The translations under genes were made by a program, and so were the position numbers. Positions 1-64,000 of a DNA stretch of 64,000 bases are shown here, piece by piece (within the stretch, counting starts at the first letter, position 1; every line of letters starts with the position of its first letter). The DNA lies in the NCBI RefSeq assembly GCF_044324785.1, contig NZ_CP172127.1. One strand, given 5' to 3'. This stretch comes from Escherichia coli (GTDB lineage: Bacteria; Pseudomonadota; Gammaproteobacteria; Enterobacterales; Enterobacteriaceae). A model generated the notes under the pieces. That model worked only from the letters and a program-made list of their open reading frames with translations, had not been told where the DNA came from and ran no database searches.

Positions 1-168
1 CCAATTGATGAGCAAAAGACAATAACGAATTACTTGAGTGCAGCAACGATAAACATTGATTTACTGATTCAAGAGACTGATAAATCGATTGATCTTCTAA
101 AAGAACACCGCACATCGCTGATCAACGCGGCTGTCACAGGAAAAATAGACGTCAGGGAGGCGGTGTAA
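1..168 (+). CDS. hsdS: Type I R-M specificity subunit HsdS, C-terminal fragment (5' end outside window)
   Basis: Frame open from position 1 to TAA at 166-168; translation ends ...EHRTSLINAAVTGKIDVREAV, the conserved C-terminal helix of HsdS; stop overlaps the hsdR ATG (TAATG). Confidence 0.7.
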   Translation, partial: PIDEQKTITNYLSAATINIDLLIQETDKSIDLLKEHRTSLINAAVTGKIDVREAV

Positions 169-3100
169 TGGCTGCACATCATGAAGTGCATTTTGAACAA
201 TATATTACCGAGCAGTTGGTGAACAATGGCTGGAAAGAAGGCCATTCCTGCCACTATGACCAGCAACGCGCCCTTTACCCGCAAGATGTCATGGATTGGG
301 TAAAGGCCACCCAGCCAGATGCCTGGCACAAACTGAATAAACTGCATGGTGTGAATGCCGAGCAGGTGCTGTTGGAGCGTTTGGAAAAAGCCCTCTCTTC
401 CCACAAAGCTGGCAGTAAAACAGGTGGCACCATTAATGTGCTGCGTAAAGGCTTTACCATTGCAGGTTGCGGCACGATTGCCATGGGCCAACGCAAACCC
501 GAAGATGCGCGCAATGAAGAGCGTATAGCCCGTTATGAGCACAACATTTTGCGCGTGGTGCGCCAACTGAAATATTGCCCGACTCGCGAGTGGGAAATTG
601 ACTTGGTGTTCTTTATCAACGGTCTACCCGTTGCCACCGCCGAGCTAAAAACCGATTTTACCCAGTCGCTAGAATCGGCGATTGCGCAGTACAAAGAGGA
701 TCGTCTGCCCGTTGACCCAAAAACCAAGCGTAAAGAGCCGCTGTTAACCTTTAAACGCGGTGCAGTGGTACATTTTGCCATGTCTGATACAGAAATCGCC
801 ATGGCGACCAAACTGGCGGGAGAAAATACCTATTTTCTGCCCTTCAATAAAGGCCATGATGGTTCTACCTCTGATTTGCCCGTACACATCAACTTGCCGG
901 GTGAAGATGGAGAGTATCCGGTCAGCTATTTTTGGCAAGAAATTGCCCAAAAAGATAATTGGCTACGCATTTTCTACAGCTTTGTGTATGTCGAAACCAA
1001 AGAGGTTGCCGATAGCAATGGCAAGGTTGAGCGTAAGGAAACACAGATTTTTCCGCGTTATCATCAGTTAGCCGCAGTCAACAAGATGATTGATGATGCC
1101 CGCCAGAACGGCGCAGGCATGCAGTATCTTTGTGAGCACAGCGCCGGTTCGGGAAAAACCTCTACCATAGCCTGGACGGCCCATGATTTGATTCGTTTAC
1201 GCAGCACCGATGGTAAAGCGGTCTTTAAATCAGTGATCATTGTGACCGACCGCACCGTGCTGGATTCGCAGTTGCAAGATGCGGTGCAACAGCTGGATCA
1301 TCAATATGGGGTGATTAAGGTGATTGATCGCGAAAAGAGCAGCGAGTCGAAATCAAAACAGCTGACTGAAGCGCTATTGACTGGCACGCCGATCATTGTA
1401 GTGACGATTCAAACCTTCCCATATGCGTTAGAAGCGATTCTGACCAATCAATCTTTGGCACAAAGTAACTTTGCGGTGATCATCGATGAAGCACACACCT
1501 CGCAAACAGGCTCTACAGCCAAAGGGTTACGCGCAGCGCTTACTCTAAACCTTAGCCCTCAAGAGTTGGAGCAAATGAGCATTGAGGACATTCTTACTAA
1601 GGTGCAAGAAGCGCGCGCCATGCCCAAGAACGTTTCGCACTTTGCTTTTACGGCAACACCCAAGCACAGCACCAAGATGTTGTTTGGCCGCCCGAAAGAC
1701 CCTAACCAACCAGTGTCAGATGACAATCTTCCTGAATCGTTCCACCTCTACACCCAACGTCAGGCCATTGATGAGGGTTTTATTCTTGATGTGCTGGAGA
1801 ATTACACCCACTACGATACAGCCTACAAAATTGGTGAGAACAATCTGGATGAGAAGCGCGTAGACAGCAAACAAGCTCGCCGCGCGTTGGCGCGCTGGAT
1901 GTCACTGCACCCAACCACGGTCAGCCAAAAAGTCGAATTTATTATTAAGCACTTCAAGGCCAATATCGCTCACCTACTGGAAGGTGAAGCCAAAGCCATG
2001 GTGGTCACATCGGGCAGGCCACAGGCGGTGAAATACAAGCTTGCTTTTGATAAATACATTAAAAAGCATGGTATTGAAGGTATCCAAGCCTTGGTTGCCT
2101 TCTCGGGCAAAGTCCCCGGCAAAGATTTGGGTGATGAAGACAGCCAAGACCCGCTAGAAATTGATTTCGATAAAGAGTACACCGAGTACAACTTAAACCC
2201 AGACACGCACGGGGCTGACCTGCGCCATGAGTTTGAGAAAACCGAATATCGCGTCATGTTAGTCGCCAACAAGTTCCAAACGGGCTTTAATCAACCAAAA
2301 CTGGTTGCCATGTATTTGGATAAGAAAATATCCGATGTAGAAGCGGTGCAAACGCTGTCTCGCCTAAACCGCACCTATCCAGGCAAAGACACAACCTTCG
2401 TGATTGATTTTGTTAACGATCCACAAACCATTCTCAATGCGTTCAAAAAGTACGACAAAGGCGCGCAGCTTAATGAAGTGCAAGATGTGAACGTCATCTA
2501 TGACATCAAAGATATTTTGGATGAACAGAACATATACAACCATCAAGATTTAGAGTTGTTTAAGCAAGCGCGTGGTAAATCGATTCTCGGCCAATCACCT
2601 GACAAAAAGTCACACGCGCACAAGAAACTGCTAGCTGCCACACAACGCCCTACCGATGTGTTCAACGTTAAGCTCAAAGAGCTGGTTGATGCTGCAAACC
2701 ATTGGGATCAGCAATACAACAAAGCGCACCTTGCGGGTGATGAAAAAGCGGCGAACTACGCAGAATCTCAGCGCAGTGATTTCACCAAGCAGCGCGAAGC
2801 ACTAATGCGTTTTAAGTCAGATTTAGCTCGATTTGTGAAGCACTATAGCTATATGGCGCAATTGATTGAGTTTGGTGATCCTGAACTGGAAAACTTTGCC
2901 GCGTTTGCTCATTTGCTATCACGTCGATTGAAAGGGGTAACACCAGAAAACATCGATCTCAGTGCACTGGTACTAGAAAAATTCAAAATCAAATACGACA
3001 AAGAGCCGCTTCCAGAAGCGTTTAATCAGGTACTTGAACCTATCCGCCCCAACTATAACGACCCTGCGGATCGTGAACAGGCATTTCTTGCCGATATCAT

Positions 3101-3404
3101 TCGCCGCCTAAACGAACTGTTTGGCGATGTCGGCGACGAACCCGGTCGCCGAAACTTTGCCAACGGTACTATTACGCGTGTCACCCAAAATCCAATTGTG
3201 GTTGAGCAGATAGAAAAGCACGACAAGTCGATTGCCCTCAAAGGCGACTTGCCGCAAGCGGTGAAGCAAGCCGTTGTGCAGGCTCTGCTGAAAGAAGGTG
3301 ATATAGCCCGAACGCTACTCAAAGACCCACAAGTTATGGCAAGTTATGTTGAGTTGATTTTTGACATGATGAAGCAAGGTGCAGAACAGGCGGCGGTGAA
3401 ATAA
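168..3404 (+). CDS. hsdR: Type I restriction enzyme R subunit HsdR (1078 aa)
   Basis: Long ORF with SF2 helicase motifs (EHSAGSGKTSTIAW Walker A, IIDEAH DEAH box) and N-terminal nuclease region typical of HsdR; immediately follows hsdS. Confidence 0.9.
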   Translation: MAAHHEVHFEQYITEQLVNNGWKEGHSCHYDQQRALYPQDVMDWVKATQPDAWHKLNKLHGVNAEQVLLERLEKALSSHKAGSKTGGTINVLRKGFTIAGCGTIAMGQRKPEDARNEERIARYEHNILRVVRQLKYCPTREWEIDLVFFINGLPVATAELKTDFTQSLESAIAQYKEDRLPVDPKTKRKEPLLTFKRGAVVHFAMSDTEIAMATKLAGENTYFLPFNKGHDGSTSDLPVHINLPGEDGEYPVSYFWQEIAQKDNWLRIFYSFVYVETKEVADSNGKVERKETQIFPRYHQLAAVNKMIDDARQNGAGMQYLCEHSAGSGKTSTIAWTAHDLIRLRSTDGKAVFKSVIIVTDRTVLDSQLQDAVQQLDHQYGVIKVIDREKSSESKSKQLTEALLTGTPIIVVTIQTFPYALEAILTNQSLAQSNFAVIIDEAHTSQTGSTAKGLRAALTLNLSPQELEQMSIEDILTKVQEARAMPKNVSHFAFTATPKHSTKMLFGRPKDPNQPVSDDNLPESFHLYTQRQAIDEGFILDVLENYTHYDTAYKIGENNLDEKRVDSKQARRALARWMSLHPTTVSQKVEFIIKHFKANIAHLLEGEAKAMVVTSGRPQAVKYKLAFDKYIKKHGIEGIQALVAFSGKVPGKDLGDEDSQDPLEIDFDKEYTEYNLNPDTHGADLRHEFEKTEYRVMLVANKFQTGFNQPKLVAMYLDKKISDVEAVQTLSRLNRTYPGKDTTFVIDFVNDPQTILNAFKKYDKGAQLNEVQDVNVIYDIKDILDEQNIYNHQDLELFKQARGKSILGQSPDKKSHAHKKLLAATQRPTDVFNVKLKELVDAANHWDQQYNKAHLAGDEKAANYAESQRSDFTKQREALMRFKSDLARFVKHYSYMAQLIEFGDPELENFAAFAHLLSRRLKGVTPENIDLSALVLEKFKIKYDKEPLPEAFNQVLEPIRPNYNDPADREQAFLADIIRRLNELFGDVGDEPGRRNFANGTITRVTQNPIVVEQIEKHDKSIALKGDLPQAVKQAVVQALLKEGDIARTLLKDPQVMASYVELIFDMMKQGAEQAAVK

Positions 3405-3958
3405 TGAATACTGCGTTTCGGGTTTTACTTACGTTCAATGCAACATCACTACTAGTGATTATCTTTGCGGTACAAAAAGGGTACTCACTCGGATATTTCT
3501 TTGGTGGTTTCGCTTGCTTCGATTGGATAGCAGCACTTCCGAACGCAGTATCATATTTACTCTATTTTCTTATCCCTGTTTTATCGACTGGATTGAGTAT
3601 TTGGCTGAGTAAGTATTTGGGTAAAGACGATTTTAAGGCGGGTGAAGTAGCGAGTATTGAGCATGCCAATAACAGCTTCCTACCAAGTTATTTGGGTTAC
3701 TTTTTCGTGGCGTTGAGCATTGGTAACTGGGAGACATTGTGGTTTGTTTATGGCGTTTTGTTTGTTTTTACTCTCTTATCGCAAGCACTCTACTTTAACC
3801 CATTGTTTTTACTGTTTGGTTATGAGTTTTATAACATTACAACCAAAAACGGAACGGCCATTTTCCTTATTAGCCGAGAGCGCTACAAGAAGCCAGATGA
3901 CATCGAAATATCATTGGCTTATCGAATCAATAATTACACATTTATCGAGCGAGGATAA
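3404..3958 (+). CDS. Multi-pass membrane protein (184 aa), first gene of candidate two-gene defence module (KwaA-like architecture, unverified)
   Basis: ATG overlaps the hsdR stop; 4-5 hydrophobic helices (LLVIIFAVQ, FACFDWIAALPNAVSYLLYFLIPVLSTGLSIWL, YFFVALSIGNWETLWFVYGVLFVFTLL, LFLLFGYEF); visibly AT-richer than hsdR. Confidence 0.6.
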   Translation: MNTAFRVLLTFNATSLLVIIFAVQKGYSLGYFFGGFACFDWIAALPNAVSYLLYFLIPVLSTGLSIWLSKYLGKDDFKAGEVASIEHANNSFLPSYLGYFFVALSIGNWETLWFVYGVLFVFTLLSQALYFNPLFLLFGYEFYNITTKNGTAIFLISRERYKKPDDIEISLAYRINNYTFIERG

Positions 3959-4800
3959 TGATGGACCATGTACTGGCACATATAAAAACTAGAGCAAAAA
4001 AACGCATTTTCAAATTGGTTTCTGATCAATCTCTTTTTGATACCGTCACAATCGACTTAAATGCCTGTATTCCATACAATCCAGACCATAACCTTGACGA
4101 AGACTCATGGTTTAAAATTGAAGACTTTAGTCAAAAAGAGTTTTGTATTGAACTGCTAAAAAAAGACTATGATTCAAAAGACTACGATGACTTAACCAAA
4201 GATAACTTCGCCAAGATCGCCTACTTATTTGCAATTCAAGGTAATGATTTTTACTTTCAAAAAATCACTCCAAGCCTATTCGTAAAACGCAAAACGCTTG
4301 TTTTTGGTGAAGCCGCAGAAATTGAGAAGAGCCAAACACGTTTAGTAATAAACGCCTTACCTGATGCAGTGTACTTCAAAGTGGCCGATACCTTGATATT
4401 CAAAAATCTGGCAACGATCTCGAGCATTTTTAAAGGTATCGATGAGTTGTACAAGGAAGCAACAAAAGAAGAAGTTGAGCAGTTTTTAGATGCACAGTTT
4501 ATAGAGTTGGGTAATGACTACAACGTAGATAGCGTCTCAAAACCTAATAGAAAACGTATTGGCCTTGCTATGGCAACACTTGATGCGATGTCTGCTGACG
4601 ATAAAGCTAACATGCTTGATTATATCGACGGTTACTGCGGTGAACAGAAGCTGAAATTCGATAAAGAAAATCAGAAGTTTGAAATATCTAATGACGATGA
4701 GTTGAAGTTACTGCTTTATGGCATTGAACAACGCTTCTATACGACCCCGTTTGGCAAAGAAAAAAGGCTCGCTAACTCTGTAACCGCTATGGATAAATAA
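3958..4800 (+). CDS. Soluble protein of unknown function (280 aa), second gene of candidate defence module (KwaB/DUF4868-like by architecture only)
   Basis: Start overlaps the upstream stop (TAATGATG); acidic, K/D/E-rich, no hydrophobic segments, no motif I recognise; AT-rich. Confidence 0.55.
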   Translation: MMDHVLAHIKTRAKKRIFKLVSDQSLFDTVTIDLNACIPYNPDHNLDEDSWFKIEDFSQKEFCIELLKKDYDSKDYDDLTKDNFAKIAYLFAIQGNDFYFQKITPSLFVKRKTLVFGEAAEIEKSQTRLVINALPDAVYFKVADTLIFKNLATISSIFKGIDELYKEATKEEVEQFLDAQFIELGNDYNVDSVSKPNRKRIGLAMATLDAMSADDKANMLDYIDGYCGEQKLKFDKENQKFEISNDDELKLLLYGIEQRFYTTPFGKEKRLANSVTAMDK

Positions 4801-4820
4801 TAGCCCATTATCAGTAACAT

Positions 4821-5870
4821 ATGAAGGTTGATTCAATGGCCGATAACATCCCACAAGCTCCTCAAGGTGAGTTTGTTCTTTTCACCAGTGCTGATGGTCA
4901 AACCCGCGTTGAGTGTCGTTTTGAGTCTGACACCTTGTGGCTTTCTCAGGCTGCAATGGCAGAGCTTTATCAAGTTAGCTCTCAAGCAATCACCCAACAC
5001 GTAAAAGCTGTCTATTCTGAAGAAGAGCTTGAGCAAATTTCAACTTGTAAGGATTACTTACAAGTTCAACTGGAAGGTGGCAGAGAAGTAAAGCGAAGCA
5101 TTCGTCACTACAGTCTTCCGGTTATTCTTGCAGTAGGATACCGAGTTCGCTCAACACGTGGCACCCAGTTCCGCCAATGGGCAACCAGAATGTTGCAAGA
5201 ATACCTAATCAAAGGATTCGTCATGGATGACGAGCGCCTGAAAAATCCGCCCATTGGCCATTCTGCTGTGCCAGATTACTTTGATGAAATGCTGGAACGC
5301 ATTCGTGATATCCGAGCTAGTGAGCGTCGCGTTTATCTGCGAGTCAAAGAAATCTTTACCATGGCTGCTGATTACGAGCCATCTAACCAAGAGACCAACC
5401 GCTTCTTCCAAACCATTCAGAATAAGCTGCATTATGCTTGTACGCATATGACGGCTGCTGAGCTTATCGCCAGCCGTGTGGATGCCAGTAAGCCGGATAT
5501 GGGCTTAACCAGCTATAAAGGCGATGAAGTGCGCAAGACAGACGTTACTGTTGCCAAGAACTATTTGCGTGAAGACGAAATCAAAGAGCTTAATCGCATC
5601 GTCAATATGTGGCTCGACTTTGCTGAAGACCAAGCACTGCGTCGCAAGCAGGTATTTTTACAGGACTGGGCCGATAAGCTTGACCAGTTCTTGAGTTTTA
5701 ACGATAGAGATGTATTAAACGGTGCAGGAAAAATCTCCAAGAAAGACGCTGATGACAAAGCGAAATTGGAGTTTGACCGCTTTGCCCAGCAGCGCCGTCG
5801 TTTAAAAGAAGCCGAAGGCGCACGGGCCAATATCGCAGCCCTCAAGGCCATACTAAAAAAAGATAAATAG
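4821..5870 (+). CDS. RhuM-family protein (alternative start at ATG 4836)
   Basis: N-terminal segment LFTSADGQTRVECRFESDTLWLSQAAMAELYQVSSQAITQHVKAVY matches the RhuM family N-terminal region as I recall it; 20 bp downstream of the preceding gene, same strand. Confidence 0.55.
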   Translation: MKVDSMADNIPQAPQGEFVLFTSADGQTRVECRFESDTLWLSQAAMAELYQVSSQAITQHVKAVYSEEELEQISTCKDYLQVQLEGGREVKRSIRHYSLPVILAVGYRVRSTRGTQFRQWATRMLQEYLIKGFVMDDERLKNPPIGHSAVPDYFDEMLERIRDIRASERRVYLRVKEIFTMAADYEPSNQETNRFFQTIQNKLHYACTHMTAAELIASRVDASKPDMGLTSYKGDEVRKTDVTVAKNYLREDEIKELNRIVNMWLDFAEDQALRRKQVFLQDWADKLDQFLSFNDRDVLNGAGKISKKDADDKAKLEFDRFAQQRRRLKEAEGARANIAALKAILKKDK

Positions 5871-5927
5871 CCGATATAGTACAGCCCTGATCTCTAATGA
5901 GTTGAGGGCTGTGTTGTAAGATCATAA

Positions 5928-6604
5928 CTATAAAGGATTATCCATCTTAAAATCGTCGATATCGCCTGTCATTTTGAATAGATTGGTGTCATTCCAACGG
6001 CACAGTTGTCTAACCCGCATTAGATTTGAGTTGGCTCTGCGGATTATTGAGAAAGCATCTTCAACAGCAGTAATCACCGATTTTTCCCAATCTTGTGCTC
6101 GGGTAAAGGTGCTTTGTGAATAGCGATAATTGCCCTCACGGGGGAGGTAATGGCTGATCACCTGGTATTTGTCAGAATTCTTTTTAGGTTTAAACTCGTT
6201 GTAAACCCAGAAAATTTCGAGTTTTTTGTTTCTTTGCCTTACACGACAACCAAAATGACCTGGGTAGCCTTCAGAGTTTTTACCTCTATGTGCAACGTTG
6301 TTCAGCCAGAACAAGTCTGCAATTTTTTGTGCTATGTAGAAGTAGCGGAGCTGTTCTATTTCGGTTGATTTATGGGTGTAGTGTAGATATTGCTCTGATA
6401 TGGTTAAGGAAAAAGCATTGCGTCGTCTTGATTAACATTTGTGCTATTGACAATAAAGGTTTCCCAAATATTAATTTGTGTTTCTAGTCCTTTAAATGAT
6501 TTTGAGAAGGCTTCTATGTACTCAGATTGCGGTTGATTTCCCCCATTTAGTGCTGCACCAAATGTAGCTATCTGTTGTTCTAAAAATGAATGATTTTTGG
6601 TCAT
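5928..6604 (-). pseudogene. Hypothetical AT-rich gene, apparently frameshifted (66-aa frame 6404-6604 continuing in +1 frame to 5928)
   Basis: Good SD (AGAGGA) before ATG at 6604; second frame opens just before the first frame's stop and runs ~155 codons with no ATG (ORF track used TTG at 6314); abutted by the IS3-family TIR. Confidence 0.35.
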
Positions 6605-6630
6605 TACATAATCCTCTGTGTGGTTGATAC

Positions 6631-6664
6631 TGCGTATTTTCATGAAAGGAGATCACTCAATAAC
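6631..6664. repeat. IS3-family left terminal inverted repeat (34 bp)
   Basis: Exact reverse-complement match to 8296-8329; begins TG. Confidence 0.8.
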
Positions 6665-6712
6665 CCCCCTGTGTCAGCATAGTTGTCGCCTCAATTTTTT
6701 AAGGAGATAACA

Positions 6713-7225
6713 ATGCCAGGACAACCAATACCAAATGAGCTCAAAGAAAAAGGACTGATATGGCTTTTGCCACCATACTGTTGGTCACACCGTCAGATAG
6801 CCCGGAAGCTGAAGATCAGTGCCTCAGTTGTATCAAAATGGAGATGTGAGTTAGTGGAGCAAGGACTTTTACCTGAAAATGAAAAGATTACCTCCGTTGA
6901 TGTTGAAGACTGGACACCGGAGCGTCGATTCTCAGTTGTTCTTGAGACGGCTACGCTGTCAGAAATGGAACTTGCTGATTATTGCCGACGCATGGGATTG
7001 TTTGTTGAACAGGTTAAAGAATGGCGGGCTATCTCAATTCAGGCGCATGAAAAGAAATTGACGGAAAATATCCGAACAGACAGGGCATTGCGTGACGCAA
7101 AAAATAAGTTACGAGAACTGGAGAAAGAGCTTAAGCGCAAAGATAAAGCTCTGGCGGAAGCAGCTGCCCTGCTTATATTAAGGGAAAAGTTCAATGCCCT
7201 CTGGGACAACAGCGAGGAAGACTGA
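6713..7225 (+). CDS. IS3-family transposase OrfA (HTH plus leucine-zipper region)
   Basis: SD AAGGAG 6 nt before ATG 6713; C-terminal heptad-like LRELEKELKRKDKALAEAAALLILREKF. Confidence 0.6.
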   Translation: MPGQPIPNELKEKGLIWLLPPYCWSHRQIARKLKISASVVSKWRCELVEQGLLPENEKITSVDVEDWTPERRFSVVLETATLSEMELADYCRRMGLFVEQVKEWRAISIQAHEKKLTENIRTDRALRDAKNKLRELEKELKRKDKALAEAAALLILREKFNALWDNSEED

Positions 7226-8252
7226 CCCCTCTCCTGGAGCGGCATAAAATTATTTCTCTTGTCCGTGAGGCCGTCGCCAACGGCGCCCGGAAAGGTCAGG
7301 CTTGTAGGTGTATCGGTATTTCTATTCGGACACTTCAGCGCTGGACTAATGGCAACATCATCACCACGGACCGAAGATCCGATACTGTAAACAGCTCTCC
7401 CCGAAATAAGCTGTCAGAAGCGGAAAGATTGCGAATACTGGAGTTGTGCAACTCTCCAGAGTTTGCATCCTTGCCTCCAAATGTGATCGTACCAACTCTG
7501 GCAGACAGAGGTATTTATATTGCTTCTGAATCAAGTTTTTATCGTGTACTGAAATCAGCCAAGCAGTTGAAGAAACGATCCCGTGAATGCCAGTATAAAC
7601 TGGCCTGATGTACTCAGGGCCGTTGCACCGAATCAAGTCTGGAGTTGGGACATCAGCTATTTGCCGTCCTGGGTCAGAGGCCAGCATTTTTACCTCTATA
7701 TGATCGTCGATATTTACAGTCGCAAAATTATTGCTGCTGAGGTATTTGCCAGCGAATCTGGAAAACATGCAGCAGAACTACTCCAGCGTGCAGTATGGAA
7801 TGAAAAATGTTCATCCAACAATCTGGTACTCCATTCTGATAACGGTGGTCCCATGCGCAGTGACACGTTGTTGGCGAAAATGTATGCGCTTGGTGTGCTA
7901 AGTTCTTATTCCCGGCCAAGAGTCAGTAATGATAATCCTTACTCAGAATCTTTGTTCCGGACTCTCAAATATTGTCCCTGGTGGCCTGAGAACGGTTTTC
8001 GCACTATTGATGATGCCAGAGTATGGGTAAACCAGTTTTGTAAACTGGTACAACTTTGAACATAAGCACAGCGGGATCAAATACGTCACGCCAGCCGAGC
8101 GTCATCAAGGTAATGATATGAAAATACTGGCGGCCAGAAAAGCAGTATACCAGCTGGCACGCGAACAGCATCCTGAACGTTGGGGAAAGCATCTACGTAA
8201 CTGGGACTACATATCAGAAGTCTACCTGAATCCAGAAAAAGAGGCTGCATAA
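7222..8252 (+). pseudogene. IS3-family transposase OrfB (DDE integrase core), interrupted by extra frameshifts/stops
   Basis: Integrase-core sequence split over three frames (...CQYKLA stop; VWSWDISYLP...SDNGGPMRSDT...KYCPWWP; HSGIKYVTPAERH... ending 8252). Confidence 0.55.
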
Positions 8253-8295
8253 CGTAATTTTATTACAAAAGGCGACAACTACCTTGAAAAACGCC

Positions 8296-8329
8296 GTTAT
8301 TGAGTGATCTCCTTTCATGAAAATACGCA
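8296..8329. repeat. IS3-family right terminal inverted repeat (34 bp)
   Basis: Exact reverse complement of 6631-6664. Confidence 0.8.
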
Positions 8330-8866
8330 CCATGACCATACCCTCTGCAACCTGACCATCGTAGTCACGCAGCGTCAGTGAACCTCCGAACAACTGTTTT
8401 ACCCGGTACATCGCTGTTTCCGCTATCGAACGACGGTTATAATCTGTTGTCCATTTACACCGGGCATTACTTCCGGTCAGCCGCTGATTAGCCACTGCAC
8501 GGTTACGGTCTTCGTATTCACCGGGCTAGTAACCCGCACCTTTTCGGGAAGGGGTAAGCGCGCTGATTTTCTTACGCCTCAGTTCATCGTGACAGAGTCG
8601 GGGGTCGTAAGCCCCGTCTACCGCTGCAGCCATGATTTTTCTGTGAGTCTGTTGGAGAAGCCCCGGGAAGGCTTCTGAGTCCGTGACGTTGTTCAGCGAC
8701 AGGTCTGCACAGACAATTTCATGTGTGTTGCCATCAACAGACAGATGCGACGCCCCTCTTTGCCGTGCTTTTTGGCTTTCCTTTCGCCTTCCCCAAAGAC
8801 TTTTAGCCCGTTGGAATCAATCACGAGGTGTATGATTTCACCCCGGGTGGGGATTTATGTATAAGA
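8330..8866 (-). pseudogene. IS903-like (IS5-family) transposase remnant, C-terminal half only
   Basis: Minus-strand translation gives ...HLVIDSNGLKVFGEGE...THEIVCADLSLNNVTDSEAFPGLLQQTHRKI...RSIAETAMYRVKQLFGGSLTLRDYDGQVAEGM, recognisable as IS903-type transposase; in-frame stops present; cut by the IS3 TIR and lacking the N-terminal half and IS ends. Confidence 0.6.
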
Positions 8867-9032
8867 AACAGCGTATTCGTGAGGGGTGAGCCATGAATAA
8901 AATCCCTTTTGAAGTATTAATCCACTCTGAAAATGCATTAATCTGCGCAAAGGAAATGGACGCGTTATTAATTAAGTTAATTGATATTCCGGAAAGTGGC
9001 GATAAAACATATTCGATGACGGACAGGCGACA

Positions 9033-9305
9033 ATGTGGTTATCTGTGCTGGCGTTTGGCAGACAGGCCGAAGCACTGGCCAGACACCAGAAAGGCGAACT
9101 GGTAAGCGTGGCAGGTAACATGCAGGTCAGCCAGTGGACAGGGCAGAACGGGAAAACGCGGCAGGGACGGCAGGTTATCGCAGACAGCGTAATCAATACT
9201 CAAACGGTGCGGCCAGGAGGAAGCAGACGCGAAACCACAGGTACACAGGGTAATCAGCCACCAACGGGAGGCGACGCCACTTACGGAGATGATATACCCT
9301 TATGA
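9033..9305 (+). pseudogene. ssb: Single-stranded DNA-binding protein (plasmid/ICE-type SSB) remnant lacking its N-terminal part
   Basis: ...VLAFGRQAEALARHQKGELVSVAGNMQVSQWT...GDATYGDDIPL resembles the SSB OB-fold C-terminal half and acidic DDIPF-type tail; upstream frame is closed. Confidence 0.55.
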
Positions 9306-9322
9306 ATTAAGCGGGGCGCAAC

Positions 9323-9643
9323 ATGAACAACAGCACACTGAAGAGCCGGACAATAAGCGACGCGACAGCGGAAGAACTCGAGAGCAGGGGACTGTGGCGA
9401 CGTGCTGCCAGAAGGTGGCAGGATGTGATGATTACTCTTGAGAAAGACAGTCACAGACAGCTTGCAGTAATGAGAGCAAGGGAATGTATCAGGAAGGCAA
9501 AACGCCCGATACCTGAAAGCCGTATTGATATTCATACAGTCAGAAAGGCCGCAGACAGGACAATACAAAAAATGGGGCTACCGTCGCTTACTGATGAAAT
9601 ATGGCGCGATTACCCTGATAGCGTTAACGATGACGGTTATTAA
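9323..9643 (+). CDS. Hypothetical protein (106 aa)
   Basis: ORF directly after the SSB remnant; no recognisable motif. Confidence 0.25.
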   Translation: MNNSTLKSRTISDATAEELESRGLWRRAARRWQDVMITLEKDSHRQLAVMRARECIRKAKRPIPESRIDIHTVRKAADRTIQKMGLPSLTDEIWRDYPDSVNDDGY

Positions 9644-9926
9644 CTGGCGGGGGAAACACGATACCAGCGGGCGTGACTCGGGAGAATATATACCGCTGGT
9701 GGAACATTACCGGCCCTGATGGCTGGTGGCGTGCGTTACGACCTGAAAGACCATCCATGCGGGAAGGTGACACAGGAGCACCTGGCGAACGCGGGGAAGC
9801 GACTGGATGAGATTAAGAAAAAACAGCAGGAGCGCAGAAAAAGTAACCGTCTCATTAAAACGTCTTTCGCCTCCCTTTCCTGTTTCCTATGCTAATGTCC
9901 ATTTTCGCAGTAAAAGGACATTTACG

Positions 9927-10440
9927 ATGAATGCACGAAAGGCGGTACTGGCAGATAATCCGGAATTGATCCTGCGTTTGCTACAACTGAAATTTGACGA
10001 GACACTGTCGTACCCGCGCATTTCTGCACAGACCGGTGTCAGCAAAACCGCTATTTTTTCTCTGGTGAGGCGATTTCATCAGGTATTCACTGACGGGCAT
10101 CTTTCTGGTGAATATTCCTGCGTGCAACTGACCGGGCTCTTTTCCCGGGGCGATAATATTCAGCCCCGACAGTGACTCAGCCTGTAAAAACAGAGAAAAC
10201 CCGTCGGAACCGATTTTCACCAGAGTAAAAATGGAGACTTGTTCAGCAAACTCTTTTACCCGGAGCCTGTGTGGCCCAGATTGCACGAGAGTCTGGCATC
10301 AATGATAATGTTATTTTCAAATGGCTCAGACTCTGGCAAAACGAAGGGCGTGTTTCGCGGCGTCTTCCGGTAACAACCACTTCTGACGCAGGCGTTGAAT
10401 TATTACCTATGGAGATAACGCCGGATGAGCAGAAAGATCC
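9927..10440 (+). pseudogene. IS-type transposase N-terminal HTH remnant (two HTH segments in different frames; family uncertain, possibly IS630-like)
   Basis: MNARKAVLADNPELILRLLQLKFDETLSYPRISAQTGVSKTAIFSLVRRF (SD AAAGGA upstream) and, in another frame, MAQIARESGINDNVIFKWLRLWQNEGRVSRR; truncated where the ugpB remnant begins. Confidence 0.3.
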
Positions 10441-10980
10441 GATGATTCCCCTACCGCCAGCTTTTCGCCTGCGCCGGTATACGTTTCTTTATCTTTGCCC
10501 TGCATCACCCACAGGCTGGCTCCGCCGATAATGGCGTTTTGTGGTGCATCTTTCGCGTCAGCGTCGTAAGGCATCATGCCTACGCCGTAGTTGAATTTGG
10601 CGTACTCGCGAATGTTGGCAAGAGAACCGGAAGAGGCGGTGGTCATCGCGCAATCACCTCTATAGAACTTCTCGGTGGATTCATCCTTACGCCCGACGTA
10701 GATGAAGTCGCCCTTCTTGTTCATCTCCTCGAGCATGACGATGTGTTTCACCTGCTCCGGCTTGTTGAACTCCAGCACCGCGTCCGTGGCGTCAAAACCG
10801 TTGTTTTTGCTGGCAAACGGCAGACCGTTCCTGGCGCTAAAGTTTTCCAGTTGTATCCACCTCTTTGCCCATTTCCCCTTCCATAGAGTTCCAAAACGGA
10901 ATGGTCGTCACTGCCTGTGCATTGCCCATTAACGCCAGTCCGAGCACCAGTGATGAAGCTGTATAATGTAACGGTTTCAT
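10407..10980 (-). pseudogene. ugpB: sn-glycerol-3-phosphate-binding protein UgpB remnant (internal deletion, frameshift, truncated C-terminus)
   Basis: Minus-strand ATG at 10980 gives [42 protein letters not shown] (UgpB signal peptide/N-terminus), then after a frameshift jumps to ...[42 protein letters not shown]...[18 protein letters not shown] and terminates. Confidence 0.7.
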
Positions 10981-11735
10981 CGTTTATCTCTCTTGCTTGT
11001 TGTACCTGATGTGCAAATTCACTCGTTTTATGCTCGCGGGATTACATATCATGCCCGAATTGCAGAAAAATAACTTTTTATTACATGTGTAAGACAGTAA
11101 AACCTCAGAAAGATGACAGTGTGGTGCCGGCGCGGGTGAGGAAAAATGGAAGATGGGGAATGTATAAGCGGGAAAATAGGAGGGCCTGTGGATTGTAGAT
11201 AATGTGCTCATCGTTTTCATGCCGGATGAGACATAAACACTTTTATCTGAGCATTTCTATGTATTCGGACAGTTGTTCTTGGCATCCAATGGTGCAGGTT
11301 CTGTAGTGTGTGGTGGTAGCAATAGCCTCAGCTTCATTACAATATTTATTATCTCAAACATTCAAATGTCCTTGGCCCACTTTGATAGTCACTTTGTCGT
11401 GGTTATTATGTCTTTCCTTTTCCTAAAGCCCCATTATCTGTGCTGCAGCTTTCCCTCCATCAACGAACCAACAACCAGCAATGCCTGTCCCCCATAACAG
11501 CCCGGAAAATGGCACATTCTCAGATGATTTATCCCGCGAGCTATCCCGCCTACAGCTAATCGACCTGTTTAATACATCTTGACAGTCTGCTGGCAAGGTT
11601 ACCCTTCCCAATATTGTCCGTTTTTAACATATCTAATACGAGCCCCCATCAAATATGCTTCGTGTTCACTGTAAGTGACTAAAAGTGCTGTCTGCCCTGC
11701 CTCATGCAAAATATCACGAACTTCACGGCTCAGTC

Positions 11736-12237
11736 CTACCCTTGTTTTTTATCCAAGCTGGAAAATGGTTCATCTAGCAACAGGATATCTGGATTTGGAA
11801 CCAGTGACCTTGCAAGGGCAATACGTTGCTGCTGACCTCCTGAAAGTTCATGAGGATAGCTGTCTGAATAGTGGAATAAATCCACCATTTTCAACAGTTC
11901 TGTAACTCTGGTTCGCTGTACATCTCTCGGCAGTCTTCTCAGACCAAAGCCACGTTTTGTGAAACTGTAAGGTGGGGAAAGAGCGCATATTCCTGAAAGA
12001 CTATACCGACATGACATTTCTCCGGCGGAAAATGCATATCTGCGCTGGCCACACAATGCTGTGATACAAAAATTTCCCCTTGTTCAGGCGCTCAAAACCA
12101 GCTACAGCACGTAGTACTGTTGTTTTTCCACAACCTGATGTACCAAGCAGACATGCCAGTTCACCTTTACAGACTGACATACCCCCCGCCCCGCAATACA
12201 GGATATGGGCTATTGGGATAAACAACATGGACATCAT
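11736..12237 (-). pseudogene. ABC transporter ATP-binding protein remnant (frameshifted)
   Basis: Walker A LLGTSGCGKTT and signature/Walker [16 protein letters not shown]...[12 protein letters not shown] lie in two different frames. Confidence 0.55.
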
Positions 12238-12267
12238 TAATACATAAAGCTGTTTCTTCAGACATAA

Positions 12268-12868
12268 TCAATCCTCTGATTTCAGTCTTTCAGCTGGAAC
12301 AAACAAAATAACCGGAAATGTCCCTGCAAGAACAATCATTAAAGCAGAGATGGCCCCTTCTTCAAAAGTTCCACGGGCTGCTTCAGCATAAAGAAGTGTT
12401 ACTGGCAGTTCTTTCATCGCATCAGTGAAAACCAGCAGGGCACTGCTCACCAGAGCAACACAGGAAAGTGAACCCGAACAAAAGTTCCTGTACCATTTTC
12501 TCCCAGCAGACGTGAGGCTTGTTCCAGTGACTCTGGTATACGTCCCAGCCGGACATCAAGTGCGCCGATGGCTATTGCCTGAAATCGCATCGTACAGCAA
12601 ATCACCAACAGGACACCGACAGACATTAAAGGTAACCCCCTGTAATCCAGTAGTTCCGCCAGCCAGCGGTCATTTAGGGAGTCAGAAAACCAATCGCCAG
12701 AATCGTGCCTGGAAAGGCATAACCCAGCGACGCCACTCTCATCACACCGCGCCTGAACAGTGGCATAGCGTTGAGGAATTCCGGGCATTCCAGACTACGA
12801 GCAGACTGACAAAAATTACGACAAAGCGTTGAAGGAAGCCAGCGCGCGGACTGACAGGACTTTACCAT
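12268..12868 (-). pseudogene. ABC transporter permease remnant (split over three frames)
   Basis: Hydrophobic permease-like fragments incl. ...AMKELPVTLLY... and ...ALDVRLGRIPESLEQASRLLG... in successive frames. Confidence 0.45.
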
Positions 12869-12918
12869 AAAAACACAGGCTAACCGCGCCTGCGTTTTTA
12901 ATGACGGATGAAACAGAA

Positions 12919-14451
12919 TCAGGTGCCGATTATGCCGCCGTCGGCTTTTACGATAACGACAGTTGAGGAGCGCGGACGACCAGCCTTATCGCCGTCAGGC
13001 CAGCTTGATACTGCCGTCGGATGCTGCGGATCGCTAAGCCCTTCGCTTGGCTCGCCAGGGTGCTGGATGTTAATAAACAGCGTCCGGTTATCCGGAGTGA
13101 ACGCGATGCCGGTGATTTCGCAGCCGCGCGGGCCGGTCAGGAAGCGGCGGAACTCATTGGTACCGGGGATCGTCGCCACCATCTGGTTGTTGCCCATGCC
13201 TTTGTAATCTTTAATATTTATGGTTGATGACGACACGTCGGTCTGGATCCATAGCACGCCGCGGTGATCAAAGCTCAGGCCATCGGCGCTGCCGAATTCC
13301 GCACCCTTCATGCTGCCTTTGGTTTCCAGTTTGTCTGTATCGGTGCGACCGCCCATCACAAGAATATCCCAGGCAAACTGCAGCGCGGTCGGGTCACCGT
13401 TATGCTCCAACCAGTGAATGATGTGGCCGTAAACGTTTTTGGCGCGCGGGTTGGCCGCATCCACTGGCGCTTTTCCTTCCTTACCGCGATCGCTGTTGTT
13501 GGTGAGCGTGCAGTAAACGCTGCCGGCGTGATATGGATCGACCGCAATCCACTCCGGGCGGTCCATTTTAGTGGCCCCCACGGCGTCTGCCGCCAGACGG
13601 GTTTTAATCAACAGGTCGCCCTGGTTTTCAAACCCTTTACTGGCGTCGAGCCCATTTTGTCCGAACACCAGCGGTAGCCACTCGCCTTTGCCGTCGTCGT
13701 TAAATTTCGCCACGTACAGAGTGCCTTTTTCCAGCAGGTGCATGTTGGCTTTGCGATCCTGCGGGTTGAATTTTCCTTCCGAGACAAATTTATATATGTA
13801 TTCGAATTTCTGGTCATCGCCCATATAGACCACAACGCGGTTATCCGGGGCAATTGTCACCGCTGCGCCTTCGTGTTTGATGCGACCAAGCGCGGTGTGC
13901 TTGCGCGGCACTGAATGCGGATCGTATGGATCGATTTCCACCACCCAGCCGAAGCGGTTCGGCTCGTTCGGCGTGGCGTCGACGCTGAACCTTTTATCCA
14001 CTTCGTTCCAGCGGTAAGAGTCGTCGCTCCCGCTGATACCGTAACGTTTTTCCAGCGGGTTCATCTCTGCTTTTTTTACGAAAATATCGGACCAGTTCTC
14101 TTCACACGTCAGATAGGTGCCCCACGGCGTAAATCCGTTGGCACAGTTCTGCATGGTGCCGAGAATGATTTCGCCTTTCGGATCGTCAACTGTTTGCATC
14201 AGTGGGTTATGCAGCGCCGGACCGGTGATTTTCATCGGCGTGTTAACGGTGATGCGGCGTGCGAACGATGACGGGCGCACCACTTCCCAGCCCAGGGGCA
14301 CTTTTTTTACTTCAATGACCGACACGCCCATCGCGTTCTGGCCTTTAAGAGCTTTATCGGCGCTCCAGTTGGCATCGCCATCTTTAAACAGTAGACCGTT
14401 ATCGATGTATTCATGGTTTATGGCAAGCAGGCCGTGATCGGAGCTGTTCCC
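12919..14451 (-). pseudogene. phoX: PhoX-family (DUF839-like) secreted phosphatase gene, 3' part, separated from its 5' part by the prophage
   Basis: Reading frame continues exactly from the fragment at 52793-53245 across the target-site duplication (...SLPQGGN | SSDHGLLAINHEY...); the first 16 codons of ORF 12919-14499 are phage-end derived. Confidence 0.65.
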
Positions 14452-14500
14452 TGATGCGCCGCGCGATAAATGCACTCTATCTTGTGCGATAAATGGCATC
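14452..14500. repeat. Prophage left terminus with two putative transposase-binding motifs
   Basis: GATAAATG at 14465-14472 and 14488-14495; mirrored at identical offsets at the right end. Confidence 0.6.
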
Positions 14501-14529
14501 CACGCGGCGTTTCATTATTTGAAAAAGAA

Positions 14530-15102
14530 TTACATTTCAGGTTGCGTTATGACAGTCCCAACAGGGTGGTAGCGGTAGATCGTTGACAGTCCAATATCAT
14601 AGATAATTGCCAGCCGCTTTCTGTCATACCCTTTCTGGAGCAATCTTGCGATCTGCTCATGCTGCTCCTTCGTCAGTTTCGGGCGACGTCCTCCAACTCT
14701 TCCTTGTGCTCGCGCAGCAGCCAGTCCTGCCAGCGTGCGCTCAACTATCAGTTCACGCTCCATTTCTGCCAGTGCACCCATCATATGAAAAAAGAACCTT
14801 CCCATCGGAGTGCTGGTATCGATTGAATCCGTCAGACTGCGAAAATTGACACCTTTTGCGCGTAGCTCTTCTGTGAGAGCAATGAGGTGTTTCATTCTTC
14901 TACCCAACCGATCCAGCTTCCAGACCACCAATGTATCCCCTCTTTTAAGGCACTTTAAAGCGCGTTTCAGGCCTGGTCGTTCCGACTTGGTTCCGCTCAT
15001 TTTGTCCTCAAAAATCTGTTCACATCCTGCGCACATTAATGCATTGCGTTGCAAATCTGTGTTTTGGTCATTTGTTGACACACGTATGTAGCCAATCAGC
15101 AT
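14530..15102 (-). CDS. pin: Site-specific DNA invertase, Hin/Gin/Pin serine recombinase family
   Basis: MLIGYIRVSTNDQNTDLQRNAL...GDTLVVWKLDRLGR...MGALAEMERELIVERT is the invertase catalytic domain plus C-terminal HTH; adjacent to tail-fibre cassettes. Confidence 0.9.
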   Translation of the reverse strand: MLIGYIRVSTNDQNTDLQRNALMCAGCEQIFEDKMSGTKSERPGLKRALKCLKRGDTLVVWKLDRLGRRMKHLIALTEELRAKGVNFRSLTDSIDTSTPMGRFFFHMMGALAEMERELIVERTLAGLAAARAQGRVGGRRPKLTKEQHEQIARLLQKGYDRKRLAIIYDIGLSTIYRYHPVGTVITQPEM

Positions 15103-15147
15103 TAAAAATACTCCCTTTTGAGTGGTTAAAGTACTGAGATAATGTGG

Positions 15148-15173
15148 GGAGGATTTGAGAGATAAACGTTGGT
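15148..15173. other. Putative invertase crossover site A (gix/pix-like), core AAACG-TT-GGTTT
   Basis: Core AAACGTTGGTTT at 15155-15166 at the start of the conserved ~200-bp fibre box; identical inverted core at 16779-16790. Confidence 0.45.
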
Positions 15174-15686
15174 TTAGGAGAAGGCTCGGCGCTACCCGTT
15201 GGTGTGCCTGTTCCGTGGCCCACCGCCACACCGCCAGCAGGCTGGTTAAAGTGCGACGGGCGCGCCTTTACAAAAGAACAATATCCTGTTCTGGCCAGAG
15301 TCTACCCGACCCTCCGTCTTCCCGATTTACGCGGTGAGTTTATCCGTGGATGGGACGACGGGCGCAAAGTTGATACAGGACGTAAGTTGCTGTCCGCACA
15401 AGGGGCAACGCTGTTAAGAACAGCAATGCTGGATTATTATAACCAGGACACTACGGGAACCTCGGGGATAGTCGGCATGGGATTCAACAATGAAGATTCC
15501 ATTACAGACCTTCGTGAGGGCAGCTTTAAAATGCCGGACGGGACAACATTCAGCGATCCTGTCGTGGCAATGTCAGACAATGGTATGCAGGCTACTATTC
15601 TGACCTCTATCAGAAGCGGGTATGCGAAGGGTATCACTGTCAGACCCCGTAGCATTGCACTTAATTACATTGTGAGGGCAGTTTAA
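15150..15686 (+). CDS. Tail-fibre C-terminal cassette 3 (start-less alternative variable domain)
   Basis: Frame opens after TGA at 15147-15149 with no ATG; encodes the conserved box GEGSALPVGVPVPWPTATPPAGWL...RGEFIRGWDDGRK then a unique C-terminus ending NYIVRAV. Confidence 0.7.
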
Positions 15687-16300
15687 TGAGTAACACTGCA
15701 GTTCTGGATGAAAACGGTATCGCCACTGTAGCGGGCGAGATCACTGTATATCACTATGACGAGGAAACCCGGGAATACACCTCATCCTCTGTGGAGTATC
15801 TCGCCCTTGGGGTGGGTACTCCGGCACATTCGTGCGCCGATGCACCGCCGGAGGCAATTTCGGGTTACGTGGTTTGCCGGACTGCCACGCTGAACGGGTG
15901 GGAGCATGTGCCTGATCACCGCGGCGAGACGGTATACAGCACGGAGAACGGTAACCCCGTTCTGATTACCCAACCGGGTGATTACCCGGCGGACACCACC
16001 ACAAAACAGCCGGCCACGCCATGGGATACCTGGAACGGTGAGGCGTGGGTAACCGATACTGAACGGCAGCGAGCCGCAGAACTGGAGGTTGCCAGACAGC
16101 AACGCCAGCAACGGGTGAAACAGGCGATGGCGTCCGTCGATCTTATCAACCTCAAACTGCGTGCTGGTCGCAGTCTGACACCAGAAGAAACGGCAAAACT
16201 GAACGCCGTGCTGGATTATATCGACGAGCTGAACGCACTGGATATCAGCACGGCACCTGAAATCAGCTGGCCGGAAGCGCCACTGGCACTTGCCAGCTGA
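15686..16300 (+). CDS. Tail fibre assembly protein (Tfa/U-like)
   Basis: ATG overlaps cassette-3 stop (TAATG); 204 aa, in the position and orientation of a Tfa chaperone for cassette 3. Confidence 0.65.
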   Translation: MSNTAVLDENGIATVAGEITVYHYDEETREYTSSSVEYLALGVGTPAHSCADAPPEAISGYVVCRTATLNGWEHVPDHRGETVYSTENGNPVLITQPGDYPADTTTKQPATPWDTWNGEAWVTDTERQRAAELEVARQQRQQRVKQAMASVDLINLKLRAGRSLTPEETAKLNAVLDYIDELNALDISTAPEISWPEAPLALAS

Positions 16301-16306
16301 ACGGTA

Positions 16307-16780
16307 TCACGCCGCCCTCACGATATAGTTAAACGCGATATTGCGGGGGCGGGTTATGTTAAAGAATGCTCCGTTTAATTCGGCTTTTGCGCGACTGTTT
16401 GTTCCACCCAGAATTGCGTACCACAAATAATCGCTACGGTAATTCCCCGCAAACACCTTATCGCCGCCATAGTCAATATTATTTCCGTTACTCATGTACG
16501 AGATATCCAGCGAAGAATCGTTATCGTCATGACCGCCGACCAGTGTACCTTTCTGCCATGAAAGCAACTTACGCCCCTCGTCAATCTTGCGCCCGTCGTC
16601 CCATCCACGGATAAACTCACCGCGTAAATCGGGAAGACGGAGGGTCGGGTAGACTCTGGCCAGAACAGGATATTGTTCTTTGGTGAACGTAGCTCCGTTG
16701 CACTGTAACCAGCCTGCTGGCGGTGTGGCGGTGGGCCACGGAACAGGCACACCAACAGGCAATGCAGAGCCTTCCCCCAA
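16307..16780 (-). CDS. Tail-fibre C-terminal cassette 2 (unfused alternative variable domain, TTG-initiated frame)
   Basis: Begins with the same conserved box as cassettes 1 and 3 but has a different distal sequence; lies directly after the main fibre stop in +1 frame. Confidence 0.55.
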   Translation of the reverse strand: MGEGSALPVGVPVPWPTATPPAGWLQCNGATFTKEQYPVLARVYPTLRLPDLRGEFIRGWDDGRKIDEGRKLLSWQKGTLVGGHDDNDSSLDISYMSNGNNIDYGGDKVFAGNYRSDYLWYAILGGTNSRAKAELNGAFFNITRPRNIAFNYIVRAA

Positions 16781-16798
16781 ACCAACGTTTTTATGCGG
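16773..16798. other. Putative invertase crossover site B (inverted relative to site A)
   Basis: + strand AAACCAACGTTT at 16779-16790 is the reverse complement of the site A core. Confidence 0.45.
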
Positions 16799-18719
16799 CC
16801 CTTACGATGTAATTAAACGCAACATTGCGGGGGCGCATTGATATCCATGCCCCGGTAAAATTATCCTCCGCTGTCCTTTGAATACCCGTTATAGAGTTAT
16901 CTGCTGATGCAGGAACATAATCGCTATTATTTCCTGCTTTAGGATTAGCTGGGTTTCCAACGGTTATAACAGAATCAGCAGTAGCAAAAGCGATACCTAC
17001 TTTGACATTAGTATTCAGATCGTAACCGTAATAATCCTGCAAAGCTGTACGAATAAATGTTGCAGCCTGACCACTTAGCAATGAACGCCCCGTATCAACT
17101 TTGCGCCCGTCGTCCCATCCACGGATAAACTCACCGCGCAAATCGGGAAGACGGAGGGTCGGGTAGACTCTGGCCAGAACAGGATATTGTTCTTTTGTAA
17201 AGGCGCGCCCGTCACACTTTAACCAGCCTGCTGGCGGTGTGGCGGTGGGCCATGGAACAGGCACACCAACAGGCAGTGCAGAGCCTTCCCCCAAACCAAG
17301 GTAATTGAGGACATCTTTTATACTGCCCTTAGCGATAATAGCGCGACCAATAGCTGTAAGGGTTGCCAGCGCTGCGCGGTCTGCTCCGGTAAAATAAGGC
17401 AACCGATCTGCTGCAGTGGCAAGTCCTGCCAGAGCAGTGAGCGTGGCATCTGCCGGTTGTTTTCCGTTTGCCAGATCGTATGCAGCCTTGACCGCTTTCG
17501 GTGTGGCGGCCAGTATTTCAGACGTGCTGTTGATGGCACTGCTCAATTGTATGGTGCCTTTTGCCGTCAGCGAGGCAGCAGGCACTCCCGTTATCTGACT
17601 CCACGGGTGAGTGTGGCTGACGGGCGCCTTGCCGGCTGCAAGGTCGTATGCAGCCTTGACCGCCTTCGGCGTGGCAGCCTCAGTTTCTGATTGACTGTCC
17701 GTGGCGCTGCTCAGTTGTACGGTGCCTTTTGCCGTCAGCGAGGCAGCAGGCACTCCCGTTATCTGACTCCACGGGTGAGTGTGGCTGACGGGGGCCTTGC
17801 CGGCAGCCAGGTCATATGCAGCCTTGACGGCCTTTGGTGTGGCGGCCAGCGTTTCAGAGGTGCTGTTGGTGGCACTGCTCAGTTGTACGATCCCTTTACG
17901 GGTCGTTGTTGCATCCTGGGCTGTGTATTTTCCCCGGGCCAGATCATACGCGATTTTCACAGCCTTCGGCGTGGCAGCCTCAGTTTCTGATTGACTGTCC
18001 GTGGCGCTGCTCAGTTGTACGGTGCCTTTTGCCGTCAGCGAGGCAGCAGGCACTCCCGTTATCTGACTCCACGGGTGAGTGTGGCTGACGGGGGCCTTGC
18101 CGGCAGCTAGGTCATATGCAGCCTTGACGGCCTTTGGTGTGGCGGCCAGCGTTTCAGAGGTGCTGTTGGTGGCACTGCTCAGTTGTACGATCCCTTTACG
18201 GGTCGTTGTTGCATCCTGGGCTGTGTATTTTCCCCGGGCCAGATCATACGCGATTTTCACAGCCTTCGGCGTGGCAGCCTCAGTTTCTGATTGACTGTCC
18301 GTGGCACTGCTCAGCTGTACGGTGCCTTTTGCCGTCAGCGAGGCAGCAGGCACTCCCGTTATCTGACTCCACGGGTGAGTGTGACTGACGGGTGCCTTGC
18401 CGGCTGCAAGGTCGTATGCAGCCTTGACGGCTTTTGGTGTGGCGGCCAGCGTTTCAGAGGTGCTGTTGGTGGCACTGCTCAGTTGGGTGAACCCCTTAGC
18501 TGTCAGTGTCGCGTCCGGGTGGTTACGGGAACGTACGTGTTCAGCCAGTGACTGTGCGGCTTCCTCCGTTTTTTTCTTCAGCCATTTCGTCCTGTTTGCC
18601 AGTTGCCGGGGGGCTCGATTTGATATCCCGTCAGCACCACCCAGAACCGGATCTGATGTCTCCAGTTGATAGATTTTTTCTTCCCACTTTTCTGTTTCAT
18701 TCAGGTTTCCCATAATCAA
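16791..18719 (-). CDS. Tail fibre protein (642 aa) with internal repeats and C-terminal cassette 1
   Basis: Repeated QLSSAT..SET.AATPKAVK.AYDLA.GK fibre repeat motif; C-terminal region carries the conserved box and ends NYIVRAA. Confidence 0.85.
   Translation of the reverse strand: MIMGNLNETEKWEEKIYQLETSDPVLGGADGISNRAPRQLANRTKWLKKKTEEAAQSLAEHVRSRNHPDATLTAKGFTQLSSATNSTSETLAATPKAVKAAYDLAAGKAPVSHTHPWSQITGVPAASLTAKGTVQLSSATDSQSETEAATPKAVKIAYDLARGKYTAQDATTTRKGIVQLSSATNSTSETLAATPKAVKAAYDLAAGKAPVSHTHPWSQITGVPAASLTAKGTVQLSSATDSQSETEAATPKAVKIAYDLARGKYTAQDATTTRKGIVQLSSATNSTSETLAATPKAVKAAYDLAAGKAPVSHTHPWSQITGVPAASLTAKGTVQLSSATDSQSETEAATPKAVKAAYDLAAGKAPVSHTHPWSQITGVPAASLTAKGTIQLSSAINSTSEILAATPKAVKAAYDLANGKQPADATLTALAGLATAADRLPYFTGADRAALATLTAIGRAIIAKGSIKDVLNYLGLGEGSALPVGVPVPWPTATPPAGWLKCDGRAFTKEQYPVLARVYPTLRLPDLRGEFIRGWDDGRKVDTGRSLLSGQAATFIRTALQDYYGYDLNTNVKVGIAFATADSVITVGNPANPKAGNNSDYVPASADNSITGIQRTAEDNFTGAWISMRPRNVAFNYIVRAA
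17286..17311. other. Putative crossover site C inside the main fibre gene (one half-site degenerate)
   Basis: Reverse complement reads TCAATTACC-TT-GGTTTGGGGGAA; right half conserved, left half diverged. Confidence 0.3.
17290..18510. repeat. Tandem ~300-bp coding repeats within the tail-fibre gene
   Basis: Shadow ORFs 17779-17994 and 18079-18294 are identical (300-bp period); 17834-18088 and 18134-18388 near-identical; protein shows about seven copies of a 45-55-aa motif. Confidence 0.75.
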
Positions 18720-19306
18720 CTGCTCCCGTGGTTATAACTGCCATCATGGATGGCGGTATTGTTATAGCGAATGGCCACAGACTGATACTCCAGGCTGGCC
18801 AGATGGCAGCGGGCCGGTGCAAATGCAGCGAGCGTCTGACGCAGCATCGCGGCCTGATCGTTAGTAATGGGCTGTTTCAGAATAACGCGATAAACCGCCC
18901 AGGCGGCTGCATCTCCATGAACAAACAGTCCGTTATAGCTGCGATTGCCGTCGTAACTGAGACGACCTGTGCCTTCAATCAGATCCACTTCACCAAAGCC
19001 AAAACGGCGGATAACTTCCCGGATTGACCACGGCGTCCCTTTATACCGGTGTAGTTCGATGGCTGCTTTTATAAGCATGCGGCGAACATCGTCCGATTCC
19101 GCCAGCTCCCAGCCATCGCCAGACAGTGAGAACTGCTCGCCCAGCCATGGCAGCGCAGAACTGTCGACGATATCGACGAGAAAGACCATCAGTACGCTCA
19201 GGTCGATGTTATCCAGCCGCCCTGCCAGTCTTCCCAGCGTCCTGAGACTGATATCACCCTCAAGCGGTGGCGGGAGTTGTAATGGCTCAGTCATCAGACA
19301 CTCCAC
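18716..19306 (-). CDS. Baseplate/tail protein, P2 gpI-like
   Basis: Position between baseplate J and tail fibre; size and context. Confidence 0.65.
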   Translation of the reverse strand: MECLMTEPLQLPPPLEGDISLRTLGRLAGRLDNIDLSVLMVFLVDIVDSSALPWLGEQFSLSGDGWELAESDDVRRMLIKAAIELHRYKGTPWSIREVIRRFGFGEVDLIEGTGRLSYDGNRSYNGLFVHGDAAAWAVYRVILKQPITNDQAAMLRQTLAAFAPARCHLASLEYQSVAIRYNNTAIHDGSYNHGSS

Positions 19307-20390
19307 TCATGTTAAGTGTGATCGCCGTACAGTTTGCCCATTCGTTTTCTGCCACCACCCTCAGTGCCGGTGTCACCAGTTCAACCTGGTACACCCCGGA
19401 AACGGACAATGCACTGATAATCTGGCTGGGGACAATATCACGCCCCAGCGTGGCGGCACGTGATGCCACCCAGTTCTGTATGGCGCTGTTAGCGGCATCT
19501 TTTACAGACCTGGCATCCTGATCACGATAGATCGTAATCCTGGCTTCAATGGTGTAATCCACCTTCACTGGTGTTTTAGCCCGCACTGTATCAGTGAGTG
19601 GCCTGACTTTCTCATCAGAGCAGAAACTCTCTACCAGCGTGAGAACACCGCCGTCCGGCAGACCGGTACTGAGCAGCGGATACAGATCTACGGTCCCGGG
19701 AACCGGGGAAAGCACAGCAACATCGACAATGTTGGGATGGGCCTGCATGGCATGAAAGCGGTATGCGCCACGGCTTCCGGCATTGGTGAATGACTCCGGG
19801 GCCAGCCTGATACGCTCCCGGAGCCTGTCATCGTCTTCCTGTTCTGAACCGCCGGAACTGGCCGTCAGATTGCTCACCAGCAGGTCGACGTTATCAATCT
19901 CATCGAGTAACTGACTGACCTGCGCAGGTTGCCAGCCGTTACCAGCGGTACCGGGTTCGGTACAGGTGGACGTGACATTGACCAGCAGCAATCCGGCCTT
20001 CAGTACCACATCTGTATCGGTGGCAAAAATAACGCTGTCGGAAGCGCTGACGCGGGTGCCTGCCGGGATCAGCACATCAATGGTCAGTGCCTCATCCACA
20101 GAGAACTGAAGTGTGGTGGTGGCAGGCTGCGCGGCAAGGCGGTATACACCAACCAGTTCTCCGAGGTAATCAATCATCGGCTCTCGTGAAAAGGCGACCA
20201 GATTCTGCTTTGCTGCCTCCTGTACCGCAACCCTGACCAGCATTTCGCGATAGGCCCACAGATCAATCAGCAGACGTTCTGCCTGTGCCGGGTACAGCGT
20301 TTTGCCGGTATCCGCTTCATACTTCGCAATCATTTCTGCCGTGATTTTGTCGGCATCGCGTTCAATAAAATCGGGTTCTGTCAGCGCCAT
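19287..20390 (-). CDS. Baseplate protein J-like
   Basis: 367 aa, conserved order W-J-I-fibre. Confidence 0.8.
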   Translation of the reverse strand: MALTEPDFIERDADKITAEMIAKYEADTGKTLYPAQAERLLIDLWAYREMLVRVAVQEAAKQNLVAFSREPMIDYLGELVGVYRLAAQPATTTLQFSVDEALTIDVLIPAGTRVSASDSVIFATDTDVVLKAGLLLVNVTSTCTEPGTAGNGWQPAQVSQLLDEIDNVDLLVSNLTASSGGSEQEDDDRLRERIRLAPESFTNAGSRGAYRFHAMQAHPNIVDVAVLSPVPGTVDLYPLLSTGLPDGGVLTLVESFCSDEKVRPLTDTVRAKTPVKVDYTIEARITIYRDQDARSVKDAANSAIQNWVASRAATLGRDIVPSQIISALSVSGVYQVELVTPALRVVAENEWANCTAITLNMSGVSDD

Positions 20391-20728
20391 AGCAACTCCT
20401 GAGTCCGGGTCTGTCCGTCTGAGCCTTTCCAGCTCACCCGGAGCGTAAGATGTTCGCCGTCGACGGCGGGTTTAACTGACATAAGCTGGCAGCGGGGCTC
20501 CCAGCGTCGGATGGCATCGACGGATTCGCGCACCACATGCGGAATGGCCCGGTCTACAGGCCAGTCGATATAAAGATGCAGATTGCTGCCGAACTCCGGG
20601 CGATGCGGGTCGCTGCCGCGGGGAGTCCGCAGGATAATTTGAATCGCCTGCCGGATATCATCCAGCCCCCGGACAATTTCGCCGGGAGCCTGCAGGGTCG
20701 GTTGCCAGAATACTGAGGTTGTTTTCAT
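20381..20728 (-). CDS. Baseplate protein W-like (gp25/lysozyme-like fold family)
   Basis: 115 aa; context between spike V and J. Confidence 0.75.
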   Translation of the reverse strand: MKTTSVFWQPTLQAPGEIVRGLDDIRQAIQIILRTPRGSDPHRPEFGSNLHLYIDWPVDRAIPHVVRESVDAIRRWEPRCQLMSVKPAVDGEHLTLRVSWKGSDGQTRTQELLWR

Positions 20729-20782
20729 GGGGGCAGTATTGCCCCCGTGCGGGAACGCTGATATTAAAGGCGTTTAAAAAGC

Positions 20783-21379
20783 TCAGTGGGAGTGGTGGCT
20801 GGAGTTTTCGCCATCAGACAACATACTGCCCGTGGCATGGGCATTCCCTTTAATCTCGATATTGCCATGGATGGTCGCGGTAACACCTTCACCACCAGAA
20901 CCCGCCATGCCTCCTTCGTAAATCAGCTTACCCCTGACACGCAGATCTCCGGTAAGTTCGGTTTCCGGTGCGTCAATCGTGGCTTTCTGTGTTTTCAATA
21001 CCACATCAGCACCACACTCAATGACAATATGCTCAATGCCGCCCCGGATGATCAGAGTGTGCGTCTTCCGGTTGTAGCTGTACTCTGCACCATCAGCAAA
21101 CCGGGTTCCCCGGATATTTTTGTCACTGAACGGTGGTTTATCGACGTCTGAATACACCGCGCCCAGAATAACACCATCCTCGCCGTTGGCATCGAGCAGC
21201 ACCTCAACCTGCTCCCCCACGTCAGGGAGCCAGTAATCTTTGTTATCCTGGGTATTGCGCTGCAGCACGTTAAGCCAGTTTGTGCGCAGGTTATCGCATT
21301 CAGGCAGACGAACGCGGGCCTGAACCCTGTCGGCATCAACGGCACTGACCGTACCGACCTGACGAGTGACACCAGTCAT
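20783..21379 (-). CDS. Baseplate spike/assembly protein V-like
   Basis: 198 aa, glycine-rich C-terminus with HxH motifs (SSHHSH) typical of spike tips. Confidence 0.75.
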   Translation of the reverse strand: MTGVTRQVGTVSAVDADRVQARVRLPECDNLRTNWLNVLQRNTQDNKDYWLPDVGEQVEVLLDANGEDGVILGAVYSDVDKPPFSDKNIRGTRFADGAEYSYNRKTHTLIIRGGIEHIVIECGADVVLKTQKATIDAPETELTGDLRVRGKLIYEGGMAGSGGEGVTATIHGNIEIKGNAHATGSMLSDGENSSHHSH

Positions 21380-22548
21380 TTTTTCTTCTCTCTTATTACT
21401 GTGGACGTGCTGCCGTCCGGTTTATAGATGGTCAGCATCCGGGTTTTGCCGATTTTTTTACCTTTCTTCGCCTTGCCCTGTGTGATCGGCCCCCGTGCCA
21501 CTTCCAGCTCTGTGGTGTAGCCGCTGTTACGGTCAAACGCATGGCGGGCAGTGGTTATGAGCCATGGCCCGGATAACTGCCCAAAACCCACCAGTTCAAT
21601 TTTGTTGCCTGCTGTCAGTTGAGGTGTTCCCGTCAGCGTCAGGGAGCCGTTCTGCTGGTATTCGTTATGTCTGGCCAGTGCTGAATCCGCTTTAATCCGG
21701 GCACTGTCCGGGTCGCTGACGCGGCTGTTAACTTTAAGTGAGTCAGCGCTGGTAACCTTACCACCTTTGAGCTTTTTGTCGCTTTCACGGGTACCACCAT
21801 CAGCTTCGTAGACGATCAGTTTTTTACTGCTGCTTTTCTGGTGTTTTACCTTTGCAGATTTATAGACCCGGTTGATGGTGTCACGCAGGGAAAAGCGGGC
21901 CACATCCTGCGGTTTTAACTGCCTGACCGGCTCCTGACTGCGCAGTGTGGCCAGATGAGAAAAAATCAGCTGGTCACTGACCACTTTCACTGCATAACCA
22001 TACTCGCTGGCCAGCCGGCGCAGAAAACCCACGTCGGTTTCAGCATACTGGGTCACCCGGTCGATTCTGATGGACTCAATGCTGCCCACCAGTTTCAGCC
22101 GGTGCTTTCTGGCAATCCGCCCCGCAACAGCTGCCAGCGTGGTGTTCTCAAAACCACGACTGGTTTTAGTCCGCAGGGCACTGTTAACCGAGGTGGCCAC
22201 CCCACGGATAGAAACAACGGAAGCGGGCGAACTCACTTCGATCTCGTCTATAGAGAACGTACCGCAGGACAGCAGCTTCTCGTCCTGATAGCCCATTTTC
22301 AGCGTCAGCGTGTCACCCTTGCCCGGATACCACTTATCCAGCCAGCGGCCATCGGTGTCGTCCAGCTCCACCTCAATGGTATCGGACTCATTTTTGATGT
22401 TATCGCTCCAGGTCACACGGGTGACATAAGGCGCGATATCAGAGGTGATGTTTTTCTGCAGATACCACAGAGTGAACACCGGTGTCAGCACATCGCTGAC
22501 GCCGGTTAACGCTGATGTGACTTGCGCAGTGCTGTTTATCTCAGCCAT
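21376..22548 (-). CDS. Baseplate hub protein (P2 gpD / Mu gp44-like)
   Basis: 390 aa, position after tail protein X. Confidence 0.7.
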   Translation of the reverse strand: MAEINSTAQVTSALTGVSDVLTPVFTLWYLQKNITSDIAPYVTRVTWSDNIKNESDTIEVELDDTDGRWLDKWYPGKGDTLTLKMGYQDEKLLSCGTFSIDEIEVSSPASVVSIRGVATSVNSALRTKTSRGFENTTLAAVAGRIARKHRLKLVGSIESIRIDRVTQYAETDVGFLRRLASEYGYAVKVVSDQLIFSHLATLRSQEPVRQLKPQDVARFSLRDTINRVYKSAKVKHQKSSSKKLIVYEADGGTRESDKKLKGGKVTSADSLKVNSRVSDPDSARIKADSALARHNEYQQNGSLTLTGTPQLTAGNKIELVGFGQLSGPWLITTARHAFDRNSGYTTELEVARGPITQGKAKKGKKIGKTRMLTIYKPDGSTSTVIREKKK

Positions 22549-22751
22549 GGGGCAATATCCTCTTCTGTACGGGCTTCTTCAGCCTCAATCACCGGGATCA
22601 GTAACAACAGCCCGGAGGGCAGCACCGGCGTGATGGCCACGTGCGGATTGGCGGCAATAATCCGGGGATAGCCCAGCGGGTCACCGTAGTACTGCCATGC
22701 CAGCGAATCCCAGCGCTCTCCGTCACGGGTAACATGTTCAAGAAACATCAC
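22536..22751 (-). CDS. Tail protein X-like (small LysM-like)
   Basis: 71 aa with WDSLAWQYYGDP...IAANPHV...GLLLLIP pattern. Confidence 0.7.
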   Translation of the reverse strand: MMFLEHVTRDGERWDSLAWQYYGDPLGYPRIIAANPHVAITPVLPSGLLLLIPVIEAEEARTEEDIAPWLR

Positions 22752-23632
22752 ACACTCCTCGTCAGTATTCTGGCGGCCATTGCACTTAATCCCGGAGACA
22801 TGCGGTTGAATGCTGTTCCGACGGCGTTAAGCTGCCCGGAAACGGTATCCAGAGCACCTGCAATATTTCTTTTGTCCACACCACTCAGCGCAGACTGTGC
22901 CTGCTGTACATACGTGGCTGCTTCGCTGGCTGTTCTGGCCAGACTGATGGCATCGGGCATGGATTCAGAGAGTGCGTTAAACGCCGGAACACTTTTCCCC
23001 AGAGCCCCGGAGATATTACCCAGTCCGCTCATCAGCCCCGGCACACGGGTCAGTGCGACAACGGGGTTATCCTTCATTTTCTGTGTCACCCGAACGGCGC
23101 TGATAGTGGTCTGGAGTACAGACTGCGCCTGTTTCGCATAGTTGACGCCGTTGCGGATGAACTGCGCCACCCCGGAAGGTGAAGGAATGGCACCGGAGAC
23201 CGCCCCGACACCCGGGAGCTTCGTGCGTATTGCCGGTGGTTGCAGAGGATTTTTCGGGTCACCGGTGTATTCCCGGAGAGACACGGTGGCACTGACAGCC
23301 AGCACGTTGCCGGTACTGTCAGTCTGCTCGCTGGTTGCAGTCACATCGGTAATCACGAACCAGCCGCGATAGTCACCGTTGCCGAAGACCAGCGCCAGTG
23401 CCTGATGGGCTTTCATGGCTGTTCGCAGTCTCGCCAGCTCCACATCGGGTACACAATAATGCTGATGGAAAACCAGAGTTATCTGGATTTCGTCCAGCCT
23501 GTCGCCGACGAACTGCAGGCCAGGCTTACCCCCGATGCGGGCATGCTCCGCATAATCGACGCCGAACGTGGCCTCGAAGCCGTCCCAGTAGGTAATCAGC
23601 TCAAACTCAATATCACCCAGTACGGCAAACAT
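22748..23632 (-). CDS. Tail protein (P2 gpU / Mu DNA-circularisation protein N-like)
   Basis: 294 aa between tape measure and X; assignment by position. Confidence 0.5.
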   Translation of the reverse strand: MFAVLGDIEFELITYWDGFEATFGVDYAEHARIGGKPGLQFVGDRLDEIQITLVFHQHYCVPDVELARLRTAMKAHQALALVFGNGDYRGWFVITDVTATSEQTDSTGNVLAVSATVSLREYTGDPKNPLQPPAIRTKLPGVGAVSGAIPSPSGVAQFIRNGVNYAKQAQSVLQTTISAVRVTQKMKDNPVVALTRVPGLMSGLGNISGALGKSVPAFNALSESMPDAISLARTASEAATYVQQAQSALSGVDKRNIAGALDTVSGQLNAVGTAFNRMSPGLSAMAARILTRSV

Positions 23633-26600
23633 CAGCGGTACTCCTTACGTTGTTTCTGAGCCAGCAGACGCTCCAGCATTTTTTCCAGCTCATGCAGACT
23701 CATATTCAGGGCACCAGTCAGTCCTGCAGGCGCTGTGGTTTCCCTGCCATTGAGGAAAAACTGAGGATTAAAGCTGACCTGGATACCACCAGACGTTCCA
23801 CCGCCGGTTGCAGCTGCACCACGGCCTGAATATCCGGCAGCCAGGATTTCAGGCGAGGGGATACGGGGAACATCCGGTGTCATCTCATTTGCCAGACGTT
23901 GCCCTGGTAAAATCGATGCCCGGGTGGAGAGCGGAATAACGGGCATGGAAGACAAACTATTGATTACGGCTCCGATCGCATTTTTAGCAGACGACATAAA
24001 CCCATTGATATCGGGCAACGGCATACTGAAGCGAACACCTGAAGTGTTATCCCGTATTTCTGGCCCCTGAATGCTCACGGGCATTCTGGGGAGCAGTTCA
24101 CTGGCCATTCGCTGCCCGGCCAGAGCTGCAAGCGGAGTGGTCCGCTGCAGGCCAATGGCGGCCCCCTGCGCGATATTGTCACCAAAGCCCATAAACACGC
24201 GGCTCGGCGAATGAATGCCCAGCTTTTCGCTGAACCAGCCACTGATGCTGTCACCCATTCCGGTTACACTGGATTTGAGCGACTCCCATTTGTTTTTGAT
24301 ACCGTTAATCAGACCGTCGACAAGATGGCCACCGAAGTCGGTGAACTTTGCCGGCAGATCAACACCAAGATATTTCAGCGCAGCTGCAAAGGCTTTATAG
24401 AGCAGACCTGCCGGCGACCAGTTAATCAGCAGCTTACCAGTTCCCGCGATACCGCCGTTAAAGGCTTCCTGAATGTCAGCCCAGCACTGTTTAAACCAGC
24501 TACTGATGCTGTCACCCATTCCGGTTACACTGGATTTGAGCGACCCCCATTTGTTTTTGATACCGTTAATCAGACCGTCGATAAGATGGCCACCGAAGTC
24601 GGTGAACTTTGCCGGCAGAGCAACGCCGAAATATTTCAGCGCAGCCGCAAAGGCTTTATAGAGCAGGCCTGCCGGCGACCAGTTAATCAGCAACTTACCA
24701 ATTCCCACAATGCCGCCGTTAAAGGCTTCCTGAATGTCAGCCCAGCGCTGTTTAAACCAGCTACTGATGCTGTCACCCATTCCGGTTACACTGGATTTGA
24801 GCGACCCCCATTTGCTTTTGATACCGTTAATCAGACCGTCGATAAGATGGCCACCGAAGTCGGTGAACTTTGCCGGCAGAGCAACGCCGAAATATTTCAG
24901 CGCAGCCGCAAAGGCTTTATAGAGCAGGCCTGCCGGCGACCAGTTAATCAGCAACTTACCAATTCCCACAATGCCGCCGTTAAAGGCTTCCTGAATGTCA
25001 GCCCAGCGCTGTTTAAACCAACCACTGACAGCCCCCCAGTTGCGGTAGATAAGGTAAGCTGCTGTCGCGACAGCGGTGATAACGAGACCGATGGGATTCA
25101 TCATCAGCGCTCGCCCAATCCAGAGAACGGCACGTGCAGCGCTCATAAAACCGCGAACGAGGCTGCCCGCCAGAACTTTGCTGAGTTTCAGTCCTCCGCT
25201 GGTCAGTCGGCTGAATCCAGTGACAAGCCAGCGTAATTTGCCACCTTCTCCGAGTGCGGTAGTCAGTCGATGCCAGTTGGTCCGGAGTAAAACAGTAGTT
25301 TTCCAGACGTTCACAAAGGGGGAAATAAGGAGATTCAGCCCCAGTTTGAGACCAATAGTCGCTATCTTAATCGCAAGGAGCGCACTGATGAGCTTAAAAG
25401 CCCCACTGACAAATTGCGGGTGAGTCGCTACCCAGTGTTTTGTCCCCTGAATGAGTGGGAGCAGTTCCTGAGTCAGAGAAATAAAAGATGGAGCTAATTG
25501 ATCGCCCAGCGTAATTGCCAGATCGCGACTGCTGACCATAAGTGTTTTAGTGGCTTCAAGGGGAGATTTCAGCCGCTGATCATAAGCACTGGCAAGCAAA
25601 TCGTTATCCGCAGCCCTGAGAGCACCGGCACGGATCTCTCGATATCTGTCCATGTTGGCCAGCATCGGGCGGATAAATGCCATGACCTGCATATCCGCGA
25701 ACATATCGCCCAGACCAAAGTTTTTCGCCAGAGCCTGAAGTGCCTCATCTCTTGCCGTATCATTCTTTATTTTCATGGCTGATTTGAAGCCGGCCAGCGC
25801 TTCGGGGCTTTTGGCATTGAGGTAACGTTCTATAACACTCAACATCCCTTCAATCGGAGAGATCCCCGCAGCTTTATAACTCGCAATAGATCCCTGCAAA
25901 TCAATACCCAGATCAGCAAACTGTTTCTGAGTATCGCGGGCAAAAATTTTGGTAAGAAAGTTTTTAAAATTATTGGCTGCTTCGTCGGTGGAACCTGCAC
26001 CGATTTTTGCTATCTGGAGACTGGCCCCGATTTCAGCAACAGCCTCTTTTCCACTGGCAAGACCCGCCATCATTGGGGCCAGGGACTGCATCCACTTGAC
26101 CTGATCCGGGATTTCAAATGACCCCTGGTCACCGGCATAAGCCATAATATTCTGAACGGCACCAAAATCTCTGGCCGCACCTTTCAGGGAGTTTTGCCAG
26201 ACTGCGGCCACTTTTGCCCAGTCCTGAGCAGACGTGCGTGTTGCCGTTGCCGCGCGGGCAATATCCGGCATCAGAAAACCGATATCTGACACATTATCAA
26301 TATTGTCGCTGATGAGTGAACCCACCGCCTCCTGCAGCTCATCCTGATACTGATTGTATTTAAGCGCCCAGCCTTTTATCTGTCCGGCAAGTGCATCCCG
26401 CGTTTTATTGTCATATTTTGCGGTGATCGACATATCAATCATTTTGTCCTGAAAAGACATGGACTGCTGAACGGCAGGGGAAACCGTATGATAAACAGTC
26501 TGTGCCATGCCATACGCTTCAATCCCCTGACCATACAGCGCCATGCGGTTAGCTTTCAGCGCATCACTGGTAGCGGATGCCGCTGACAGACGGCGCTGCT

Positions 26601-26844
26601 GGCGCTCAATTTGCTCCATGGTGCGGCTTACCCGCAGCAGCTCGCTGTTGAGATGCTGCATCCGGGAAGAACCCAGTTGACCATAACGTTCTGTTGCACG
26701 GGTTAAAGCGTTCTGACGTTCCTGCAGGCGGCGTGAGGTATCGCTCAGGGAATCAAGCGCACGGCGGGTACCGCTCATTGCAGAACGGAATGTGCTGCCA
26801 ATCATCCCGCCGATAACAACGCCGACTGAAAACTGTCCCGACAT
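23632..26844 (-). CDS. Tail tape measure protein (1070 aa) with internal triplicated 87-aa repeat
   Basis: Long, Ala/Gly-rich, coiled-coil-like N-terminus; sits after the tail chaperones. Confidence 0.85.
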   Translation of the reverse strand: MSGQFSVGVVIGGMIGSTFRSAMSGTRRALDSLSDTSRRLQERQNALTRATERYGQLGSSRMQHLNSELLRVSRTMEQIERQQRRLSAASATSDALKANRMALYGQGIEAYGMAQTVYHTVSPAVQQSMSFQDKMIDMSITAKYDNKTRDALAGQIKGWALKYNQYQDELQEAVGSLISDNIDNVSDIGFLMPDIARAATATRTSAQDWAKVAAVWQNSLKGAARDFGAVQNIMAYAGDQGSFEIPDQVKWMQSLAPMMAGLASGKEAVAEIGASLQIAKIGAGSTDEAANNFKNFLTKIFARDTQKQFADLGIDLQGSIASYKAAGISPIEGMLSVIERYLNAKSPEALAGFKSAMKIKNDTARDEALQALAKNFGLGDMFADMQVMAFIRPMLANMDRYREIRAGALRAADNDLLASAYDQRLKSPLEATKTLMVSSRDLAITLGDQLAPSFISLTQELLPLIQGTKHWVATHPQFVSGAFKLISALLAIKIATIGLKLGLNLLISPFVNVWKTTVLLRTNWHRLTTALGEGGKLRWLVTGFSRLTSGGLKLSKVLAGSLVRGFMSAARAVLWIGRALMMNPIGLVITAVATAAYLIYRNWGAVSGWFKQRWADIQEAFNGGIVGIGKLLINWSPAGLLYKAFAAALKYFGVALPAKFTDFGGHLIDGLINGIKSKWGSLKSSVTGMGDSISSWFKQRWADIQEAFNGGIVGIGKLLINWSPAGLLYKAFAAALKYFGVALPAKFTDFGGHLIDGLINGIKNKWGSLKSSVTGMGDSISSWFKQCWADIQEAFNGGIAGTGKLLINWSPAGLLYKAFAAALKYLGVDLPAKFTDFGGHLVDGLINGIKNKWESLKSSVTGMGDSISGWFSEKLGIHSPSRVFMGFGDNIAQGAAIGLQRTTPLAALAGQRMASELLPRMPVSIQGPEIRDNTSGVRFSMPLPDINGFMSSAKNAIGAVINSLSSMPVIPLSTRASILPGQRLANEMTPDVPRIPSPEILAAGYSGRGAAATGGGTSGGIQVSFNPQFFLNGRETTAPAGLTGALNMSLHELEKMLERLLAQKQRKEYR
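24200..25020. repeat. Three tandem ~261-bp coding repeats inside the tape-measure gene
   Basis: Shadow ORFs at 24215, 24473 and 24734 are near-identical; protein repeats ISSWFKQRWADIQEAFNGGIVGIGKLLINWSPAGLLYKAFAAALKYFGVALPAKFTDFGGHLIDGLINGIK.KW.SLKSSVTGMGDS three times. Confidence 0.8.
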
Positions 26845-26919
26845 AGTGGTTAACCTCCGGGGAAGGTGAAAAGACGTGAGGGGATAACGCAGAACAGCCG
26901 CTACTGGCGGCTGTCTGTA

Positions 26920-27177
26920 CTATGATTTGTCGCCGTACTCGCTTTTGATTTGCTCTTCAGCCTGCTCCAGCCACATCTCCAGATCGTCAGTATCGAGGGC
27001 ATCAATCTCCCCCGGCTGAAACCGGAACCATCTCGCCAGCAGCCCCTGCGCCTGCGTCAGCGCCCTGGTTGCTCTCACCCATCCCCGTGATGAGCTGAAA
27101 TCGTTTCTGTAACTGCAGGTAATCAGCCAGATCCATATTGTCGAGATCTTCCGGGAGAAGACCAGTACTGCGGGCAA
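26920..27177 (-). other. Overlapping +1-frame extension of the tail chaperone (putative programmed-frameshift product)
   Basis: Second frame overlaps the last ~58 codons of the chaperone and continues 27 codons past its stop (...GEIDALDTDDLEMWLEQAEEQIKSEYGDKS). Confidence 0.4.
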
Positions 27178-27337
27178 TCAGCGGTTCGTCCCAGTCTGCC
27201 GGGTTTTTGCTGATTTTGCGCACCTGCTTCAGGTCTTTTACCGTCAGGCGTTTCAGTTCAACCAGCTCAATTCTGGTGCCTGCAGCAGTGGTGAAGGGAT
27301 AAGACAATTTAAAAGTATCGGATGGGGTCTGTGACAT
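27002..27337 (-). CDS. Tail assembly chaperone (upstream frame)
   Basis: 111 aa immediately upstream of tape measure. Confidence 0.6.
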   Translation of the reverse strand: MSQTPSDTFKLSYPFTTAAGTRIELVELKRLTVKDLKQVRKISKNPADWDEPLIARSTGLLPEDLDNMDLADYLQLQKRFQLITGMGESNQGADAGAGAAGEMVPVSAGGD

Positions 27338-27434
27338 GATTGTGCTCCTGTGTAAGTTCAGGGCAGTATGTCGGGAGAAGCGCGTGACGGATATTAAAGG
27401 AGATTAAGAAGAAGGGGCCGGAGCCCCTGTGATG

Positions 27435-27716
27435 TCAGCAAGTGCGAAACCCCTTGCAGTTACGCAGGAAAGCGATGAGAAGCGTCTTTCCCTCAGATTT
27501 GCCGATGCCGGAGAACCAGTGGTCGGGAGGCTCCCATGCTTCAATCAAATCCGCCAGTTTGCGGGCCTTTGAACGTGTGCAGTCAATCGGGTCATTGGTT
27601 TTACGGGTATTAAAAAGGGTTTCCACCCCCGGAATATCAAGGAGGGTAAACCACGTACCATTTGACATGCCCAGTGCCGCACATCGTCCTCCTTTATCCG
27701 TCAGTTCAACACTCAC
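27435..27716 (-). CDS. Hypothetical phage protein (93 aa)
   Basis: ORF between tail tube and chaperone. Confidence 0.4.
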   Translation of the reverse strand: MSVELTDKGGRCAALGMSNGTWFTLLDIPGVETLFNTRKTNDPIDCTRSKARKLADLIEAWEPPDHWFSGIGKSEGKTLLIAFLRNCKGFRTC

Positions 27717-27718
27717 CG

Positions 27719-28240
27719 TCAGCCCCCGATATTGATACGGTAGTCAGTCAGTTGATCAACACCGCCGACCCGGAAGATGTTGGCCAGATAGTCCAGTTGC
27801 AGCAGCTCTTCACCATCCAGTACCTGTCTGATATACGTGCAGGTGAAGCTACTGGAGAACTCGGCGTTCTCGTGCTGTTTGAACGTCCCCAGCGGGTTCT
27901 TCTTGAACATAATCGTCAGGAAGGTGACCAGCGGGATTTCGTCAATCAGCCCCTGCGAGCTGTAGCGCTGGACGCTGGAACGACACTGCAGTGCCAGCGA
28001 CCTGTACGGGTTCGCGGCAGACAGCATCGCATCGCGGTAAAAGCTGTTCCATTTGATTTCGCCTTCCAGCTTGTCAAAACCAGCCGGGAGTTCCACCTTA
28101 CCCACCATCCCCAGCGCCTTGTGTTCCTGCATAATCATGGAGACATCGGGGAGTTTGACTTCCTCAGCCCGTCCCAGCAGGTTAGTACCATCCAGATAGA
28201 TGTTGGCATTCGTGATGCGGTTTATCTCAATCTTTGACAT
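27719..28240 (-). CDS. Tail tube protein
   Basis: 173 aa directly downstream of sheath. Confidence 0.8.
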   Translation of the reverse strand: MSKIEINRITNANIYLDGTNLLGRAEEVKLPDVSMIMQEHKALGMVGKVELPAGFDKLEGEIKWNSFYRDAMLSAANPYRSLALQCRSSVQRYSSQGLIDEIPLVTFLTIMFKKNPLGTFKQHENAEFSSSFTCTYIRQVLDGEELLQLDYLANIFRVGGVDQLTDYRINIGG

Positions 28241-29667
28241 CAGTTGCCCCCTTTCAGGGTTAACAGGTATTCCGAGGTGATCTCAGTCTCAAACGTCAGT
28301 CGCTCCAGCGGCGGTGGTGGCGTATATTTGTAGCTCAGCAACAGGTGCCCGGCGGCCAGCTCCGTCTCCGGATTGCGGGCCGGATCAAACCAGCAACGGA
28401 AGCCCAGTACCGCACCATCACCAGTCATTTTGCGACCGTAGGCGTTGACCGACTCCGTCAGTGCATCAATCAGCGCCTGAGTAATCGGCATGTCGATGTA
28501 CTGCTGGCTGAAATAACGAATGGACTCGTTGATCACATCACCGGTGCGGCGAACGTTCTCAAAGTTACGCATATGGGTGACCGTTGGCCATGCTGCCGTC
28601 CGGTTACCCCACAGACGAAGGCCGCTGCCGTAACTGCTGAATACCGTGGTGATCCCCTGTTCGTTAAGCAGGTTCACCTCACTCTGCGGGTCATCAATCA
28701 TCGCGGACAGCTGGCGCTCCACGCCGGTGATCCCCAGAATCTCCTGATTGGAGGATGACCACCAGTAGCCCTTGTCCAGATCGACTCTGGCACGCAGACC
28801 TGCTGCACGCTGGCTGAGCGGCTCCAGACGCTCTGTGTTTGTCACCGGGTCATATACCTTCACATGCGGATAGCACAGACGGACGCGGTCGGAGCTGGTA
28901 TTGAAGTTGATGGTGCCTTCCGGGCCACGACCTGCCAGAGCCTGTGCAAAGGTGGTACCGACAGGCGCATCAATGTAGGTTACCGCGCCCAGCTTCTCTG
29001 CCATGGCGATAAGCTCAACTGCGACACTCTTCTGGGTGCAGAACACCGGCGCAATCAGAATTTTGGCGAAATAGCCGTACAGGTTGAAGCTGTCGTTAAG
29101 CAGCTTCATGCCGGTTCGGTTTCCGGCGCTGTTCACCCCGCCGATGATGTCCGCCGCAGTCACCTTCGACGGGTCCGCGTACTCATAGCTCACCTTCACG
29201 CTGCCACCGGCCTCAATAGCCTTGCCCAGGTTCGTGAGCACACCCGCCTGCGCATCAACACGGTAGTCCGTGTTCGCCGTGTGGGTGGTGCTGCCTTCAC
29301 TGTTTTTCACCACCACATTAGCGACAACCGGATGCGCCAGTCTGGCCTGCCCTGTCGATTTGTCAAAGGTAACCACCTCATCCTCGATCGCCGTTTTATG
29401 TTTCGCCGGGTCGAGGACGTTAATGACCAGAACGGTGCCTGCACCATGGTCATAAATCGCATCCAGCGCCTGCGGAATGGTAAAGCCGGTGAACTGGCTG
29501 CCAAATGCCGCTGCGTCTTTCTCAGACAGGCACTGTACCAGCGTATTGACATCCCCCATCGGGGCGGTACCAATCAGGCCAATAACGGCAGATTTCACCG
29601 TTTTAACCGGGCGGGCACCGTTTTCCACCTCAATGGTTTCGGGACCATGCAGATAGTTAGCTGCCAT
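28240..29667 (-). CDS. Contractile tail sheath protein
   Basis: 475 aa, first tail gene after head-completion genes. Confidence 0.85.
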   Translation of the reverse strand: MAANYLHGPETIEVENGARPVKTVKSAVIGLIGTAPMGDVNTLVQCLSEKDAAAFGSQFTGFTIPQALDAIYDHGAGTVLVINVLDPAKHKTAIEDEVVTFDKSTGQARLAHPVVANVVVKNSEGSTTHTANTDYRVDAQAGVLTNLGKAIEAGGSVKVSYEYADPSKVTAADIIGGVNSAGNRTGMKLLNDSFNLYGYFAKILIAPVFCTQKSVAVELIAMAEKLGAVTYIDAPVGTTFAQALAGRGPEGTINFNTSSDRVRLCYPHVKVYDPVTNTERLEPLSQRAAGLRARVDLDKGYWWSSSNQEILGITGVERQLSAMIDDPQSEVNLLNEQGITTVFSSYGSGLRLWGNRTAAWPTVTHMRNFENVRRTGDVINESIRYFSQQYIDMPITQALIDALTESVNAYGRKMTGDGAVLGFRCWFDPARNPETELAAGHLLLSYKYTPPPPLERLTFETEITSEYLLTLKGGN

Positions 29668-29911
29668 GGGTGTCCTCCGTTTTCACTTCGCTGTCACTGC
29701 TGCTTCTGCGCTTTGGTGACTGCACAGCCGGTGTGCCGGCGGGTTTAGTCTCTTCAGGTACCGGCGTCAGATGTTTCAGCGCCACCAGTACCTTCACGTA
29801 GTCATGCTCCTCCGGCAGGGAAACCGTCTTCCCCGGCCAGAGCAGGATTTCGGTTCCGTCCGACAGCGTGACGCCGCTGGCCGGGCCGGAATAGCGGTAT
29901 TCTTTCATCAC
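29657..29911 (-). CDS. Small phage structural/completion protein
   Basis: 84 aa, overlapping start/stop with neighbours. Confidence 0.45.
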   Translation of the reverse strand: MMKEYRYSGPASGVTLSDGTEILLWPGKTVSLPEEHDYVKVLVALKHLTPVPEETKPAGTPAVQSPKRRSSSDSEVKTEDTHGS

Positions 29912-30372
29912 TCGCTTTCCTCATAGTTCACTTCGGTTAACAGCGGGCCGGACGGTAAATCGCTGTCTTCGATAAAGACGCTTTCAGTCGCGAAGTCGAG
30001 GGCGTACTGCCACAGCCCCCTGACTTCACCGATAAACACCTCGCGGGTCAGCCAGATACGGCGGCGGCAGCCGGGCGGGGTGTGGCCACCGAGAATGCGG
30101 CGGACAGCATCCAGGACATTAATCGCCCCTTTTTTACCGTTGAGCTGGCGGAAGACCACCGTGACGCAGAGCTGGATAGTCTGAGACTGGATCACCGCAC
30201 CGGTATCATCCGGCCTGTCAAAGCGCGAACCGGCATAGCTCAACAGCAACGCGCCAACCGGATGGTTCAGGCGATATTCAGCCGGTTTCTCCGGGAAGTA
30301 CTCCACCTGCAGTTGCGGCAGCTTCTCGCGTAACCGGGCCAGTACCGCATCAAGGACGGGCAGAACGTTCAT
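29908..30372 (-). CDS. Phage head-tail joining protein (Mu gp37-like position)
   Basis: 154 aa; coupled stop/start with neighbours. Confidence 0.5.
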   Translation of the reverse strand: MNVLPVLDAVLARLREKLPQLQVEYFPEKPAEYRLNHPVGALLLSYAGSRFDRPDDTGAVIQSQTIQLCVTVVFRQLNGKKGAINVLDAVRRILGGHTPPGCRRRIWLTREVFIGEVRGLWQYALDFATESVFIEDSDLPSGPLLTEVNYEESE

Positions 30373-30815
30373 CAGTATTTCTCCAGTAAACCGTCACGAC
30401 CGCCGAAAGTAGCCGGGCGACTGCGTACACGAAACTCGCCAGGCTCAGGCACATCTTTCTGAGTGGACGGCAGCCCCAGCGTGAGCCTGTTATCACGTAA
30501 CTCCCTGAGTTGCCGCAGCGCTTCTTTGTGGTCATCCTTCACCGTATCCGGGAGGTCACCTTCCGGGCGGCGGGCGTAGAGCCGGTAACGGACCAGCGTG
30601 ATGGCAATGTCCCGCAGAACAGTCGGTATCTCTGCCAGTGGCAGGATATAGCGTCCGCGCAGATGGGCATCAATCAGCTCGTCGGCATAGCGGATACAGC
30701 TGTCCACCACACGGGTATTCACTGTTGCAGGTGAGTCGAAGTCCATCTCTTCACTGGTGAGCTCGATAAGCGTCCGCTCCGGCACCTGCGCAAGCAAATC
30801 CTCCAGGGTGCAGTA
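30372..30815 (-). CDS. Phage head completion protein (Mu gp36-like position)
   Basis: Probable start MYCTLEDLL at 30815. Confidence 0.5.
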   Translation of the reverse strand, partial: YCTLEDLLAQVPERTLIELTSEEMDFDSPATVNTRVVDSCIRYADELIDAHLRGRYILPLAEIPTVLRDIAITLVRYRLYARRPEGDLPDTVKDDHKEALRQLRELRDNRLTLGLPSTQKDVPEPGEFRVRSRPATFGGRDGLLEKY

Positions 30816-30819
30816 CATG

Positions 30820-31158
30820 TCACACCCCGCGCAGGATACGAATGACGTCGCCTTCACCCCCGGCTTCATCAAGTGCAATACCACAGGATTTACCGTCGCC
30901 GGACTGCGGCACGGCTCTGGCCTGAGCATCTGACTGAACAGCCACACCACGGCTGACAGCGGCCCCGGCCTCGACAGCAATAATGCCCAGAACGCTCACC
31001 GGCGTGCTGTCGCCGGTAACAGCATCCACTTCGGCAACCCCGAGCGCTGCGGCACCGGCTTTACAGGGGGTATTATTTGCCCCGACAAAACGCTGCTGTG
31101 CCAGTGCTGCCCCTGCCGTTACGGTTGTGATCAGAATGACCTGCTGAGTGGTTCCCAT
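30820..31158 (-). CDS. Small Gly/Ala/Val-rich capsid-associated protein
   Basis: 112 aa low-complexity protein directly after the major head gene. Confidence 0.45.
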   Translation of the reverse strand: MGTTQQVILITTVTAGAALAQQRFVGANNTPCKAGAAALGVAEVDAVTGDSTPVSVLGIIAVEAGAAVSRGVAVQSDAQARAVPQSGDGKSCGIALDEAGGEGDVIRILRGV

Positions 31159-31167
31159 AACGCCTCC

Positions 31168-32121
31168 TTATTTACTGATACCGGTAATGAGATACCCGGC
31201 ATCGCCACCAACCACGGCGACTTTGTAGATATCGGTATAACGGCAGTACTTCACCTTGCCACCGGCTCCGTCGTATTTGTCGGCAACAGGCATCCCCTTA
31301 CGACGCAGGGTGTAGCCGAAGGACGGCTCGTTCTCGTCCGCGCTGTCCGCCCCCGGCTGCGGTTTGCCGACATAGTGCAGCATCAGATTGTCTCCCCAGA
31401 TATCCGCCGGCACGCTGTTCTTATCCATTGCCGCTTTCATGGACGGCAGGGAGACTGGGGCACCGATGACGATCTCTTCGATCTGAAAGAGGTCCTGCAG
31501 GATTTCTGTGGTGATGCGCTTGCGTTCGTTGGCTCCGATGGCGGCCTGAATCGCCGGGTGGAACTTCAGCAGCGCCATCACGCCGGCCCCCATGGTCATC
31601 AGGTTAGGACGCAGCCCCGTGGCCGTACGGACCGCTTCCATACCGGCTTCAATCACCCCGATGGGGTCCCCCTTACCACCGGCCCAGCGATCACTGGCTG
31701 TCAGTTTTTTGACGTGCCCGGTACGGTAGACCTTTTCATCCTGAGCCAGACGGGCAGCGATAAGTTCACGGCGCAGGTTCACGCCATTCGTGGCGCGACG
31801 GATGGCCTTGCTCTCTTCGTTAAACATGGACTCCGCCTGCTCGCGATAGTCCACCGGCGCAGCCAGATCGTGTTCACCCAGCACCAGGTCCAGCGTGCCT
31901 GTTTTTTCACGGACCAGAACATTGCTGTCCGCCCCGACGGCACGCTCGGTGTCATATTCCACAAAGGCGGTTTTCCCGAAGGTCGGTACACGCACGCCTT
32001 CCTTGTCCGTCAGCACGACGGGGAAAATACGTTCGCCGATGAATGCGGCATTTTTATAGCCACGGGCGATACTGGTCAGTACCGGATCAACGACACGTTT
32101 ACCTTTTAAGTAATCAGACAT
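31168..32121 (-). CDS. Major head (capsid) subunit, Mu T-like
   Basis: 317 aa between protease/scaffold and head-completion genes. Confidence 0.8.
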   Translation of the reverse strand: MSDYLKGKRVVDPVLTSIARGYKNAAFIGERIFPVVLTDKEGVRVPTFGKTAFVEYDTERAVGADSNVLVREKTGTLDLVLGEHDLAAPVDYREQAESMFNEESKAIRRATNGVNLRRELIAARLAQDEKVYRTGHVKKLTASDRWAGGKGDPIGVIEAGMEAVRTATGLRPNLMTMGAGVMALLKFHPAIQAAIGANERKRITTEILQDLFQIEEIVIGAPVSLPSMKAAMDKNSVPADIWGDNLMLHYVGKPQPGADSADENEPSFGYTLRRKGMPVADKYDGAGGKVKYCRYTDIYKVAVVGGDAGYLITGISK

Positions 32122-32135
32122 GCTCTCTCCTTAAA

Positions 32136-33251
32136 TTACAGGCAGCGTGCGACAGCAGCCTCATAGCTGATGCCTTCTTTTTTGGACAGGGCCACTGCTT
32201 TCTGATGCAGGGCCAGACGCTCAGGATCGGCTTCCGCAAACTCTGCCACATCCACCTTCACCGTGTCGCCGACACGCTCTTTTGTGGCCTGTTCGGCGAA
32301 ATTCATCACCGGCTCCCCGTCGGAGAGCAATGAACGAAAGGCGGTGGCCAGCGGTGTGCGGCTTTCCCCCTCAGCAAACTCCACCGGCTTGTCGCCACCG
32401 GCGACGGCATCCAGCAGGGCAACCACCACGGAGGAGGCGCGGGGAGCCAGACGGCCCTCTGCGACCAGTTTTTCTGCAAAGGCCACATTGTCCTTATGCA
32501 GTTGCTCCTGTCTGACCTGTGCATCACGCGCATCGCGATCAGCAGCCTGCTGCTTCAGGCGGCGGTTCTCCTCCTGAAGGGCTTCAATCTCTTCTTTTGT
32601 CATCGATGATTCCTCGTTACTTGCGGAAGACGGCCCCGGGCCTGTCTCACTGAATTGTGCACCTGCTGCATCCTGCGACAGTGTGTCGCGGTACGCCTCT
32701 TCGCGCAGACTGTTGAGCTGCCATTCCGGCAGGACTTTTTCTGCCTCGTCCAGACTGAAGCGGGCGATCAGAAAATCGCGCAGCTTTCCCCACAGGGAGG
32801 CATTCGTGATGGCCTGCCAGTCGGCGAACTCCACCACACCTTCTTCCTGCTCACTGAAGGACACCTGTTTCAGCCCCTTGACGGAAGGTGGCTGTGCCCC
32901 GAGAAAGCCCACATGGCGAAGGTAGAGCACGCCGGGCTTCGGATTGGACGGTGAATCCGGGAGGTAGAAAGAGGCGGACACTTTTTTGAATCGTCCGTCG
33001 GTGACCATCTCAGCAAACTGCGGGTCCAGCTGGGCAGGCTCTGCCATCAGATCGACGCCGCTGAGCGACAGGGCTTTCACCCAGCCCCACGCCGGGTCTT
33101 CCGTTCTGGGATGACCAATCACGAGTGGTGCTTCATGGACGGACGGGTCATAGGCTTTCACGCAGGCGGCAAGATCGTCTGGCGTGAACGGCAGTTTTTT
33201 GCCGTGCATATCGGTATGAGTACCGGCTTTAAAAATGTGAATGGCTGACAT
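32136..33251 (-). CDS. Head maturation protease/scaffold, Mu I-like
   Basis: 371 aa, coiled-coil stretch LQEENRRLKQQAADRDARDAQVRQEQ; immediately upstream of major head. Confidence 0.75.
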   Translation of the reverse strand: MSAIHIFKAGTHTDMHGKKLPFTPDDLAACVKAYDPSVHEAPLVIGHPRTEDPAWGWVKALSLSGVDLMAEPAQLDPQFAEMVTDGRFKKVSASFYLPDSPSNPKPGVLYLRHVGFLGAQPPSVKGLKQVSFSEQEEGVVEFADWQAITNASLWGKLRDFLIARFSLDEAEKVLPEWQLNSLREEAYRDTLSQDAAGAQFSETGPGPSSASNEESSMTKEEIEALQEENRRLKQQAADRDARDAQVRQEQLHKDNVAFAEKLVAEGRLAPRASSVVVALLDAVAGGDKPVEFAEGESRTPLATAFRSLLSDGEPVMNFAEQATKERVGDTVKVDVAEFAEADPERLALHQKAVALSKKEGISYEAAVARCL

Positions 33252-33465
33252 TTTGCTGTCCCGCGTTATGTTGTCGGAGACAGTTTGTGAGAAATGCAGG
33301 CCCGGCGATTTTAATCTGCTTTAGAAAACATCAGGGGAGAAGGACAGGGAAAGCAATGCGGTGAACCGGAGGCGGTTATAAAACAGAGGCTGTAAAGCCT
33401 TTATAAAGGTAATACAGCCCCTCATTCGCTGGCAATGATAAATCACCCGCCTGAAGAGAGAAAAC

Positions 33466-33924
33466 TCAGCGACGGGCCGCTGATTCAAGATGGCGGACAA
33501 TGGTATCGAGGATGGGGATTACCACTTCAGGCTGTAGTTCTCCATCCCCCGTCACCGGCAGGAACGGGCGGGCCGGAAGTTCAACAGACTCATTACGCCC
33601 CGTTTTACCCCCGAACTGGTGAATGGCACCGTAAACAACGTTGGTCCCCACAACAGCCTGCCGGTCGTCATGGTCGGTTGATACTGACCCCATCAGACGC
33701 CCGGTATCCTGCAGTGTCTGCCCGTCACGTTCTTCCGCTGCCAGCGAGGGCATCCACCCCGGACGCCCCTCATCAAGAAAGTTAAACTGTGTTTCCGCCA
33801 GCAGGGTTCCGGCGATTTTGCGCATCGCGGGCTCCAGGTCTGTGGCAGCAAGATCCAGCGCACGGAGGCTCCGGCGCAGGGACTTATCGTTAATGGTGAT
33901 ACTGACCAGGTTATCGGAAGCCAT
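33466..33924 (-). CDS. Virion morphogenesis protein, Mu G-like
   Basis: 152 aa after F-like gene. Confidence 0.65.
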   Translation of the reverse strand: MASDNLVSITINDKSLRRSLRALDLAATDLEPAMRKIAGTLLAETQFNFLDEGRPGWMPSLAAEERDGQTLQDTGRLMGSVSTDHDDRQAVVGTNVVYGAIHQFGGKTGRNESVELPARPFLPVTGDGELQPEVVIPILDTIVRHLESAARR

Positions 33925-33926
33925 TG

Positions 33927-34775
33927 TTATCCTCTCAGTTCCTGTTGTGCCAGTGGCTGAAGCGTACCCTGATAGCGGGCCAGGTCGGGACGGTATGCTG
34001 CCCCCGGTGCATAAGACCAGCCGACGTCGGTGGTCACCTTCGTGGTGCCGGTATTAAAGGTGGCCACGTTCCGCATTTCGCCGGTTTTCTCTGAGACCAG
34101 TTTCAGTTCCTGGCCCATGGCAGAGCCGGAGCTGATAACCTTCAGGCCACGGGCACGGACATCCGCCGCACTCAGGGCAATCACACTACAGCGGCAGCGC
34201 CAGCCGTTCGGCGGGTAAAATGCCTGCCAGAACGGGTCATCCCAGCGCAGCACCAGACCATGCAGCGCCAGATGGCTCCTGCGGGTATGGCTGTCGTTGA
34301 TGCCGGTATACATCCAGTACGGCCTGTCGTCGACGTTTTCCATCTGCTCCGCCCAACGACCGGCGCTGTAGAGTACGGACATATTGGTGCGAAAGATGGT
34401 GTCGAGCCGCCACGGGCTGCCCTGCTGAATGGTGACCGGCTCACCCGTTACCGGGTCAGTCGTGTCACGTGGTCCCCACCATCCCTTACGCTTCAGCACC
34501 GGCTCCAGCTCCTGCCGGAACCAGCGATCGGTTTTTCCTTCATCGACAGCCTGCTGCAGTGCCCCGCGAATATCTTCCAGAATATCCAGGCGGGTCACTT
34601 TAGCGACGGTAAAGGCGCGGGCATGGGCTTCCTGCCACATTTCTTCCCAGTCCCAGGTAATCTGATACCCTTTGGACTTCAGGTAACTGACTGCCCGCTT
34701 CGGGGGAAGCGTCATGCAGTACGCCAGTTCAGCCGTTGTCACGCTCATGCAGACGCCCCCAGATATTTGCCACAA
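33927..34775 (-). CDS. Head morphogenesis protein, Mu F-like (start may be internal ATG near 34748)
   Basis: 282 aa following portal. Confidence 0.75.
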   Translation of the reverse strand: MWQISGGVCMSVTTAELAYCMTLPPKRAVSYLKSKGYQITWDWEEMWQEAHARAFTVAKVTRLDILEDIRGALQQAVDEGKTDRWFRQELEPVLKRKGWWGPRDTTDPVTGEPVTIQQGSPWRLDTIFRTNMSVLYSAGRWAEQMENVDDRPYWMYTGINDSHTRRSHLALHGLVLRWDDPFWQAFYPPNGWRCRCSVIALSAADVRARGLKVISSGSAMGQELKLVSEKTGEMRNVATFNTGTTKVTTDVGWSYAPGAAYRPDLARYQGTLQPLAQQELRG

Positions 34776-36225
34776 AGAGAATGCGGGCCAGCCGTTCCTG
34801 CAGATCGTCCGTGTTCATCTGAGGGTAGAGCTCCGCCAGTTCGCCCAGCAGCTCAGACGGGTTAACCCCGTTTTCGACCCGCTTAAACAGAGGTGCCAGG
34901 ACGGGTTCCAGCGTGCCATTTAACACACCTCCGTTCATCAGAATGTCCAGCGCGTCGTCAAGCTGCTGCTGAGCCTGAATATCGGCATCAATCGCCTCGG
35001 CAAATGACAGCGGCAGCATGTTATTCTGGCGTTCCGACGGTGGTGTCTCGTCAATATCGCCGTCCTGCAGCTGGTACTCACGCTTAAAGTATTGCGGGGT
35101 CAGACGCAGACCCGCCCGGGTGAGTTTTTCGTCGCGGGTGGCGCGGGTGTCATCAATGGTCTCCTGTTCCCACATGGCCCAGACCGGACACGGCACATCG
35201 CCGAAGTTCAGGGTGACCACCGTTCTGATAACCTGATTCACTGCTGCCTGAATGATGTCCGCATCCGCATCGCGGATATCAGCCGTTACCTCCAGCCCGG
35301 CCTGTGCAGAGGCCTTGTTACTGTTCGCTTCCGTGGTCTGATTCTGACCAAGTAATGCAATGGAGATCTCACTGCGTGACAGTGTGATCAGCTCGCGGAA
35401 TACCTCGCTGCTGTCCGCCTTACCATCCGCGGCTTTGAGTTCGATGCTGCTGTCATCGGGGATGGCGGCCACCGCGTCCTCCACCATCTGCTCCATGGAG
35501 TCCAGCAGTTTTTCAATCTCTGCATCATTTGCACCCCTCGGGTGCTTACCGATCACCCACGGGGAGCCAAACTTTTCGGCAAAGCGGAGCCAGAATTTCA
35601 TCCCGCCTTTCTTGAAGGCGACCGGCCAGAAGCACATGGACAGGTCCGGGAAACCGTAAGGATTGTCATACGAGGCATCCTGTGCCGGCACCACGAATTT
35701 TGACGGTGACAGCAGCTCACCCTCCACACCCGCATCACGCGCCCGGAAGCGCAGGCAGTTGTCCGTATCAAACTGAAACCACTCAGGCGGTTTGCCGACA
35801 ATATCCGTCACTGCCCACGCCCTGACCGAACGGCCCCACATGATTTCACAGGGCTGATACCCGTAGAGCACGGCATCACTCATCTCACCGATGATGCGGG
35901 ACAGATCCAGATCGTCGAGCATGTCGCGGATGAAACGGAAGACCCGGGCAGAAGCGTGACCGCGCTCCAGTCCACGCTCCAGTGATTTGAGCGCTGCTTT
36001 ACGTCTGCGGATACAGCCCCCGACCAGCGGGTCGGTGCGCAGTTCGCGGTAGATACGGATATCCCGTCCCTGAGCCTTGAGAATGGGATCAGGATTGGGC
36101 AGATACATGCCCAGTCCGTAAAAGTCGATCGCGCGGCTGCGGGAGGCAATCTGCGCGGTCAGTGATTTCTGAGGCTCAGAAAAAGCAACAAATTCATCGG
36201 GTGAAACCCAGATACCCCTCGCCAT
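34729..36225 (-). CDS. Portal protein (Mu gp29-like)
   Basis: 498 aa directly after large terminase. Confidence 0.8.
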   Translation of the reverse strand: MARGIWVSPDEFVAFSEPQKSLTAQIASRSRAIDFYGLGMYLPNPDPILKAQGRDIRIYRELRTDPLVGGCIRRRKAALKSLERGLERGHASARVFRFIRDMLDDLDLSRIIGEMSDAVLYGYQPCEIMWGRSVRAWAVTDIVGKPPEWFQFDTDNCLRFRARDAGVEGELLSPSKFVVPAQDASYDNPYGFPDLSMCFWPVAFKKGGMKFWLRFAEKFGSPWVIGKHPRGANDAEIEKLLDSMEQMVEDAVAAIPDDSSIELKAADGKADSSEVFRELITLSRSEISIALLGQNQTTEANSNKASAQAGLEVTADIRDADADIIQAAVNQVIRTVVTLNFGDVPCPVWAMWEQETIDDTRATRDEKLTRAGLRLTPQYFKREYQLQDGDIDETPPSERQNNMLPLSFAEAIDADIQAQQQLDDALDILMNGGVLNGTLEPVLAPLFKRVENGVNPSELLGELAELYPQMNTDDLQERLARILFVANIWGRLHERDNG

Positions 36226-37748
36226 CAGAATCCCTCCAGCATACGGGCCGCCTGACGACGACGGCGTGAGCTTGCCTTCACCGGCCCTTTGTTAATTTCA
36301 CGGCTGGCGAAATACGCCAGCGCCAGTGCGATGGCTGAATCCCCGTGACGTTTACCACCATCAGCCTTTGCTTTTGAGCGTTGCTCCGGCACGCGGGGGA
36401 CACCGTTCACCACCTGAACGGCCCGCAGGTCATCCAGTGTGTCTTCATCCTTTGGTAAGTCCACCAGGTTACCGTCTTCCAGTGCAGCTTTGACCGGAGG
36501 CATATGCTCCCGGTACCAGCCTTCGGTTGGCATCACCTGCTGAACCCGGCCGGAGCCGTAGCGCTGCATGGCGTATTCAGCCAGATAGGCACCATTACCA
36601 CGGGCATCAAACGCTGCACCCAGCAGACCGGGCAGGCCATCCATCAGATACCAGGTGATTTGCTCCTGCTGCCTGAACGGCACGTTACGCAACTCCAGTA
36701 CGAATGGCACGCGTCGTATCAGGTTCTTCTCCTGCAACAACGGGTAGTCCACCGACAAATCCCCGCTACGGCCAAAGTCACGCCCCAGAAAAGAGCGGGC
36801 ACCAGCGGGGAGCGCCTCCAGTAATGGTTTCAGATGCTCATCAAGCCAGTCCTGCGTCTCGCGGAAGCGAACCTCATCAGACAGCAGTTCATAACCTTCC
36901 TTGCAGGTCAGACGCAATACCGGCGTATCAGCGGACATGCGGGACTCTATCAGGGCTCGGGACAGCCAGGCACCGCCACCGTTGGCCGGAATACAGTCAA
37001 GCTCTTCGGATGCACCGGCACCGTAGAATTTGTACACCGACGCCATCCAGGCCTGCTCGGATGCCTCCGACCATTCCTTCCCGGTGCGCAGACAAACGCG
37101 CCGGAACAGCCCCTCAGATACGGCTTCCCGGAAAGTGATGCGATGTACGCTGCCTCCCTGACGTCCGGCACGGATATCCCCGATAAGCGTATTGAACGGA
37201 TTGTCGTCACCGTCATGGGTGGAGATAACGCGTACCTTTCCCCCCCAGATAAGCATCGCCAGCGCCGCTTTCAGCAGTTCGTCCAGTTGCTCATGGAACG
37301 CCGCTTCGTCGATAACAATAATACCCTGACGGCCACGCAGGTTAGACGGGCGGCTGGAGAGCGCAACAATACGAAAGCCGGAGTCAGGAAATTTGATGGT
37401 GTAAGTCCTGATGTGTTTGTCGTCGTCGTCCTCTTCCCAGAATCCTTCTTCAATTTCACTGGCCGCATAGTTGAATGCCCGTGCCCACATCGCACACGCC
37501 TGAATGTATTCGACGGTCATGTCCTGGTTATAAGCGATGTAATACACATTCATCCCGCCTGCTGGCGCAGAAGAGGCGGCGGTCAGTACGTTATCGGATG
37601 CCTCAGCCCATGTAATACCGGTACGACGGCTCTTTTCTATCACCTTAAGCGGAGAGGCATCTGCCACCCAGCGCTGCTGGTAGGGCAACAGAACGGGAGG
37701 GGCCTTATAACTCGCGGTGTCAGGAATGTGCGGCGGCAGCTCCGTCAT
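36225..37748 (-). CDS. Terminase large subunit
   Basis: 507 aa with ATPase-like motifs (GIIVIDEAAF) and C-terminal nuclease region. Confidence 0.8.
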   Translation of the reverse strand: MTELPPHIPDTASYKAPPVLLPYQQRWVADASPLKVIEKSRRTGITWAEASDNVLTAASSAPAGGMNVYYIAYNQDMTVEYIQACAMWARAFNYAASEIEEGFWEEDDDDKHIRTYTIKFPDSGFRIVALSSRPSNLRGRQGIIVIDEAAFHEQLDELLKAALAMLIWGGKVRVISTHDGDDNPFNTLIGDIRAGRQGGSVHRITFREAVSEGLFRRVCLRTGKEWSEASEQAWMASVYKFYGAGASEELDCIPANGGGAWLSRALIESRMSADTPVLRLTCKEGYELLSDEVRFRETQDWLDEHLKPLLEALPAGARSFLGRDFGRSGDLSVDYPLLQEKNLIRRVPFVLELRNVPFRQQEQITWYLMDGLPGLLGAAFDARGNGAYLAEYAMQRYGSGRVQQVMPTEGWYREHMPPVKAALEDGNLVDLPKDEDTLDDLRAVQVVNGVPRVPEQRSKAKADGGKRHGDSAIALALAYFASREINKGPVKASSRRRRQAARMLEGF

Positions 37749-38293
37749 GATACCACCCCCAGAATTTCCCGGCGCAGTGCCTGTACGGCTTCCGCAGAGA
37801 GCCCGCCCTTACGGGCAATTTTCTCGGCGGCAGCGGCAGCACGTTCAACCCTCTCTCTGACTTCTGCCTGATAGCGCTTGAGGTTGACCGAGGCGCGGGT
37901 CAGTGTGGCGATATTTTTTGAAGCCGTTGCCAGCAGTTTTGCCCGGGCGAAGGGATCGTCGTTTTCCCGCGACTCCTGCAGGCGCATCAGGATATCCGTC
38001 ATTTCGGTCTGGACGAGGGTTATCAGCCCGGCTGAACGGTCATCAGGATCGTCTCCGGCCTCCCGGGCAAGCAGACGCGCTGCCTCGGTTGCCGCCCGCA
38101 CCCGGGCCAGTTGCTGCTCCATTTTGTAGCCAAACCGCTGCAGGGAAGAGCGGGTGATGCTGTACCCCTTTTCCTTCAACAGACTTTCAAGCTCTGCATA
38201 GCCGGTGAAATTATTCTCCGTCAGTGCCCGCTCAAGCCAGCGACGGACCTCCTTCGGCAGAGAATCAATGCTGCTGCGACGTCCCATAATCAC
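37745..38293 (-). CDS. Putative terminase small subunit / DNA-binding packaging protein
   Basis: 182 aa, basic N-terminus, coupled to large terminase. Confidence 0.55.
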   Translation of the reverse strand: MIMGRRSSIDSLPKEVRRWLERALTENNFTGYAELESLLKEKGYSITRSSLQRFGYKMEQQLARVRAATEAARLLAREAGDDPDDRSAGLITLVQTEMTDILMRLQESRENDDPFARAKLLATASKNIATLTRASVNLKRYQAEVRERVERAAAAAEKIARKGGLSAEAVQALRREILGVVS

Positions 38294-38601
38294 TCACTCC
38301 AGTATTTTTCCGGGCGGGCAATACCGGGGCCGCATTCCACGGTGTATTCCACAATATCCACACCAAGGCGACTCAGATCGGCAAACCAGTCACCGGAAGG
38401 CCTCTTCTCCAGTTCCACCATCTTGCGATCTGCCAGGTAATCAAGCTCACGGCGCAGCTCCAGTTGCGTGGTGTCCGGGTAGATGGCGCGGGACACTTCC
38501 AGCAGCAGCGTCTCGCTGGCGGTATAAGGGCGGGTTTTGTTCAGGGCAACCAGCAGACTCCAGCGCAGGGATTCGCGGCGTACCCGGGTAATATCGACCA
38601 T
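38290..38601 (-). CDS. Hypothetical phage protein (103 aa)
   Basis: Coupled ORF between lysis and packaging genes. Confidence 0.45.
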   Translation of the reverse strand: MVDITRVRRESLRWSLLVALNKTRPYTASETLLLEVSRAIYPDTTQLELRRELDYLADRKMVELEKRPSGDWFADLSRLGVDIVEYTVECGPGIARPEKYWSE

Positions 38602-38927
38602 TATTGACCTCCGGTATTGCGGTACTGCTGTACCACTTCCAGTTTGTTGTAGAGCGCGTCCAGTTTGGCCTCGATGACTGTCTGGCCACGGATATAATCC
38701 TCGCGACGGACATAATTCAGCGGTAAATCCGCTTTAAATCGCATAAATTCTTTTTCCAGTTCGCCCCAGTTGGAGGCGGACTGTTGCAGGGCCTGCTCAA
38801 GGGAGGCGAATCGTGCCGCCTGGCGTTCTTCTGTTTTACTGAACAACCATTTGGCGAGCCCTCCCACAAACCCCATGAAGGTGAGCAAAAAACTCACCAC
38901 CGTCCAGAATTCAACCTGCAGTGTCAT
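38601..38927 (-). CDS. Small phage membrane protein (108 aa, one N-terminal TM helix)
   Basis: FWTVVSFLLTFMGFVGGLAKWLF hydrophobic segment. Confidence 0.45.
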   Translation of the reverse strand: MTLQVEFWTVVSFLLTFMGFVGGLAKWLFSKTEERQAARFASLEQALQQSASNWGELEKEFMRFKADLPLNYVRREDYIRGQTVIEAKLDALYNKLEVVQQYRNTGGQ

Positions 38928-39535
38928 TTCTGTAATCCTTCCCGTTCATCCAGTAGCGCGTTTATCTGGTTTCGCCAGCGACGACATTGCCCTGCGTTGT
39001 CGATGATGTTGGCAAGGACGTCAAGCTGGGAGACACCCGAATTGCGTAACCGGGCGTCAGCGGTTTCAGGTTGCCCGGTCGCTGCGCCAGTGCCGGTGCC
39101 AGCGGCGGCAACTGAGTCTGAATGACCGGTGTCGACGGATGCGTTGTCGTATCCGAGTGCGGCGTTGTACTGGCGCACGAAACCGCGAGTAAACACGCAC
39201 TCAATGGGATGGCTCTTACCTTTTTCATCAATCCAGCGCTGTGTGACATCGTTAATTTGCCCCTGTAGTTGTTTGTTCTGGTCCTCCAGTTGAGCAATCT
39301 GCTCAAGATAACCAGCTTCAGCCCGTTGCCCGGCGGCTACCTGCTCCTGATAACGCTCAGACCATGCGCGCAACGCCGCCACCTCACGCCGGGCCTGTTC
39401 TGCCCGGTATCCGTCAAAATCCGCCTGCAGGCGGCTGAGCGCCGCCTGACCGTCAGCGGAGGCCCGGTCGTGGCCTGTGCTGTATCCCAGCCACCAGATC
39501 GCCAGCAGGAAGGTGTTCAGGAGAATGGCCAGCAT
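38924..39535 (-). CDS. i-spanin (Rz-like)
   Basis: Start MLAILLNTFLLAIWWLGY (N-terminal TM) then coiled-coil-rich periplasmic domain; follows the endolysin. Confidence 0.6.
   Translation of the reverse strand: MLAILLNTFLLAIWWLGYSTGHDRASADGQAALSRLQADFDGYRAEQARREVAALRAWSERYQEQVAAGQRAEAGYLEQIAQLEDQNKQLQGQINDVTQRWIDEKGKSHPIECVFTRGFVRQYNAALGYDNASVDTGHSDSVAAAGTGTGAATGQPETADARLRNSGVSQLDVLANIIDNAGQCRRWRNQINALLDEREGLQK
38962..39228 (-). CDS. o-spanin (Rz1-like lipoprotein) embedded in +1 frame within the i-spanin gene
   Basis: MKKVRAIPLSACLLAVSCAS... signal peptide with lipobox-like LAVSC, Pro/Thr-rich body. Confidence 0.55.
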   Translation of the reverse strand: MKKVRAIPLSACLLAVSCASTTPHSDTTTHPSTPVIQTQLPPLAPALAQRPGNLKPLTPGYAIRVSPSLTSLPTSSTTQGNVVAGETR

Positions 39536-39563
39536 AATGACCCGCCACGGCAGCGACCGTAAC

Positions 39564-40301
39564 TTACGTACCCACACAGCTTGCCCCTCCCCATGAGAGA
39601 TAACGCGGGGCCAGCGTGAACAGGATGCGCTGGGGATAATGACGGTTCTCCCGCCAGCTGGCAGTGCTGCGTCCGGCATTCACCGTGGCGACATGACCAA
39701 ACCAGCGGGTGCTGTCCAGCCCTTTTTGTGATGCAAGCCGCCTGTCCCGCTGTACCCAGCCCAGACCACCGTTATAGCCCGACAGTGTCATGGCCATACG
39801 CTCGCAGTCACTGGCGGCGCTGACGCGCTGCCACAGCCAGCGGTCATAGCTGACCAGCGCCCGGATGGCCCATGCCGGATTAAATGGCTCACGGCTGTTA
39901 AGCCCCGGCATCAACTGACTTATCCAGTCGGCGGTGGCGGGCATGAACTGCGCCAGTCCCTGAGCGCCAACCGGCGAGATCGCATCAGGTCGCCAGCCGC
40001 TTTCCTGATGCAGTTGCGCAGCGAAATCAGCCACCGGCGCAGACAGTCCCCATTCAAGCCGGGCATTACGGATCACATCATCGCGATACTGCAGCGCTGC
40101 CTGCGGAGGCTGCGCTGCGCGGGCCTGACTGAAGAAGCCGCCACACCAGAGCAACATTGCGACAAAGAATACCCGTGCCATATGAACCAGAAAGGTCCCG
40201 GCGCGGACTGACAGGCGTTCGGTTCTGATGAAGACCCTAAAGGCTTCGAAAGCCAGTTTCAGGGACATGCATACAATCCAGGTGATCTGCGGCCAGTTCA
40301 T
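39564..40301 (-). CDS. Endolysin, lytic transglycosylase (SLT-domain) type, possibly signal-anchored
   Basis: SLT-like motif ...QLHQESGWRPDAISPVGAQGLAQFMPATADW...; hydrophobic N-terminal segment. Confidence 0.75.
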   Translation of the reverse strand: MNWPQITWIVCMSLKLAFEAFRVFIRTERLSVRAGTFLVHMARVFFVAMLLWCGGFFSQARAAQPPQAALQYRDDVIRNARLEWGLSAPVADFAAQLHQESGWRPDAISPVGAQGLAQFMPATADWISQLMPGLNSREPFNPAWAIRALVSYDRWLWQRVSAASDCERMAMTLSGYNGGLGWVQRDRRLASQKGLDSTRWFGHVATVNAGRSTASWRENRHYPQRILFTLAPRYLSWGGASCVGT

Positions 40302-40303
40302 GA

Positions 40304-40654
40304 TTAAAGCCCCATCGCAACAGCCAGACAGACCGCTGCAACAATCAGTGCACGGCGGATTAACGCAGCAGAAAACACCAGGTGAAGGCCGGTCTGTACC
40401 GGGAAACGCCCATCAGCCATCAGCCTGTCGTCATGTTTCAGGTACTGACCGGGACGGGCTTTGGGGAAGAGCGAACGGTCAAGCCAGTAACCCAGCACTG
40501 CTGCCAGCGTGATGAGTGCCAGCTTGTAGATCACAACAGGCAACTGCTGTGGCGAGACCAGAGCGATGGTGCCCAGCAACAGCACTGAGGTCAGCAGCCA
40601 GCCGCTGAGGCGAGGTTTTTTAACAGGGGGAATGAATTTTTTCAGGTTTTTCAT
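40304..40654 (-). CDS. Putative holin (small membrane protein, 2-3 TM helices)
   Basis: SD AGGAGA before ATG 40654; first gene of the late leftward operon, immediately upstream of the endolysin. Confidence 0.5.
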   Translation of the reverse strand: MKNLKKFIPPVKKPRLSGWLLTSVLLLGTIALVSPQQLPVVIYKLALITLAAVLGYWLDRSLFPKARPGQYLKHDDRLMADGRFPVQTGLHLVFSAALIRRALIVAAVCLAVAMGL

Positions 40655-40784
40655 GTGTGTCTCCTTGTCTGGTGGAGACAGCATCACAAATACAGGGCGC
40701 GAAGGATTTTAAAGCGCGTTAAGAGAGCCGGGGATACGGGATGTGCAGGATAAACGATGAATTATTCACAGAGGAGAATACGAT

Positions 40785-41528
40785 ATGACGCAGACACTGA
40801 ATCCGGTCATCACTGTCACCGTGTCCGGTCCTGTGGGCAGCGGTAAAAGTTACATATTGGCGCGGATAGAGGAAGTGGTGAAACAGGAATTCGGGGGCAG
40901 CGTCATTGTCGATGCTGCAGACGTAGATGATGAGCGGCGTATGAGTGGCGATGATCTGACGACCTGGCAGAAGCCACGGGGTGGCACAGTGATCAGGCTG
41001 GAGGAATACACGGGACAGGGCCTGTTGTCATACGGCGAGGAGCGTATCTGTCGGACGAATGAGCTGCTGGATGTTATATGCCCCACGGGCCGGCAACCCT
41101 GGATACTGCCCGATGCACTGCATGCCACCATTGCGGCACTGATGACAGTTTACGATCAGGAGCTGCTCATGAAGGAGCTACGTAAACTCACCGGTCAGCC
41201 AACAGAATGTTTTTCTGCCCCGAAGTACGGGAAACAGGAACACATCCCGGTGAACACGCTCCCCGTTAACCAGCCTCCCCGGTTCTTCGACGAATACATT
41301 CTGACACCGGAAAATAAAGCTGAGCACGAAGAGATCAAAGCGGCGTTGTTCCGGGAAATCAGGAAGATTGCTGAAATGCAACTGGGGGGCGGGCTGGACA
41401 GAGTGATGGCGAGAGGAGAATGGGAGTCGCTGTTTGAAAGAGTTTCCCCGGAATTACTTCCCCTCGCACTGGCTATCGGGATTATGCAGACAGCGGATAA
41501 ACCTCACTTACGTTCATTAAACACGTAA
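40785..41528 (+). CDS. P-loop NTPase-like protein of unknown function (247 aa)
   Basis: Walker A GPVGSGKS at residues 15-22, rest without recognisable motif; SD GAGGAG 8 nt upstream. Confidence 0.5.
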   Translation: MTQTLNPVITVTVSGPVGSGKSYILARIEEVVKQEFGGSVIVDAADVDDERRMSGDDLTTWQKPRGGTVIRLEEYTGQGLLSYGEERICRTNELLDVICPTGRQPWILPDALHATIAALMTVYDQELLMKELRKLTGQPTECFSAPKYGKQEHIPVNTLPVNQPPRFFDEYILTPENKAEHEEIKAALFREIRKIAEMQLGGGLDRVMARGEWESLFERVSPELLPLALAIGIMQTADKPHLRSLNT

Positions 41529-41908
41529 CGCATAATCCGGGATACGCATTCAGCGATGACTGCATTTTCACCGGTTTTTACTGCATCCAGAAGTGACTCT
41601 TTAAATGGTGCGGGCCGGGGCTGCAGAAGGGTCGGCGTGGCATTGAGCAGACGGAGCGTTTTTTCCGTGAGGACGACATCAGCCGCTCCCACAGCCAGCA
41701 ACTGAGAGTAACGAATATAGCTGTTATCCCGAAGCCATATCAGCGTATCAATAAAATACCGGCACTTTTTCTGGTCGTGATCAACCTGGTCCGGGATATC
41801 GAAAAAACCAGAATAAATCAAAACCTGAGGTGCCGGATGCGTGTTCAGTAATCGGCAGAATATTTTGCCGGTGAGTGCATAAAAATCATCATTTAAGGAG
41901 TGCATCAT
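41504..41908 (-). CDS. Hypothetical protein (134 aa)
   Basis: ORF whose ATG (41906-41908) overlaps the divergent ATG of the next gene (41907). Confidence 0.4.
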   Translation of the reverse strand: MMHSLNDDFYALTGKIFCRLLNTHPAPQVLIYSGFFDIPDQVDHDQKKCRYFIDTLIWLRDNSYIRYSQLLAVGAADVVLTEKTLRLLNATPTLLQPRPAPFKESLLDAVKTGENAVIAECVSRIMRYVFNERK

Positions 41909-42122
41909 GAATCCCCGATTAACGTTAACAGAACATCAGCGCCGTGCTGAAGCAGTGAACAATGTTCTGGAAGATATTATCCGGTTACATCGCGGAGAAC
42001 TGAGTGTCTGTCGTGCCGCTTTTCATTTTCAGGGAATACAAAAGCAGTTTGATACTTCTGTTTTTGCAGAAGGTATTACTTATGCCCTGGACCGGATAAG
42101 GTCAGAAAATCGCCCCGGATAA
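41907..42122 (+). CDS. Hypothetical small protein (71 aa)
   Basis: SD AAGGAG 6 nt upstream of ATG. Confidence 0.4.
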   Translation: MNPRLTLTEHQRRAEAVNNVLEDIIRLHRGELSVCRAAFHFQGIQKQFDTSVFAEGITYALDRIRSENRPG

Positions 42123-42313
42123 TCCCTAAACCACATTAACAGAAATCCCACTATCCCTGCCGCATCATGAAAGAACGACCAGCCCGGTGCTTCGGACCCA
42201 CCGGGCTGGCCATCGTCCCACAGAAGTGGCTGTGAGCCGACCGAGGTTCAGTCAGTCTCGCGAGACCAGACTAGCCTGCCATATTTTTAATAATTGTAAA
42301 AGGCTTACAGATT

Positions 42314-43078
42314 ATGAAAATGAAGACATTACCCATCGTTCCATGGATTGGTGGCAAACGTCGCCTGGCAAAACACATCCTGCCGCTGTTTCCGGCGCAT
42401 GAATGTTATGTGGAGCCGTTTTGTGGGGCAGCAGCGCTCTATTTTCTTAAGACACCCGGCAAGATCGAAGTCATCAATGATATCAACGGTGAACTGGTGA
42501 ATCTGTACCGGGTGGTAAAGCATCACCTGGAAGAATTTGTCCGCCAGTTCAAATGGGCGCTGGTCAGCCGTCAGATCTACAAATGGCTGCAGATCACCCC
42601 GGAAGAAACACTGACGGATATCCAGCGTGCGGCACGGTTCTACTACCTTCAGAAGCAGGCGTTTGGCGGCAAGGTGGCAGAGCACAGCTTCGGTACCTCC
42701 ACCACATCCCCGCCACGCTTCAACCTGCTGCGTATTGAAGAAGAACTGTCAGCAGCACACCTGCGGCTTTCCAGAACAGTCATAGAACACATGGACTGGC
42801 AACAGTGCATTGAGCGTTATGATCGTCCGCACACACTGTTCTACTGCGACCCACCGTACCTGGGTACGGAAGGCTATGGTGTGGATTTTCCTGAAGGGAA
42901 CTACTCGCGGCTGGCAGAGCTGGCCCGGTGCATCAGAGGAAAAATGATAATTTCGGTGAACGATATCCCACAGATGCGCGAGGTGTTCACTGGACTGAAC
43001 ATACAGACAGTGAACATCAACTACAGTCTGGCGGGGAAATCTACGCCGCGCCGTGAACTGGTAATCTGCAACTTCTGA
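42314..43078 (+). CDS. DNA N6-adenine methyltransferase (Dam-like)
   Basis: N-terminal WIGGKRRLAKHILPLFP and catalytic DPPY motif (YCDPPYLG). Confidence 0.85.
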   Translation: MKMKTLPIVPWIGGKRRLAKHILPLFPAHECYVEPFCGAAALYFLKTPGKIEVINDINGELVNLYRVVKHHLEEFVRQFKWALVSRQIYKWLQITPEETLTDIQRAARFYYLQKQAFGGKVAEHSFGTSTTSPPRFNLLRIEEELSAAHLRLSRTVIEHMDWQQCIERYDRPHTLFYCDPPYLGTEGYGVDFPEGNYSRLAELARCIRGKMIISVNDIPQMREVFTGLNIQTVNINYSLAGKSTPRRELVICNF

Positions 43079-43085
43079 AACAAAA

Positions 43086-43108
43086 CCGGAAAGCACAATG
43101 CTTTCCGG
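43086..43108. terminator. Bidirectional hairpin between dam-like gene and repressor gene
   Basis: Perfect 9-bp stem CCGGAAAGC/GCTTTCCGG with 5-nt loop; T-rich run on the minus-strand side. Confidence 0.45.
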
Positions 43109-43194
43109 TAAACCAAACAACTTCCACTATGTCACTGGCGATGTTTTCTGAAAGCATCCAGATCAACCACCTGTCCTTTGTGTCCAGGTCAAAA

Positions 43195-43533
43195 TCAGCC
43201 TGCGAGTTTGCTTGGTTTGGGTTGAATGAAGACTTTGCCGACCTCAAGAATTGCCCTCCGTTGTTCGGGGCTCATTTCGTCGAATGCATCCATTAACTCT
43301 TTCTTTTCTTGTGACACATAAGGTGCAACAACAGGCTGACTCCGCACCCCAGTAACTACATACAAAATATCTACACCGATTTCTGATAGTGCAGATAACT
43401 GCACTGCAGTAGGAGAAGTGCGATCTTTTTCCCAATCAATGAAAGTTCTCTTTGCCACACCTATAGCATCAGCCAACCCTTGCTGTGTAAGAGATAGACG
43501 CTCTCTTTCTTCTTTAATACGTAACCCGATCAT
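43195..43533 (-). CDS. Phage repressor, HTH XRE/cI-type
   Basis: MIGLRIKEERERLSLTQQGLADAIGVAKRTFIDWEKDRTSP is a canonical XRE HTH; divergent from the early operon. Confidence 0.7.
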   Translation of the reverse strand: MIGLRIKEERERLSLTQQGLADAIGVAKRTFIDWEKDRTSPTAVQLSALSEIGVDILYVVTGVRSQPVVAPYVSQEKKELMDAFDEMSPEQRRAILEVGKVFIQPKPSKLAG

Positions 43534-43557
43534 GTGAGTTTTTCTGCACTCTTTAAG

Positions 43558-43586
43558 TTGACTGGTGAGGTAATCTGCACCATAAT
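43558..43586 (+). promoter_or_regulatory. Putative sigma70 early promoter with overlapping repressor operators
   Basis: -35 TTGACT (43558-43563), 17-bp spacer, -10 CATAAT (43581-43586); direct repeat TCTGCAC at 43543-43549 and 43574-43580. Confidence 0.4.
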
Positions 43587-43633
43587 CTATCACACATAAG
43601 GCAAACATCATTGCATCAACAAAGGAGACAACG

Positions 43634-43822
43634 ATGACTGCAGAACAAGTCAAAGCTCTCTTCCGCCAGCGCGGGATCACTTTCACCCGCTGGGCAGAAG
43701 AAAACGGCTACAACCGCAATGAGGTATACCGCGTTCTCAATGGGCAGACCAAAGCCCGTTACGGTAAATCCCATGAAATCGCCGTGAAGTTGGGGCTGAA
43801 ATCAACAGCTCAGGCAGCCTGA
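43634..43822 (+). CDS. Small DNA-binding protein (Ner-like position)
   Basis: 62 aa basic protein, first gene of the rightward early operon, divergent from repressor. Confidence 0.4.
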   Translation: MTAEQVKALFRQRGITFTRWAEENGYNRNEVYRVLNGQTKARYGKSHEIAVKLGLKSTAQAA

Positions 43823-43868
43823 AGATTTTGAGTCTTTGTAAAAGGTTATCACATATCGCAAAAGAGGT

Positions 43869-44183
43869 ATGCAGATGAGTAAGACGAATGTTTCAAGCTC
43901 CGGCAGTCGCATCCTCCGGGTACTCAAAGCGCTGCGCGGTCATGCCCTGAACGGTATTTCCAACGGTGAACTGGCGGCAGCACTGCACGAGTCACCGGCA
44001 AACATCAACCGGGCACTCAACACCCTCATTGAAGAAGGGTTGGCCCTGAAACTGGAAAACGGGCGTTTCGCGCCGGGCATCCAGTTACTGCAGATCGCTA
44101 TGGCCCACAGTAACGAGATGGCACGTGCACAGGATCGCATTAACGAAATCAACCAACGTGTCATTTCAGGTAGTCGTTTGTAA
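43869..44183 (+). CDS. Putative winged-helix DNA-binding regulator (104 aa)
   Basis: ILRVLKALRGHALNGISNGELAAALHESPANINRALNTLIEEGL resembles a wHTH. Confidence 0.4.
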   Translation: MQMSKTNVSSSGSRILRVLKALRGHALNGISNGELAAALHESPANINRALNTLIEEGLALKLENGRFAPGIQLLQIAMAHSNEMARAQDRINEINQRVISGSRL

Positions 44184-44193
44184 GGAGTAATAA

Positions 44194-45105
44194 ATGGGAC
44201 GCACCAAATCACCGATTAACACTGAACTGAACGCCGAGGTACCGCTGTCGGATGATCTCAATGTCAGTCTGAACGCCATGACACAGCATCGTATGGAGAT
44301 CATGCAGCAGTTTGGCGATGGTCAGCCCTATGAGCGTGATCGCATAGTTCATGAGGCTCGGTTTTATATGGCACAGAGCGCTGAGGCCATGCTGGAAGCA
44401 GGTAAACGACTTATTATTCTCAAAGAAAATGAACCTCACGGGGACTTTGTTGGAATTGTAGAAGAACAACTTGGTCTGCATGTGCGCGCAGCACAACGAA
44501 TGATGAAAGCATCTTTGAAATACCTTTCACCAAAACTAGAGCCAAAAGCGACAACGTTGTCGCTTTTAGGTAAGGCAAAATTATTTGAACTTGTTGCTGA
44601 AGATGACGACGACCTTGCTGAACTGGCCGACGGTGGCACAGTTGCCGGACTGACGCTTGACGATGTTGATCGCATGTCAGTACGTGAATTGCGTCAGGCC
44701 CTGCGCGAAGCGCGCGAAACCAACGCAGCACAACAGCGCGTACTCGCCGACAAAAATGAAAAAATAGACTCACTCTCCACCAGACTGGAGAAGAAATCCC
44801 GTATTCAGCCACCTGAGCCTGATGAAGAGGTGAAGAAACTGCGGGCAGAAGTGACCGCGTTAGCGGTTGAGGCGGAATCTGCCATCGCCGTTCGACTGTC
44901 CAGCGCTTTTGAGACGCTGTGCGCATATTGTGCTGAAAACATGATTGATACCCCCAGAGACTTCATGGCAGGCCTGGTCTGTCAACTGGAAAGCACAGCG
45001 CGTAGCCTGCGCTCCACATTTGACCTGCCGGACGAGCCAACAGGCAATGCAGCGCCTTCATGGCTGACTGAGCCGACGCCACAGATTAACGGGCTGGAGG
45101 CATAA
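44194..45105 (+). CDS. Hypothetical early protein (303 aa), possibly DUF3102-like
   Basis: Acidic, coiled-coil-rich; located just upstream of transposase A. Confidence 0.4.
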   Translation: MGRTKSPINTELNAEVPLSDDLNVSLNAMTQHRMEIMQQFGDGQPYERDRIVHEARFYMAQSAEAMLEAGKRLIILKENEPHGDFVGIVEEQLGLHVRAAQRMMKASLKYLSPKLEPKATTLSLLGKAKLFELVAEDDDDLAELADGGTVAGLTLDDVDRMSVRELRQALREARETNAAQQRVLADKNEKIDSLSTRLEKKSRIQPPEPDEEVKKLRAEVTALAVEAESAIAVRLSSAFETLCAYCAENMIDTPRDFMAGLVCQLESTARSLRSTFDLPDEPTGNAAPSWLTEPTPQINGLEA

Positions 45106-45108
45106 CCA

Positions 45109-46878
45109 ATGAATGCTGCCCTGACTGAACGACTGGTTTATGTCGCCCGCGCGGCACGTGACGCGGGGCATGGTAAACGCGGCGCAGTATACGACGCTGC
45201 CTGTGCTGAACTTGGCATGTCCCGCGCCACTCTGCTGCGCAGGCTGAAGGAGGTATCTGTGACTGATAAACGCAAAAAACGCGCCGATGCCGGGCGCAGC
45301 GCCCTGACCCGCGACGAAGCCGCGCTGATATCTGCCACACTGCGTGAGGCCACCCGCAAGAACGGTAAGCGTCTCTATTCCATCGCGGATGCAGTGGAAA
45401 CCCTGCGGGCTAACGGCTTTATATCCGCAGGCAGAACAGATGAAACCACCGGTGAGTTTTTCCCGTTGTCCGAAGATGCCATCAGCCGAGCCCTGCGTAA
45501 CTATGGCCTGCACCCGGAACAACTGGATGCCCCTGCGCCGCATACCGAAGTGGCCAGTCTGCATCCCAATCATGTCTGGCAGATTGACGCCTCACTCTGC
45601 ACGCTTTACTACCTGAGCAATGGACATAAAGGGCTGCAGGTGATGGACAGCGCGAAGTTCTACAAGAACAAGCCCGCTAACCTTGCCCGTATCGCCAGTG
45701 ACCGCGTGTGGAGTTACGAGATTACCGACCATGCCAGCGGCTGGATTTACGTTGAGTATGTGACGGGCGCGGAATCAGGTGAGAACCTGTGTTCTGTGCT
45801 TATCAACGCCATGCAGGAGCGTGGCGGCGCAGACGTGCTGCACGGTGTGCCGAAAATACTCTATCTCGACCCCGGCTCGGCAAACACCGCGGGTATGACG
45901 AAAAACATGTGCCGCTCACTGGGCATCGACCTGATAGCGCACAAGCCGCATAACGCCCGCGCCACCGGACAGGTGGAAAAGGCGCGGGACATTATCGAAC
46001 GCAAGCTGGAGCCGGGTCTGAAGTTCCGGCCGGTTCACAGTCTGGAAGAACTCAACGCGCTGGCCGCGAAATGGCGCAGCCACTTTAACGCCACGGCTGT
46101 TCACAGCCGCCACGGTAAAACCCGCACGGATATCTGGCTGAAGATTACTGCTGAGCAGCTGAAAAAAGCGCCTTCCGTTGAGGTATGTCGTGAACTGGCT
46201 GTGGCGGCACCAGAACTCCGCAAAGTCACGCCAAAACTTCGTGTCTCGTTCCGGGGCACTGAATTTGACGTATCAACGGTACCGGGCGTACTGGTTGGTG
46301 AAAAACTGATGATTACCCGTAACCCGTGGCGCAGCGATGTGGCACAGGTGGTTCTGACCGGTGAGGACGGCCACGAGACGTTCTTCCTGGTCGAAGAGGT
46401 CAGAAAGAACGAGTTTGGCTTTGCTGAAGGCGCGGCGGTATTTGGCGAAAGTTACAAAGCCCTGCCGGAAACCCCGGCGCAGATGGCGGCAAAAGAAACC
46501 GAAGCGCTGGTCACCGGTACAGACAACGCCGCAGATGCAGCTGCCGCACGCAAGGCGAAGGCGCTGCCGTTCGGCGGGCGGCTTGACCCGTATAAACATA
46601 TCGACGACACCACACTTCCGGCCTATATGCCGAAGCGTGGTCAGGCCTCTGACGTACGCGGGCCGCGCACTGAACAACGTCCCATGACTTATGTGGAGGC
46701 CGCGAAAGCCCTGCGCGATAAGTTCAGCGCCAACGGCTTTACCTGGACGCTGGAACATTACCGCCAGTTAACGGCACAGTATCCGGACGGCGTACCGGAA
46801 GCCGCACTGGATGAAGTCATGGCCACGCTGACCACGCCGGCCCGCAGCAGCGTTATCAGTATTGTTAACGGCAACTGA
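45109..46878 (+). CDS. Mu-type DDE transposase (A protein)
   Basis: 589 aa with integrase-core region (HVWQIDASL...) followed by the B-like ATPase gene. Confidence 0.8.
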   Translation: MNAALTERLVYVARAARDAGHGKRGAVYDAACAELGMSRATLLRRLKEVSVTDKRKKRADAGRSALTRDEAALISATLREATRKNGKRLYSIADAVETLRANGFISAGRTDETTGEFFPLSEDAISRALRNYGLHPEQLDAPAPHTEVASLHPNHVWQIDASLCTLYYLSNGHKGLQVMDSAKFYKNKPANLARIASDRVWSYEITDHASGWIYVEYVTGAESGENLCSVLINAMQERGGADVLHGVPKILYLDPGSANTAGMTKNMCRSLGIDLIAHKPHNARATGQVEKARDIIERKLEPGLKFRPVHSLEELNALAAKWRSHFNATAVHSRHGKTRTDIWLKITAEQLKKAPSVEVCRELAVAAPELRKVTPKLRVSFRGTEFDVSTVPGVLVGEKLMITRNPWRSDVAQVVLTGEDGHETFFLVEEVRKNEFGFAEGAAVFGESYKALPETPAQMAAKETEALVTGTDNAADAAAARKAKALPFGGRLDPYKHIDDTTLPAYMPKRGQASDVRGPRTEQRPMTYVEAAKALRDKFSANGFTWTLEHYRQLTAQYPDGVPEAALDEVMATLTTPARSSVISIVNGN

Positions 46879-46888
46879 GGAGGGAAAC

Positions 46889-48055
46889 ATGCTGGTACTG
46901 AAGCAGCAACTGAAAGAAGCCCGTATTCCACAGGCGGTGGTGGCGAGAGCTGTCGATGTTTCTGAGGCCACGCTGGCCCAGATTGTGAATCATAACGCGT
47001 GGCCCCGCACCAGCCCCGGAGAAGTGCGCCGGCGTCTTGCGTCCTGGCTGGAAAGTCAGGGGATTGATACAACGAAGAGTTTTGATGCTGTACAGGGCGC
47101 GGCCACGCCCCGTACAGCGGGTACCACAGATAAAACGAGCCTCAGTGAGGAAGAGAATATGTTACTCAAAAAACAGGTGTTATTTCCAGCAACCAAAAAA
47201 GCGTTTGGTCTTTTCCGTGACCCGTTCGCCGACGAAGCCATGCAGGGTTCTGATGATGTGTTCACCACCCCGGATATTCGCTACGTGCGTGAGGCGTTGT
47301 ACCAGACAGCCCGTCATGGTGGGTTTATGGCCGTCATCGGTGAGTCCGGTGCGGGTAAATCCACGCTGCGCCGCGACCTGACTGAACGTATCAACCGCGA
47401 GAATGCGCCGGTAATTGTTATCGAGCCATACATCATCGCTATGGAAGACAACGATGTGAAAGGGAAAACCCTGAAGGCAGCAGCGATTGCCGAAGCCATT
47501 ATCAGTACCATCGCACCACTGGAAAGCATCAGACGCAGTCAGGACGCCCGCTTTCGCCAGTTGCATCGCGTCCTGAAAGACAGCAGCCAGGCGGGGTTCA
47601 GCCACGTTCTGGTGATTGAGGAGGCCCACAGTCTGCCCATTCCGACACTGAAACACCTCAAACGCTTTTTTGAGCTGGAGTCCGGTTTCAAAAAACTGCT
47701 GTCCATCGTGCTGATTGGCCAGCCGGAACTGGCGACAAAACTGTCTGAACGCAATATGGAAGTCCGTGAAGTCGTTCAGCGCTGTGAGGTGGTCGAACTT
47801 CTGCCTCTGGACAATAACCTTGAAGAGTTTCTGACGTTCAAACTGCAACGGGCCGGTAAACAACTGACGGACATTATGGACGCCAGCGCAGTGGATGCCA
47901 TACGTGCCCGCCTGAGCAATCCGGGAAGTCATCGTAAAAATATGGTCAGCCTGCTGTATCCGCTGGCCGTCAGTAACCTGGTAATAGCCGCCATGAATCT
48001 GGCCGCTGAAATCGGGGTTCCACAGGTCAACGCTGACGTTGTCAAAGGGGTTTAA
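46889..48055 (+). CDS. Transposition ATPase (MuB-like AAA+ target DNA activator)
   Basis: Walker A VIGESGAGKST, Walker B-like HVLVIEEAH; SD GGAGGG before ATG. Confidence 0.8.
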   Translation: MLVLKQQLKEARIPQAVVARAVDVSEATLAQIVNHNAWPRTSPGEVRRRLASWLESQGIDTTKSFDAVQGAATPRTAGTTDKTSLSEEENMLLKKQVLFPATKKAFGLFRDPFADEAMQGSDDVFTTPDIRYVREALYQTARHGGFMAVIGESGAGKSTLRRDLTERINRENAPVIVIEPYIIAMEDNDVKGKTLKAAAIAEAIISTIAPLESIRRSQDARFRQLHRVLKDSSQAGFSHVLVIEEAHSLPIPTLKHLKRFFELESGFKKLLSIVLIGQPELATKLSERNMEVREVVQRCEVVELLPLDNNLEEFLTFKLQRAGKQLTDIMDASAVDAIRARLSNPGSHRKNMVSLLYPLAVSNLVIAAMNLAAEIGVPQVNADVVKGV

Positions 48056-48057
48056 TA

Positions 48058-48327
48058 ATGAAATCCACCACAGGTATCAACCAGCAAATCAGCAAAGTGC
48101 AGTCAGCCATTATGGCGCTTAAGGCGACGAACACGGATGTACAAAGCATCACCATCAGGGGTAACAAACCTGTCATCCGCGTTTCCCGGAGTGCGCATTG
48201 CATGCGCATGCTTGAGCAGGGAAAGGCCTGTTATCTGTATACCGGTCATGACCACAGGGGACATTTCCGTCAGGGCGTTTTCGAACTGCACGGCTGTCGC
48301 GTCGTGTGGCCGGAATCTTTGTGGTAA
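48058..48327 (+). CDS. Hypothetical early protein (89 aa)
   Basis: Coupled to B stop. Confidence 0.4.
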   Translation: MKSTTGINQQISKVQSAIMALKATNTDVQSITIRGNKPVIRVSRSAHCMRMLEQGKACYLYTGHDHRGHFRQGVFELHGCRVVWPESLW

Positions 48328-48354
48328 TCAGCACAACAGGAGGAGTCATAAAAT

Positions 48355-48885
48355 ATGGCAAAAAGTACAAAAGGGGCAAAACGTATCAAAGCCGCAGCAG
48401 CACTCTGGGTGCCGGGGACACGCGAAGAGGTCATTGAGGGAATCAGACTGCTTGGTGACGCGCAACGTGAACTGGTCAGGGCTGAAACAGAAATGAATGA
48501 CACCATTGGCGACATCACCGCACGTTATGCCCCGCTCACCGAGAGCCTGAAAAAACGCATGGCCGAACTGCAGTCCGGTATTCAGACATGGTGTGAGGCA
48601 CACCGTGATGAACTGACCGGCAACGGGAAGGTGAAGTTCGCTAACCTCACCACCGGCGAGGTGCAGTGGCGAAACCGTCCGCCGTCAGTCAGTATCCGTG
48701 GGGCGGATAATGTTATTGAATTACTGAGACGTCTGGGGCTTGAGCGCTTTATCCGTGTAAAGGAGGAAATAAATAAAGACGCCATCCTGAATGAAAAGGA
48801 CGCCGTGAAAAATATTCCCGGTATTACCATAAAAAGTGATATTGAGGATTTTTCAATAATTCCTTTTGAGCAGAATGTGCAGTAA
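48355..48885 (+). CDS. gam: Host-nuclease inhibitor Gam
   Basis: 176 aa closely matching Mu Gam along its length (AKRIKAAAALWVP...IGDAQRE...ETEMND...WCEAHRDELT...IRVKEEINKDAIL...DFSIIPFEQ). Confidence 0.85.
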   Translation: MAKSTKGAKRIKAAAALWVPGTREEVIEGIRLLGDAQRELVRAETEMNDTIGDITARYAPLTESLKKRMAELQSGIQTWCEAHRDELTGNGKVKFANLTTGEVQWRNRPPSVSIRGADNVIELLRRLGLERFIRVKEEINKDAILNEKDAVKNIPGITIKSDIEDFSIIPFEQNVQ

Positions 48886-48981
48886 AAACAGCATATAAGC
48901 TATTTAAAACAGCCTTTTCTTTTTTATTCCGGCATCAGCGCCGTGGGCTTCTGCACGCCGGAAACAGAGGAGAATTAAATC

Positions 48982-49176
48982 ATGATATTTAAATGTATTC
49001 AGTGCGAGAGGGATATAACAGCCCTGCGTTTTCACAGCGCCATCGCCGTGATGTCCGGTAAGTACCACGTACCTGCAGTACGCGTCACCCTGGTCTGTCC
49101 GTACTGCAGTCAGCATTTTTCGGCAGACGTGCCCGTCATGGAATTCTCCCGCCCTGACAGGGAGGACTCGCAATGA
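48982..49176 (+). CDS. Small zinc-ribbon protein (64 aa)
   Basis: Two CxxC pairs (CIQC ... CPYC). Confidence 0.4.
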   Translation: MIFKCIQCERDITALRFHSAIAVMSGKYHVPAVRVTLVCPYCSQHFSADVPVMEFSRPDREDSQ

Positions 49177-49445
49177 TTACCCCACAGGAAGCACGACAGC
49201 GCACCCGAACCCTTGTTGAACACTATGTCAACGAGTGTGAATGCCGCGACCTCACCGATGTGAAGCACGTCCTGACGGCGCTAATCAGCATGACCGCTCA
49301 GGCCATTGTGGCGACCAACGGAAAGGCGGCTGCCCTGCAGGTACTGGTGAACACACTCACCCACACGGCAGAGCACGATGTGCCGTACCGGATGGAAACC
49401 ACTGCAGAAGGCGGCCTGAACATCACCGTCGACCGGAAACACTGA
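49173..49445 (+). CDS. Hypothetical early protein (90 aa)
   Basis: Coupled ORF. Confidence 0.4.
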   Translation: MITPQEARQRTRTLVEHYVNECECRDLTDVKHVLTALISMTAQAIVATNGKAAALQVLVNTLTHTAEHDVPYRMETTAEGGLNITVDRKH

Positions 49446-49454
49446 GGGCGCGGC

Positions 49455-49760
49455 ATGACACGGAACACCGAACTCACCCGCACCGCCCTCTACCGTCTGG
49501 CCCTGCAGCGTTTCGGGCCGGACGCACAGGCCCTGAAACTGACAGAAGAGGCCGCTGAACTGGCGGCCAGTGCCGCCCGCAACCTGAACGGACAGGGCAG
49601 CGAAAGTGACCTCGCGGCAGAGCTGGCAGACGTGGAAATCATGACAGAGCAGCTGCGCCTTCAGGGAATGGACCGGCTGATTGACTTCCACAAACAGAAA
49701 AAACTGGAACGCCTTGCCGCACGGCTGGGCGTCATGTACACCGGAGATACTGAACAATGA
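49455..49760 (+). CDS. Small MazG-like nucleotide pyrophosphohydrolase-type protein (tentative)
   Basis: 101 aa helical protein with EEAAELAA...AELADVEIM pattern reminiscent of MazG-type NTP-PPase. Confidence 0.4.
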   Translation: MTRNTELTRTALYRLALQRFGPDAQALKLTEEAAELAASAARNLNGQGSESDLAAELADVEIMTEQLRLQGMDRLIDFHKQKKLERLAARLGVMYTGDTEQ

Positions 49761-50440
49761 CAGACCAGGATAAACACATTGAGAAACTGAAAAAGTTGCT
49801 GGCGCTGGCCGCATCCGGCAACCCTCACGAGGCCGCTCTGGCACTGCGCCGTGCCCGTAAACTGATGGATGTTCACGGCATCACACATTCCGACATCGCC
49901 ATGAGTGATATTGATGAAACCATCAGTCACTACTGGCCGACAGGCAGCCTCCGTCCACCGCGCTACATGCTGGGCCTGATGAACATCATCCGCGAGGCAT
50001 TTGGTGTTAACTCCATCATTCACCCCGGCACATATCCGGGTGTGGGGTTCTACGGCAACCGGGAACGGGCTGCACTGGCTGCGTACACCTGGGAAGTGCT
50101 GGCCCGCCAGCTGAAAAAGGCGCGTCAGCAATATATCAGCGCACAGAACAAAAGAATAAAAACTGCCACCCGTACCAGCCGTGGTGACCAGTTTGCTGAA
50201 GGCTGGGTGCTGGCCGTTATCAGTGAAATACAGTCCTTCGCCCTGACCGATGACGAACGTGAACTGATGCAGCAGTGGCTGGAACATAAATACCCGCAGA
50301 CGCAAACCACCAGGGCGCGTAAACCGGGAAGAAGCCGCAATGGCGACGCCTCGCGCTATGCGGGGTTTCTTGAAGGGCAGAACGTCAGACTGCACCGCCC
50401 GGTCAGTGGGCAGGAACAACAGAAACTGGAGGCCAGATGA
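49757..50440 (+). CDS. Hypothetical early protein (227 aa), DUF2786-like N-terminus
   Basis: N-terminal IEKLKKLLALAASGNPHEAALALRRARKLM pattern. Confidence 0.45.
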   Translation: MTDQDKHIEKLKKLLALAASGNPHEAALALRRARKLMDVHGITHSDIAMSDIDETISHYWPTGSLRPPRYMLGLMNIIREAFGVNSIIHPGTYPGVGFYGNRERAALAAYTWEVLARQLKKARQQYISAQNKRIKTATRTSRGDQFAEGWVLAVISEIQSFALTDDERELMQQWLEHKYPQTQTTRARKPGRSRNGDASRYAGFLEGQNVRLHRPVSGQEQQKLEAR

Positions 50441-50667
50441 TTACGCTATCAGGTAAAAGCCGGAAATTAAAAGCCTGCCGAATATCTGCCAGATACCTTT
50501 TTGCCCGCGCCTTTTTTAAGAACGTCAGGCCGGGGATCACAATTGGTGTTATTGCCGGACGCGAACAGGTTGAAAAATACATGTCAGGTGCATGGTGGAA
50601 TAACGACCCTGTCATTGCTGCCCGTAATATTCATATCAGTTGGGGGGATATTCAGAATGACGGCTGA
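50437..50667 (+). CDS. Hypothetical small protein (76 aa)
   Basis: Coupled ORF. Confidence 0.3.
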   Translation: MITLSGKSRKLKACRISARYLFARAFFKNVRPGITIGVIAGREQVEKYMSGAWWNNDPVIAARNIHISWGDIQNDG

Positions 50668-50872
50668 ATCTGTTGTATGTGCCCTGTTCTGGTATTGTTT
50701 TGTCGGTTGGTGTACTGCTGAACTGCACCGCCGTTCAGGGTTTTATTCACGTTACAGTGGTGCTGGCTACTGGATTAGCTGGTCGGTGATGTTCCTGTGC
50801 TGGCCTGTGGCGCTTCCTTTATATGTCGATTATATCGGTGGCGCAGGTAAAAGGAGCAACGATGATGACTAA
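50664..50872 (+). CDS. Small membrane protein (2 TM)
   Basis: VVCALFWYCFVGWC and WSVMFLCWPVALPLYV hydrophobic segments. Confidence 0.35.
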
Positions 50873-51314
50873 ACAACGTCTTATCCAGCTCATTCATATT
50901 GCCCGTAATGAACTGGGTATGGATGAAGACACCTACCGCCAGATGTTACAGGGGCTGACCGGTAAAGCCTCAACCAAAGGAATGGATACCACACAACTAA
51001 ACTGCGTGCTGGAATCCATGAAAAGGAAAGGCTTTCGCGTTAAGCCTGCCGGAAAAGCCAGCTCCGGTTTACCGCTGGATAACCATCCGCAGTCCAGGAA
51101 AATCCGTGCGCTATGGCTTGAAATGGCTGCTGCCGGCATTGTTCGTGACCGTTCAGAAAATGCATTAGCGCGGTGGATCAAGCGGGAAACGGGCATCAGC
51201 GCCCTGCGCTGGCTCAGTACTGAACAGGCAAGCAGTGTTATTGAGAAACTGAAGAAGTGGCAGCGCAGAGCTGCGGGAGTCAAACATGAGCGACCTGAAT
51301 CAGTTTCGAAGTAA
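50862..51314 (+). CDS. gemA: GemA-like regulatory protein (Mu gp16 family)
   Basis: SD AGGAG before ATG; position immediately before Mor; size ~150 aa. Confidence 0.6.
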   Translation: MMTKQRLIQLIHIARNELGMDEDTYRQMLQGLTGKASTKGMDTTQLNCVLESMKRKGFRVKPAGKASSGLPLDNHPQSRKIRALWLEMAAAGIVRDRSENALARWIKRETGISALRWLSTEQASSVIEKLKKWQRRAAGVKHERPESVSK

Positions 51315-51684
51315 AGGGCCGGAACTCCTGGTGGAGCTGGCACAGCATACCTCTGAGACCGTTCGCGAGATTATTGATATTGAGCCCGCAATTGCCGACC
51401 AGATTGGTCAGGCCGTCGCGAACCGAATGATGCAGGTCTGGGGCGGGCAAAACGTTTATTTCCCGATGGGCATGGTATGGAAGGTCAGTCAGCGCGACCG
51501 GGAAATCTTCAGGGAGTTTAACGGACGCAACCACCACGAACTGGCCCGCAAGTTTGGTGTTTCGCTTCAGTGGGTCTACAGCGTGGTTAAGCGGGTCAGA
51601 AAAGAAGAACTGGATCGGATGCAGGGCAGGTTGTTTGATGAAGATCTGCCAGAGGAGACGAAAGACGTTAACAAATCCAGATAA
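51286..51684 (+). CDS. mor: Mor-like middle-operon transcriptional activator
   Basis: C-terminal ...VYFPMG...REIFREFNGRNHHELARKFGVSLQWVYSVVKR matches the Mor/C family HTH. Confidence 0.7.
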   Translation: MSDLNQFRSKGPELLVELAQHTSETVREIIDIEPAIADQIGQAVANRMMQVWGGQNVYFPMGMVWKVSQRDREIFREFNGRNHHELARKFGVSLQWVYSVVKRVRKEELDRMQGRLFDEDLPEETKDVNKSR

Positions 51685-51730
51685 TTCCTGCTTGTTAAAG
51701 TCCTTTCAAAAATCTCCTTATTGTATAAAA

Positions 51731-51760
51731 GCACGGTAGACCCCTTACCGTGCTTTTTTT
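51731..51760 (+). terminator. Rho-independent terminator after mor
   Basis: Perfect 8-bp stem GCACGGTA/TACCGTGC, 7-nt loop, followed by TTTTTTT (51754-51760). Confidence 0.65.
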
Positions 51761-51798
51761 ATGCTCTCTCTTTAGTATTCAGGATGCAGGGAGAAAAT

Positions 51799-52431
51799 AT
51801 GTTTGACGTTTCGTTGTTAAATCTGCCATGGGCAACACTGGTGACCCTGACCAGTGGCTATATTGGGTATTTTATTGCGAATGTGGGACTGAAGGATCAC
51901 CACAAGCCCATTGAGGTGACTTTTTCTTCGCTGATTTTTGGCCTGACAGCAATGATGGCTTACCAGGCTGTTATGTGGGCAGGTCTGAATGCCTGGCTGG
52001 CAACACCACCAGCACTTCTGTGTGCCGTTACATGCGGTGCGTGGTGGCGCAGGTACGGTCGCAAATGGATGTACAGATTACTGTGGAATAATGATATTTC
52101 ATGGTCTGACGATACCAGCTCAGCATGGCAGGCAATGTTTGATCAAACAGGCTTCAGCGTTACCGAGGTCAGAGTGATTCTTCGCGATGGTTCCGGTATG
52201 ATGTCACGGCTGCCAGGGAACTTTGAAGAGTGGCCTAACGGTCCGTTTACCCTGGGGAATAAAGGCGATATGGTTCTTTACGTCACGCACAGCAGCCCTT
52301 CAGGCAGTAACGAATGGGAAGAGTATAAAGGCGTGGTTGATAAGTACTGGGGAGCTCTGGCAACCTATATTCCAGCAGATCAGATTGCCAGAGTGGAGAT
52401 CAGGCGCGTTCGTGCAACGAACGATGAATGA
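51799..52431 (+). CDS. Membrane-anchored protein (211 aa), candidate moron / superinfection-exclusion factor
   Basis: Own SD (GGGAGA) after the mor terminator; N-terminal TM helices (WATLVTLTSGYIGYFIANVGL, FSSLIFGLTAMMAYQAVMWAGL) plus soluble C-terminal domain; last gene before the prophage right end. Confidence 0.55.
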   Translation: MFDVSLLNLPWATLVTLTSGYIGYFIANVGLKDHHKPIEVTFSSLIFGLTAMMAYQAVMWAGLNAWLATPPALLCAVTCGAWWRRYGRKWMYRLLWNNDISWSDDTSSAWQAMFDQTGFSVTEVRVILRDGSGMMSRLPGNFEEWPNGPFTLGNKGDMVLYVTHSSPSGSNEWEEYKGVVDKYWGALATYIPADQIARVEIRRVRATNDE

Positions 52432-52744
52432 TGTTTATTTTTTCCCTGGGGCAGGGGCTGCCGGCATAGTGGTTTTATTGGCAGAGGAAGACGATTCTCC
52501 TTTTCTACCGGAATCGCGCTCGAACGTCACGATGTGCTTGCTTTTGGGCTTTTCTGAGTAATCCAGGCTATCATGCTTATTGTTTTGAGTAGTCATTGGA
52601 ATCATCCTTTTTGTTGCGGGTCATGTTTCAGCAAACTCGATTCTAAGTTGCCAGGAAGGATGATTTCAATGCCCGACTTATCTATCGTATAGCGGAAAAG
52701 AATTTCAGTTCTGTTCACCAGAACCCATGTTAACCCACTCCAAT

Positions 52745-52792
52745 TCGTTATTTATCTCACGGATCCCCCTTCATTTATCTCATGTCTGATCA
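52745..52792. repeat. Prophage right terminus with two putative transposase-binding motifs (inverted relative to left end)
   Basis: Reverse complement reads TGATCAGACATGAGATAAATGAAGGGGGATCCGTGAGATAAATAACG; motifs at + 52772-52779 and 52749-52756. Confidence 0.6.
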
Positions 52793-53245
52793 GTTCCCGC
52801 CCTGCGGCAGGCTAAACCACGCCATGCCGTCGTGGTGCATCCCGGCCTGCGCCGCCTGTTCTTCCGTGGTGTTGCTACCGTCGGTTTTAAAAACCGGCAG
52901 ATTTCCGGCAATCCCGGTGGCGTCGCCCCATTTGTAGAAGGGCTTCGCGATGTATCCTTCCGGCACGATAACGGTATCTTCCGTGGAAACCGGCAGGCTG
53001 GTGAAACCGAGCGTCGTCGCTTTGCCGAGGTTACCGCTTGCTTTGGAGACCACTTTCGCCAGCGCGTTTTCCTGTTTCAGCAGAAATGGGAACGCTGCCG
53101 CGGCACCGGCGACCGTGCCTGCCTGTAACAGACGGCGGCGTGACAAATAGACTTCCGCCACCTGCGAAAACGCGCGGTTATCGCTCGGGTTACTGATTTC
53201 TTCACTATGCTCACGTTTGAATAAAGTTTTTAACGGTCTGCCCAT
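52793..53245 (-). pseudogene. phoX: PhoX-family secreted phosphatase gene, 5' part (Tat signal), separated from its 3' part by the prophage
   Basis: Twin-arginine motif SRRRLLQAGTVAGAAAAFPF; frame terminated by TGA supplied by the prophage terminal TGATCA. Confidence 0.65.
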
Positions 53246-53667
53246 TGCGGTTTCCTTTCAAAAAATCGATTTCAAGGGGAATCATTTTTATGCACGTGAG
53301 TCTACGGAAAGATTGTTACGGAAATATAACAATTGTCATAAAAAACCGGCGATAAAATCATCTATGGTCGGGACGCGGTTTCAGGTATGATGTGAGGCTA
53401 GAATTCTGAACGCTCTCTTTTGTTGAGCATATATGGACGTCCCAGATGAGGCAAGTACTGGTTCGATGCGGTTTGCGACCATATATCCGGCGTCGTTAGT
53501 AGGTTCAATGACCTGCGCCATGATGTTATCCGGGCCCTATTTCCTAATCACTACACCGGTATTTGATTACCCAGGTCAACTTCAGACTGTTACAGGGGCG
53601 GTAGCCGTTATCTCATCAGTGAATGTAAACTCAGTTAAAAATATTTTCTATAACTTACTGTTTTTCT

Positions 53668-53877
53668 TTAATTCATCACAACGGCCTTCTGCATATTAAA
53701 ATCAATACTATCGCTCAAAACACGCCAGATGATTCTTGTCAGCTTATTCGCCAGCGCACCAGTGGTTTTCAGGAACCCTCGACGGGCTTCCATCCTTTGC
53801 AGACAAATACTCAGACTGTCAGTGAGCTTTTTCACACAGCGCATTACAGACTGAAATGGCACACTGAATTTGGTCAC
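53668..53877 (-). pseudogene. IS110-family transposase C-terminal remnant
   Basis: ...RRGFLKTTGALANKLTRIIWRVLSD resembles the IS110-family C-terminal helix. Confidence 0.4.
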
Positions 53878-53887
53878 CTGAACAGAG

Positions 53888-54624
<737 letters not shown>

Positions 54625-54630
54625 CTAGCT

Positions 54631-54667
<37 letters not shown>

Positions 54668-55006
54668 TAATTACACTGTGGGTTGACGCCGGAAGAATCA
54701 GAGAACAGATACCGTTCTTACTGTAAAACGTGGCTAATATTAATTGAGCACTGCAGTGTTCAGAGCACAAAGAAGAAAAAAGATGTGTGCGAATGCCTGT
54801 AATGTGTTAAAAGAATGTTCCGCGTTTCCGGTACGCTTTTCGTAACTAACAATGCAGGGTGACGTAACGCTGGTTGTGCCGGAAACGCGTCCCTCCCCCT
54901 ATCTTTCCTGTTTGGATTTGCCCCTATATTTCTGGATTATCCGACAAAACCGGCGTGAAGTATTACTCTCGTCGCCCAGCACCATAAGGATAACGCCCAT
55001 AAAATC

Positions 55007-55372
55007 ATGAAACTTTTCTTCCAGATTGGATACAATCAGGCCGTATCCCGTATTACAGGCTTATCACGTGTGACAGTCAGTCTCTGGGTGTGTTCAGGAA
55101 CATTCCCTGAAATGTCAACCCGGCCTCCAGAGCGAGGACTTCTGGCCCCATGGAGGGAGTGGTTAAAAGAGCAACGAGAAAGTGGTAACTTCGGCGCGTG
55201 GCTGCAAGGATGGCAGCTGATGCTGCGGCTATATGTGAGGCAATCGGCAGTCGCTGGAATAATGGGGGTTGTCGAAAGTCATGTAAATAGACTAAAAATG
55301 CTGAAAGGCCAGATGTATGGTCGAGCCGGATTTGAACTACTCAGACAGAGGGTCATGAGTCCACTGGCATGA
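55007..55372 (+). CDS. AlpA-like HTH regulator (tentative)
   Basis: ...AVSRITGLSRVTVSLWVCSGTFP... resembles the AlpA/Xis-type HTH. Confidence 0.35.
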   Translation: MKLFFQIGYNQAVSRITGLSRVTVSLWVCSGTFPEMSTRPPERGLLAPWREWLKEQRESGNFGAWLQGWQLMLRLYVRQSAVAGIMGVVESHVNRLKMLKGQMYGRAGFELLRQRVMSPLA

Positions 55373-55426
55373 AAATCTCCATCCAGGTTGCGTAAGAGCC
55401 ACTTTTCATCCGTCGTCGATATCTGG

Positions 55427-56621
<1,195 letters not shown>

Positions 56622-56981
56622 TTAACGTTATCCGCTGACGTCGATATTCCCGTGGTGAGAGATAACCTAACGCACTATGCGGATGGTTTTCATTGTAATG
56701 CTCGAACGCCTCTGCAAGGTTATGCAATGCCGTTATTACATTCAGTTTCGGCATGAACGCGATGTAGTCTTCATTCACGTTTTCACGAACCTTTCTGCCA
56801 TTCTATTGCTCTGAGGGCTACTGACTGCCGTCGTGCAGGGCTCCAGATTCAACTCTCTGGCGAATTGCCGTGTTTCATGAGCCGTATAAGCCGAACCGTT
56901 ATCCGTCCGCCACTGGATTGCTCGTTCCGGTCCTTTATCGCCAAAGCGTTTTTCTATCGCTCCTAACATCACATCCTGCAC
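56622..56981 (-). pseudogene. IS2-like (IS3-family) transposase OrfB C-terminal remnant, frameshifted and cut by IS5
   Basis: ...[45 protein letters not shown] and ...[43 protein letters not shown] in two frames; reading continues into the IS5 end. Confidence 0.55.
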
Positions 56982-57403
56982 TGTCGGCTTTATCGTAACC
57001 TCCCGTACTGGTCACGGGCAGACTGTTCATCATGTTAAACCCAGCCGCTGTCAGATCATGCACCGGCCGGATGGCGGGCTGACCTGCCCCGCCGCGCTGC
57101 TGCCCGCCAATCCATTTCTTACCTTCCTTCCCGGTGGCCTGACGTCCGGCCTCGTCCCCTTTCACCGCATCACCGTCACCGCTGTTCACCACCTTCTTGT
57201 ACTCTTCCAGCATCGCTGGCCTGCGTCCATTTGCTGCGATCAGAAAAGTCCATCATCCGTTTTGCCATGTTCTGGCAGTTCAGTTACGCCTTGTCGAAAG
57301 CCACATTCGCCTGCAGCACACCGTTGGTGATCATGTCGTACAGGCCGGGGTTGGCACGCTGTATCACCATCGCCGGCAGACTGGCAGCGGCGCCGGTCGC
57401 CCC

Positions 57404-57745
57404 CTAAATCACATCCCCCATCAGATTTTTAAAGCCGTCGGTCAATCCGTTAAGATGATTACCCACCGTGGTCTTCAGGTCAAAGTTGCCGCACATCAGA
57501 TCGCTGCTCCAGCCCAGGTCCATACCCAGCTTCTGCATGTTGCTGCGCGTGGCCAACTGTGAGATCACCGAGCCGCCACCCAGCGTATAGAACAGTTTGT
57601 CGGATACGGCGCCATCCACGGATTTCCCGTAACCGAACGTGCTGTCATTCAGTTTCGGCAGGGAAAGAAGATCAGCCATCGCCGGAATACTGCAGTACAG
57701 CATCACACTCAGTGCCACCATACCTGTTTTCATCTTCATCATCAT
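57404..57745 (-). pseudogene. Conjugative-transfer TraH-like protein, N-terminal remnant
   Basis: Signal peptide plus ...DLKTTVGNHLNGLTDGFKNLMGDVI; ORF ends prematurely relative to TraH-size proteins. Confidence 0.35.
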
Positions 57746-57751
57746 GGTTCC

Positions 57752-58726
57752 TTAAAAATTCGTACTGCCAAGGAATCGCTGCCCGCGCTTTTCGAAGCAG
57801 CTGTAAGGCTGCCACAGTGCAAAGGCTGCATTACCGTTCTCCGCCGCCTGGTGTTCACCATCCGGGAAAACGGCACAGGAACGCGACACTGACGGCGTCA
57901 GTCGCTGCCATTTGTGATTGCGGGTGCCGGTGTTTTCCTCCACCGCCTCCGGGGGCCAGTAGCCGTCACGTTTCACGCCCTTAACCTCCCTGTAGACATG
58001 CGACTCCCCCATCCGCGTGATAATGTCGGCCACCCGCTGAGCCCCCACCGCCGCGGCCCGGTCATCATCGCTCTGCATCACAAAACCACTCCGGTGATAA
58101 ACGCTCCCCCACATGTTTTTATCGGCCTAGCTGCCAATCTCGCGTTTGCCGGGAACCTGTGCCTCTGGATACAGGGATTCAGGTAATCCCGTTCGCTAGA
58201 CGATGCTGTCCAGGGTACTGAGGAAATAGGCCATGGCCGGTGTCACCGGTGAATCACAGCTGAATCCGGGTACCATCCCGCCGATAAGCTGTGTGGCCGG
58301 ATGACCCAGCGCATCTGCATATTTGAAACGAATTGCTGAACGGCGCTTCCCCTGTATTTTCATATCCGCCGGATTTCCCCCGCCGGCACTCAGCCCGGAC
58401 AGGCCGTCAGTGATGGCATTCTCCGGGCCACCTGCGGTCCGGCTGACCAGCGACATCTCTTTCCAGGGATTACCACCCGGTGCCGTATAGGTGGAAATAA
58501 CCACTTCCGGGATGAAATGTGTCACCTTCACGGAAATTCTGACCGTACAGCCAGACGCGCTGCAGTAAAGCCAGTAACAAATCCCGCTGACACGCCAGCT
58601 GATATAGTCCGGTGCCGCAGTACTGGCGATAATGCTGGCGGTGTTCAGTGATACAGACGCCAGGGGCAGTGATGCCACACTCAGTAACAGCACGCCGGTA
58701 CGCAGACGACATTTCAGGGACATCAT
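57752..58726 (-). pseudogene. Conjugative-transfer TraU-like protein, split by frameshift
   Basis: Two consecutive ORFs (58196-58726, 57752-58114) with Cys-rich segment GICYWLYCSASGC and TraU-like C-terminal pattern. Confidence 0.35.
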
Positions 58727-58839
58727 GGCTGCACTCCTCCCTCAGCACGGATTTTCCCGGCCATCACCACATCCATGGTGCCGTAAACCACCTCACTGTC
58801 ATCAAACACCACGGCAGGGTATTTCTTCACGCCCAGCGA

Positions 58840-59118
58840 CTAGGCATGTGCCACATCGCGGTAATGACCGGCCAGTTCCGCCTGCATCGTCTGCCATTCG
58901 GGAGACTTCATACGTACCCTGACCACCGATTCAGCCTCACCCGCATCAGCAGGCAACAGGCCCCAAAAGCGGCTCTGAAGCTGCTCAGGCGCATCCAGCA
59001 GAACCACCCTGACACCATCAGGAGGATTAACGGGAAGATGCTGAGAATCGGTATAAATTGTTGTGCCGGCAGACGCTGCCAGCGGCAGGAAAAACAGGGA
59101 ACAGAAAATCCGGTACAT
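58840..59118 (-). CDS. Small exported protein (92 aa), possible transfer-region protein
   Basis: N-terminal signal peptide MYRIFCSLFFLPLAASAG. Confidence 0.3.
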   Translation of the reverse strand: MYRIFCSLFFLPLAASAGTTIYTDSQHLPVNPPDGVRVVLLDAPEQLQSRFWGLLPADAGEAESVVRVRMKSPEWQTMQAELAGHYRDVAHA

Positions 59119-59313
59119 CGTACACCTCAGTCAGATATTATCTGACTGACAGCGTGCGAAGAAAGCGCTCATTTATCAGCAATAAATTAAAAACGGGATT
59201 AAAAAATTACGGTGGGATCCGGGGAAGTGTATCTGCCAAGCATAACAGACAGTCTGTGATTATACCCGGCCTTTCACAAAGCCGGGGAACTGATTCATAC
59301 CAAGTGGTGATTT

Positions 59314-59565
59314 TCAACAATAAGTATAATGAGGTTGTCCCGGCACCGGTGGCAGTGGTTCGAGATAGACGTCATCAACAAAAACACAGGGGAATTTTTC
59401 AACTGCACATCCAGCACGCTCAGACATTACCTTCAGACTGATACCATGTTTCTCAGCATCAATAAAGAGGACATCTGCCCCTGTTTCATCCCGGAGATTT
59501 GTCGCATGATGCATGATCCGGTGTACTGAAGGACATGTTTTGTAACCAAAAACACATATACGCAT
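59314..59565 (-). CDS. Glutaredoxin-like small protein (CPxV variant)
   Basis: MRICVFGYKTCPSVHRIM ... KFPCVFVDD fits the glutaredoxin/NrdH fold pattern with the second active-site Cys replaced. Confidence 0.4.
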   Translation of the reverse strand: MRICVFGYKTCPSVHRIMHHATNLRDETGADVLFIDAEKHGISLKVMSERAGCAVEKFPCVFVDDVYLEPLPPVPGQPHYTYC

Positions 59566-60051
59566 GTTGCACCTCCTGATCACTGGTTGACGCCGATAAT
59601 AAAACAATAATGTGAGCGTAAAAAATGCACCTCATACCACATTTCTGTAAAAGGCTCTGGCTATCACTGCAAAAAGCAAAATCTTAATTCCAGCATCACT
59701 TGTTACTCTCATTCCGTCACTTATATTTACCCACATGGCGATGTATTTAATTACTGCCCATAAGAATAAAAGCCGCTGGCGGATTATTTCTTTATTACCC
59801 GGATGCGGTCACAAGCCCACACATCGTCAACTACCTGCCGGTAATATTAACTGTCAGAAGAACGCATACATCCGGATGTTTACAGAGTCGCGCGCCTGGT
59901 CACAGGTGACAACAGAAGTATGCCATACTAAAGGAGTAAACGGCGGGTCACTGGTGATCAAACACCTGCATCGTGTGTTGCTGCCACTGCCCTCAGGTGA
60001 CAGAGGCAGCATCTTTACGTATTATAATGCGTTATATCGGGTTTGTTGTTA

Positions 60052-62139
60052 TCAGAACTGATAGTTCAGCGACATCCAGTAATTTCTCTCAGGTATCACA
60101 TAACCCGTTGTCGATGCCCCCGTCTGGAAGTAATCACCCGCATAAAGCGTACCACTGCCGGCACGATACAGACTTACGTCACTGTAATCCTTGTTAAGCA
60201 CATTATTCACCGCTGCATTCAGCATCAGTGCATCCGTCACTTTCCACGACATGCCCGCATCCAGTACCGTCCAGGCTTTCAGATATTCACCTTTCTCATC
60301 ATACACTTTCTTCTGTACAGCTGAGAGTGACGAATAATTCTGGGTGAAACGTGGCGTTTTCCCGCGGTAACGGGCACCCAGCCATGATGTCACCTCTTCA
60401 GTAATCTGCCAGTTCAGTTTCGCATTCACCATATGCTCAGGGGTGTAACTCAGTGGTGCACCTTTATTATCCCCATCCCGTTGTTCACTCTGCGTCCAGG
60501 TATAATTCAGAGACAGAGTCACATCCTCTGACAACAGAGGCAGTGTGCCGGCAAATTCCACGCCCTGAGTCCTAGCCTTTCCGCTGTTTGTGTAGCTGCG
60601 GGTATTATCATCAATGGAATAAGATACGATCTTGTTGGAGAATTCTGTCATAAAGCCCGTGATATTGGCGTTCAGACCGGCATGATTATCGTAATACACG
60701 CCCGCTTCATAACTGACACTCTCCTCCGGCTTCAGGTCCGGGTTACCGAGAAGATTCGTACGCCCCTGACCGGACACACCGCTGATCCCCTTATGTAACT
60801 GCCCCATGCTGGGCGCCTTATATCCCGTGGTCACCCCACCTTTCAGCGTCCACGCATCAGTCACATCCCAGACCATATATGCCCGGGGACTGAAGTGTCC
60901 TCCGAACACCTCATAGCGTTCATAGCGGCTACCCGCAGTCAGTGCAAATGCATCCGTGATATACCACTCATCCTCAACAAATGCCGACCAGCTTTTCTGA
61001 CGGAAGGTTTCACCAGTACTGGCGAGAACAACCCCGTCTTTCATGGAGGAGTTCTGATACTCACCACCGACGGTAACCTTGTGTGATTCCCCCAGAGGTG
61101 CAAACAGTAATGAGCTCAGGATAAGATTCGACTCCTTAAGCTCCCTCGGCTGGCCGGCAAGCCCCCATTTATCACGCTGCAGTACGCTACGTACAAGCTG
61201 ACGGCCTTTATTTTCCGTCTCATTCCAGTTCAGAGATGACTTCCAGGCTCCGAAGGTGAATGTATGATCATAGCCTGCTGAAATTTTATTACGCTCATAG
61301 CGCAGGGTGCGATCATAACCGCCCGTCAGACTGCCCAGCTGGCCATCTCGGTTATCATAACGCTGCCGGGCGATATCCATATCAATCCAGAGTACATCCT
61401 TGTCCGTCGCTTTCCAGTCAAGACGACCACCTGCATTATAATTCTGTGATTCCGTGGGATAAGGGATACGCGTAGCTGAGGTGTCGCTCAGTGATGTGAC
61501 CGATGAGCCCTGACGCTGCTGTGTGCTGCCACGTACCTGAAGGCTGAGTGAATCATCCACAAGGGGACCGCTGCTCCAGAAATTAAACTGGCTGCTGTTC
61601 CCCCATTTGTTACTTTCCTGCAGGTTCAGCCCGGCATTAACCGAAGAGCGCCATTTGTCTGCATTCTTTTTGGTGATGATATTCACCACGCCCCCCATGG
61701 CATCAGAGCCGTACAGAGTGGACATGGGGCCCCTGATAATCTCAATACGTTCGATGGCGGCCAGAGGTGGCATAAAACCCGTATTCATGGCAGCATAACC
61801 GTTTGGGGTTACGTCACTGCTCCCGCCCTGACGGACACCATCGATCAGTATCAGCGTATAACTGGCAGGCATTCCGCGGATGCTGATTTCCAGCCCACCT
61901 GTTTTACCCGTACCGCTTTCAACATCCACCCCCTCTACGGATCTCAGTGCCTCCCCCAGATCATGATACTGGCTGGATCGCAAATCCTCCTGGCTGATCA
62001 CTGAAACACTCGCAGCTGCACTGGTTAATTTTTTTTCATAGCCAGACGCCGTGACTACCATCACATCTTCCGCAGCCATACTGCTGACTGAAAACCCGAG
62101 ACAAGGGATGGCTACTGAAGCCAGAGTGGTTACTCGCAT
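60052..62139 (-). CDS. TonB-dependent outer-membrane siderophore receptor, IrgA/Iha-like (695 aa)
   Basis: Signal peptide, plug-domain motifs ([26 protein letters not shown]), C-terminal aromatic residue (..NYQF); Fur box upstream. Confidence 0.8.
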   Translation of the reverse strand: [695 protein letters not shown]

Positions 62140-62188
62140 ATCTTCTCTCCGATTATATTAATCAGAGAGAAGATAAACAAACGCAAGA

Positions 62189-62207
62189 GATAATGAGAAT
62201 GATTTGC
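62189..62207. promoter_or_regulatory. Putative Fur box upstream of the TonB-dependent receptor gene
   Basis: GATAATGAGAATGATTTGC matches the 19-bp Fur consensus GATAATGATAATCATTATC at 15/19 positions, ~50 bp upstream of the start codon. Confidence 0.5.
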
Positions 62208-62451
62208 TTTTGGTTTTTACATAAAAAAGCAAAAAATTACAAAATATTACATAAGGTTCTACTATACCCCGAATTTCAGTTGAGGACGTTCTTTTCTCTA
62301 GGGGAAAGTAACGGATAGCAATCGTTGACGATCCATATCGGATTTTTGCACTATGGGTATTTATCCAATCTTTATCAGTTTCTTGTCCTTGGATATGTTA
62401 ATCATACACTATCGGATATTTCGTACATCAGACAGGTGAATATAATTAATA

Positions 62452-62736
62452 ATGAGGAGTTTTATGGACAATAGAACAATTACTCTGCAGGAATTACTCG
62501 AGTACATGTCAATGCTTCGAGACGACATGAATGCTCTCACGGTTGCATTTTCATATCTGGCTTCATCGCTTCCTAAGGAACAGATGATACAAATACTGGC
62601 ATTCATTCATTTTGAATCAAATAATTCCAGATGGTCTTCAGAACAGCAGAAATCTTTCAAATGGCTAGCATCACTACTGGAGGGCTGTTATACAGTTCAC
62701 ACAAACATTTTTGATATACCATCAAAGAACCACTAG
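62452..62736 (+). CDS. Hypothetical AT-rich orphan ORF (94 aa)
   Basis: ORF in strongly AT-rich DNA with plausible SD (AGGAG) upstream. Confidence 0.3.
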   Translation: MRSFMDNRTITLQELLEYMSMLRDDMNALTVAFSYLASSLPKEQMIQILAFIHFESNNSRWSSEQQKSFKWLASLLEGCYTVHTNIFDIPSKNH

Positions 62737-63059
62737 TACATTATGATACATTCCCTCTGAAATATATTTCTACTTTGAGCGCCTCTGACTTTATGAGGCG
62801 CTTTGTCCAGCAAACCAAACATACTCGCTGGAAACAGAGTAAAGTATTATTATCCCCGATACATCTATATTTTACAACAGCGCATCCATATATTAATTAA
62901 CGATGCAGTTAAGTTCCCCATTCTACCCAATTTACTGTTTTTGTTGTTTGAAAGAAGACTCTCATTAAGTGAGAGCCATCTGTAAGTATCCCGCATAATC
63001 GCTCCATTCATATTTAGAGATCATCCGGAATAATCAATCTGATAACGAAGAAAATCGCT

Positions 63060-63183
63060 ATGCGTAAAGCCCGTATTACTGAGTATTAGATCATCGCTGT
63101 AATTAAATCGGTTGAAACCGGACGAACAATTAAAGATGTTTGTCGGGAAGCCGGTATTTCTGAAGCCACTTACTACATCTATT
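63060..63183 (+). pseudogene. IS3-family OrfA N-terminal remnant with in-frame stop
   Basis: MRKARITEY-stop-IIAVIKSVETGRTIKDVCREAGISEATYYI is the IS3-family OrfA HTH with a premature TAG. Confidence 0.5.
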
Positions 63184-63400
63184 GACTACCTCAGTTTTGC
63201 AAGCACTGATTCTGGTTTTGGATTGTTGCTTACATCTATCCGGCATCAGGAAAACCTGTGCCCAAATAGGGAATCCACACACAATCGCCTCTACAACTGG
63301 ACGACCTCTGAGGCCAGTACAAAAATCAGGTTCCGATTGTGCAGGTGCAACCCGTCACCATTTCTCAGTACGCTGCAACTTTTGCTGAAAGAGATTAACT

Positions 63401-63628
63401 TCACACTGCCTGATATTCTGTATCATTTATCAGCATCGACCAGATTATTCTCGCGTATTTGTTAGCAATCTCCACAGTAGTTTTATTAAATTCGCGACTC
63501 TCCTTTAACTGCTTAACCCACTGATTTAGGTATACATCATTATTATTCGTAGCAACTCTAACGACAGCACGGACGCCATGAATAAAAAGTGTTTGCAGAT
63601 GCTTGTCGCCTTTTTTCGTTATATTCAT
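63401..63628 (-). pseudogene. IS110-family transposase C-terminal remnant
   Basis: KGDKHLQTLFIHGVRAVV...NKTTVEIANKYARIIWSML matches the IS110-family C-terminal domain pattern; in-frame stop 2 codons upstream of the ATG. Confidence 0.45.
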
Positions 63629-64000
63629 GAGAACTTACCTGCAGCAACTCTAGTGCAGGCATGGAAGCAGACCAAGCCATGCAGCACAGTGACGATCATT
63701 CTTAAATTCAGTGCCTTTGCCAATAATAACAGCAACAACGCTCGTGACAATTTCAGGACCAATGCCTTTAGCTTTTGCAATACGCTGACAGCATTCAGAT
63801 TGCCTGGACAGGTCTCTATTTATTTATCAAAAAAGTTTATACTACGACCGAGATCGTTAAAGAGATCATCTAAATAGCTGCGCCTAATACCACTACACTT
63901 TTGCCAGCCCATGTTTGCCTCCGGGGAACGGGCTGATGGTTTCCATAAAATGGCGAATTTTTTTCAACAGTTGCCACATTGAGCGGCACTGATGATTACG

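Follow-up and report, generated by a model that had tools for sequence, protein, structure and literature searches.

A probable BcepMu-type host-lysis cassette in a Mu-like Escherichia coli prophage

Two questions are raised by a run of small, overlapping reading frames in an E. coli prophage: whether together they could lyse the host, and how the endolysin among them would reach the cell wall. We examined the frames within a window of 64,000 nucleotides from contig NZ_CP172127.1 (assembly GCF_044324785.1). They very probably constitute a BcepMu-type host-lysis cassette that heads the late operon of a Mu-like (Bcepmuvirus-like) transposable prophage and that would act in the four steps proposed below. 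Judged by sequence, the cassette is already known in kind, its counterpart being annotated in Burkholderia phage BcepMu, and its sole unusual feature seems to be the apparent mode of export of the endolysin.

Organization and distribution of the cassette

The region and genes concerned are the following.

40655..40784, minus strand: intergenic stretch before the holin gene, presumably a late promoter region that depends on an activator
40304..40654, minus strand: holin, 116 aa, Holin_2-3 family (PF13272, phrog_1528, homology to BcepMu gp21)
39564..40301, minus strand: endolysin precursor, 245 aa, made up of a hairpin at the N-terminus, then a linker, then an SLT lytic-transglycosylase domain (PF01464, phrog_669)
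38924..39577, minus strand: i-spanin (Rz-like), 217 aa, GTG start (phrog_1403, homology to BcepMu gp23)
38962..39228, minus strand: o-spanin (Rz1-like) prelipoprotein, 88 aa (lipoprotein rule, homology to BcepMu gp24)
38601..38927, minus strand: bitopic membrane protein, 108 aa, BcepMu gp25 homolog (phrog_462; homology and position)

The initial annotation had proposed four lysis reading frames here, and all four are present, each on the minus strand, in the order holin, SLT endolysin and i-spanin with the o-spanin embedded in it. The functions it had given them are backed both by matches to family models and by homology to BcepMu, gene for gene. The genes are tightly packed, with stops and starts that overlap, and no terminator above chance level was found within the cassette. 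The four genes are homologous, in the same order, to BcepMu gp21–gp24 and to ORF24–27 of phage B3, and the order is kept further in comparison with BcepMu gp21–gp26, B3 ORF24–29, Fc02 and one metagenomic relative. From the holin to gp26, six proteins of the prophage are homologous and collinear with those of BcepMu, with identities of 53% (holin and gp21), 61% (endolysin and gp22), 32% (i-spanin and gp23, Rz) and 36% (o-spanin and gp24, Rz1; E = 1.4e-11) in BLASTP, and then of 49% (gp25) and 57% (gp26). As in BcepMu, Mu gp27-like and gp28-like terminase genes come next; the two differ in host, Burkholderia in one case and E. coli in the other. Upstream of the holin gene, the intergenic region reaches to a divergent gene that begins at 40785 on the plus strand. 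This region presumably functions as an activator-dependent late promoter; neither a sigma-70 consensus match nor repeats were found in it, and the prophage encodes a Mor-family activator.

Near-identical cassette DNA is found in 637 of 5426 complete E. coli genomes. Near-identical cassettes (87–92% identity) are also carried by PhiKM and KP12, which were isolated as virions, and these speak against the view that a cryptic prophage has left here a lysis cassette in decay and without function. Such a relic could be suspected from the location in a bacterial chromosome and has a parallel in a degraded Salmonella relative, in which an SLT protein without its N-terminus remains and spanins and head genes are gone. 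Here, however, all of the frames are intact, the overlapping pair included, as are the catalytic residues of the endolysin, and the prophage still carries genes for a transposase, Gam, Mor, head and tail, along with an unbroken tape-measure ORF of 1070 aa. We consider decay very unlikely. No other muralytic enzyme is annotated elsewhere in the prophage.

The holin and the embedded spanin pair

The first gene, previously described as encoding a small protein with two or three transmembrane segments in the holin position, matches the Holin_2-3 model PF13272 with 141 bits (cut-off 27, E = 1.5e-41) and phrog_1528 'holin' with E = 8e-55. Hydropathy gives three hydrophobic segments (residues 16–34, 40–58 and 92–110). 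Its N-terminus is basic (MKNLKKFIPPVKKPR), two transmembrane segments are clear, and the C-terminal tail, consisting of RR and a hydrophobic part, is conserved. Its small size, its above-threshold model match, its possession of at least two transmembrane segments and its position directly upstream of the endolysin gene are all in keeping with the holin family. Its start is preceded at 6 nt by an AGGAG Shine-Dalgarno sequence. A dual-start holin/antiholin motif was considered and rejected: the upstream GTG and ATG (40687 and 40684) have no Shine-Dalgarno sequence, and there is no second N-terminal Met, whereas the B3/Fc02 holin has both M1 and M14. A literature search found no experimental papers on the Holin_2-3 family, and an NCBIfam search with the cassette proteins returned no matching spanin or holin model. 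Family and position suggest that, as a first step in lysis, the holin would build up in the inner membrane and permeabilise or depolarise it at a set time.

The open reading frame of the i-spanin extends in full from 39679 to 38924. GTG 39577 is likely the true start, with GGAGG 8 nt upstream; from here the gene overlaps the 3' end of the endolysin gene by 14 nt. The start given in RefSeq, ATG 39535, lacks a Shine-Dalgarno sequence, and KP12 and PhiKM have no Met at this position; RefSeq appears to begin the protein 14 codons too late. The i-spanin matches phrog_1403 'Rz-like spanin' (E = 7e-88). As in other i-spanins, the N-terminus (here MWVRKLRSLPWR) has a basic cytoplasmic tail that leads into a transmembrane anchor (residues 13–31, the most favourable hydropathy score among all segments scanned), which is followed by a largely helical periplasmic domain, in this case with Cys127 and Cys198.

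An o-spanin with the lipobox LAVSC had been proposed in the +1 frame of this gene. The lipobox is real and the frame is conserved. The o-spanin gene lies wholly inside the i-spanin gene, beside the endolysin gene, and covers the part from 0.53 to 0.94 of the i-spanin length, which matches the typical embedded spanin geometry (PMC6139136); BcepMu and B3 are listed there among the spanin families of embedded architecture. The lipoprotein signal expected of 38962–39228 was found by a PROSITE PS51257-type rule, with the signal MKKVRAIPLSACLLAVS/C and the signal peptidase II lipobox cysteine at Cys18 (encoded at 39175–39177). The mature protein has 71 aa, 11 of them Pro, and carries Ala rather than Asp at the +2 position. 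No clear Shine-Dalgarno sequence was found before its ATG, and an alternative in-frame ATG lies at 39249. When the i-spanin gene was resampled with synonymous codons in 20000 draws, an embedded ATG-initiated ORF that passes the lipoprotein rule arose in 60 of them (0.3%). The embedded frame is conserved in six phages; homologous +1 ORFs with a lipobox occur in PhiKM, KP12, B3 and Fc02, and that of BcepMu is annotated as Rz1.

The prototype of the embedded two-component spanin is Rz/Rz1 of phage lambda, which the prophage pair resembles in the N-terminal transmembrane segment and helical periplasmic domain of its i-spanin, and in a lipoprotein o-spanin gene wholly inside the i-spanin gene in the +1 frame, with a proline-rich mature part. 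It differs from lambda in that no sequence similarity to Rz is detectable, the PHROG family is a different one, and the subunits are larger, at 217 and 88 aa compared with 153 and 60 aa. Lambda Rz1 has a periplasmic cysteine, Cys29, whereas the prophage o-spanin has none. The Rz1 of BcepMu, also embedded out of frame and proline-rich, likewise differs by a second periplasmic Cys that is missing from the E. coli prophage protein. The action of Rz/Rz1 on the outer membrane is established, its loss giving spherical cells, and by analogy the fourth step of lysis would have the inner-membrane, presumably coiled-coil i-spanin and the outer-membrane lipoprotein o-spanin form a complex across the periplasm, which would disrupt the outer membrane once the wall is gone.

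The endolysin and its route to the periplasm

The endolysin ATG is located 2 nt past the holin stop (TAATCATG), and no clear Shine-Dalgarno sequence was found before it. Three parts of the precursor can be told apart.

40128..40301, minus strand: hydrophobic two-helix hairpin module, residues 1–58 (MNWPQI...LLWCGGFF), phrog_5479 (alignment with KP12, B3 and Fc02 gene 22)
40116..40124, minus strand: Ala60-Arg61-Ala62, candidate signal peptidase I site, with cleavage predicted at Ala62/Ala63 (-3/-1 conservation)
39567..40115, minus strand: predicted mature periplasmic SLT domain, residues 63–245 (conserved catalytic motifs)

That the enzyme is an SLT-type transglycosylase, as first suggested, is borne out by model, motifs and fold. 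It scores 53.5 bits against PF01464 (cut-off 21.3) and E = 5e-67 against phrog_669 'endolysin'. The best Foldseek matches of its AF2 model (mean pLDDT 81) are MltF, MltE and Slt, and these three and MltC are matched at a probability of 1.00. Along 99 aligned homologs the motifs E100-S101, G115-L-A-Q118 and Y176-N-G178 are conserved, with E100, G115, Q118, Y176 and N177 invariant in all 99; a cysteine pair is conserved as well (Cys166 in 99, Cys242 in 96). An SLT model match and fold together with E-S, G-L-x-Q and Y-N-x-G motifs characterize the family-1 lytic transglycosylases. Glu100, encoded at 40002–40004, aligns with Glu478 of Slt70 (1sly, E = 6.5e-7), the catalytic residue of that enzyme. 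From what is known of the family, the third step would be cleavage of MurNAc-GlcNAc bonds by means of Glu100.

The N-terminus of the endolysin had been described as hydrophobic and possibly of the signal-anchor-release (SAR) type. Its hydrophobicity was confirmed, with two hydrophobic helices evident from hydropathy and from the AF2 model (residues 3–27 and 33–52), the first of which is only marginally hydrophobic in this allele, with K15, E19 and R22. A canonical SAR character was not supported. These helices form a module that is encoded in phage Fc02 by a stand-alone 52-aa gene (gene 22), and a profile search with the hairpin returned 422 representatives, mostly stand-alone proteins of 52–58 aa. 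The module is followed by a junction that reads GGFF-S-Q-A-x-A-A-(Q/E)-P in 91 homologs, where the -3 and -1 positions are almost always Ala and the -2 position varies (N, R, H, A, D, S, Q or Y). Hairpin and junction are conserved together in 91 of 95 full-length enterobacterial homologs. Residues 59–62 are the least confident stretch of the AF2 model (pLDDT < 50). Equivalents of the Ala-x-Ala are found as VAA/Q in BcepMu, AKA/D in B3 and AFA/T in Fc02.

The hairpin is followed by a conserved Ala-x-Ala signal-peptidase motif, and this favours Sec export of the endolysin, with cleavage or with tethering, over SAR release. In this second step the enzyme, as a family-1 lytic transglycosylase with its own Sec-type export signal, would need no large holin hole. 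The second helix of the hairpin would place the SLT domain in the periplasm, and the -3/-1 pattern suggests that signal peptidase I most likely frees a 183-aa soluble enzyme there, leaving behind a 62-aa membrane peptide whose equivalent is a separate gene in Fc02. Such a cleaved, soluble endolysin would leave its restraint before holin triggering unexplained.

In a canonical pinholin/SAR system, an uncleaved signal-anchor would hold the endolysin inactive in the inner membrane until depolarisation by the holin lets it exit the bilayer. The hydrophobic N-terminus and the need for a periplasmic SLT domain agree with this system, the hydrophobicity of the second helix does not exceed that of the P1 Lyz or R21 SAR domains (by approximate Hessa-scale sums), and related SLT endolysins of Fc02-type Pseudomonas Mu-like siphophages have been described as SAR endolysins (PMC9239132). 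However, the loop between the two helices carries three Arg, and release would have to pull it across the membrane. G, A, S and T make up 0.21 of the helices, compared with 0.53–0.63 for the SAR segments of Mu gp22, P1 Lyz and R21, and 91 homologs conserve an A-x-A whose middle residue varies, with matches at the equivalent position in BcepMu, B3 and Fc02. Release of this kind is, in our view, unlikely. Canonically, a SAR domain consists of one Gly/Ala-rich segment close to the N-terminus, and BcepMu gp22 has reportedly been called a SAR endolysin. The prophage enzyme would have in common with P1 Lyz, R of phage 21 and Mu gp22 a holin-independent, Sec-dependent placement in the periplasm by a hydrophobic N-terminus. 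It differs from them in being a lytic transglycosylase and not a lysozyme, and in having two helices with a charged loop and then the conserved A-x-A in place of one weakly hydrophobic Gly/Ala/Ser-rich segment after a short tail.

The endolysin might also be neither cleaved nor released and act, once the holin fires, as a lytic transglycosylase anchored by its hairpin. The hairpin is probably a stable membrane anchor, because it belongs to a family of small, autonomous membrane proteins; membrane anchoring is common among host lytic transglycosylases, the outer-membrane-anchored MltE is among the Foldseek matches, and the AF2 model has a flexible linker between hairpin and SLT domain. This linker is only about 10 residues long, however, which restricts reach into the wall, and tethering leaves the conserved -3/-1 Ala pattern without explanation. 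Furthermore, hairpin and enzyme are separate polypeptides in Fc02, and in BcepMu gp22 the hairpin module is lacking and the N-terminal signal is single and short (MRVLIAFVVALLGAAAPVAA/Q); covalent tethering is therefore dispensable in relatives. We regard permanent tethering as quite improbable.

It has to be considered as well whether the hairpin is made at all. If translation began at Met41 (ATG 40181), the first 40 codons would be unexpressed and the endolysin would have a plain cleavable signal peptide, MARVFFVAMLLWCGGFFSQARA/AQ. From Met41 the sequence does resemble a textbook n-h-c signal peptide, and neither ATG has a good Shine-Dalgarno sequence. Nevertheless, about 90 of 95 homologs keep the M-x-W-P-Q-I motif and the first helix, as does the stand-alone family, Met41 is missing in most homologs (for example KP12), and the Arg of the would-be n-region is Trp in PhiKM. 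ATG 40301 is coupled to the holin stop, and in P0296, a diverged E. coli allele, the frame is preserved although several of residues 1–40 are changed. We rejected the internal start on this conservation and hold it to be very unlikely.

A compensated frameshift as the origin of the N-terminal difference between this endolysin and that of KP12 was also rejected, as the DNA alignment shows no frame switch; between the conserved MNWPQIT and LLWCGGFF ends the two differ by plain divergence or mosaic replacement. Nor do stand-alone phrog_5479 genes appear to be lysis-cassette genes in general. None of five context look-ups placed them next to holins or endolysins; their neighbours were early, replication and recombination genes (RecT, DnaB, RusA, RecA-dependent nuclease) or they lay on uninformative short contigs, and Fc02 is the exception.

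A downstream membrane protein and relatives of the cassette

The gene for the 108-aa protein overlaps the i-spanin stop with its start (ATGA). The protein, also 42% identical to B3 ORF28, has a transmembrane segment at residues 7–25 followed by K26, K31 and R35. Its gene lies two genes past the endolysin gene and directly upstream of the gp26 homolog (phrog_436), the slot that is occupied by DUF2730 proteins in Mu and Fc02. It resembles the Mu releasin gp25 in its size, in an N-out/C-in topology with a single transmembrane domain and a helical cytoplasmic domain, and in its place before the gp26 homolog and within five genes downstream of the endolysin. It is unlike Mu gp25 in that no similarity of sequence or profile was found, and homology to the releasin was rejected. 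BLASTP gave no match to Mu gp25 and one of E = 0.64 to Fc02 gp26, PF10805 (DUF2730) was not matched by the protein and 22 relatives even at E <= 1, a Pfam search with the protein at E <= 10 gave no DUF2730 match, and hhalign of the family against DUF2730 alignments gave a probability of 1.8%. What remains is equivalence of position and topology, and we consider the protein a candidate accessory lysis factor on position only. Two of its relatives bear the UniRef name 'DUF2730'. The E. coli prophage cassette includes a holin gene, unlike that of Mu.

Like the prophage, B3 and Fc02 have a holin of the Holin_2-3 family, an embedded spanin pair and an SLT endolysin whose catalytic domain is about 60% identical; both differ in that one more small ORF separates their endolysin and Rz genes. 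In B3 the hairpin and the SLT enzyme are fused in the same way, and a BcepMu gp25-like gene is present. Fc02, in contrast, has the separate hairpin gene, an endolysin with its own signal and a DUF2730 protein in the downstream slot.

It is possible, though doubtful, that the endolysin is an autonomous small-membrane-protein module (phrog_5479) joined to an SLT enzyme through a signal peptidase I site, so as to yield a soluble enzyme and a 62-aa peptide that may have a role in lysis control, with the BcepMu gp25-family protein as a possible non-homologous analog of the Mu releasin. If true, Gram-negative phages would possess a means of endolysin export that depends on no holin and is not of the SAR type.

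The main value of this analysis lies in annotation. The o-spanin is unannotated in RefSeq, PhiKM and KP12, where the i-spanin is labelled 'hypothetical' or 'lipoprotein', and these faults touch hundreds of E. coli genomes. In biological terms, nothing else would be expected at the head of a BcepMu-like late operon, and the export domain of the endolysin is the single point of possible interest to lysis specialists. The conserved leader of hairpin and AxA, fused to the enzyme in E. coli, Salmonella, Pectobacterium and B3 and split from it in Fc02, offers a natural experiment on the control of Sec-exported lytic transglycosylase endolysins, and the cassette permits one to ask whether BcepMu gp25-like proteins stand in for DUF2730 releasins.

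Gene content and relatives of the lysis cassette

The lysis genes of this Mu-like prophage lie at 38924-40654, where four genes are found, all on the minus strand; the extents and the +1 frame relationship given in the initial annotation were correct.

Genes of the lysis region and its surroundings (coordinates, strand, product)
40654..40304, minus: holin, 116 aa; AGGAG ribosome-binding site 6 nt upstream; Pfam Holin_2-3 (PF13272), 141 bits against a cut-off of 27; phrog_1528, holin
40301..39564, minus: endolysin, 245 aa; ATG 2 nt past the holin stop (TAATCATG); Pfam SLT (PF01464), 53.5 bits against a cut-off of 21.3; phrog_669, endolysin
39577..38924, minus: i-spanin, 217 aa from the most likely start, GTG 39577; GGAGG 8 nt upstream; 14-nt overlap with the endolysin gene; no Pfam family; phrog_1403, Rz-like spanin, E = 7e-88; RefSeq 'hypothetical protein' (L001 3725-4336)
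39228..38962, minus: o-spanin, 88-aa ORF wholly within the i-spanin gene, +1 frame
38927..38601, minus: 108-aa bitopic membrane protein; BcepMu gp25 family, phrog_462; start on the i-spanin stop (ATGA)
42314-43078: DNA adenine methylase, in the accessory block 40785-43078

An unbroken run of six proteins, beginning with the holin and ending with the homolog of Mu gp26, matches BcepMu gp21, gp22, gp23, gp24, gp25 and gp26 in the same order, with identities of 53, 61, 32, 36, 49 and 57%, respectively. The same arrangement is present in Pseudomonas phages B3 and Fc02 and in one metagenomic relative. Prophages of E. coli ABU 83972, SK1144 and others carry DNA 100% identical to that of the cassette, and 637 of the 5426 complete E. 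coli genomes contain it; DNA identity is 92% with Escherichia phage PhiKM (a Bcepmuvirus by classification) and 87% with Klebsiella phage KP12. The cassette belongs to the well-known BcepMu/B3 type of lysis cassette and lies in a common E. coli prophage.

The holin-like nature proposed for the first gene is borne out by its family matches and by its identity to BcepMu gp21. The second product had been read as an SLT-type transglycosylase, and this too stands: the E-S (E100-S101), G-L-A-Q (115-118) and Y-N-G (176-178) motifs are kept across 99 aligned homologs, with E100, G115, Q118, Y176 and N177 present in every one. Among solved sequences the nearest is E. coli Slt70 (1sly; E = 6.5e-7), in which Glu478 aligns with E100, and the AlphaFold2 model (mean pLDDT 81) is matched by Foldseek to MltF, MltE, Slt and MltC. 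Cys166 occurs in 99/99 homologs and Cys242 in 96/99, and the pair may form a periplasmic disulfide.

The upstream ATG at 40301 is supported as the probable endolysin start by the M-x-W-P-Q-I N-terminus kept in most homologs and by its coupling to the holin stop. Internal Met41 was rejected as a start because it is not conserved. In B3 (L005), the endolysin gene as annotated (ORF25, 2791-3585) begins at a TTG and shares 61 nt with the holin gene; the conserved start of the N-terminal hairpin module, MGIPQT (ATG at 2854), comes immediately past the holin stop and seems the more likely one. RefSeq (PGAP) begins the i-spanin at ATG 39535, 14 codons downstream of GTG 39577, where there is no Shine-Dalgarno sequence and the Met is not conserved in KP12 or PhiKM. 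Initiation at the GTG, which is preceded by a strong GGAGG, gives the protein back its basic cytoplasmic tail and is the most likely.

The embedded o-spanin gene

The embedded ORF is absent from the RefSeq, PhiKM and KP12 annotations, and the i-spanin is labelled 'putative lipoprotein' in the latter two records. The ORF matches no library family (Pfam, PHROGs), but is 36% identical (E = 1.4e-11) to BcepMu gp24, annotated in GenBank as 'Rz1, out of frame, embedded proline-rich protein'. Absence of a lipoprotein signal would have told against the proposed o-spanin; by our own implementation of the PROSITE PS51257 rule, the signal is present at Cys18 (MKKVRAIPLSACLLAVS followed by CAS). With Ala at +2, the protein has no signal for retention in the inner membrane. 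Of 20000 synonymous recodings of the i-spanin drawn from local codon usage, only 60 (0.3%) held an embedded ATG-initiated ORF of at least 40 aa passing the rule, indicating that the frame is more than chance.

Homologous +1 ORFs with a lipobox and a common P-rich core (…PP.L…RPG….LTP.Y) are embedded in the i-spanin genes of PhiKM, KP12, B3 and Fc02, starting at 0.50-0.53 of i-spanin length. In a survey of spanins, about 70% of embedded o-spanins begin at 0.4-0.5 L and finish at 0.9-1 L, and the embedded families include BcepMu/phiE255 and B3/JBD (PMC6139136). The mature protein has 71 residues, 11 of them Pro. Unlike Rz1 of BcepMu and B3/Fc02, the o-spanins of the window, PhiKM and KP12 lack a second, periplasmic Cys, the PVCP of the former being PVIQ in the enterobacterial phages. 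Any covalent dimerisation of the spanin would need the two periplasmic Cys of the i-spanin, Cys127 and Cys198.

Downstream membrane protein and prophage setting

The 108-aa protein, homologous to BcepMu gp25 and B3 ORF28, has a single transmembrane segment, at the N-terminus; K/R residues come next, and then a helical region with the strongly conserved motif YVRREDY.RGQ..IEAKLD. Immediately downstream of its gene is that for the Mu gp26 homolog (both that homolog and Mu gp26 are phrog_436). In Mu the same slot holds gp25, a DUF2730 'releasin' needed to free the SAR (signal-anchor-release) endolysin (PMC9239132), and in Fc02 it holds a DUF2730 protein; both share size and topology with the 108-aa protein. 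B3 and Fc02 have near-identical flanking genes, yet carry different families (gp25-like and DUF2730) in this slot. Since none of the homology tests linked the two families, the likeness to the Mu releasin may be taken as positional analogy only. The PHROG 'lipoprotein' label appears to derive from a non-conserved Cys in B3 ORF28; the N-terminus of the 108-aa protein has no Cys.

Genes for a transposase, a MuB-like ATPase, Gam, GemA and Mor are present in the prophage, followed by a late operon with terminase genes resembling those for Mu gp27 and gp28, and with head and tail genes. The stretch 40785-43078, which separates the lysis operon from the early region, holds divergently arranged accessory genes, including, besides the methylase, those for a 247-aa protein with a P-loop-like GPVGSGKS (phrog_3787, labelled unknown function) and a 134-aa phrog_2266 protein; this block differs in PhiKM and KP12. 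The prophage (about 22200-48200) is, over most of its length, collinear with, and approximately 99-100% identical to, the SK1144 copy. The genes flanking the latter (truncated ssuB, ssuC) are not in the window, consistent with transposition into different chromosomal sites. The tape-measure gene (23632-26844) is an intact 1070-aa ORF here and is flagged as a pseudogene in SK1144.

A Salmonella Infantis SARB27 contig carries, in the STM4212-4219 region, a degraded relative. Mor and a 95-aa Holin_2-3-like protein are encoded there, along with an SLT gene that lacks the hairpin part and a BcepMu gp25-like gene; tail sheath and tube genes come right after these. Spanin and head genes are missing, which gives the relative a tailocin-like layout.

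Probable export of the endolysin

The initial annotation noted a hydrophobic endolysin N-terminus; two hydrophobic stretches are present, which AlphaFold2 models as helices (3-27 and 33-52), joined by a loop, RTERLSVR, with three Arg. This block, residues 1-58, ends in LLWCGGFF; the first helix of this allele, which contains K15, E19 and R22, has only marginal hydrophobicity. The N-terminal parts of the endolysins of KP12 and B3 align with residues 1-58, as does a separate gene lying between the holin and endolysin genes of Fc02.

Fc02 genes (L007 coordinates)
2253-2411: hairpin gene, 52 aa (MGAPQIIWIV…VWWGGFFG), ending exactly at GGFFG
2408-3037: endolysin, N-terminus MKRLLTLGLLGLLSAC; the lipobox rule fits by eye (Cys16), and there is also an AFA↓T site

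A search with a profile of this block returned 422 cluster representatives out of 1.84 billion at E <= 0.001, mostly stand-alone proteins of 52-58 aa, with some tandem duplications and a few fusions to SLT domains. They correspond to phrog_5479 (labelled unknown function) and to no Pfam family; this is a sizeable family of phage proteins of about 54 aa with two TMDs and the consensus MGAPQIIWIVL…KHGE…LLWWGGFF. Apart from the Fc02 gene, stand-alone members in five genomic contexts lie among early, replication or recombination genes or on short contigs, not beside lysis genes. The positive-inside rule predicts an N-out/C-out hairpin for the module, so that anything fused to its C-terminus would be placed in the periplasm.

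At the junction directly after the hairpin, the sequence in 91 enterobacterial homologs is GGFF-S-Q-A-x-A-A-(Q/E)-P. There, Ala is almost invariant at -3 and -1 and position -2 is N, R, H, A, D, S, Q or Y, the pattern that marks signal peptidase I sites. In the AlphaFold2 model this stretch is the least confident part (residues 59-62, pLDDT <50). Under different leaders the aligned positions read VAA↓Q in BcepMu, AKA↓D in B3 and AFA↓T in Fc02. For the KS10 homolog cleavage has been predicted at 44/45, and such lysins were noted to differ at the N-terminus (PMC2628397).

The earlier suggestion of a possible SAR endolysin did not hold for a canonical SAR domain. In Mu gp22, P1 Lyz and R21 this domain is one segment, 53-63% of it Gly/Ala/Ser/Thr, in contrast to two helices with an Arg-rich loop and 21% here, followed by the conserved A-x-A. 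Approximate Hessa-scale hydropathy sums do not place the second helix above the P1 and R21 SAR domains, which speaks for SAR-type release; given the other features we regard it as unlikely. It is rather improbable that the enzyme stays permanently tethered. The near-invariant AxA, the two-helix leader and the low Gly/Ala/Ser/Thr content lead us to favour, tentatively, Sec export followed by cleavage. SLT endolysins of the Fc02 type have been described as SAR endolysins (PMC9239132); judged from its N-terminus, that of Fc02 could instead be lipidated, or secreted and cleaved.

Going by established holin-endolysin-spanin lysis, the holin would permeabilise the membrane at a set time, the endolysin would act as a periplasmic lytic transglycosylase and the spanin complex would disrupt the outer membrane. 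The sole departure from textbook schemes would be the export leader of the endolysin.

What the first reader, a model, noticed from the sequence alone, without database searches (positions are those of the whole stretch)
40688..42122. Unassigned cargo between the late and early arms: P-loop protein and two genes with overlapping divergent start codons
At the switch region, where Mu-like phages typically carry accessory genes, a 247-aa protein has only an N-terminal Walker A (GPVGSGKS) and an otherwise unrecognisable body. It is followed by a head-to-head pair (41504-41908 minus, 41907-42122 plus) whose ATGs overlap by 2 nt, an unusually tight divergent arrangement that implies coupled regulation. 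These are candidates for an anti-defence or abortive-infection/toxin module.
Basis: partly seen in the sequence, partly recalled or inferred. Interest (0 to 1): 0.55.

Follow-up and report, generated by a model that had tools for sequence, protein, structure and literature searches.

The report
Prophage cargo: start-sharing gene pair
A 1.4-kb accessory insert in a common E. coli Mu-like prophage holds a modular protein with a mini phosphate-loop domain, plus a portable two-gene cassette (a winged-helix protein and a small helical protein) whose opposite-strand start codons share two bases in every relative found; the function is still unknown.

Summary
The three ORFs, the Walker A motif and the 2-nt CAT/ATG overlap are all at the stated coordinates, and RefSeq annotates all three genes.

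The window holds a BcepMu-like transposable prophage of E. coli. Relative to "empty-site" prophages, 40726-42166 is an insertion between the holin and the dam leader.

The three genes form two units, not one module.
- **gpA (247 aa).** It has a conserved ~75-aa N-terminal mini P-loop domain and a mosaic, unrecognisable C-terminal part. In two other BcepMu-like prophages a gpA-like gene sits alone before dam.

The most likely reading is a regulator plus small-effector cassette with face-to-face promoters, like the TF-smORF modules. A repressor-specific antirepressor role is disfavoured: identical cassettes sit beside three different repressors in Serratia.

No toxin, defence or anti-defence assignment is supported. 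I rate it a new variant of a known kind, of moderate interest.

The parts
40726..42166 (.). Accessory insert (gpA, gpB, gpC) relative to empty-site relatives
   Evidence: Homology with L080 and KP12 (L002) stops at 40721-40725 on the holin side and resumes at 42167-42170 on the dam side. In L080 the two flanks are 32 nt apart.
40785..41528 (+). gpA, 247 aa: N-terminal mini P-loop domain plus a mosaic helical C-terminal part (phrog_3787, unknown function)
   Evidence: Only residues 1-75 are shared with most of the 55 representative clusters. The C-terminal modules recur shuffled in relatives, and one occurs alone as an 89-aa Serratia protein.
40785..41009 (+). Conserved N-terminal domain of gpA (residues 1-75), with Walker A GPVGSGKS at nt 40827-40850
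   Evidence: pLDDT is 93-97. G20 and K21 are invariant in 22 relatives. The profile matches only the beta1-Walker A-alpha1 segment of ABC ATPases, kinases, PilT and UreG, and designed phosphate-loop proteins, with E 5e-5 to 1e-2.
41504..41908 (-). gpB, 134 aa, winged-helix protein (phrog_2266, unknown function)
41907..42122 (+). gpC, 71 aa, three-helix small protein (phrog_4490, unknown function)
   Evidence: The model has three helices at pLDDT 68-82. The Serratia homologue is 29-30% identical. It is unrelated to the P2-type partner family phrog_2454.
41906..41909 (.). CATG: the two start codons share the central AT
   Evidence: Read. The same arrangement is found in 57 loci.
41504..41528 (.). 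25-nt convergent 3' overlap of gpA and gpB
   Evidence: The Serratia counterparts overlap by 37 nt.
41853..41870 (.). Near-perfect 18-bp palindrome CGGCAGAAT/ATTTTGCCG inside gpB codons 13-19, 37-54 nt upstream of the gpC ATG; a candidate operator (inferred)
   Evidence: (I1) and the sequence. It is partly retained in Serratia (L018 6034-6055). The palindromy partly follows from the conserved GKIFCR codons.
42170..42313 (+). Structured leader belonging to the dam unit (right flank of the insert)
   Evidence: It is conserved together with dam in L082, L018, L080 and L002. Fold z-score is -4.07.
42314..43078 (+). Dam-family adenine methyltransferase (flank; co-directional with gpA and gpC)
   Evidence: TIGR00571 117 bits, above the cut-off. 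phrog_56.
40304..40687 (-). Holin, first gene of the leftward lysis/late arm (left flank)
   Evidence: phrog_1528 holin, E 8e-55.
43085..43109 (.). Terminator-like hairpin (11 pairs, scored on the minus strand) between the convergent dam and repressor genes

Best explanation
The interval is a 1.44-kb accessory insert in the hot spot between the lysis genes and the dam/immunity region of a BcepMu-like transposable prophage. It contains two independent units.

**Unit 1, gpA.** gpA is the resident first rightward gene of this phage group and is normally followed directly by dam. Its conserved ~75-aa phosphate-loop mini-domain probably acts as a phosphate, nucleotide or nucleic-acid binding or assembly handle rather than as a complete NTPase. 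It is fused to exchangeable helical modules that probably set target specificity. This step is inferred and of low confidence.

**Unit 2, gpB/gpC.** This is a portable regulator plus small-effector cassette.
- gpB is a winged-helix protein, probably dimeric and DNA-binding, that acts on the shared 5' control region.
- gpC is the small helical output protein, and it is matched to the phage lineage.
- Because the start codons share two bases, each gene's Shine-Dalgarno sequence, 5' UTR and promoter must lie inside the first codons of the other gene.
- The two promoters therefore face each other and the two mRNAs are complementary at their ribosome-binding sites.
- That arrangement should make expression of the two genes mutually dependent or mutually exclusive, through promoter occlusion or transcriptional interference and 5' antisense pairing. 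gpB would tip the balance.

**Shown:** gene reality, the gpB fold, the geometry and its conservation, mobility between phage types, and accessory status.

**Inferred:** DNA binding, promoter positions, the direction of regulation, and the target of gpC.
For: **Insert boundaries and slot variability.**

**gpA goes with dam.** gpA-like genes lie directly upstream of dam in two other BcepMu-like prophages that lack gpB/gpC.

**gpA is modular.** The N-domain alone is conserved across 55 representative clusters, and the C-terminal modules are mosaic.

**gpB fold.** Winged helix.

**The pair is conserved.**
- It occurs with CATG start sharing in 57 loci from two unrelated temperate phage groups.
- gpB-like proteins all fall in phrog_2266. 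The partners fall in two unrelated families, phrog_4490 and phrog_2454 (hhalign probability 0.1%).
- Both genes are under purifying selection in P2-like loci, with omega 0.12 and 0.22 over 156 comparisons.
- Both genes have Shine-Dalgarno sequences lying in the other gene's first codons.

**Hints of embedded control elements.**
- Third-codon-position variability is lower in the first ~16 codons and in codons ~33-48 of gpB-like genes, and in the first 8 codons of the partner.
- An 18-bp palindrome lies 37-54 nt upstream of gpC.
- No consensus sigma-70 promoter is found at the junction, which fits factor-dependent promoters.

**Published precedent.** TF-smORF modules have homologous transcription factors that activate divergently transcribed, sequence-unrelated small proteins (PMC10432266).
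Against: - No promoter, transcript or DNA-binding evidence is available.
- gpB-like proteins of the P2 type are acidic (pI 4.7), and the recognition helix is not the most conserved part. The invariant residues cluster in LTEKxLxxLN and AxKxG. The winged helix could therefore bind protein or RNA rather than DNA.
- The gpB model rests on only 18 sequences, and four of the five models were poor.
- Within E. coli, gpB shows omega of about 1, although on only 6-8 differences. Internal gpB deletions with intact gpC exist.
Confidence: 0.4

Rival explanations
1. gpB/gpC is a TF-smORF induction module in the strict sense. gpB activates gpC, and gpC is a non-proteolytic antirepressor that inactivates the prophage's immunity repressor, giving an SOS-independent route to induction.
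For: - It has the same logic and layout as the published modules: a transcription factor beside a divergently transcribed 50-70-aa protein, with homologous TFs and unrelated smORFs, on temperate phages (PMC10432266).
- The partner family changes with the phage lineage.
- In P2-like phages the pair lies beside DinI-like genes near cos. From my own knowledge, that is the region where the antirepressor gene tum of phage 186 lies.
Against: - In Serratia, 100% identical gpB and gpC homologues lie beside three different immunity repressors: 116 aa, an unrelated 163 aa, and a 137-aa protein with a different HTH.
- The published TFs are XRE or LuxR type, not winged helix.
- gpB-deleted variants persist.
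Confidence: 0.15
2. The pair, or the whole insert, is a prophage-encoded defence or superinfection-exclusion system acting against other phages.
For: - Both locations are recognised or evident cargo hot spots. One is the gpA-gpQ, cos-proximal hot spot of P2-like phages, which is rich in defence systems (PMC9122126). There the pair is flanked by retron-RT-like, Fic and other cargo.
- The other is the variable holin-repressor slot.
- The pair is present in 498 of 5,426 complete E. coli genomes.
Against: - PADLOC gave no hit for gpB or gpC, and only insignificant ones for gpA.
- There is no enzymatic, membrane or toxin domain.
- In P2-like loci the pair is the conserved border element next to the variable cargo, not the variable part itself.
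Confidence: 0.15
3. gpC (and the P2-type partner) is a small anti-defence or host-modulating effector, and gpB is its Aca-like autoregulator that limits its expression.
For: - A conserved HTH-type regulator is paired with interchangeable small proteins.
- The neighbouring dam methylase is itself a classical self-protection gene.
- Among the E. coli variants gpC shows higher omega (0.3-0.7) than dam or holin, and gpA's C-terminal part is mosaic.
Against: - From my own knowledge, acr-aca pairs are normally co-directional operons.
- Only two partner families were seen, each tied to one phage lineage, rather than the many-partner pattern typical of acr loci.
- No known anti-defence family could be tested here.
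Confidence: 0.12
4. The pair is a toxin-antitoxin or addiction module.
For: It consists of two small genes, one with a DNA-binding-type fold, on a mobile element. Deletions remove gpB but keep gpC, which would fit gpB as the toxin and gpC as the antitoxin.
Against: - The genes are divergent rather than in an operon.
- There is no toxin domain in Pfam, NCBIfam or PADLOC.
- A winged helix is an unlikely toxin.
Confidence: 0.06

Closest known systems
TF-smORF prophage induction modules (Silpe et al., Nature 2023, PMC10432266)
   Same: A transcription-factor gene lies next to a divergently transcribed gene for a ~50-70-aa protein with no recognisable domain, on temperate phages. The TFs are homologous between phages while the small proteins are unrelated. 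The module occurs at different genomic positions in different phages.
   Different: Here the regulator-like protein is a winged helix with no Pfam family, and the hosts are Enterobacterales prophages of Mu-like and P2-like type. The two genes share start-codon bases instead of being separated by a promoter region. The same cassette sits beside three different repressors, which argues against a repressor-specific antirepressor.
Face-to-face promoter switches of P2-like phages (P2 C/Cox; 186 CI/Apl with pR/pL transcriptional interference); comparison from my own knowledge
   Same: Two divergent genes have promoters that point at each other, so the transcripts overlap at their 5' ends and expression of one interferes with the other.
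   Different: In those switches the coding regions do not overlap, and both products are DNA-binding regulators of the lysis-lysogeny decision. Here the coding regions abut at a shared CATG and one partner is an exchangeable small helical protein. The cassette is accessory.
Minimal phosphate-loop proteins (designed P-loop prototypes such as PDB 6c2u; de novo ATPase 9jix) and the Walker A segment of ABC or kinase NTPases
   Same: The gpA N-domain profile aligns to the beta1-GxxGxGK[ST]-alpha1(-beta2) element.
   Different: The natural domain is only about 70 aa. It has no conserved Walker B acidic residue and gave no structural match to NTPases. It is fused to variable helical modules.
T7 gp5.5 (H-NS inhibitor), proposed by the annotators of phage Midge for the gpB homologue (HHpred 91%, note)
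   Same: Both are small phage accessory proteins.

Membership tests
P-loop NTPase (gpA) | Walker A motif GxxxxGK[ST] after a beta strand | tested here: met
   GPVGSGKS at residues 15-22. G20 and K21 are invariant in 22 relatives. The profile matches the Walker A segments of many NTPases.
P-loop NTPase (gpA) | Conserved Walker B acidic residue at the end of a hydrophobic strand | tested here: not met
   gpA has VIVD (residues 40-43), but the aligned position is D, E, S, C or T, or is gapped, in relatives.
P-loop NTPase (gpA) | Complete alpha/beta core (about 150 aa or more) with structural similarity to known NTPases | tested here: not met
P-loop NTPase (gpA) | Nucleotide binding and hydrolysis | not testable with these tools
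   Needs biochemistry.
Winged-helix (wHTH) DNA-binding regulators (gpB) | Winged-helix fold | tested here: met
Winged-helix (wHTH) DNA-binding regulators (gpB) | Sequence membership in a named family (MarR, PadR, or DUF2513 as labelled for the Serratia homologue) | tested here: not met
   No Pfam hit for any of the 18 family members, including the Serratia protein. No NCBIfam hit.
Winged-helix (wHTH) DNA-binding regulators (gpB) | Sequence-specific DNA binding at its own control region | not testable with these tools
   There is only a candidate palindrome at 41853-41870. The pI ranges from 4.7 to 7.7 across the family.
TF-smORF induction module | TF gene adjacent and divergent to a small ORF on a temperate phage | tested here: met
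TF-smORF induction module | Homologous TFs paired with sequence-unrelated small proteins | tested here: met
   phrog_2266 is paired with phrog_4490 or phrog_2454. hhalign probability between the two partner families is 0.1%.
TF-smORF induction module | The small protein is specific for the cognate immunity repressor | tested here: not met
   This is an indirect test. Identical gpC and gpB homologues sit beside three different repressors in Serratia L018, L019 and L020.
TF-smORF induction module | The TF activates the smORF promoter, and the smORF induces the prophage | not testable with these tools
   Needs reporter and induction assays.
Type II toxin-antitoxin | Two genes co-transcribed as an operon | tested here: not met
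   The genes are head-to-head on opposite strands.
Type II toxin-antitoxin | Recognisable toxin domain | tested here: not met
   No hit in Pfam, NCBIfam or PADLOC.
Known anti-phage defence systems (PADLOC-DB v2) | A significant match of any component to a defence-system model | tested here: not met
   gpB and gpC gave no hit at E <= 0.1. gpA gave only mad8 at E 0.0046 (14.5 bits) and SngB at E 0.028. dam matches methyltransferase models, as expected.

The most novel reading that the evidence does not exclude
The gpB/gpC cassette may be a previously undescribed class of portable prophage switch. A conserved winged-helix sensor-regulator and an interchangeable small output protein are locked together by sharing start-codon bases. 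Their face-to-face promoters and complementary ribosome-binding sites would then form a compact bistable element. The element would decide a lysogen-level phenotype, such as induction, exclusion or control of neighbouring hot-spot cargo, independently of the immunity repressor.
Probability: 0.2. Interest if true: 0.7.

Novelty: new variant of a known kind. Interest (0 to 1): 0.45.

Why it matters
The cassette is carried by about 9% of complete E. coli genomes (498 of 5,426), including ST131 strains and strain 83972, and by many P2-like prophages of Klebsiella, Salmonella and E. coli. All of its proteins are still "hypothetical".

If the start-sharing geometry encodes a switch, it would be an unusually compact regulatory design. 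It would also extend the TF-small-protein logic, so far shown in linear plasmid-like phages of Vibrio and Aeromonas, to the main temperate phage families of enterobacteria.

The gpA family offers a natural example of a ~70-aa phosphate-loop domain used as a module. That bears on ideas about minimal P-loop proteins.

If the cassette proves to be only a regulator of neighbouring cargo, the finding is ordinary.

Tried and rejected
**Direct assignment of the three proteins.** PHROGs returned only unknown-function families. NCBIfam, PADLOC, Pfam and PDB sequence searches returned nothing usable.

**The DUF2513 label.** UniRef labels the Serratia gpB homologue DUF2513. Pfam scans of all 18 family members did not reproduce it.

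**The T7 gp5.5 link.** The similarity noted by the Midge annotators was not reproduced.

**RNA families.** Rfam found nothing in 40000-44500.

**Wider distribution.**
- The species-representative genome scan found only two further loci, in Escherichia sp. and Rosenbergiella.
- The plasmid search found three records.
- The weak homologue in Nitratiruptor phage NrS-1 has no divergent partner and was not pursued.

**Promoters.** Sigma-70 consensus scans found no promoter at the gene junction in E. coli, Midge or ST147-VIM1phi7.1.

**Literature.** Searches by protein accession and PHROG number found no paper.

**One three-gene module.** I rejected this reading because gpA-like genes occur without the pair, and the pair occurs without gpA.

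Full report
**Setting**

The window is E. coli chromosome carrying a Bcepmuvirus-like transposable prophage.
- The segment 40300-43200 is 100% identical to many complete E. coli genomes and occurs in 635 of 5,426 genomes. It is 96.6% identical to Escherichia phage PhiKM, which is classified as a Bcepmuvirus.
- The late arm runs leftward. It comprises the terminase at 36225-37748, a DUF3486 small terminase, spanin-like genes, an SLT endolysin at 39564-40301 and the holin at 40304-40687.
- The early arm runs rightward from the Ner-like gene at 43634, through an IclR-like HTH gene, to the transposase at 45109-46878.
- Between the two arms lie the three genes of the finding, a Dam methylase (42314-43078) and the immunity repressor (43195-43686, minus strand).

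**Check of the observation**

All three ORFs are present at the stated coordinates, and PGAP annotates them as hypothetical proteins.
- The Walker A motif GPVGSGKS is residues 15-22 of the 247-aa protein, here called gpA.
- The 134-aa gene (gpB, minus strand) and the 71-aa gene (gpC, plus strand) start at CAT 41906-41908 and ATG 41907-41909. They therefore share two bases within a CATG.
- Each has a Shine-Dalgarno sequence, and each Shine-Dalgarno sequence necessarily lies inside the first codons of the other gene.
- gpA and gpB also overlap convergently by 25 nt.

**The interval is accessory cargo**
- Homology to related prophages ends at 40721-40725 on the holin side and resumes at 42167-42170, the start of a ~145-nt structured dam leader. 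In E. coli O78 strain 3 (L080) the two flanks are only 32 nt apart. The insert is therefore 40726-42166, almost exactly the interval of the finding.
- Other E. coli prophages of this type carry different genes in the holin-repressor slot (L079, L081). So does Klebsiella phage KP12.
- BcepMu itself has other genes there.
- Among 50,697 phage records, gpA and gpC occur only in PhiKM.
- None of the three proteins has any replication or packaging assignment.

**gpA**
- The word-indexed search found close homologues only in E. coli.
- The exhaustive HMMER search found 55 representative clusters. Nearly all of them match only residues 1-75.
- The sequences show a conserved module: xITVTVSGPxGSGKSxVLAxI...IIDAP...W.KPRSGTIFKLEE. 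It is either free-standing (75-90 aa) or followed by very different C-terminal parts built from recurring, shuffled segments.
- Some of those segments match other unknown-function PHROGs.
- The last ~60 residues of gpA occur alone as an 89-aa protein at the same position in a Serratia prophage.
- In two other BcepMu-like prophages a gpA-like gene (255 or 364 aa) lies between the holin and dam with no gpB/gpC. gpA therefore belongs with dam rather than with the pair.
- A profile of the N-domain matches only the beta1-Walker A-alpha1(-beta2) segment of ABC ATPases, kinases, PilT and UreG, and designed phosphate-loop proteins (E 5e-5 to 1e-2).
- The putative Walker B aspartate is not conserved. 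No Pfam domain appears in any of 22 long relatives.
- I conclude that gpA carries a phosphate-loop mini-domain, not a complete P-loop NTPase. Its function remains inferred only from its modularity and position.

**gpB and gpC form a conserved, mobile pair**
- In Serratia BcepMu-like prophages, a 53%-identical gpB homologue and a ~30%-identical gpC homologue lie between dam and the holin in the same head-to-head arrangement, again with CATGATG at the junction.
- gpB homologues of ~31% identity occur in P2-like phages: Midge, ST147-VIM1phi7.1 and FSL SP-004. Each is paired head-to-head with a 63-64-aa gene whose annotated start overlaps by 2 nt.
- A scan of IMG/VR brought the total to 57 loci with a CATG-linked pair, giving 33 distinct gpB-like and 35 distinct partner proteins.
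- All gpB-like proteins fall in phrog_2266. The partners fall in two families, phrog_4490 (BcepMu type) and phrog_2454 (P2 type), with no detectable relationship (hhalign probability 0.1%).
- In the P2-like loci both genes are under purifying selection, with median omega 0.12 and 0.22 over 156 comparisons. Both are therefore real coding genes.
- The family is confined to Enterobacterales prophages.
- In E. coli the pair is present in 498 genomes and nearly complete in 491 of them.

**What the pair looks like**
- No sequence family fits. Neither the DUF2513 label nor the T7 gp5.5 similarity could be reproduced.
- gpC models as three helices.
- The invariant residues of the gpB family lie mainly in LTEKxLxxLN after the wing and in AxKxG...VIA near the C-terminus, rather than in the recognition helix.
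- The pI varies from 4.7 to 7.7 across the family. DNA binding is therefore likely but not assured.

**How it most likely works**

Because the start codons share bases, the promoter, 5' UTR and ribosome-binding site of each gene must lie within the other gene.
- The promoters must therefore face each other, and the two mRNAs must be complementary over their ribosome-binding sites.
- Such an arrangement is expected to couple the two genes through promoter occlusion, transcriptional interference and antisense pairing.
- The geometry survives both ~70% divergence of gpB and replacement of the partner by an unrelated gene. That argues the geometry itself is functional.

The supporting signals are weak.
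- Third-position variability is lower in the first ~16 codons and in codons ~33-48 of gpB-like genes, and in the first 8 codons of the partner.
- An 18-bp palindrome lies at 41853-41870, 37-54 nt upstream of gpC, and is partly kept in Serratia.
- No consensus sigma-70 promoter is present at the junction, which would fit factor-dependent promoters.

The closest published logic is the TF-smORF module of linear plasmid-like phages. There a transcription factor activates a divergently transcribed small protein, and that protein inactivates the cI repressor. The TFs are homologous while the small proteins are unrelated (PMC10432266).

**Why I do not file it as such a module**
- Three Serratia prophages carry 100% identical gpB and gpC homologues next to three different immunity repressors. 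A repressor-specific antirepressor should co-vary with its target.
- Variants with an internal gpB deletion and intact gpC also exist.
- Within E. coli, gpB shows omega near 1, although on only 6-8 substitutions.
- I therefore commit only to the broader regulator plus small-effector reading (0.4). I list the strict antirepressor, defence, anti-defence and toxin-antitoxin readings as rivals.

**Context bearing on the rivals**
- In P2-like loci the partner side is conserved (the portal side). The DNA just 3' of the gpB-like gene is highly variable: retron-RT-like plus HTH, Fic, DinI-like and others, followed by the replication gene A.
- This is the gpA-gpQ, cos-proximal defence hot spot described by Rousset et al. 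(PMC9122126).
- The pair is thus a border element of cargo hot spots in two phage families. That is compatible with a role in controlling or insulating cargo, and also with being cargo itself.
- PADLOC gives no support for a known defence system.

**Verdict**
- The anti-defence or toxin interpretation is unsupported, and the three genes are two units.
- The pair is an uncharacterised variant of the regulator plus small-protein cassettes of temperate phages. Its start-codon-sharing design is unusual and strictly conserved.
- gpA is a modular protein with a minimal phosphate-loop domain.
- Interest is moderate (0.45).

Noticed in passing
window 42170-42313: The ~145-nt dam leader is conserved with dam in all relatives and is strongly structured (MFE -58 kcal/mol, z -4.07). 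A minus-strand promoter-like site (42320->42293) and a terminator-like hairpin (42198->42181) could give a ~100-nt RNA antisense to the dam leader.
   Followed up: partly
window 41910-41933 and 42121-42144; L079 5436-5481: A 24-nt imperfect direct repeat (75%) brackets gpC. The segment 42103-42145 also occurs right after a truncated gpA-like gene in another E. coli prophage. This may be a recombination joint of the mosaic cassette.
   Followed up: partly
L079, L080, L081 (E. coli), L002 (Klebsiella phage KP12): The same holin-repressor slot holds other unassigned cargo. Examples are a 401-aa protein plus a nucleoid-associated protein, a DUF2441 protein, and 193/203-aa plus 328-aa genes co-directional with the repressor.
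   Followed up: no
L018, L019, L020 (Serratia prophages): Nearly identical late arms and identical gpB/gpC cassettes are joined to three different immunity regions. One of these includes a 132-aa lipoprotein-like gene. This is clear immunity-region mosaicism.
   Followed up: partly
L036-L078 (P2-like prophage loci), about 100-2500 nt 3' of the gpB-like gene: The cargo varies and includes a ~303-aa retron-type-RT-like protein with an XRE HTH partner (11 loci), DinI-like genes and a ~363-aa protein; a Fic protein lies in the same position in phage FSL SP-004 (L024). This fits the published P2 defence hot spot.
   Followed up: no
window 43195-43686: The listed repressor ORF (GTG start, 163 aa) is probably too long. 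The Serratia homologue aligns from about residue 48. A start at Met52 (43533) would leave a 100-nt repressor/ner intergenic region containing the sigma-70-like site 43558-43586, TTGACT-17-CATAAT.
   Followed up: partly
window 168-5870: An HsdR-like 1078-aa protein (below the family cut-off) is followed by three unassigned ORFs of 184, 280 and 349 aa in a low-GC stretch. This may be a defence island outside the prophage.
   Followed up: no
window 14530-15231; 55459-56475; 60052-62139: A serine invertase (Mpi/XisF-like) lies about 1.6 kb from the large minus-strand ORFs that begin at 16791, outside the high-GC prophage stretch. There is also an IS5-family transposase and a TonB-dependent receptor.
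   Followed up: no
L084, L090, L092: Distant members of the gpA N-domain family lie in co-directional gene arrays of what look like other, non-Mu-like phages. They sit next to DUF7941 genes or next to a dCTP-deaminase/HD-domain nucleotide-metabolism cluster.
   Followed up: no

Follow-up and report, generated by a model that had tools for sequence, protein, structure and literature searches.

Why would a transposable phage carry a DNA adenine methyltransferase with no partner nuclease at the edge of its immunity region, and at what point in the life of the phage would such an enzyme be made? The question is raised by a window of 64,000 nucleotides from Escherichia coli (assembly GCF_044324785.1, contig NZ_CP172127.1), in which a preliminary description had drawn attention to a prophage-encoded methyltransferase gene, here called dam. 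We propose, as the best reading of our analysis, that dam encodes a tightly silenced, late-lytic self-protection enzyme, akin in function to the com-mom system of phage Mu. In its specific form, which we rate as slightly better than an even bet, this is a phage self-protection methylase that is off in the lysogen, expressed in lytic growth and braked by a structured RNA in a mom-like manner. The methylase adds little by itself; the part of the locus worth pursuing is its control cassette, an apparent antisense RNA with a link to the Com protein.

The element that carries dam is, judged by its sequence, an intact BcepMu-like transposable prophage (Bcepmuvirus). Its gene set includes an rve transposase, a MuB-like ATPase, Gam, GemA and Mor, and its termini, TGATGCGCC... 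and ...TCTGATCA, which we placed by comparison with copies inserted elsewhere in other chromosomes, lie just inside the two copies of a target duplication of 6 bp, GTTCCC (14446-14451 and 52793-52798). Insertion sites of this prophage type differ between genomes. The preliminary description had assigned the gene to a transposable phage and placed it next to the repressor, and both statements hold: the HTH repressor gene lies across a gap of 117 bp from dam, in convergent orientation. Since the two genes converge and a terminator-like hairpin stands between them (Table 1), they would not be co-transcribed.

The dam gene sits mid-prophage, at the junction of the early and late blocks. The late block, on the minus strand, is read leftward: it opens with the holin gene (40687) and reaches to the tail-fibre and invertase region. 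The early operon runs rightward from 43634 and goes on to Gam, GemA and Mor, and this divergent layout is common, by synteny, to BcepMu and to PhiKM, an isolated phage with 96% identity to the window over the dam region. A variable cargo slot separates the RNA gene described below from the holin gene; its ORFs encode a 247-aa P-loop protein (plus strand), a 134-aa product (minus strand) and a 71-aa product (plus strand). We sought a second copy of the holin gene's late-promoter block near dam and found none, and no Mor/C-type site was found near dam either.

Table 1. Features of the prophage and of the dam region; positions are those of the window.
Feature	Position	Strand	Basis or remark
BcepMu-like transposable prophage, 38,341 bp	14452..52792		copies at other chromosomal sites
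Holin gene (40304-40687) and conserved late-promoter block	40304..40760	-	block travels with the holin gene; contains TTAACGCGCTTTAAAATCC at 40704-40722
Variable cargo slot, three ORFs of unknown function	40785..42122		between RNA gene and holin gene
Structured countertranscript RNA gene (predicted)	42161..42298	-	covariance-model match; transcript predicted from ~42286 to ~42170
GC-rich terminal hairpin of predicted RNA	42179-42209	-	followed by CGUUCUUUCA
Hairpin 5 of predicted RNA	42217-42236	-	fold
Palindromic hairpin of predicted RNA	42255-42266	-	fold
Predicted sigma-70 promoter of RNA	42293..42320	-	consensus match and conservation
Predicted -10 element, TACAAT	42298-42293	-	beside the dam Shine-Dalgarno sequence
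Predicted -35 element, TTTTCA	42320-42315	-	overlaps the dam ATG
dam translation initiation region, AAAGGCUUACAGAUUAUG	42299..42316	+	contains GGCUUACAG at 42302-42310
dam (M.EcoMIV-type orphan, D12-class/Dam-family N6-adenine DNA methyltransferase)	42314..43078	+	profiles, motifs, predicted fold
Intrinsic-terminator-like hairpin, 11 bp, T-run on minus strand	43085..43109	-	between convergent repressor and dam
HTH (DicA/cI-like) repressor gene	43195..43686	-	heteroimmune, mosaic part of the prophage
Early operon start	43634..48055	+	Ner-like HTH, IclR-type HTH, DUF3102 protein, rve transposase (45109-46878), MuB-like ExeA ATPase (46862-48055)
Mor-family gene	51286-51684

Both the dam ORF and its phage setting are confirmed far beyond chance. 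The ORF is real, starts with ATG and encodes 254 aa on the plus strand, and its product scores 102 bits with Pfam PF02086 (MethyltransfD12; E 5.9e-29), whose cutoff is 22, and 117.4 bits with the NCBIfam model TIGR00571 ('Dam family'), barely above the threshold of 114.85. The motifs follow the alpha-class order, with motif I N-terminal and motif IV C-terminal. The SAM-binding motif I reads EPFCGAAA (aa 33-40), in which F36 and G38 of the FxGxG pattern are invariant and A40 replaces the glycine at the third position, and the catalytic DPPY motif is unbroken at aa 179-182 (YCDPPYLG) and invariant across 25 aligned relatives; the catalytic region thus carries no inactivating mutation, as the preliminary description had already read it. 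In a sequence search the nearest solved structures are DpnM and E. coli Dam. An AlphaFold2 model (pLDDT 89.2, pTM 0.88) matches E. coli Dam in Foldseek (PDB 4rtj; E 4.6e-16, TM 0.78), followed by Mcbe1, DpnM and T4 Dam. Judged by these motifs and the modelled fold, the product looks like a functional Dam-family N6-adenine methyltransferase.

The enzyme is also an orphan, in agreement with the earlier statement that it has no cognate nuclease. Neither the three cargo ORFs nor the repressor matched nuclease or restriction models in Pfam, PHROGs, PADLOC, NCBIfam or PDB sequences, and the neighbours turn over while dam stays. In related BcepMu-like loci the cargo ORFs are absent or replaced with dam retained, and there is a second variable slot between dam and the repressor; the neighbours of dam also differ in KP12, phiE125 and further loci. 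BcepMu itself has other genes in the cargo slot and lacks dam. The gene may be pictured as a self-contained cassette, placed in the cargo slot that has the immunity gene on one side and the lysis and late operon on the other.

By sequence comparison the methylase is not new: it is known, common and catalogued, and ordinary in content. It is identical at 251 of 254 residues to M.EcoMIV (EC958_1101, WP_000783854) from prophage Phi2 of the E. coli ST131 strain EC958, a BcepMu-like element of the same type, where the gene occupies the syntenic place, between three small ORFs and an HTH repressor, as in the window. What distinguishes the window from EC958 Phi2 is the three substitutions in the enzyme, another repressor allele and another insertion site. 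Forde et al. (2015; PMC4659465) classed M.EcoMIV, which has PF02086, as a type II orphan 'Dam homolog' carried by a prophage, found its transcription to be significantly lower than that of host dam in EC958 at mid-log phase in LB, and reported a SMRT methylome of EC958 with no additional motif and none assignable to M.EcoMIV. They also give its REBASE listing, which is putatively asymmetric with no characterised homologues above 65% identity; the RNA gene beside M.EcoMIV goes unmentioned in that paper (PMC4659465). A 1.6-kb query spanning dam and the repressor has a match in 634 of 5426 complete E. coli genomes. At E <= 1e-10, a clustered protein collection holds at least 7940 related proteins among the 8000 candidates scored, and 9208 cluster representatives are related to the prophage enzyme. 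A match to it also occurs in 439 phage records.

Which sequence does the enzyme methylate? The preliminary description had called it a Dam-type adenine methyltransferase, and as to family and fold (PF02086, TIGR00571 and the AlphaFold2 model) the name is apt; it does not extend to the target-reading residues of E. coli Dam. In the E. coli Dam-DNA structure that Horton and colleagues reportedly described in 2006, GATC is said to be read by K9, N120, L122, R124 and P134. These align with P10, G118, K120, A122 and S132 of the prophage enzyme, and the positions are variable throughout its subfamily. The two proteins have in common their Pfam and TIGRFAM family, their fold and the order of motif I, recognition region and DPPY, at a sequence identity of ~22-25%, but the recognition hairpin reads [YF]-N-G-L-x-R ... 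P-[FY]-G-R-Y in E. coli Dam and F-G-G-K-V-A ... S-P-P-R-F in the prophage enzyme, where the AlphaFold2 confidence of this region is lower. DpnM, unlike the prophage enzyme, retains the Dam-type recognition hairpin. Because identity is low and both the recognition hairpin and K9 (P10 here) are changed, GATC specificity is not to be assumed; as the GATC-reading residues of E. coli Dam are not conserved, we treat GATC as one possible target, and relaxed specificity as a possibility only.

One explanation that depends on this point is that the enzyme supplies extra GATC methylation to rapidly replicating, transposing phage DNA, so as to escape nicking by MutH or to set the timing of Dam-sensitive phage promoters or of transposase binding, and has nothing to do with restriction evasion. 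That the 'Dam family' threshold is reached, that the best structural matches are GATC enzymes, that phage GATC Dam enzymes are common (T4, P1, VT2) and that the prophage holds 111 GATC sites, 10 of them within the cargo and dam region, would all fit. We nevertheless consider it improbable, given that the GATC-reading residues are not conserved across the subfamily, the putatively asymmetric REBASE entry, none of whose homologues above 65% had been characterised (PMC4659465), and the annotation of the phiE125 homologue as similar to M.AlwI. The frequency of GATC gives no signal: the observed/expected ratio of the prophage, 0.60, falls within the 0.53-0.61 of the flanks, and since the prophage value equals that of the flanks, this depletion is uninformative and lends the explanation no help. 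As a separate point, and one that counts against the self-protection reading, in E. coli an enzyme with GATC as its target would be redundant with host Dam, and its protection would matter only in hosts that lack Dam or against enzymes of the MboI/DpnII type.

What is new at this locus lies directly upstream of dam. In every enterobacterial relative the 145 nt 5' of dam are better conserved than the coding sequence, and we regard as a new observation, made on the aligned sequences, that this region holds a predicted RNA gene that is structured, strand-defined, dam-linked and covarying. Its predicted transcript of ~120 nt abuts the dam start on the opposite strand and has at its 3' end a long GC hairpin and then a U-rich tail. 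In an alignment of 20 enterobacterial sequences, standard pairs fill 98.6% of pair cells and compensatory change is seen at 10 pairs, values that were reached by 0 of 500 shuffles. We built a covariance model from these 20 sequences and searched 80 IMG/VR phage loci whose Dam proteins are 64-99% identical; 65 of the 80 have a full-length match immediately 5' of dam on the opposite strand. These loci include phiE125-type lambdoid phages, other non-Mu phages and cases where the cassette lies among head and tail genes. In an alignment of 49 diverse sequences 94% of RNA cells are paired (76% in shuffles), 27 of 37 pairs are compensatory and the covariation score is 0.541 (0.233 in shuffles), values to be read with the fact that this alignment was fitted to the covariance model, which favours the structure. 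The model finds a single copy of the RNA in the window, and no copy in BcepMu, the relative without dam.

The strand is indicated by the pairs themselves. Read as the RNA, the alignment contains 177 G-U pairs and 45 non-pairs, versus 22 G-U pairs and 200 non-pairs on the dam-sense strand, an asymmetry that places the RNA on the minus strand; the folding energy of the upstream region is -50.5 kcal/mol on the minus strand versus -34.2 kcal/mol on the plus strand. The weaker fold and the excess of non-pairs led us to reject the alternative that the conserved structure is the plus-strand 5' leader of dam. A -10-like hexamer (TACAAT, TGCAAT, TAAACT or TATTAT) occupies the first positions of the model, 16 nt from the dam ATG, and the promoter geometry, with its -35 overlapping the start codon, is retained in distant relatives such as phiE125 (TTGCCA-16-TAAACT). 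With its covariation, its place on the opposite strand and its predicted promoter and terminator, the predicted RNA has the features of a cis-encoded antisense RNA.

Other identities for this element can be set aside. In minimal BcepMu-like loci, where the block lies between dam and holin, it might be taken to lead, or to attenuate, the late lysis operon, a reading that we reject because the RNA follows dam into non-Mu contexts and a separate promoter block travels with the holin gene. The palindrome GTCTCGCGAGAC is not a repeated operator, as the window contains it only once. For the RNA loci, 16 further ones included, every Rfam family stays below its gathering score; a match to Xoo8, an sRNA of the lpxC-ftsZ intergenic region, is put down to chance (21.9 bits, gathering 90), and no relevant match came from a search for a 'D12-methyl' RNA motif. 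The nearest family is RF00236, ctRNA_pGA1, with 44.4 bits for one relative (L082) and 17.6 for the window copy against a gathering score of 45. Both RNAs have two hairpins and a terminator and are transcribed against the leader of the regulated gene; unlike ctRNA_pGA1, which belongs to plasmid rep, the phage RNA lies beside a methylase and has an additional 5' hairpin domain.

How might such an RNA act on dam? Two routes suggest themselves, and the brake could use either or both. The leftward RNA promoter would sit on the ribosome-binding site and start codon of dam, so that RNA polymerase at this promoter might occlude dam. The RNA itself could also block translation: GGCUUACAG in the initiation region nearly repeats the 5' arm of hairpin 5 and is thus complementary to the 3' arm (CUGUGGG), which could pair with the initiation region. 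Nine variants of the hairpin-5 arm occur, and the initiation region shifts in step with them (CACAG, CGCAG, UGCAG, CACGG, CCAGC and others). Hairpin 5 pairs with the initiation region of dam or com at -7.94 kcal/mol in cognate versus -6.16 kcal/mol in non-cognate combinations, with permutation p values of 0.0004 for energy and 0.008 for match, on nine sequence types only. The covariation between hairpin 5 and the initiation region is equally compatible with an intramolecular helix in a long dam 5'UTR. The RNA would not be a simple antisense that overlaps the ribosome site, since its predicted start lies ~14 nt upstream of the Shine-Dalgarno sequence.

A further tie to the regulation of phage DNA modification is found among the relatives. 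In 17 of 80 the gene for a homologue of the Com zinc-ribbon protein (PF10122, E 1.4e-14) stands directly before dam and separates it from the RNA, so that these loci recreate the com-mom order of Mu with the methyltransferase replacing Mom, and in some relatives Com could act as a translational activator and thus as a second lock. The window has no com by tblastn. The conserved unit would then be the RNA gene with dam, with or without com, inserted at late or cargo positions in unrelated phages. Relatives do carry the cassette among late structural or lysis genes. In the Burkholderia phages phiE125 and phi1026b, which are lambdoid siphoviruses, the homologue (gp27 in both) is 65% identical to the prophage enzyme and lies 3' of the lysis genes, co-directional with them; these phages carry the RNA as well, immediately 5' of the gene and on the other strand (L006, 3847-3976; E 2.5e-10).

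The likeness to Mu is one of logic and of layout. Mu com-mom is likewise a DNA-modification gene of a transposable phage under elaborate negative control, and the predicted RNA promoter resembles momP2 of Mu, a leftward promoter at the start of the modification operon. We know of no structured antisense RNA for mom. The enzymes differ, Mu Mom being an acetamido-transferase of the acyltransferase superfamily and the prophage Dam a Rossmann-fold SAM methyltransferase, and so do the positions, mom lying at the right end of Mu and dam in the centre of its prophage, in a window without com.

A second comparison comes from FluMu-type prophages, in which the non-specific adenine methyltransferases Hin1523, Hia5 and Nma1821 replace mom (Drozdz et al. 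2012; PMC3299994). Like the prophage Dam, these are Dam-related DPPY enzymes of Mu-like prophages; in the host they stay silent, mitomycin C treatment included, and they have been proposed to protect phage DNA (PMC3299994). They are set apart by description: the Hin1523 family has ~15% identity to bona fide Dam and is connected to it only by iterated PSI-BLAST (PMC3299994), whereas the prophage Dam matches PF02086 directly.

Taken with the low transcription of M.EcoMIV, the silence of the FluMu methyltransferases (PMC3299994), the Com link and the promoter on the dam start favour protection in the lytic phase. On this basis the antisense RNA probably keeps dam off until the phage goes lytic. 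The gene would be off in the lysogen and the enzyme made in lytic growth, so that replicated phage DNA would be methylated before packaging. The anti-restriction or late function that the preliminary description had assigned to the gene is plausible and is strengthened by the RNA and Com; the role itself we infer, as we do the timing of expression, the RNA's mode of action and the target sequence.

More doubtful than a GATC-specific role is the alternative that the lysogen expresses the methylase from its prophage and has its own methylation and gene expression altered by it. The preliminary description had leaned this way, reasoning that a gene beside the immunity region may be expressed in the lysogen. 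The gene does occupy a variable cargo ('moron') slot adjoining the immunity gene, the 65%-identical phi1026b homologue has an RNA-seq signal in a Burkholderia lysogen (PMC2920897), and, if the target were GATC, host Dam would mask the activity in E. coli methylomes. Yet proximity to the repressor implies little when the two genes converge on a terminator, M.EcoMIV, 99% identical, is transcribed below host dam and adds no motif to the EC958 methylome (PMC4659465), and a dedicated predicted antisense RNA, joined by Com in relatives, argues for silencing. That part of the preliminary description is not upheld, and we regard lysogenic conversion as quite improbable and an effect of the prophage Dam on the lysogen's methylome as unlikely.

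Least probable of all, and in our judgement very improbable, is an addiction or toxin-antitoxin-like pair, in which a harmful methylase and an unstable antisense RNA as antidote would stabilise the prophage or cassette with no DNA protection: adenine methylases can be toxic or mutagenic when overproduced or relaxed, RNA and dam are inherited as a unit over unrelated phage backbones, and the RNA has the architecture of antisense regulators and antitoxins (ctRNA_pGA1 nearest, with faint sub-threshold resemblance to SymR and PtaRNA1), but those resemblances fall far short (SymR 21 versus 61 bits, PtaRNA1 15.6 versus 47), and the com-dam operons and late-region placement suit a lytic function better.

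The lytic self-protection that we prefer can be stated more broadly, and then more tentatively: an undescribed, widespread RNA family may control a methyltransferase subfamily by occlusion and by pairing with the dam or com start, forming with Com a mom-like set of several locks around an enzyme whose specificity is not GATC. We hold this broader version to be possible, though distinctly less probable than the specific one. It would account for the tight control, since a specificity that is not plain GATC, but asymmetric or relaxed, would be a hazard to the lysogen. If it is true, the logic of Mu com-mom, in which a dangerous DNA-modification enzyme is kept under several locks until late lytic growth, would extend to a large SAM methyltransferase family over unrelated phage backbones, and a well-supported RNA family would join the catalogue of phage regulators. 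It would also suggest a way to unlock these enzymes, as removal of the RNA promoter or leaderless expression would make their specificity readable.

Prophage 'Dam homologs' are routinely silent and motif-less in bacterial methylome studies, a silence that a conserved antisense RNA, with or without Com, would explain. Methylome data for Campylobacter CJIE1 did not assign a motif to a 34%-identical homologue, and silent 'Dam-like' prophage enzymes have similarly been reported from ST101 and O111 strains.

In one clade of related phage loci (L027-L034; IMG/VR contigs of 35-42 kb encoding Dam proteins 72-75% identical to that of the window), the tail genes are followed by the RNA-dam cassette, that is, the gene for the structured RNA together with dam, which is the last feature of the viral contig. 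This terminal placement is the same position as that of mom, the DNA-modification gene, in phage Mu.

The neighborhood of the cassette in the window prophage combines a conserved element with variable cargo. A block upstream of the holin gene accompanies that gene in all BcepMu-like loci and occurs once in the window; it is probably the late promoter and may depend on Mor. The three cargo genes between the holin and RNA genes are found only in some relatives (L008-L010), and the site is empty or occupied by different genes in the others. The trio could serve superinfection exclusion or defense.

Features of the prophage and its flanks, in window coordinates
Feature	Coordinates	Location	Details
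Target-site duplication, 6 bp	14446-14451 and 52793-52798	either side of prophage	GTTCCC
Conserved block	40704-40760	upstream of holin gene	TTAACGCGCTTTAAAATCC ... ATTTGTGATGCTGTCTCC
Three cargo ORFs	40785-42122	between holin gene and RNA gene	function unknown
Cargo protein, 247 aa	within 40785-42122		phrog_3787; P-loop at N-terminus
Cargo ORF, 134 aa	within 40785-42122		phrog_2266
Cargo ORF, 71 aa	within 40785-42122		phrog_4490
ORF, 236 aa	51721-52431	inside right-end ~1.1-kb segment	

On the other side of dam, a mosaic boundary lies at the junction with the repressor gene. At the nucleotide level the repressor region (43225-43582) matches neither EC958 Phi2, the same prophage type in E. coli ST131, nor the isolated phage PhiKM, and the 1.4 kb that follows (43582-44981) is only 85% identical, against 94-99% for the remaining prophage. 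The three phages appear to be versions of a single phage that differ in immunity (heteroimmune). In several relatives, L011, L014 and L020 among them, dam is separated from the repressor gene by another variable cargo slot, 0-2.4 kb in size; its equivalent in the window (43079-43194) is empty, at 117 bp.

Both prophage ends begin with TGAT and share, 13-14 nt inward from the tip, a GATAAATG motif that probably marks transposase binding sites. The right end (51700-52792, ~1.1 kb), common to strain AR_0081 and missing in EC958 Phi2, is further cargo.

The tail-fiber C-terminal segment (15169-16351 and 16544-17885), which adjoins a recombinase/invertase gene, lies in the opposite orientation to that in Phi2 and is the invertible host-range segment previously described for that prophage. 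The tape-measure gene (23632-26844) is 3213 nt long in the window versus 2952 nt in EC958, a difference of 261 bp, and its self-matches at an offset of 261 bp (24233-25028) indicate tandem repeats of that length.

Follow-up and report, generated by a model that had tools for sequence, protein, structure and literature searches.

Predicted repressor operators in the immunity switch of a BcepMu-like prophage of Escherichia coli

A 100-bp interval between two divergently transcribed genes of a transposable Escherichia coli prophage is, in our judgement, quite likely the lysis/lysogeny switch of the element, in which a repressor of the HTH_3 family is predicted to read sites of the form GTGCAG-N4-CTGCAC. 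Two of these sites (O1 and O2) are in the interval and a candidate third (O3) is in the repressor gene, and the parts that we propose for the three are set out below. Comparison with related prophages supports the prediction that the sites are operators of the divergent repressor. All coordinates refer to the window, which is the whole stretch of 64 kb that was analyzed. In the literature searched we found no published operator description for BcepMu-like or E. coli Bcepmuvirus prophages, and no binding, footprint or transcript data for this phage.

Genomic context of the prophage

The window is E. coli chromosome with a prophage of the transposable BcepMu type. The prophage is a complete and intact BcepMu-like element of ~38.3 kb, because both of its ends could be located from GTTCCC flanks and paired GATAAAT-type repeats:

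14446-14494: left-end region; the prophage begins TGAT... at 14452 and is flanked by GTTCCC
52750-52798: right-end region; the prophage ends ...ATCA at 52792 and is flanked by GTTCCC

The GTTCCC at both ends is an apparent 6-bp target duplication. Each end also has two (G/A)(C/G)GATAAAT repeats, 23 bp apart, which are probably transposase-binding sites; a search for 30-mer inverted repeats did not find the left end, which was located by the GATAAAT repeat instead. The family is matched in about 600 of 5,426 complete E. coli genomes, including ST131 and ABU 83972, and its insertion sites vary between genomes as a result of transposition; for example, the flanking host DNA in the window is not that of the copy in ABU 83972, where rstB is disrupted. 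Many complete E. coli genomes, among them ABU 83972 and ST131, contain the immunity region at 100% identity, and the region has 84% DNA identity to Escherichia phage PhiKM (Bcepmuvirus), with matching gene order.

Two arms diverge from the switch, with the late and lysis genes transcribed leftwards (minus strand) and the early genes rightwards. The early genes, and the two features beyond the 3' end of the repressor gene, are as follows:

42314-43078: phage-encoded Dam-like adenine methylase gene (D12-class), convergent with and directly downstream of the repressor gene
43085-43109, minus strand: terminator-like hairpin, an 11-pair stem followed by a T-run, between the repressor and Dam-like methylase genes
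43634-43822, plus strand: gp16 gene, the first early gene, for a DNA-binding protein of 62 aa, in the position of Mu ner
43869-44183, rightward: IclR-type HTH gene
44194-45105, rightward: DUF3102 gene
45109-46878, rightward: rve transposase gene
46862-48055, rightward: gene for the AAA+ protein (B)

The tail tape-measure gene contains internal repeats (24233-25028; offset 261 bp, 93-97% identical), which surfaced as staggered self-matches in a BLAST comparison with the ABU 83972 prophage.

The switch interval and its early promoter

The interval 43534-43633 is the exact gap between the repressor ATG (43533, minus strand) and the gp16 ATG (43634), which is where the original prediction had placed the switch. 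The features that concern us are these:

43195-43533, minus strand: repressor gene, 112 aa, with an N-terminal HTH_3 (Xre/Cro-C1) domain and a short C-terminal domain
43389-43404: O3, GTGCAGATAACTGCAC, a perfect 6-N4-6 palindrome with the CTGCAC half-site of O1 and O2
43534-43549, plus strand: O1, GTGAGTTTTTCTGCAC, immediately next to the repressor start codon, with 8 bp between it and the -35 hexamer
43558-43563, plus strand: TTGACT, the -35 hexamer of early promoter Pe, unchanged in all 13 variants of this immunity type that were compared
43565-43580, plus strand: O2, GTGAGGTAATCTGCAC, filling the 17-bp -35/-10 spacer of Pe
43581-43586, plus strand: CATAAT, the -10 hexamer of Pe, at which the exchangeable immunity cassette has its right-hand edge
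43584-43592, minus strand: weak candidate for the repressor promoter Pc, an extended -10 TGaTAGATT that overlaps the -10 of Pe
43607-43619, plus strand: leader motif CATCATTGCATCA, directly upstream of the gp16 ribosome-binding site
43622-43627, plus strand: Shine-Dalgarno AAGGAG of the gp16 gene, 6 nt before the ATG at 43634

The promoter elements are as first described, with TTGACT and CATAAT separated by a spacer of 17 bp (43564-43580), and so are the two copies of TCTGCAC, both on the plus strand (43543-43549 and 43574-43580) and 31 bp apart. Pe scores 10/12 to the consensus and is the sole promoter-like site in 43000-44000 by a consensus scan, and a -35-like hexamer occupies the matching position in all other immunity types. 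We predict that Pe is a near-consensus sigma-70 promoter driving the early operon.

The repressor, its start codon and its promoter

The repressor matches Pfam HTH_3 (PF01381) with 31.7 bits (cut-off 23) and also matches the N-terminal DNA-binding domain of P22 C2 (E = 1.8e-4); a match to DicA is sub-threshold. Pfam shows HTH families only, with no S24 peptidase or RecA-cleavable C-terminal domain, and induction is therefore not expected to proceed by LexA-like self-cleavage. Domains of the repressor have been shuffled (43195-43340; loci L052, L055, L059, L061 and L063). The C-terminal ~45 aa (...SPEQRRAILEVGKVFIQPKPSKLAG) are common to heteroimmune repressors with unrelated HTH domains, and the reverse is seen in one subgroup, in which the HTH domain and O1-O3 are kept and the C-terminal domain is entirely different. 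The C-terminal 45 aa may represent a common module for oligomerisation or inactivation.

We regard the start at ATG 43533 as secure. RefSeq repressor starts are inconsistent across genomes, with 152 aa (overlapping gp16) versus 112 aa (43195-43686, minus strand). The longer reading frame is interrupted in close variants by an in-frame stop seven codons before ATG 43533 and in another subgroup by an indel that shifts the frame, and these together mark the 152-aa form as an annotation artefact. There is no Shine-Dalgarno sequence for the repressor gene, because O1 sits in its place. We note that a GATC at 43528-43531 overlaps the start codon (CCGATCATG) and adjoins O1; it is invariant in the 13 variants and is not conserved in distant homologues.

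No Pc was found on the minus strand at the threshold of a consensus scan of 43000-46900, the hits being Pe and one minus-strand match in the DUF3102 gene that does not exceed chance. The weak candidate TGaTAGATT was read by hand and not called by the scan, and it has no recognisable -35; every type has it, but as part of the shared block, so that its conservation says little. Transcripts from it would begin within O2. A leaderless repressor transcript was rejected, there being no -10 at the right distance.

The repeated unit at the early promoter

The original prediction described TCTGCAC as a direct repeat and proposed that the copies are repressor operators overlapping the early promoter. 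The copies are real, and each is the right half of a 16-bp pseudo-dyad, GTGAG-N4-TCTGCAC, which is the actual repeated unit in place of the heptamer; a third site is in the repressor gene. The sites behave as repressor operators in all of the comparisons below, and the proposed overlap with the promoter applies to O2 alone, O1 being upstream of the -35. We consider O2 the main candidate for the site at which early transcription would be repressed.

O1 and O2 (GTGAGTTTTTCTGCAC and GTGAGGTAATCTGCAC) are identical at 13 of 16 positions, and a 16-nt repeat at that level of identity is reached in 23 of 2000 shuffles (1.15%). The heptamer repeat by itself is not significant, because 27% of dinucleotide shuffles of the 100-bp region (549 of 2000) contain an exact 7-mer direct repeat. 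TCTGCAC is also not enriched in the 64-kb window (12 found, 10 expected). The pattern GTG-N7-CTGCAC, for which the enrichment test is post hoc because the pattern was derived from the data, has five matches in the 64 kb versus 0.6 expected (four sites, with the palindrome counted on both strands), and none of 100 shuffles reaches five. Three of the four sites fall within the 192 bp of 43389-43580. The remaining one (GTGACATGTACTGCAC, 30808-30823, minus strand) is in the structural-gene arm and is probably there by chance.

Both O1 and O2 are poor palindromes, with 6-10 of 16 positions self-complementary, unlike the perfect ones of other immunity types. Each consists of one consensus half-site (CTGCAC) and one weak half-site (GTGAG) that is nonetheless conserved.

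Conservation and exchange among related prophages

We compared 13 distinct variants of the same immunity type, from E. coli and from viral contigs and including the subgroup with the other C-terminal domain, in an alignment of 460 nt; the compared sequences are related and the counts do not represent independent events. GTGAG, TCTGCAC, the -35 and the -10 are invariant in all 13, and the central 4 nt of O1 and O2 vary (with T, A or C at position 7 of O1). O1 and O2 are 31 or 30 bp apart. Two invariant runs are longer than any other in the alignment, namely 43388-43408, which is the longest and contains O3, and 43574-43589, which comprises the right half of O2 and the -10.

The boundary of the exchangeable cassette is seen in matches to relatives with another repressor HTH domain. 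About 385 E. coli records (95-99% identity band, with the listed rows at about 97.5%) match only from 43582 rightwards, which places the cassette boundary with PhiKM-type prophages at the junction between O2 and the -10. In the alignment with PhiKM itself, similarity breaks at this junction and a different HTH domain is present to the left.

A further 80 viral-contig loci were collected by anchoring on the conserved gp16 gene. Every other immunity type among them has its own palindrome of 16-18 bp, mostly perfect, at -70 to -53 from the gp16 ATG, in the promoter spacer. Among these type-specific spacer palindromes are GCTCATAATTATGAGC, ATCCCA-N4-TGGGAT, GTCTAA-N4-TTAGAC, GAGAAC-N4-GTTCTC and ATACAC-N4-GTGTAT. 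Each of these types also has a weaker copy of its own operator 29-34 bp upstream of the O2 position and adjoining the repressor start. Clustering of the HTH segment in 53 loci gives groups that correspond one to one with the O2 sequences, while gp16 stays at least 71% identical.

The same half-site is found in distant repressor homologues of other phages (59-69% identical in the HTH domain), which have GTGCAG-N4-CTGCAC or close variants in the promoter spacer; in two of these loci (L102 and L104) the spacer operator is the exact reverse complement of O3 in the window. The most distant homologues (L120-L125) are too diverged to inform. The comparison of operator repeats in related prophages that had been suggested as a check of the operators thus comes out in their favour, with half-sites that are invariant in the 13 variants, are replaced when the repressor HTH is replaced, and are matched by distant homologues. 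In a separate observation, a group of distant relatives (L102, L107, L108 and L116) have a further operator-like 16-mer (e.g. GTGCATTTATTCGCAC), which lies on the downstream side of the early promoter at about +75 relative to the repressor start and close to the ribosome-binding site of the first early gene; it has no equivalent in the window.

A candidate third operator within the repressor gene

O3 is the sole perfect 6-N4-6 palindrome in 43000-44000. It spans codons 44-49 of the repressor gene (V44-Q-L-S-A48 and the first base of L49), and the balance of the sequence evidence tips slightly towards its being a real third operator. Several tests point to selection on O3 at the DNA level. Synonymous positions in O3 are all fixed in the 13 variants; 56% of the other degenerate codons with an invariant amino acid vary. 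Among 15 distant homologues, the proportion retaining the identical codon is 0.47-0.80 in codons 44-48; elsewhere it is mostly 0.07-0.25, and a few codons reach 0.47 (4- to 6-fold degenerate codons). Within O3 the values are 0.73 for V44 (GTG), 0.47 for L46 (TTA), 0.47 for S47 (TCT) and 0.80 for A48 (GCA); outside it they are 0.09 and 0.10 for V54 and V59, 0.14 and 0.18 for L13 and L15, 0.08 for S40 and 0.25 for A21. With the codon usage of the prophage, the chance that the peptide would be encoded as a perfect GTGCAG-N4-CTGCAC is 0.006. A permutation test on the run of invariant codons gave p = 0.07, which is weaker than the site-specified test and the codon retention in distant homologues.

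An alternative explanation is that O3 is not an operator and that its conservation reflects an mRNA hairpin or the coding of the peptide AVQLSAL. The palindrome does fold as a stable mRNA hairpin (-12.3 kcal/mol, z = -3.1), and the peptide is invariant in all homologues. However, the changes in O3 among relatives are one-sided and not compensatory, and RNA structure is therefore not favoured; and in three homologues with a promoter operator of another kind (L114, L115 and L124) the peptide is unchanged although its coding sequence departs from the palindrome at 3-4 positions. O3 is moreover the same site as the L102 promoter operator, with half-sites as in O1 and O2. The distance from O3 to O2 fits this alternative in that it varies among relatives (173-185 bp), and there is therefore no conserved helical phasing to back looping. 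Other immunity types have no additional O3-like copies at three or fewer mismatches, the copies at the O1 position aside. On these grounds we think it rather unlikely that O3 is only a hairpin or a coding constraint.

Taking O3 as an operator, we suggest tentatively, and with less assurance than for the site itself, that the repressor gene carries its own best operator in the codons for helix 4 of the HTH (V-Q-L-S-A), kept by synonymous-site selection in repressors of ~60% identity, that the cassette of HTH domain, O3, O1, -35 and O2 is self-contained, and that O3 acts as a looping anchor or as a transcriptional roadblock setting the repressor level.

Which protein reads O1 and O2

A second alternative is that O1 and O2 are bound by gp16 or the transposase, in the manner of the Mu enhancer. 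There is a precedent in Mu, where the operator region, with divergent promoters PcM and Pe, doubles as a transposition enhancer (PMC3820752). Against it, all immunity types share gp16, the leader and the transposase region, and the sites change together with the repressor HTH domain, which argues that none of the constant components reads O1 and O2. The repeats at the prophage ends carry a different motif, GATAAAT. A DNA-binding domain common to repressor and transposase, as in Mu Rep and MuA, was considered and rejected, the two proteins showing no similarity here (best BLASTP E 7.3). We regard binding by gp16 or the transposase in place of the repressor as very unlikely; an added enhancer role for the sites, beside that of repressor operator, is conceivable.

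Slightly less probable still is an operator of the P2 kind, in which a single repressor oligomer would read the two TCTGCAC copies as direct-repeat half-sites. With the P2 C repressor, one dimer reads a pair of short direct repeats that flank the -10 and are spaced by about two helical turns. The co-orientation of the two TCTGCAC copies is consistent with this arrangement, as is the poor match of the left halves (GTGAG) to the right halves. Here, in contrast, 31 bp separate the copies, of which the first precedes the -35, the second is in the spacer and each is embedded in a 16-bp unit; this distance is too great for the two HTH domains of one dimer. In addition, GTGAG is conserved as strictly as TCTGCAC, O3 and the operators of homologues are true palindromes that are likewise 16 bp, and palindromes are present at this position in all other immunity types. 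The weakest alternative, that AT-rich intergenic DNA has produced the TCTGCAC pair by chance and the promoter alone is real, agrees with the shuffling of the heptamer and its lack of enrichment in the window, but is effectively refuted by the comparative data, given the 16-nt length of the true repeat, the invariant half-sites with variable centres in the 13 variants, the type-specific repeats at both positions in other immunity types and the recurrence of the half-site as a perfect palindrome in distant homologues.

The gp16 protein and the early leader

The label 'Ner-like' that the first early gene had been given is apt for its position and size and not for its family. It belongs instead to TIGR04111 (BcepMu_gp16; 97.4 bits, cut-off 34) and also matches phrog_925. 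Its score against the Ner-family HTH_35 (PF13693) is sub-threshold (17.9 bits, cut-off 25, E = 0.003), and a sequence comparison with PDB structures gives no match at E-values up to 10. We therefore rejected gp16 as a recognisable Ner.

The leader motif CATCATTGCATCA directly upstream of the gp16 ribosome-binding site is strongly conserved. A TTGCATCA-like sequence is kept in nearly all of the 80 gp16-anchored loci, even where gp16 identity is 71-75%, and a variant, ATAGTTGTATCA, is present in one subgroup. The motif could be a binding site (operator) for gp16 itself, for which it is the obvious candidate, or a leader RNA element.

A model for the switch

We propose that the 112-aa repressor, presumably as a dimer, would recognise the 16-bp sites of consensus GTGCAG-N4-CTGCAC. 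Bound to O2, which takes up the whole -35/-10 spacer, it would exclude RNA polymerase from Pe, whose transcription start is expected near 43593, and thereby shut off the predicted early operon of gp16, IclR-type HTH, DUF3102, transposase and AAA+ B genes. O1 is 31 bp from O2, which is about three helical turns and places the two sites on one face of the helix, and the repressor might bind them cooperatively as a pair; cooperativity has its one support in the spacing, which stays at 29-34 bp from one immunity type to another. With a weak and a strong half-site in each of O1 and O2, occupancy would depend on such cooperativity. O1 would also cover the translation-initiation region of the repressor gene. 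O3, 145-176 bp away, would probably serve as a high-affinity looping anchor, or as a roadblock limiting repressor synthesis.

Relationship to known phage switches

The prophage has the BcepMu-like gp17/gp16 module, with a gp16-family protein divergent from the repressor and followed by transposase and AAA+ genes. The switch also has the features of Cro/C1-type (HTH_3) systems, namely an HTH_3/Xre domain, 16-bp dyads with a variable centre and an O2 that overlaps the predicted lytic promoter; the S24 domain of the LexA-like cleavable repressors (lambda cI, P22 C2, 434 cI) is absent. As predicted from these features, the switch is a lambdoid-style (P22/434-like) HTH_3 repressor-operator system inside a Mu-style transposable phage.

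The resemblance to Mu is in the overall plan. Both are transposable phages with a repressor divergent from a small DNA-binding first early gene, then transposase A and B, and with operators at the early promoter. Mu Ner binds between Pe and Pc, and the Mu repressor sites are many short repeats spread over three operators. The present phage differs in that its repressor is of the HTH_3 kind and unrelated to the transposase, its gp16 is no recognisable Ner, its operators are 16-bp dyads, and its switch, with an arm diverging on either side, is central in the prophage instead of at the left end. Inspection by eye revealed no IHF site here, and no Pc was identified.

The likeness to P22 C2 and 434 cI is closer at the level of repressor and operator. 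P22 C2-class repressors bind dyad operators with a variable centre, and here too a similar DNA-binding domain goes with 16-bp operators that have conserved outer half-sites and a free centre, with tandem operators at the lytic promoter, and with a repressor-plus-operator cassette that is swapped between heteroimmune relatives. The differences are that the repressor here is of 112 aa without an S24 peptidase, there are two promoter sites and not three, the spacing is 31 bp, and O1 and O2 are asymmetric.

Three further systems bear on the arrangement. The literature on BcepMu assigns the repressor role to gp17 and describes gp16 as binding DNA (PMC2628397). The TP901-1 CI switch has operators OR and OL and a distal OD, two divergent promoters, and a repressor with an N-terminal HTH and a small helical C-terminal domain (PMC4941734). 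It resembles the present switch in having three operators including a distant one, which here is within the repressor's own gene. A distal third operator is thus already known (TP901-1; PMC4941734), and an intragenic operator of consensus sequence is the one mildly unusual feature of the system. For the transposable Pseudomonas phages B3 and Fc02, pC2 and pE are described as overlapping promoters in the gap from the repressor to a ner-like gene, and Fc02 has in addition a distal repressor promoter, pC1 (PMC9936078). Their early region is related to that of the present prophage, with 68% DNA identity in the DUF3102 gene. There, pC2 overlaps pE, whereas here the scan gave no Pc. We note separately that the DUF3102 gene contains an antisense promoter-like site (TCGTCA, 18 bp, AATAAT; 44542-44609, minus strand) followed by a 12-pair terminator-like hairpin, which is no more than expected by chance; the distal antisense repressor promoter of Fc02 is in the equivalent region.

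Implications

The mechanism of the switch is itself conventional, and the prophage family is common in E. coli. With the operator (GTGAG-N4-TCTGCAC; consensus GTGCAG-N4-CTGCAC), Pe and the cassette boundary known, immunity groups become readable from sequence, and the inconsistent repressor starts in RefSeq can be corrected. A mapped operator also gives precise mutations for making inducible or locked lysogens. Across the family a simple rule emerges, in which a type-specific dyad fills the -35/-10 spacer and a second copy is three helical turns upstream, and this offers a simple operator prediction for many uncharacterised HTH_3 repressors of BcepMu/B3-like phages. If the reading of O3 is true, then the immunity cassette of HTH domain, O3, O1, -35 and O2 would be a self-contained exchangeable unit.
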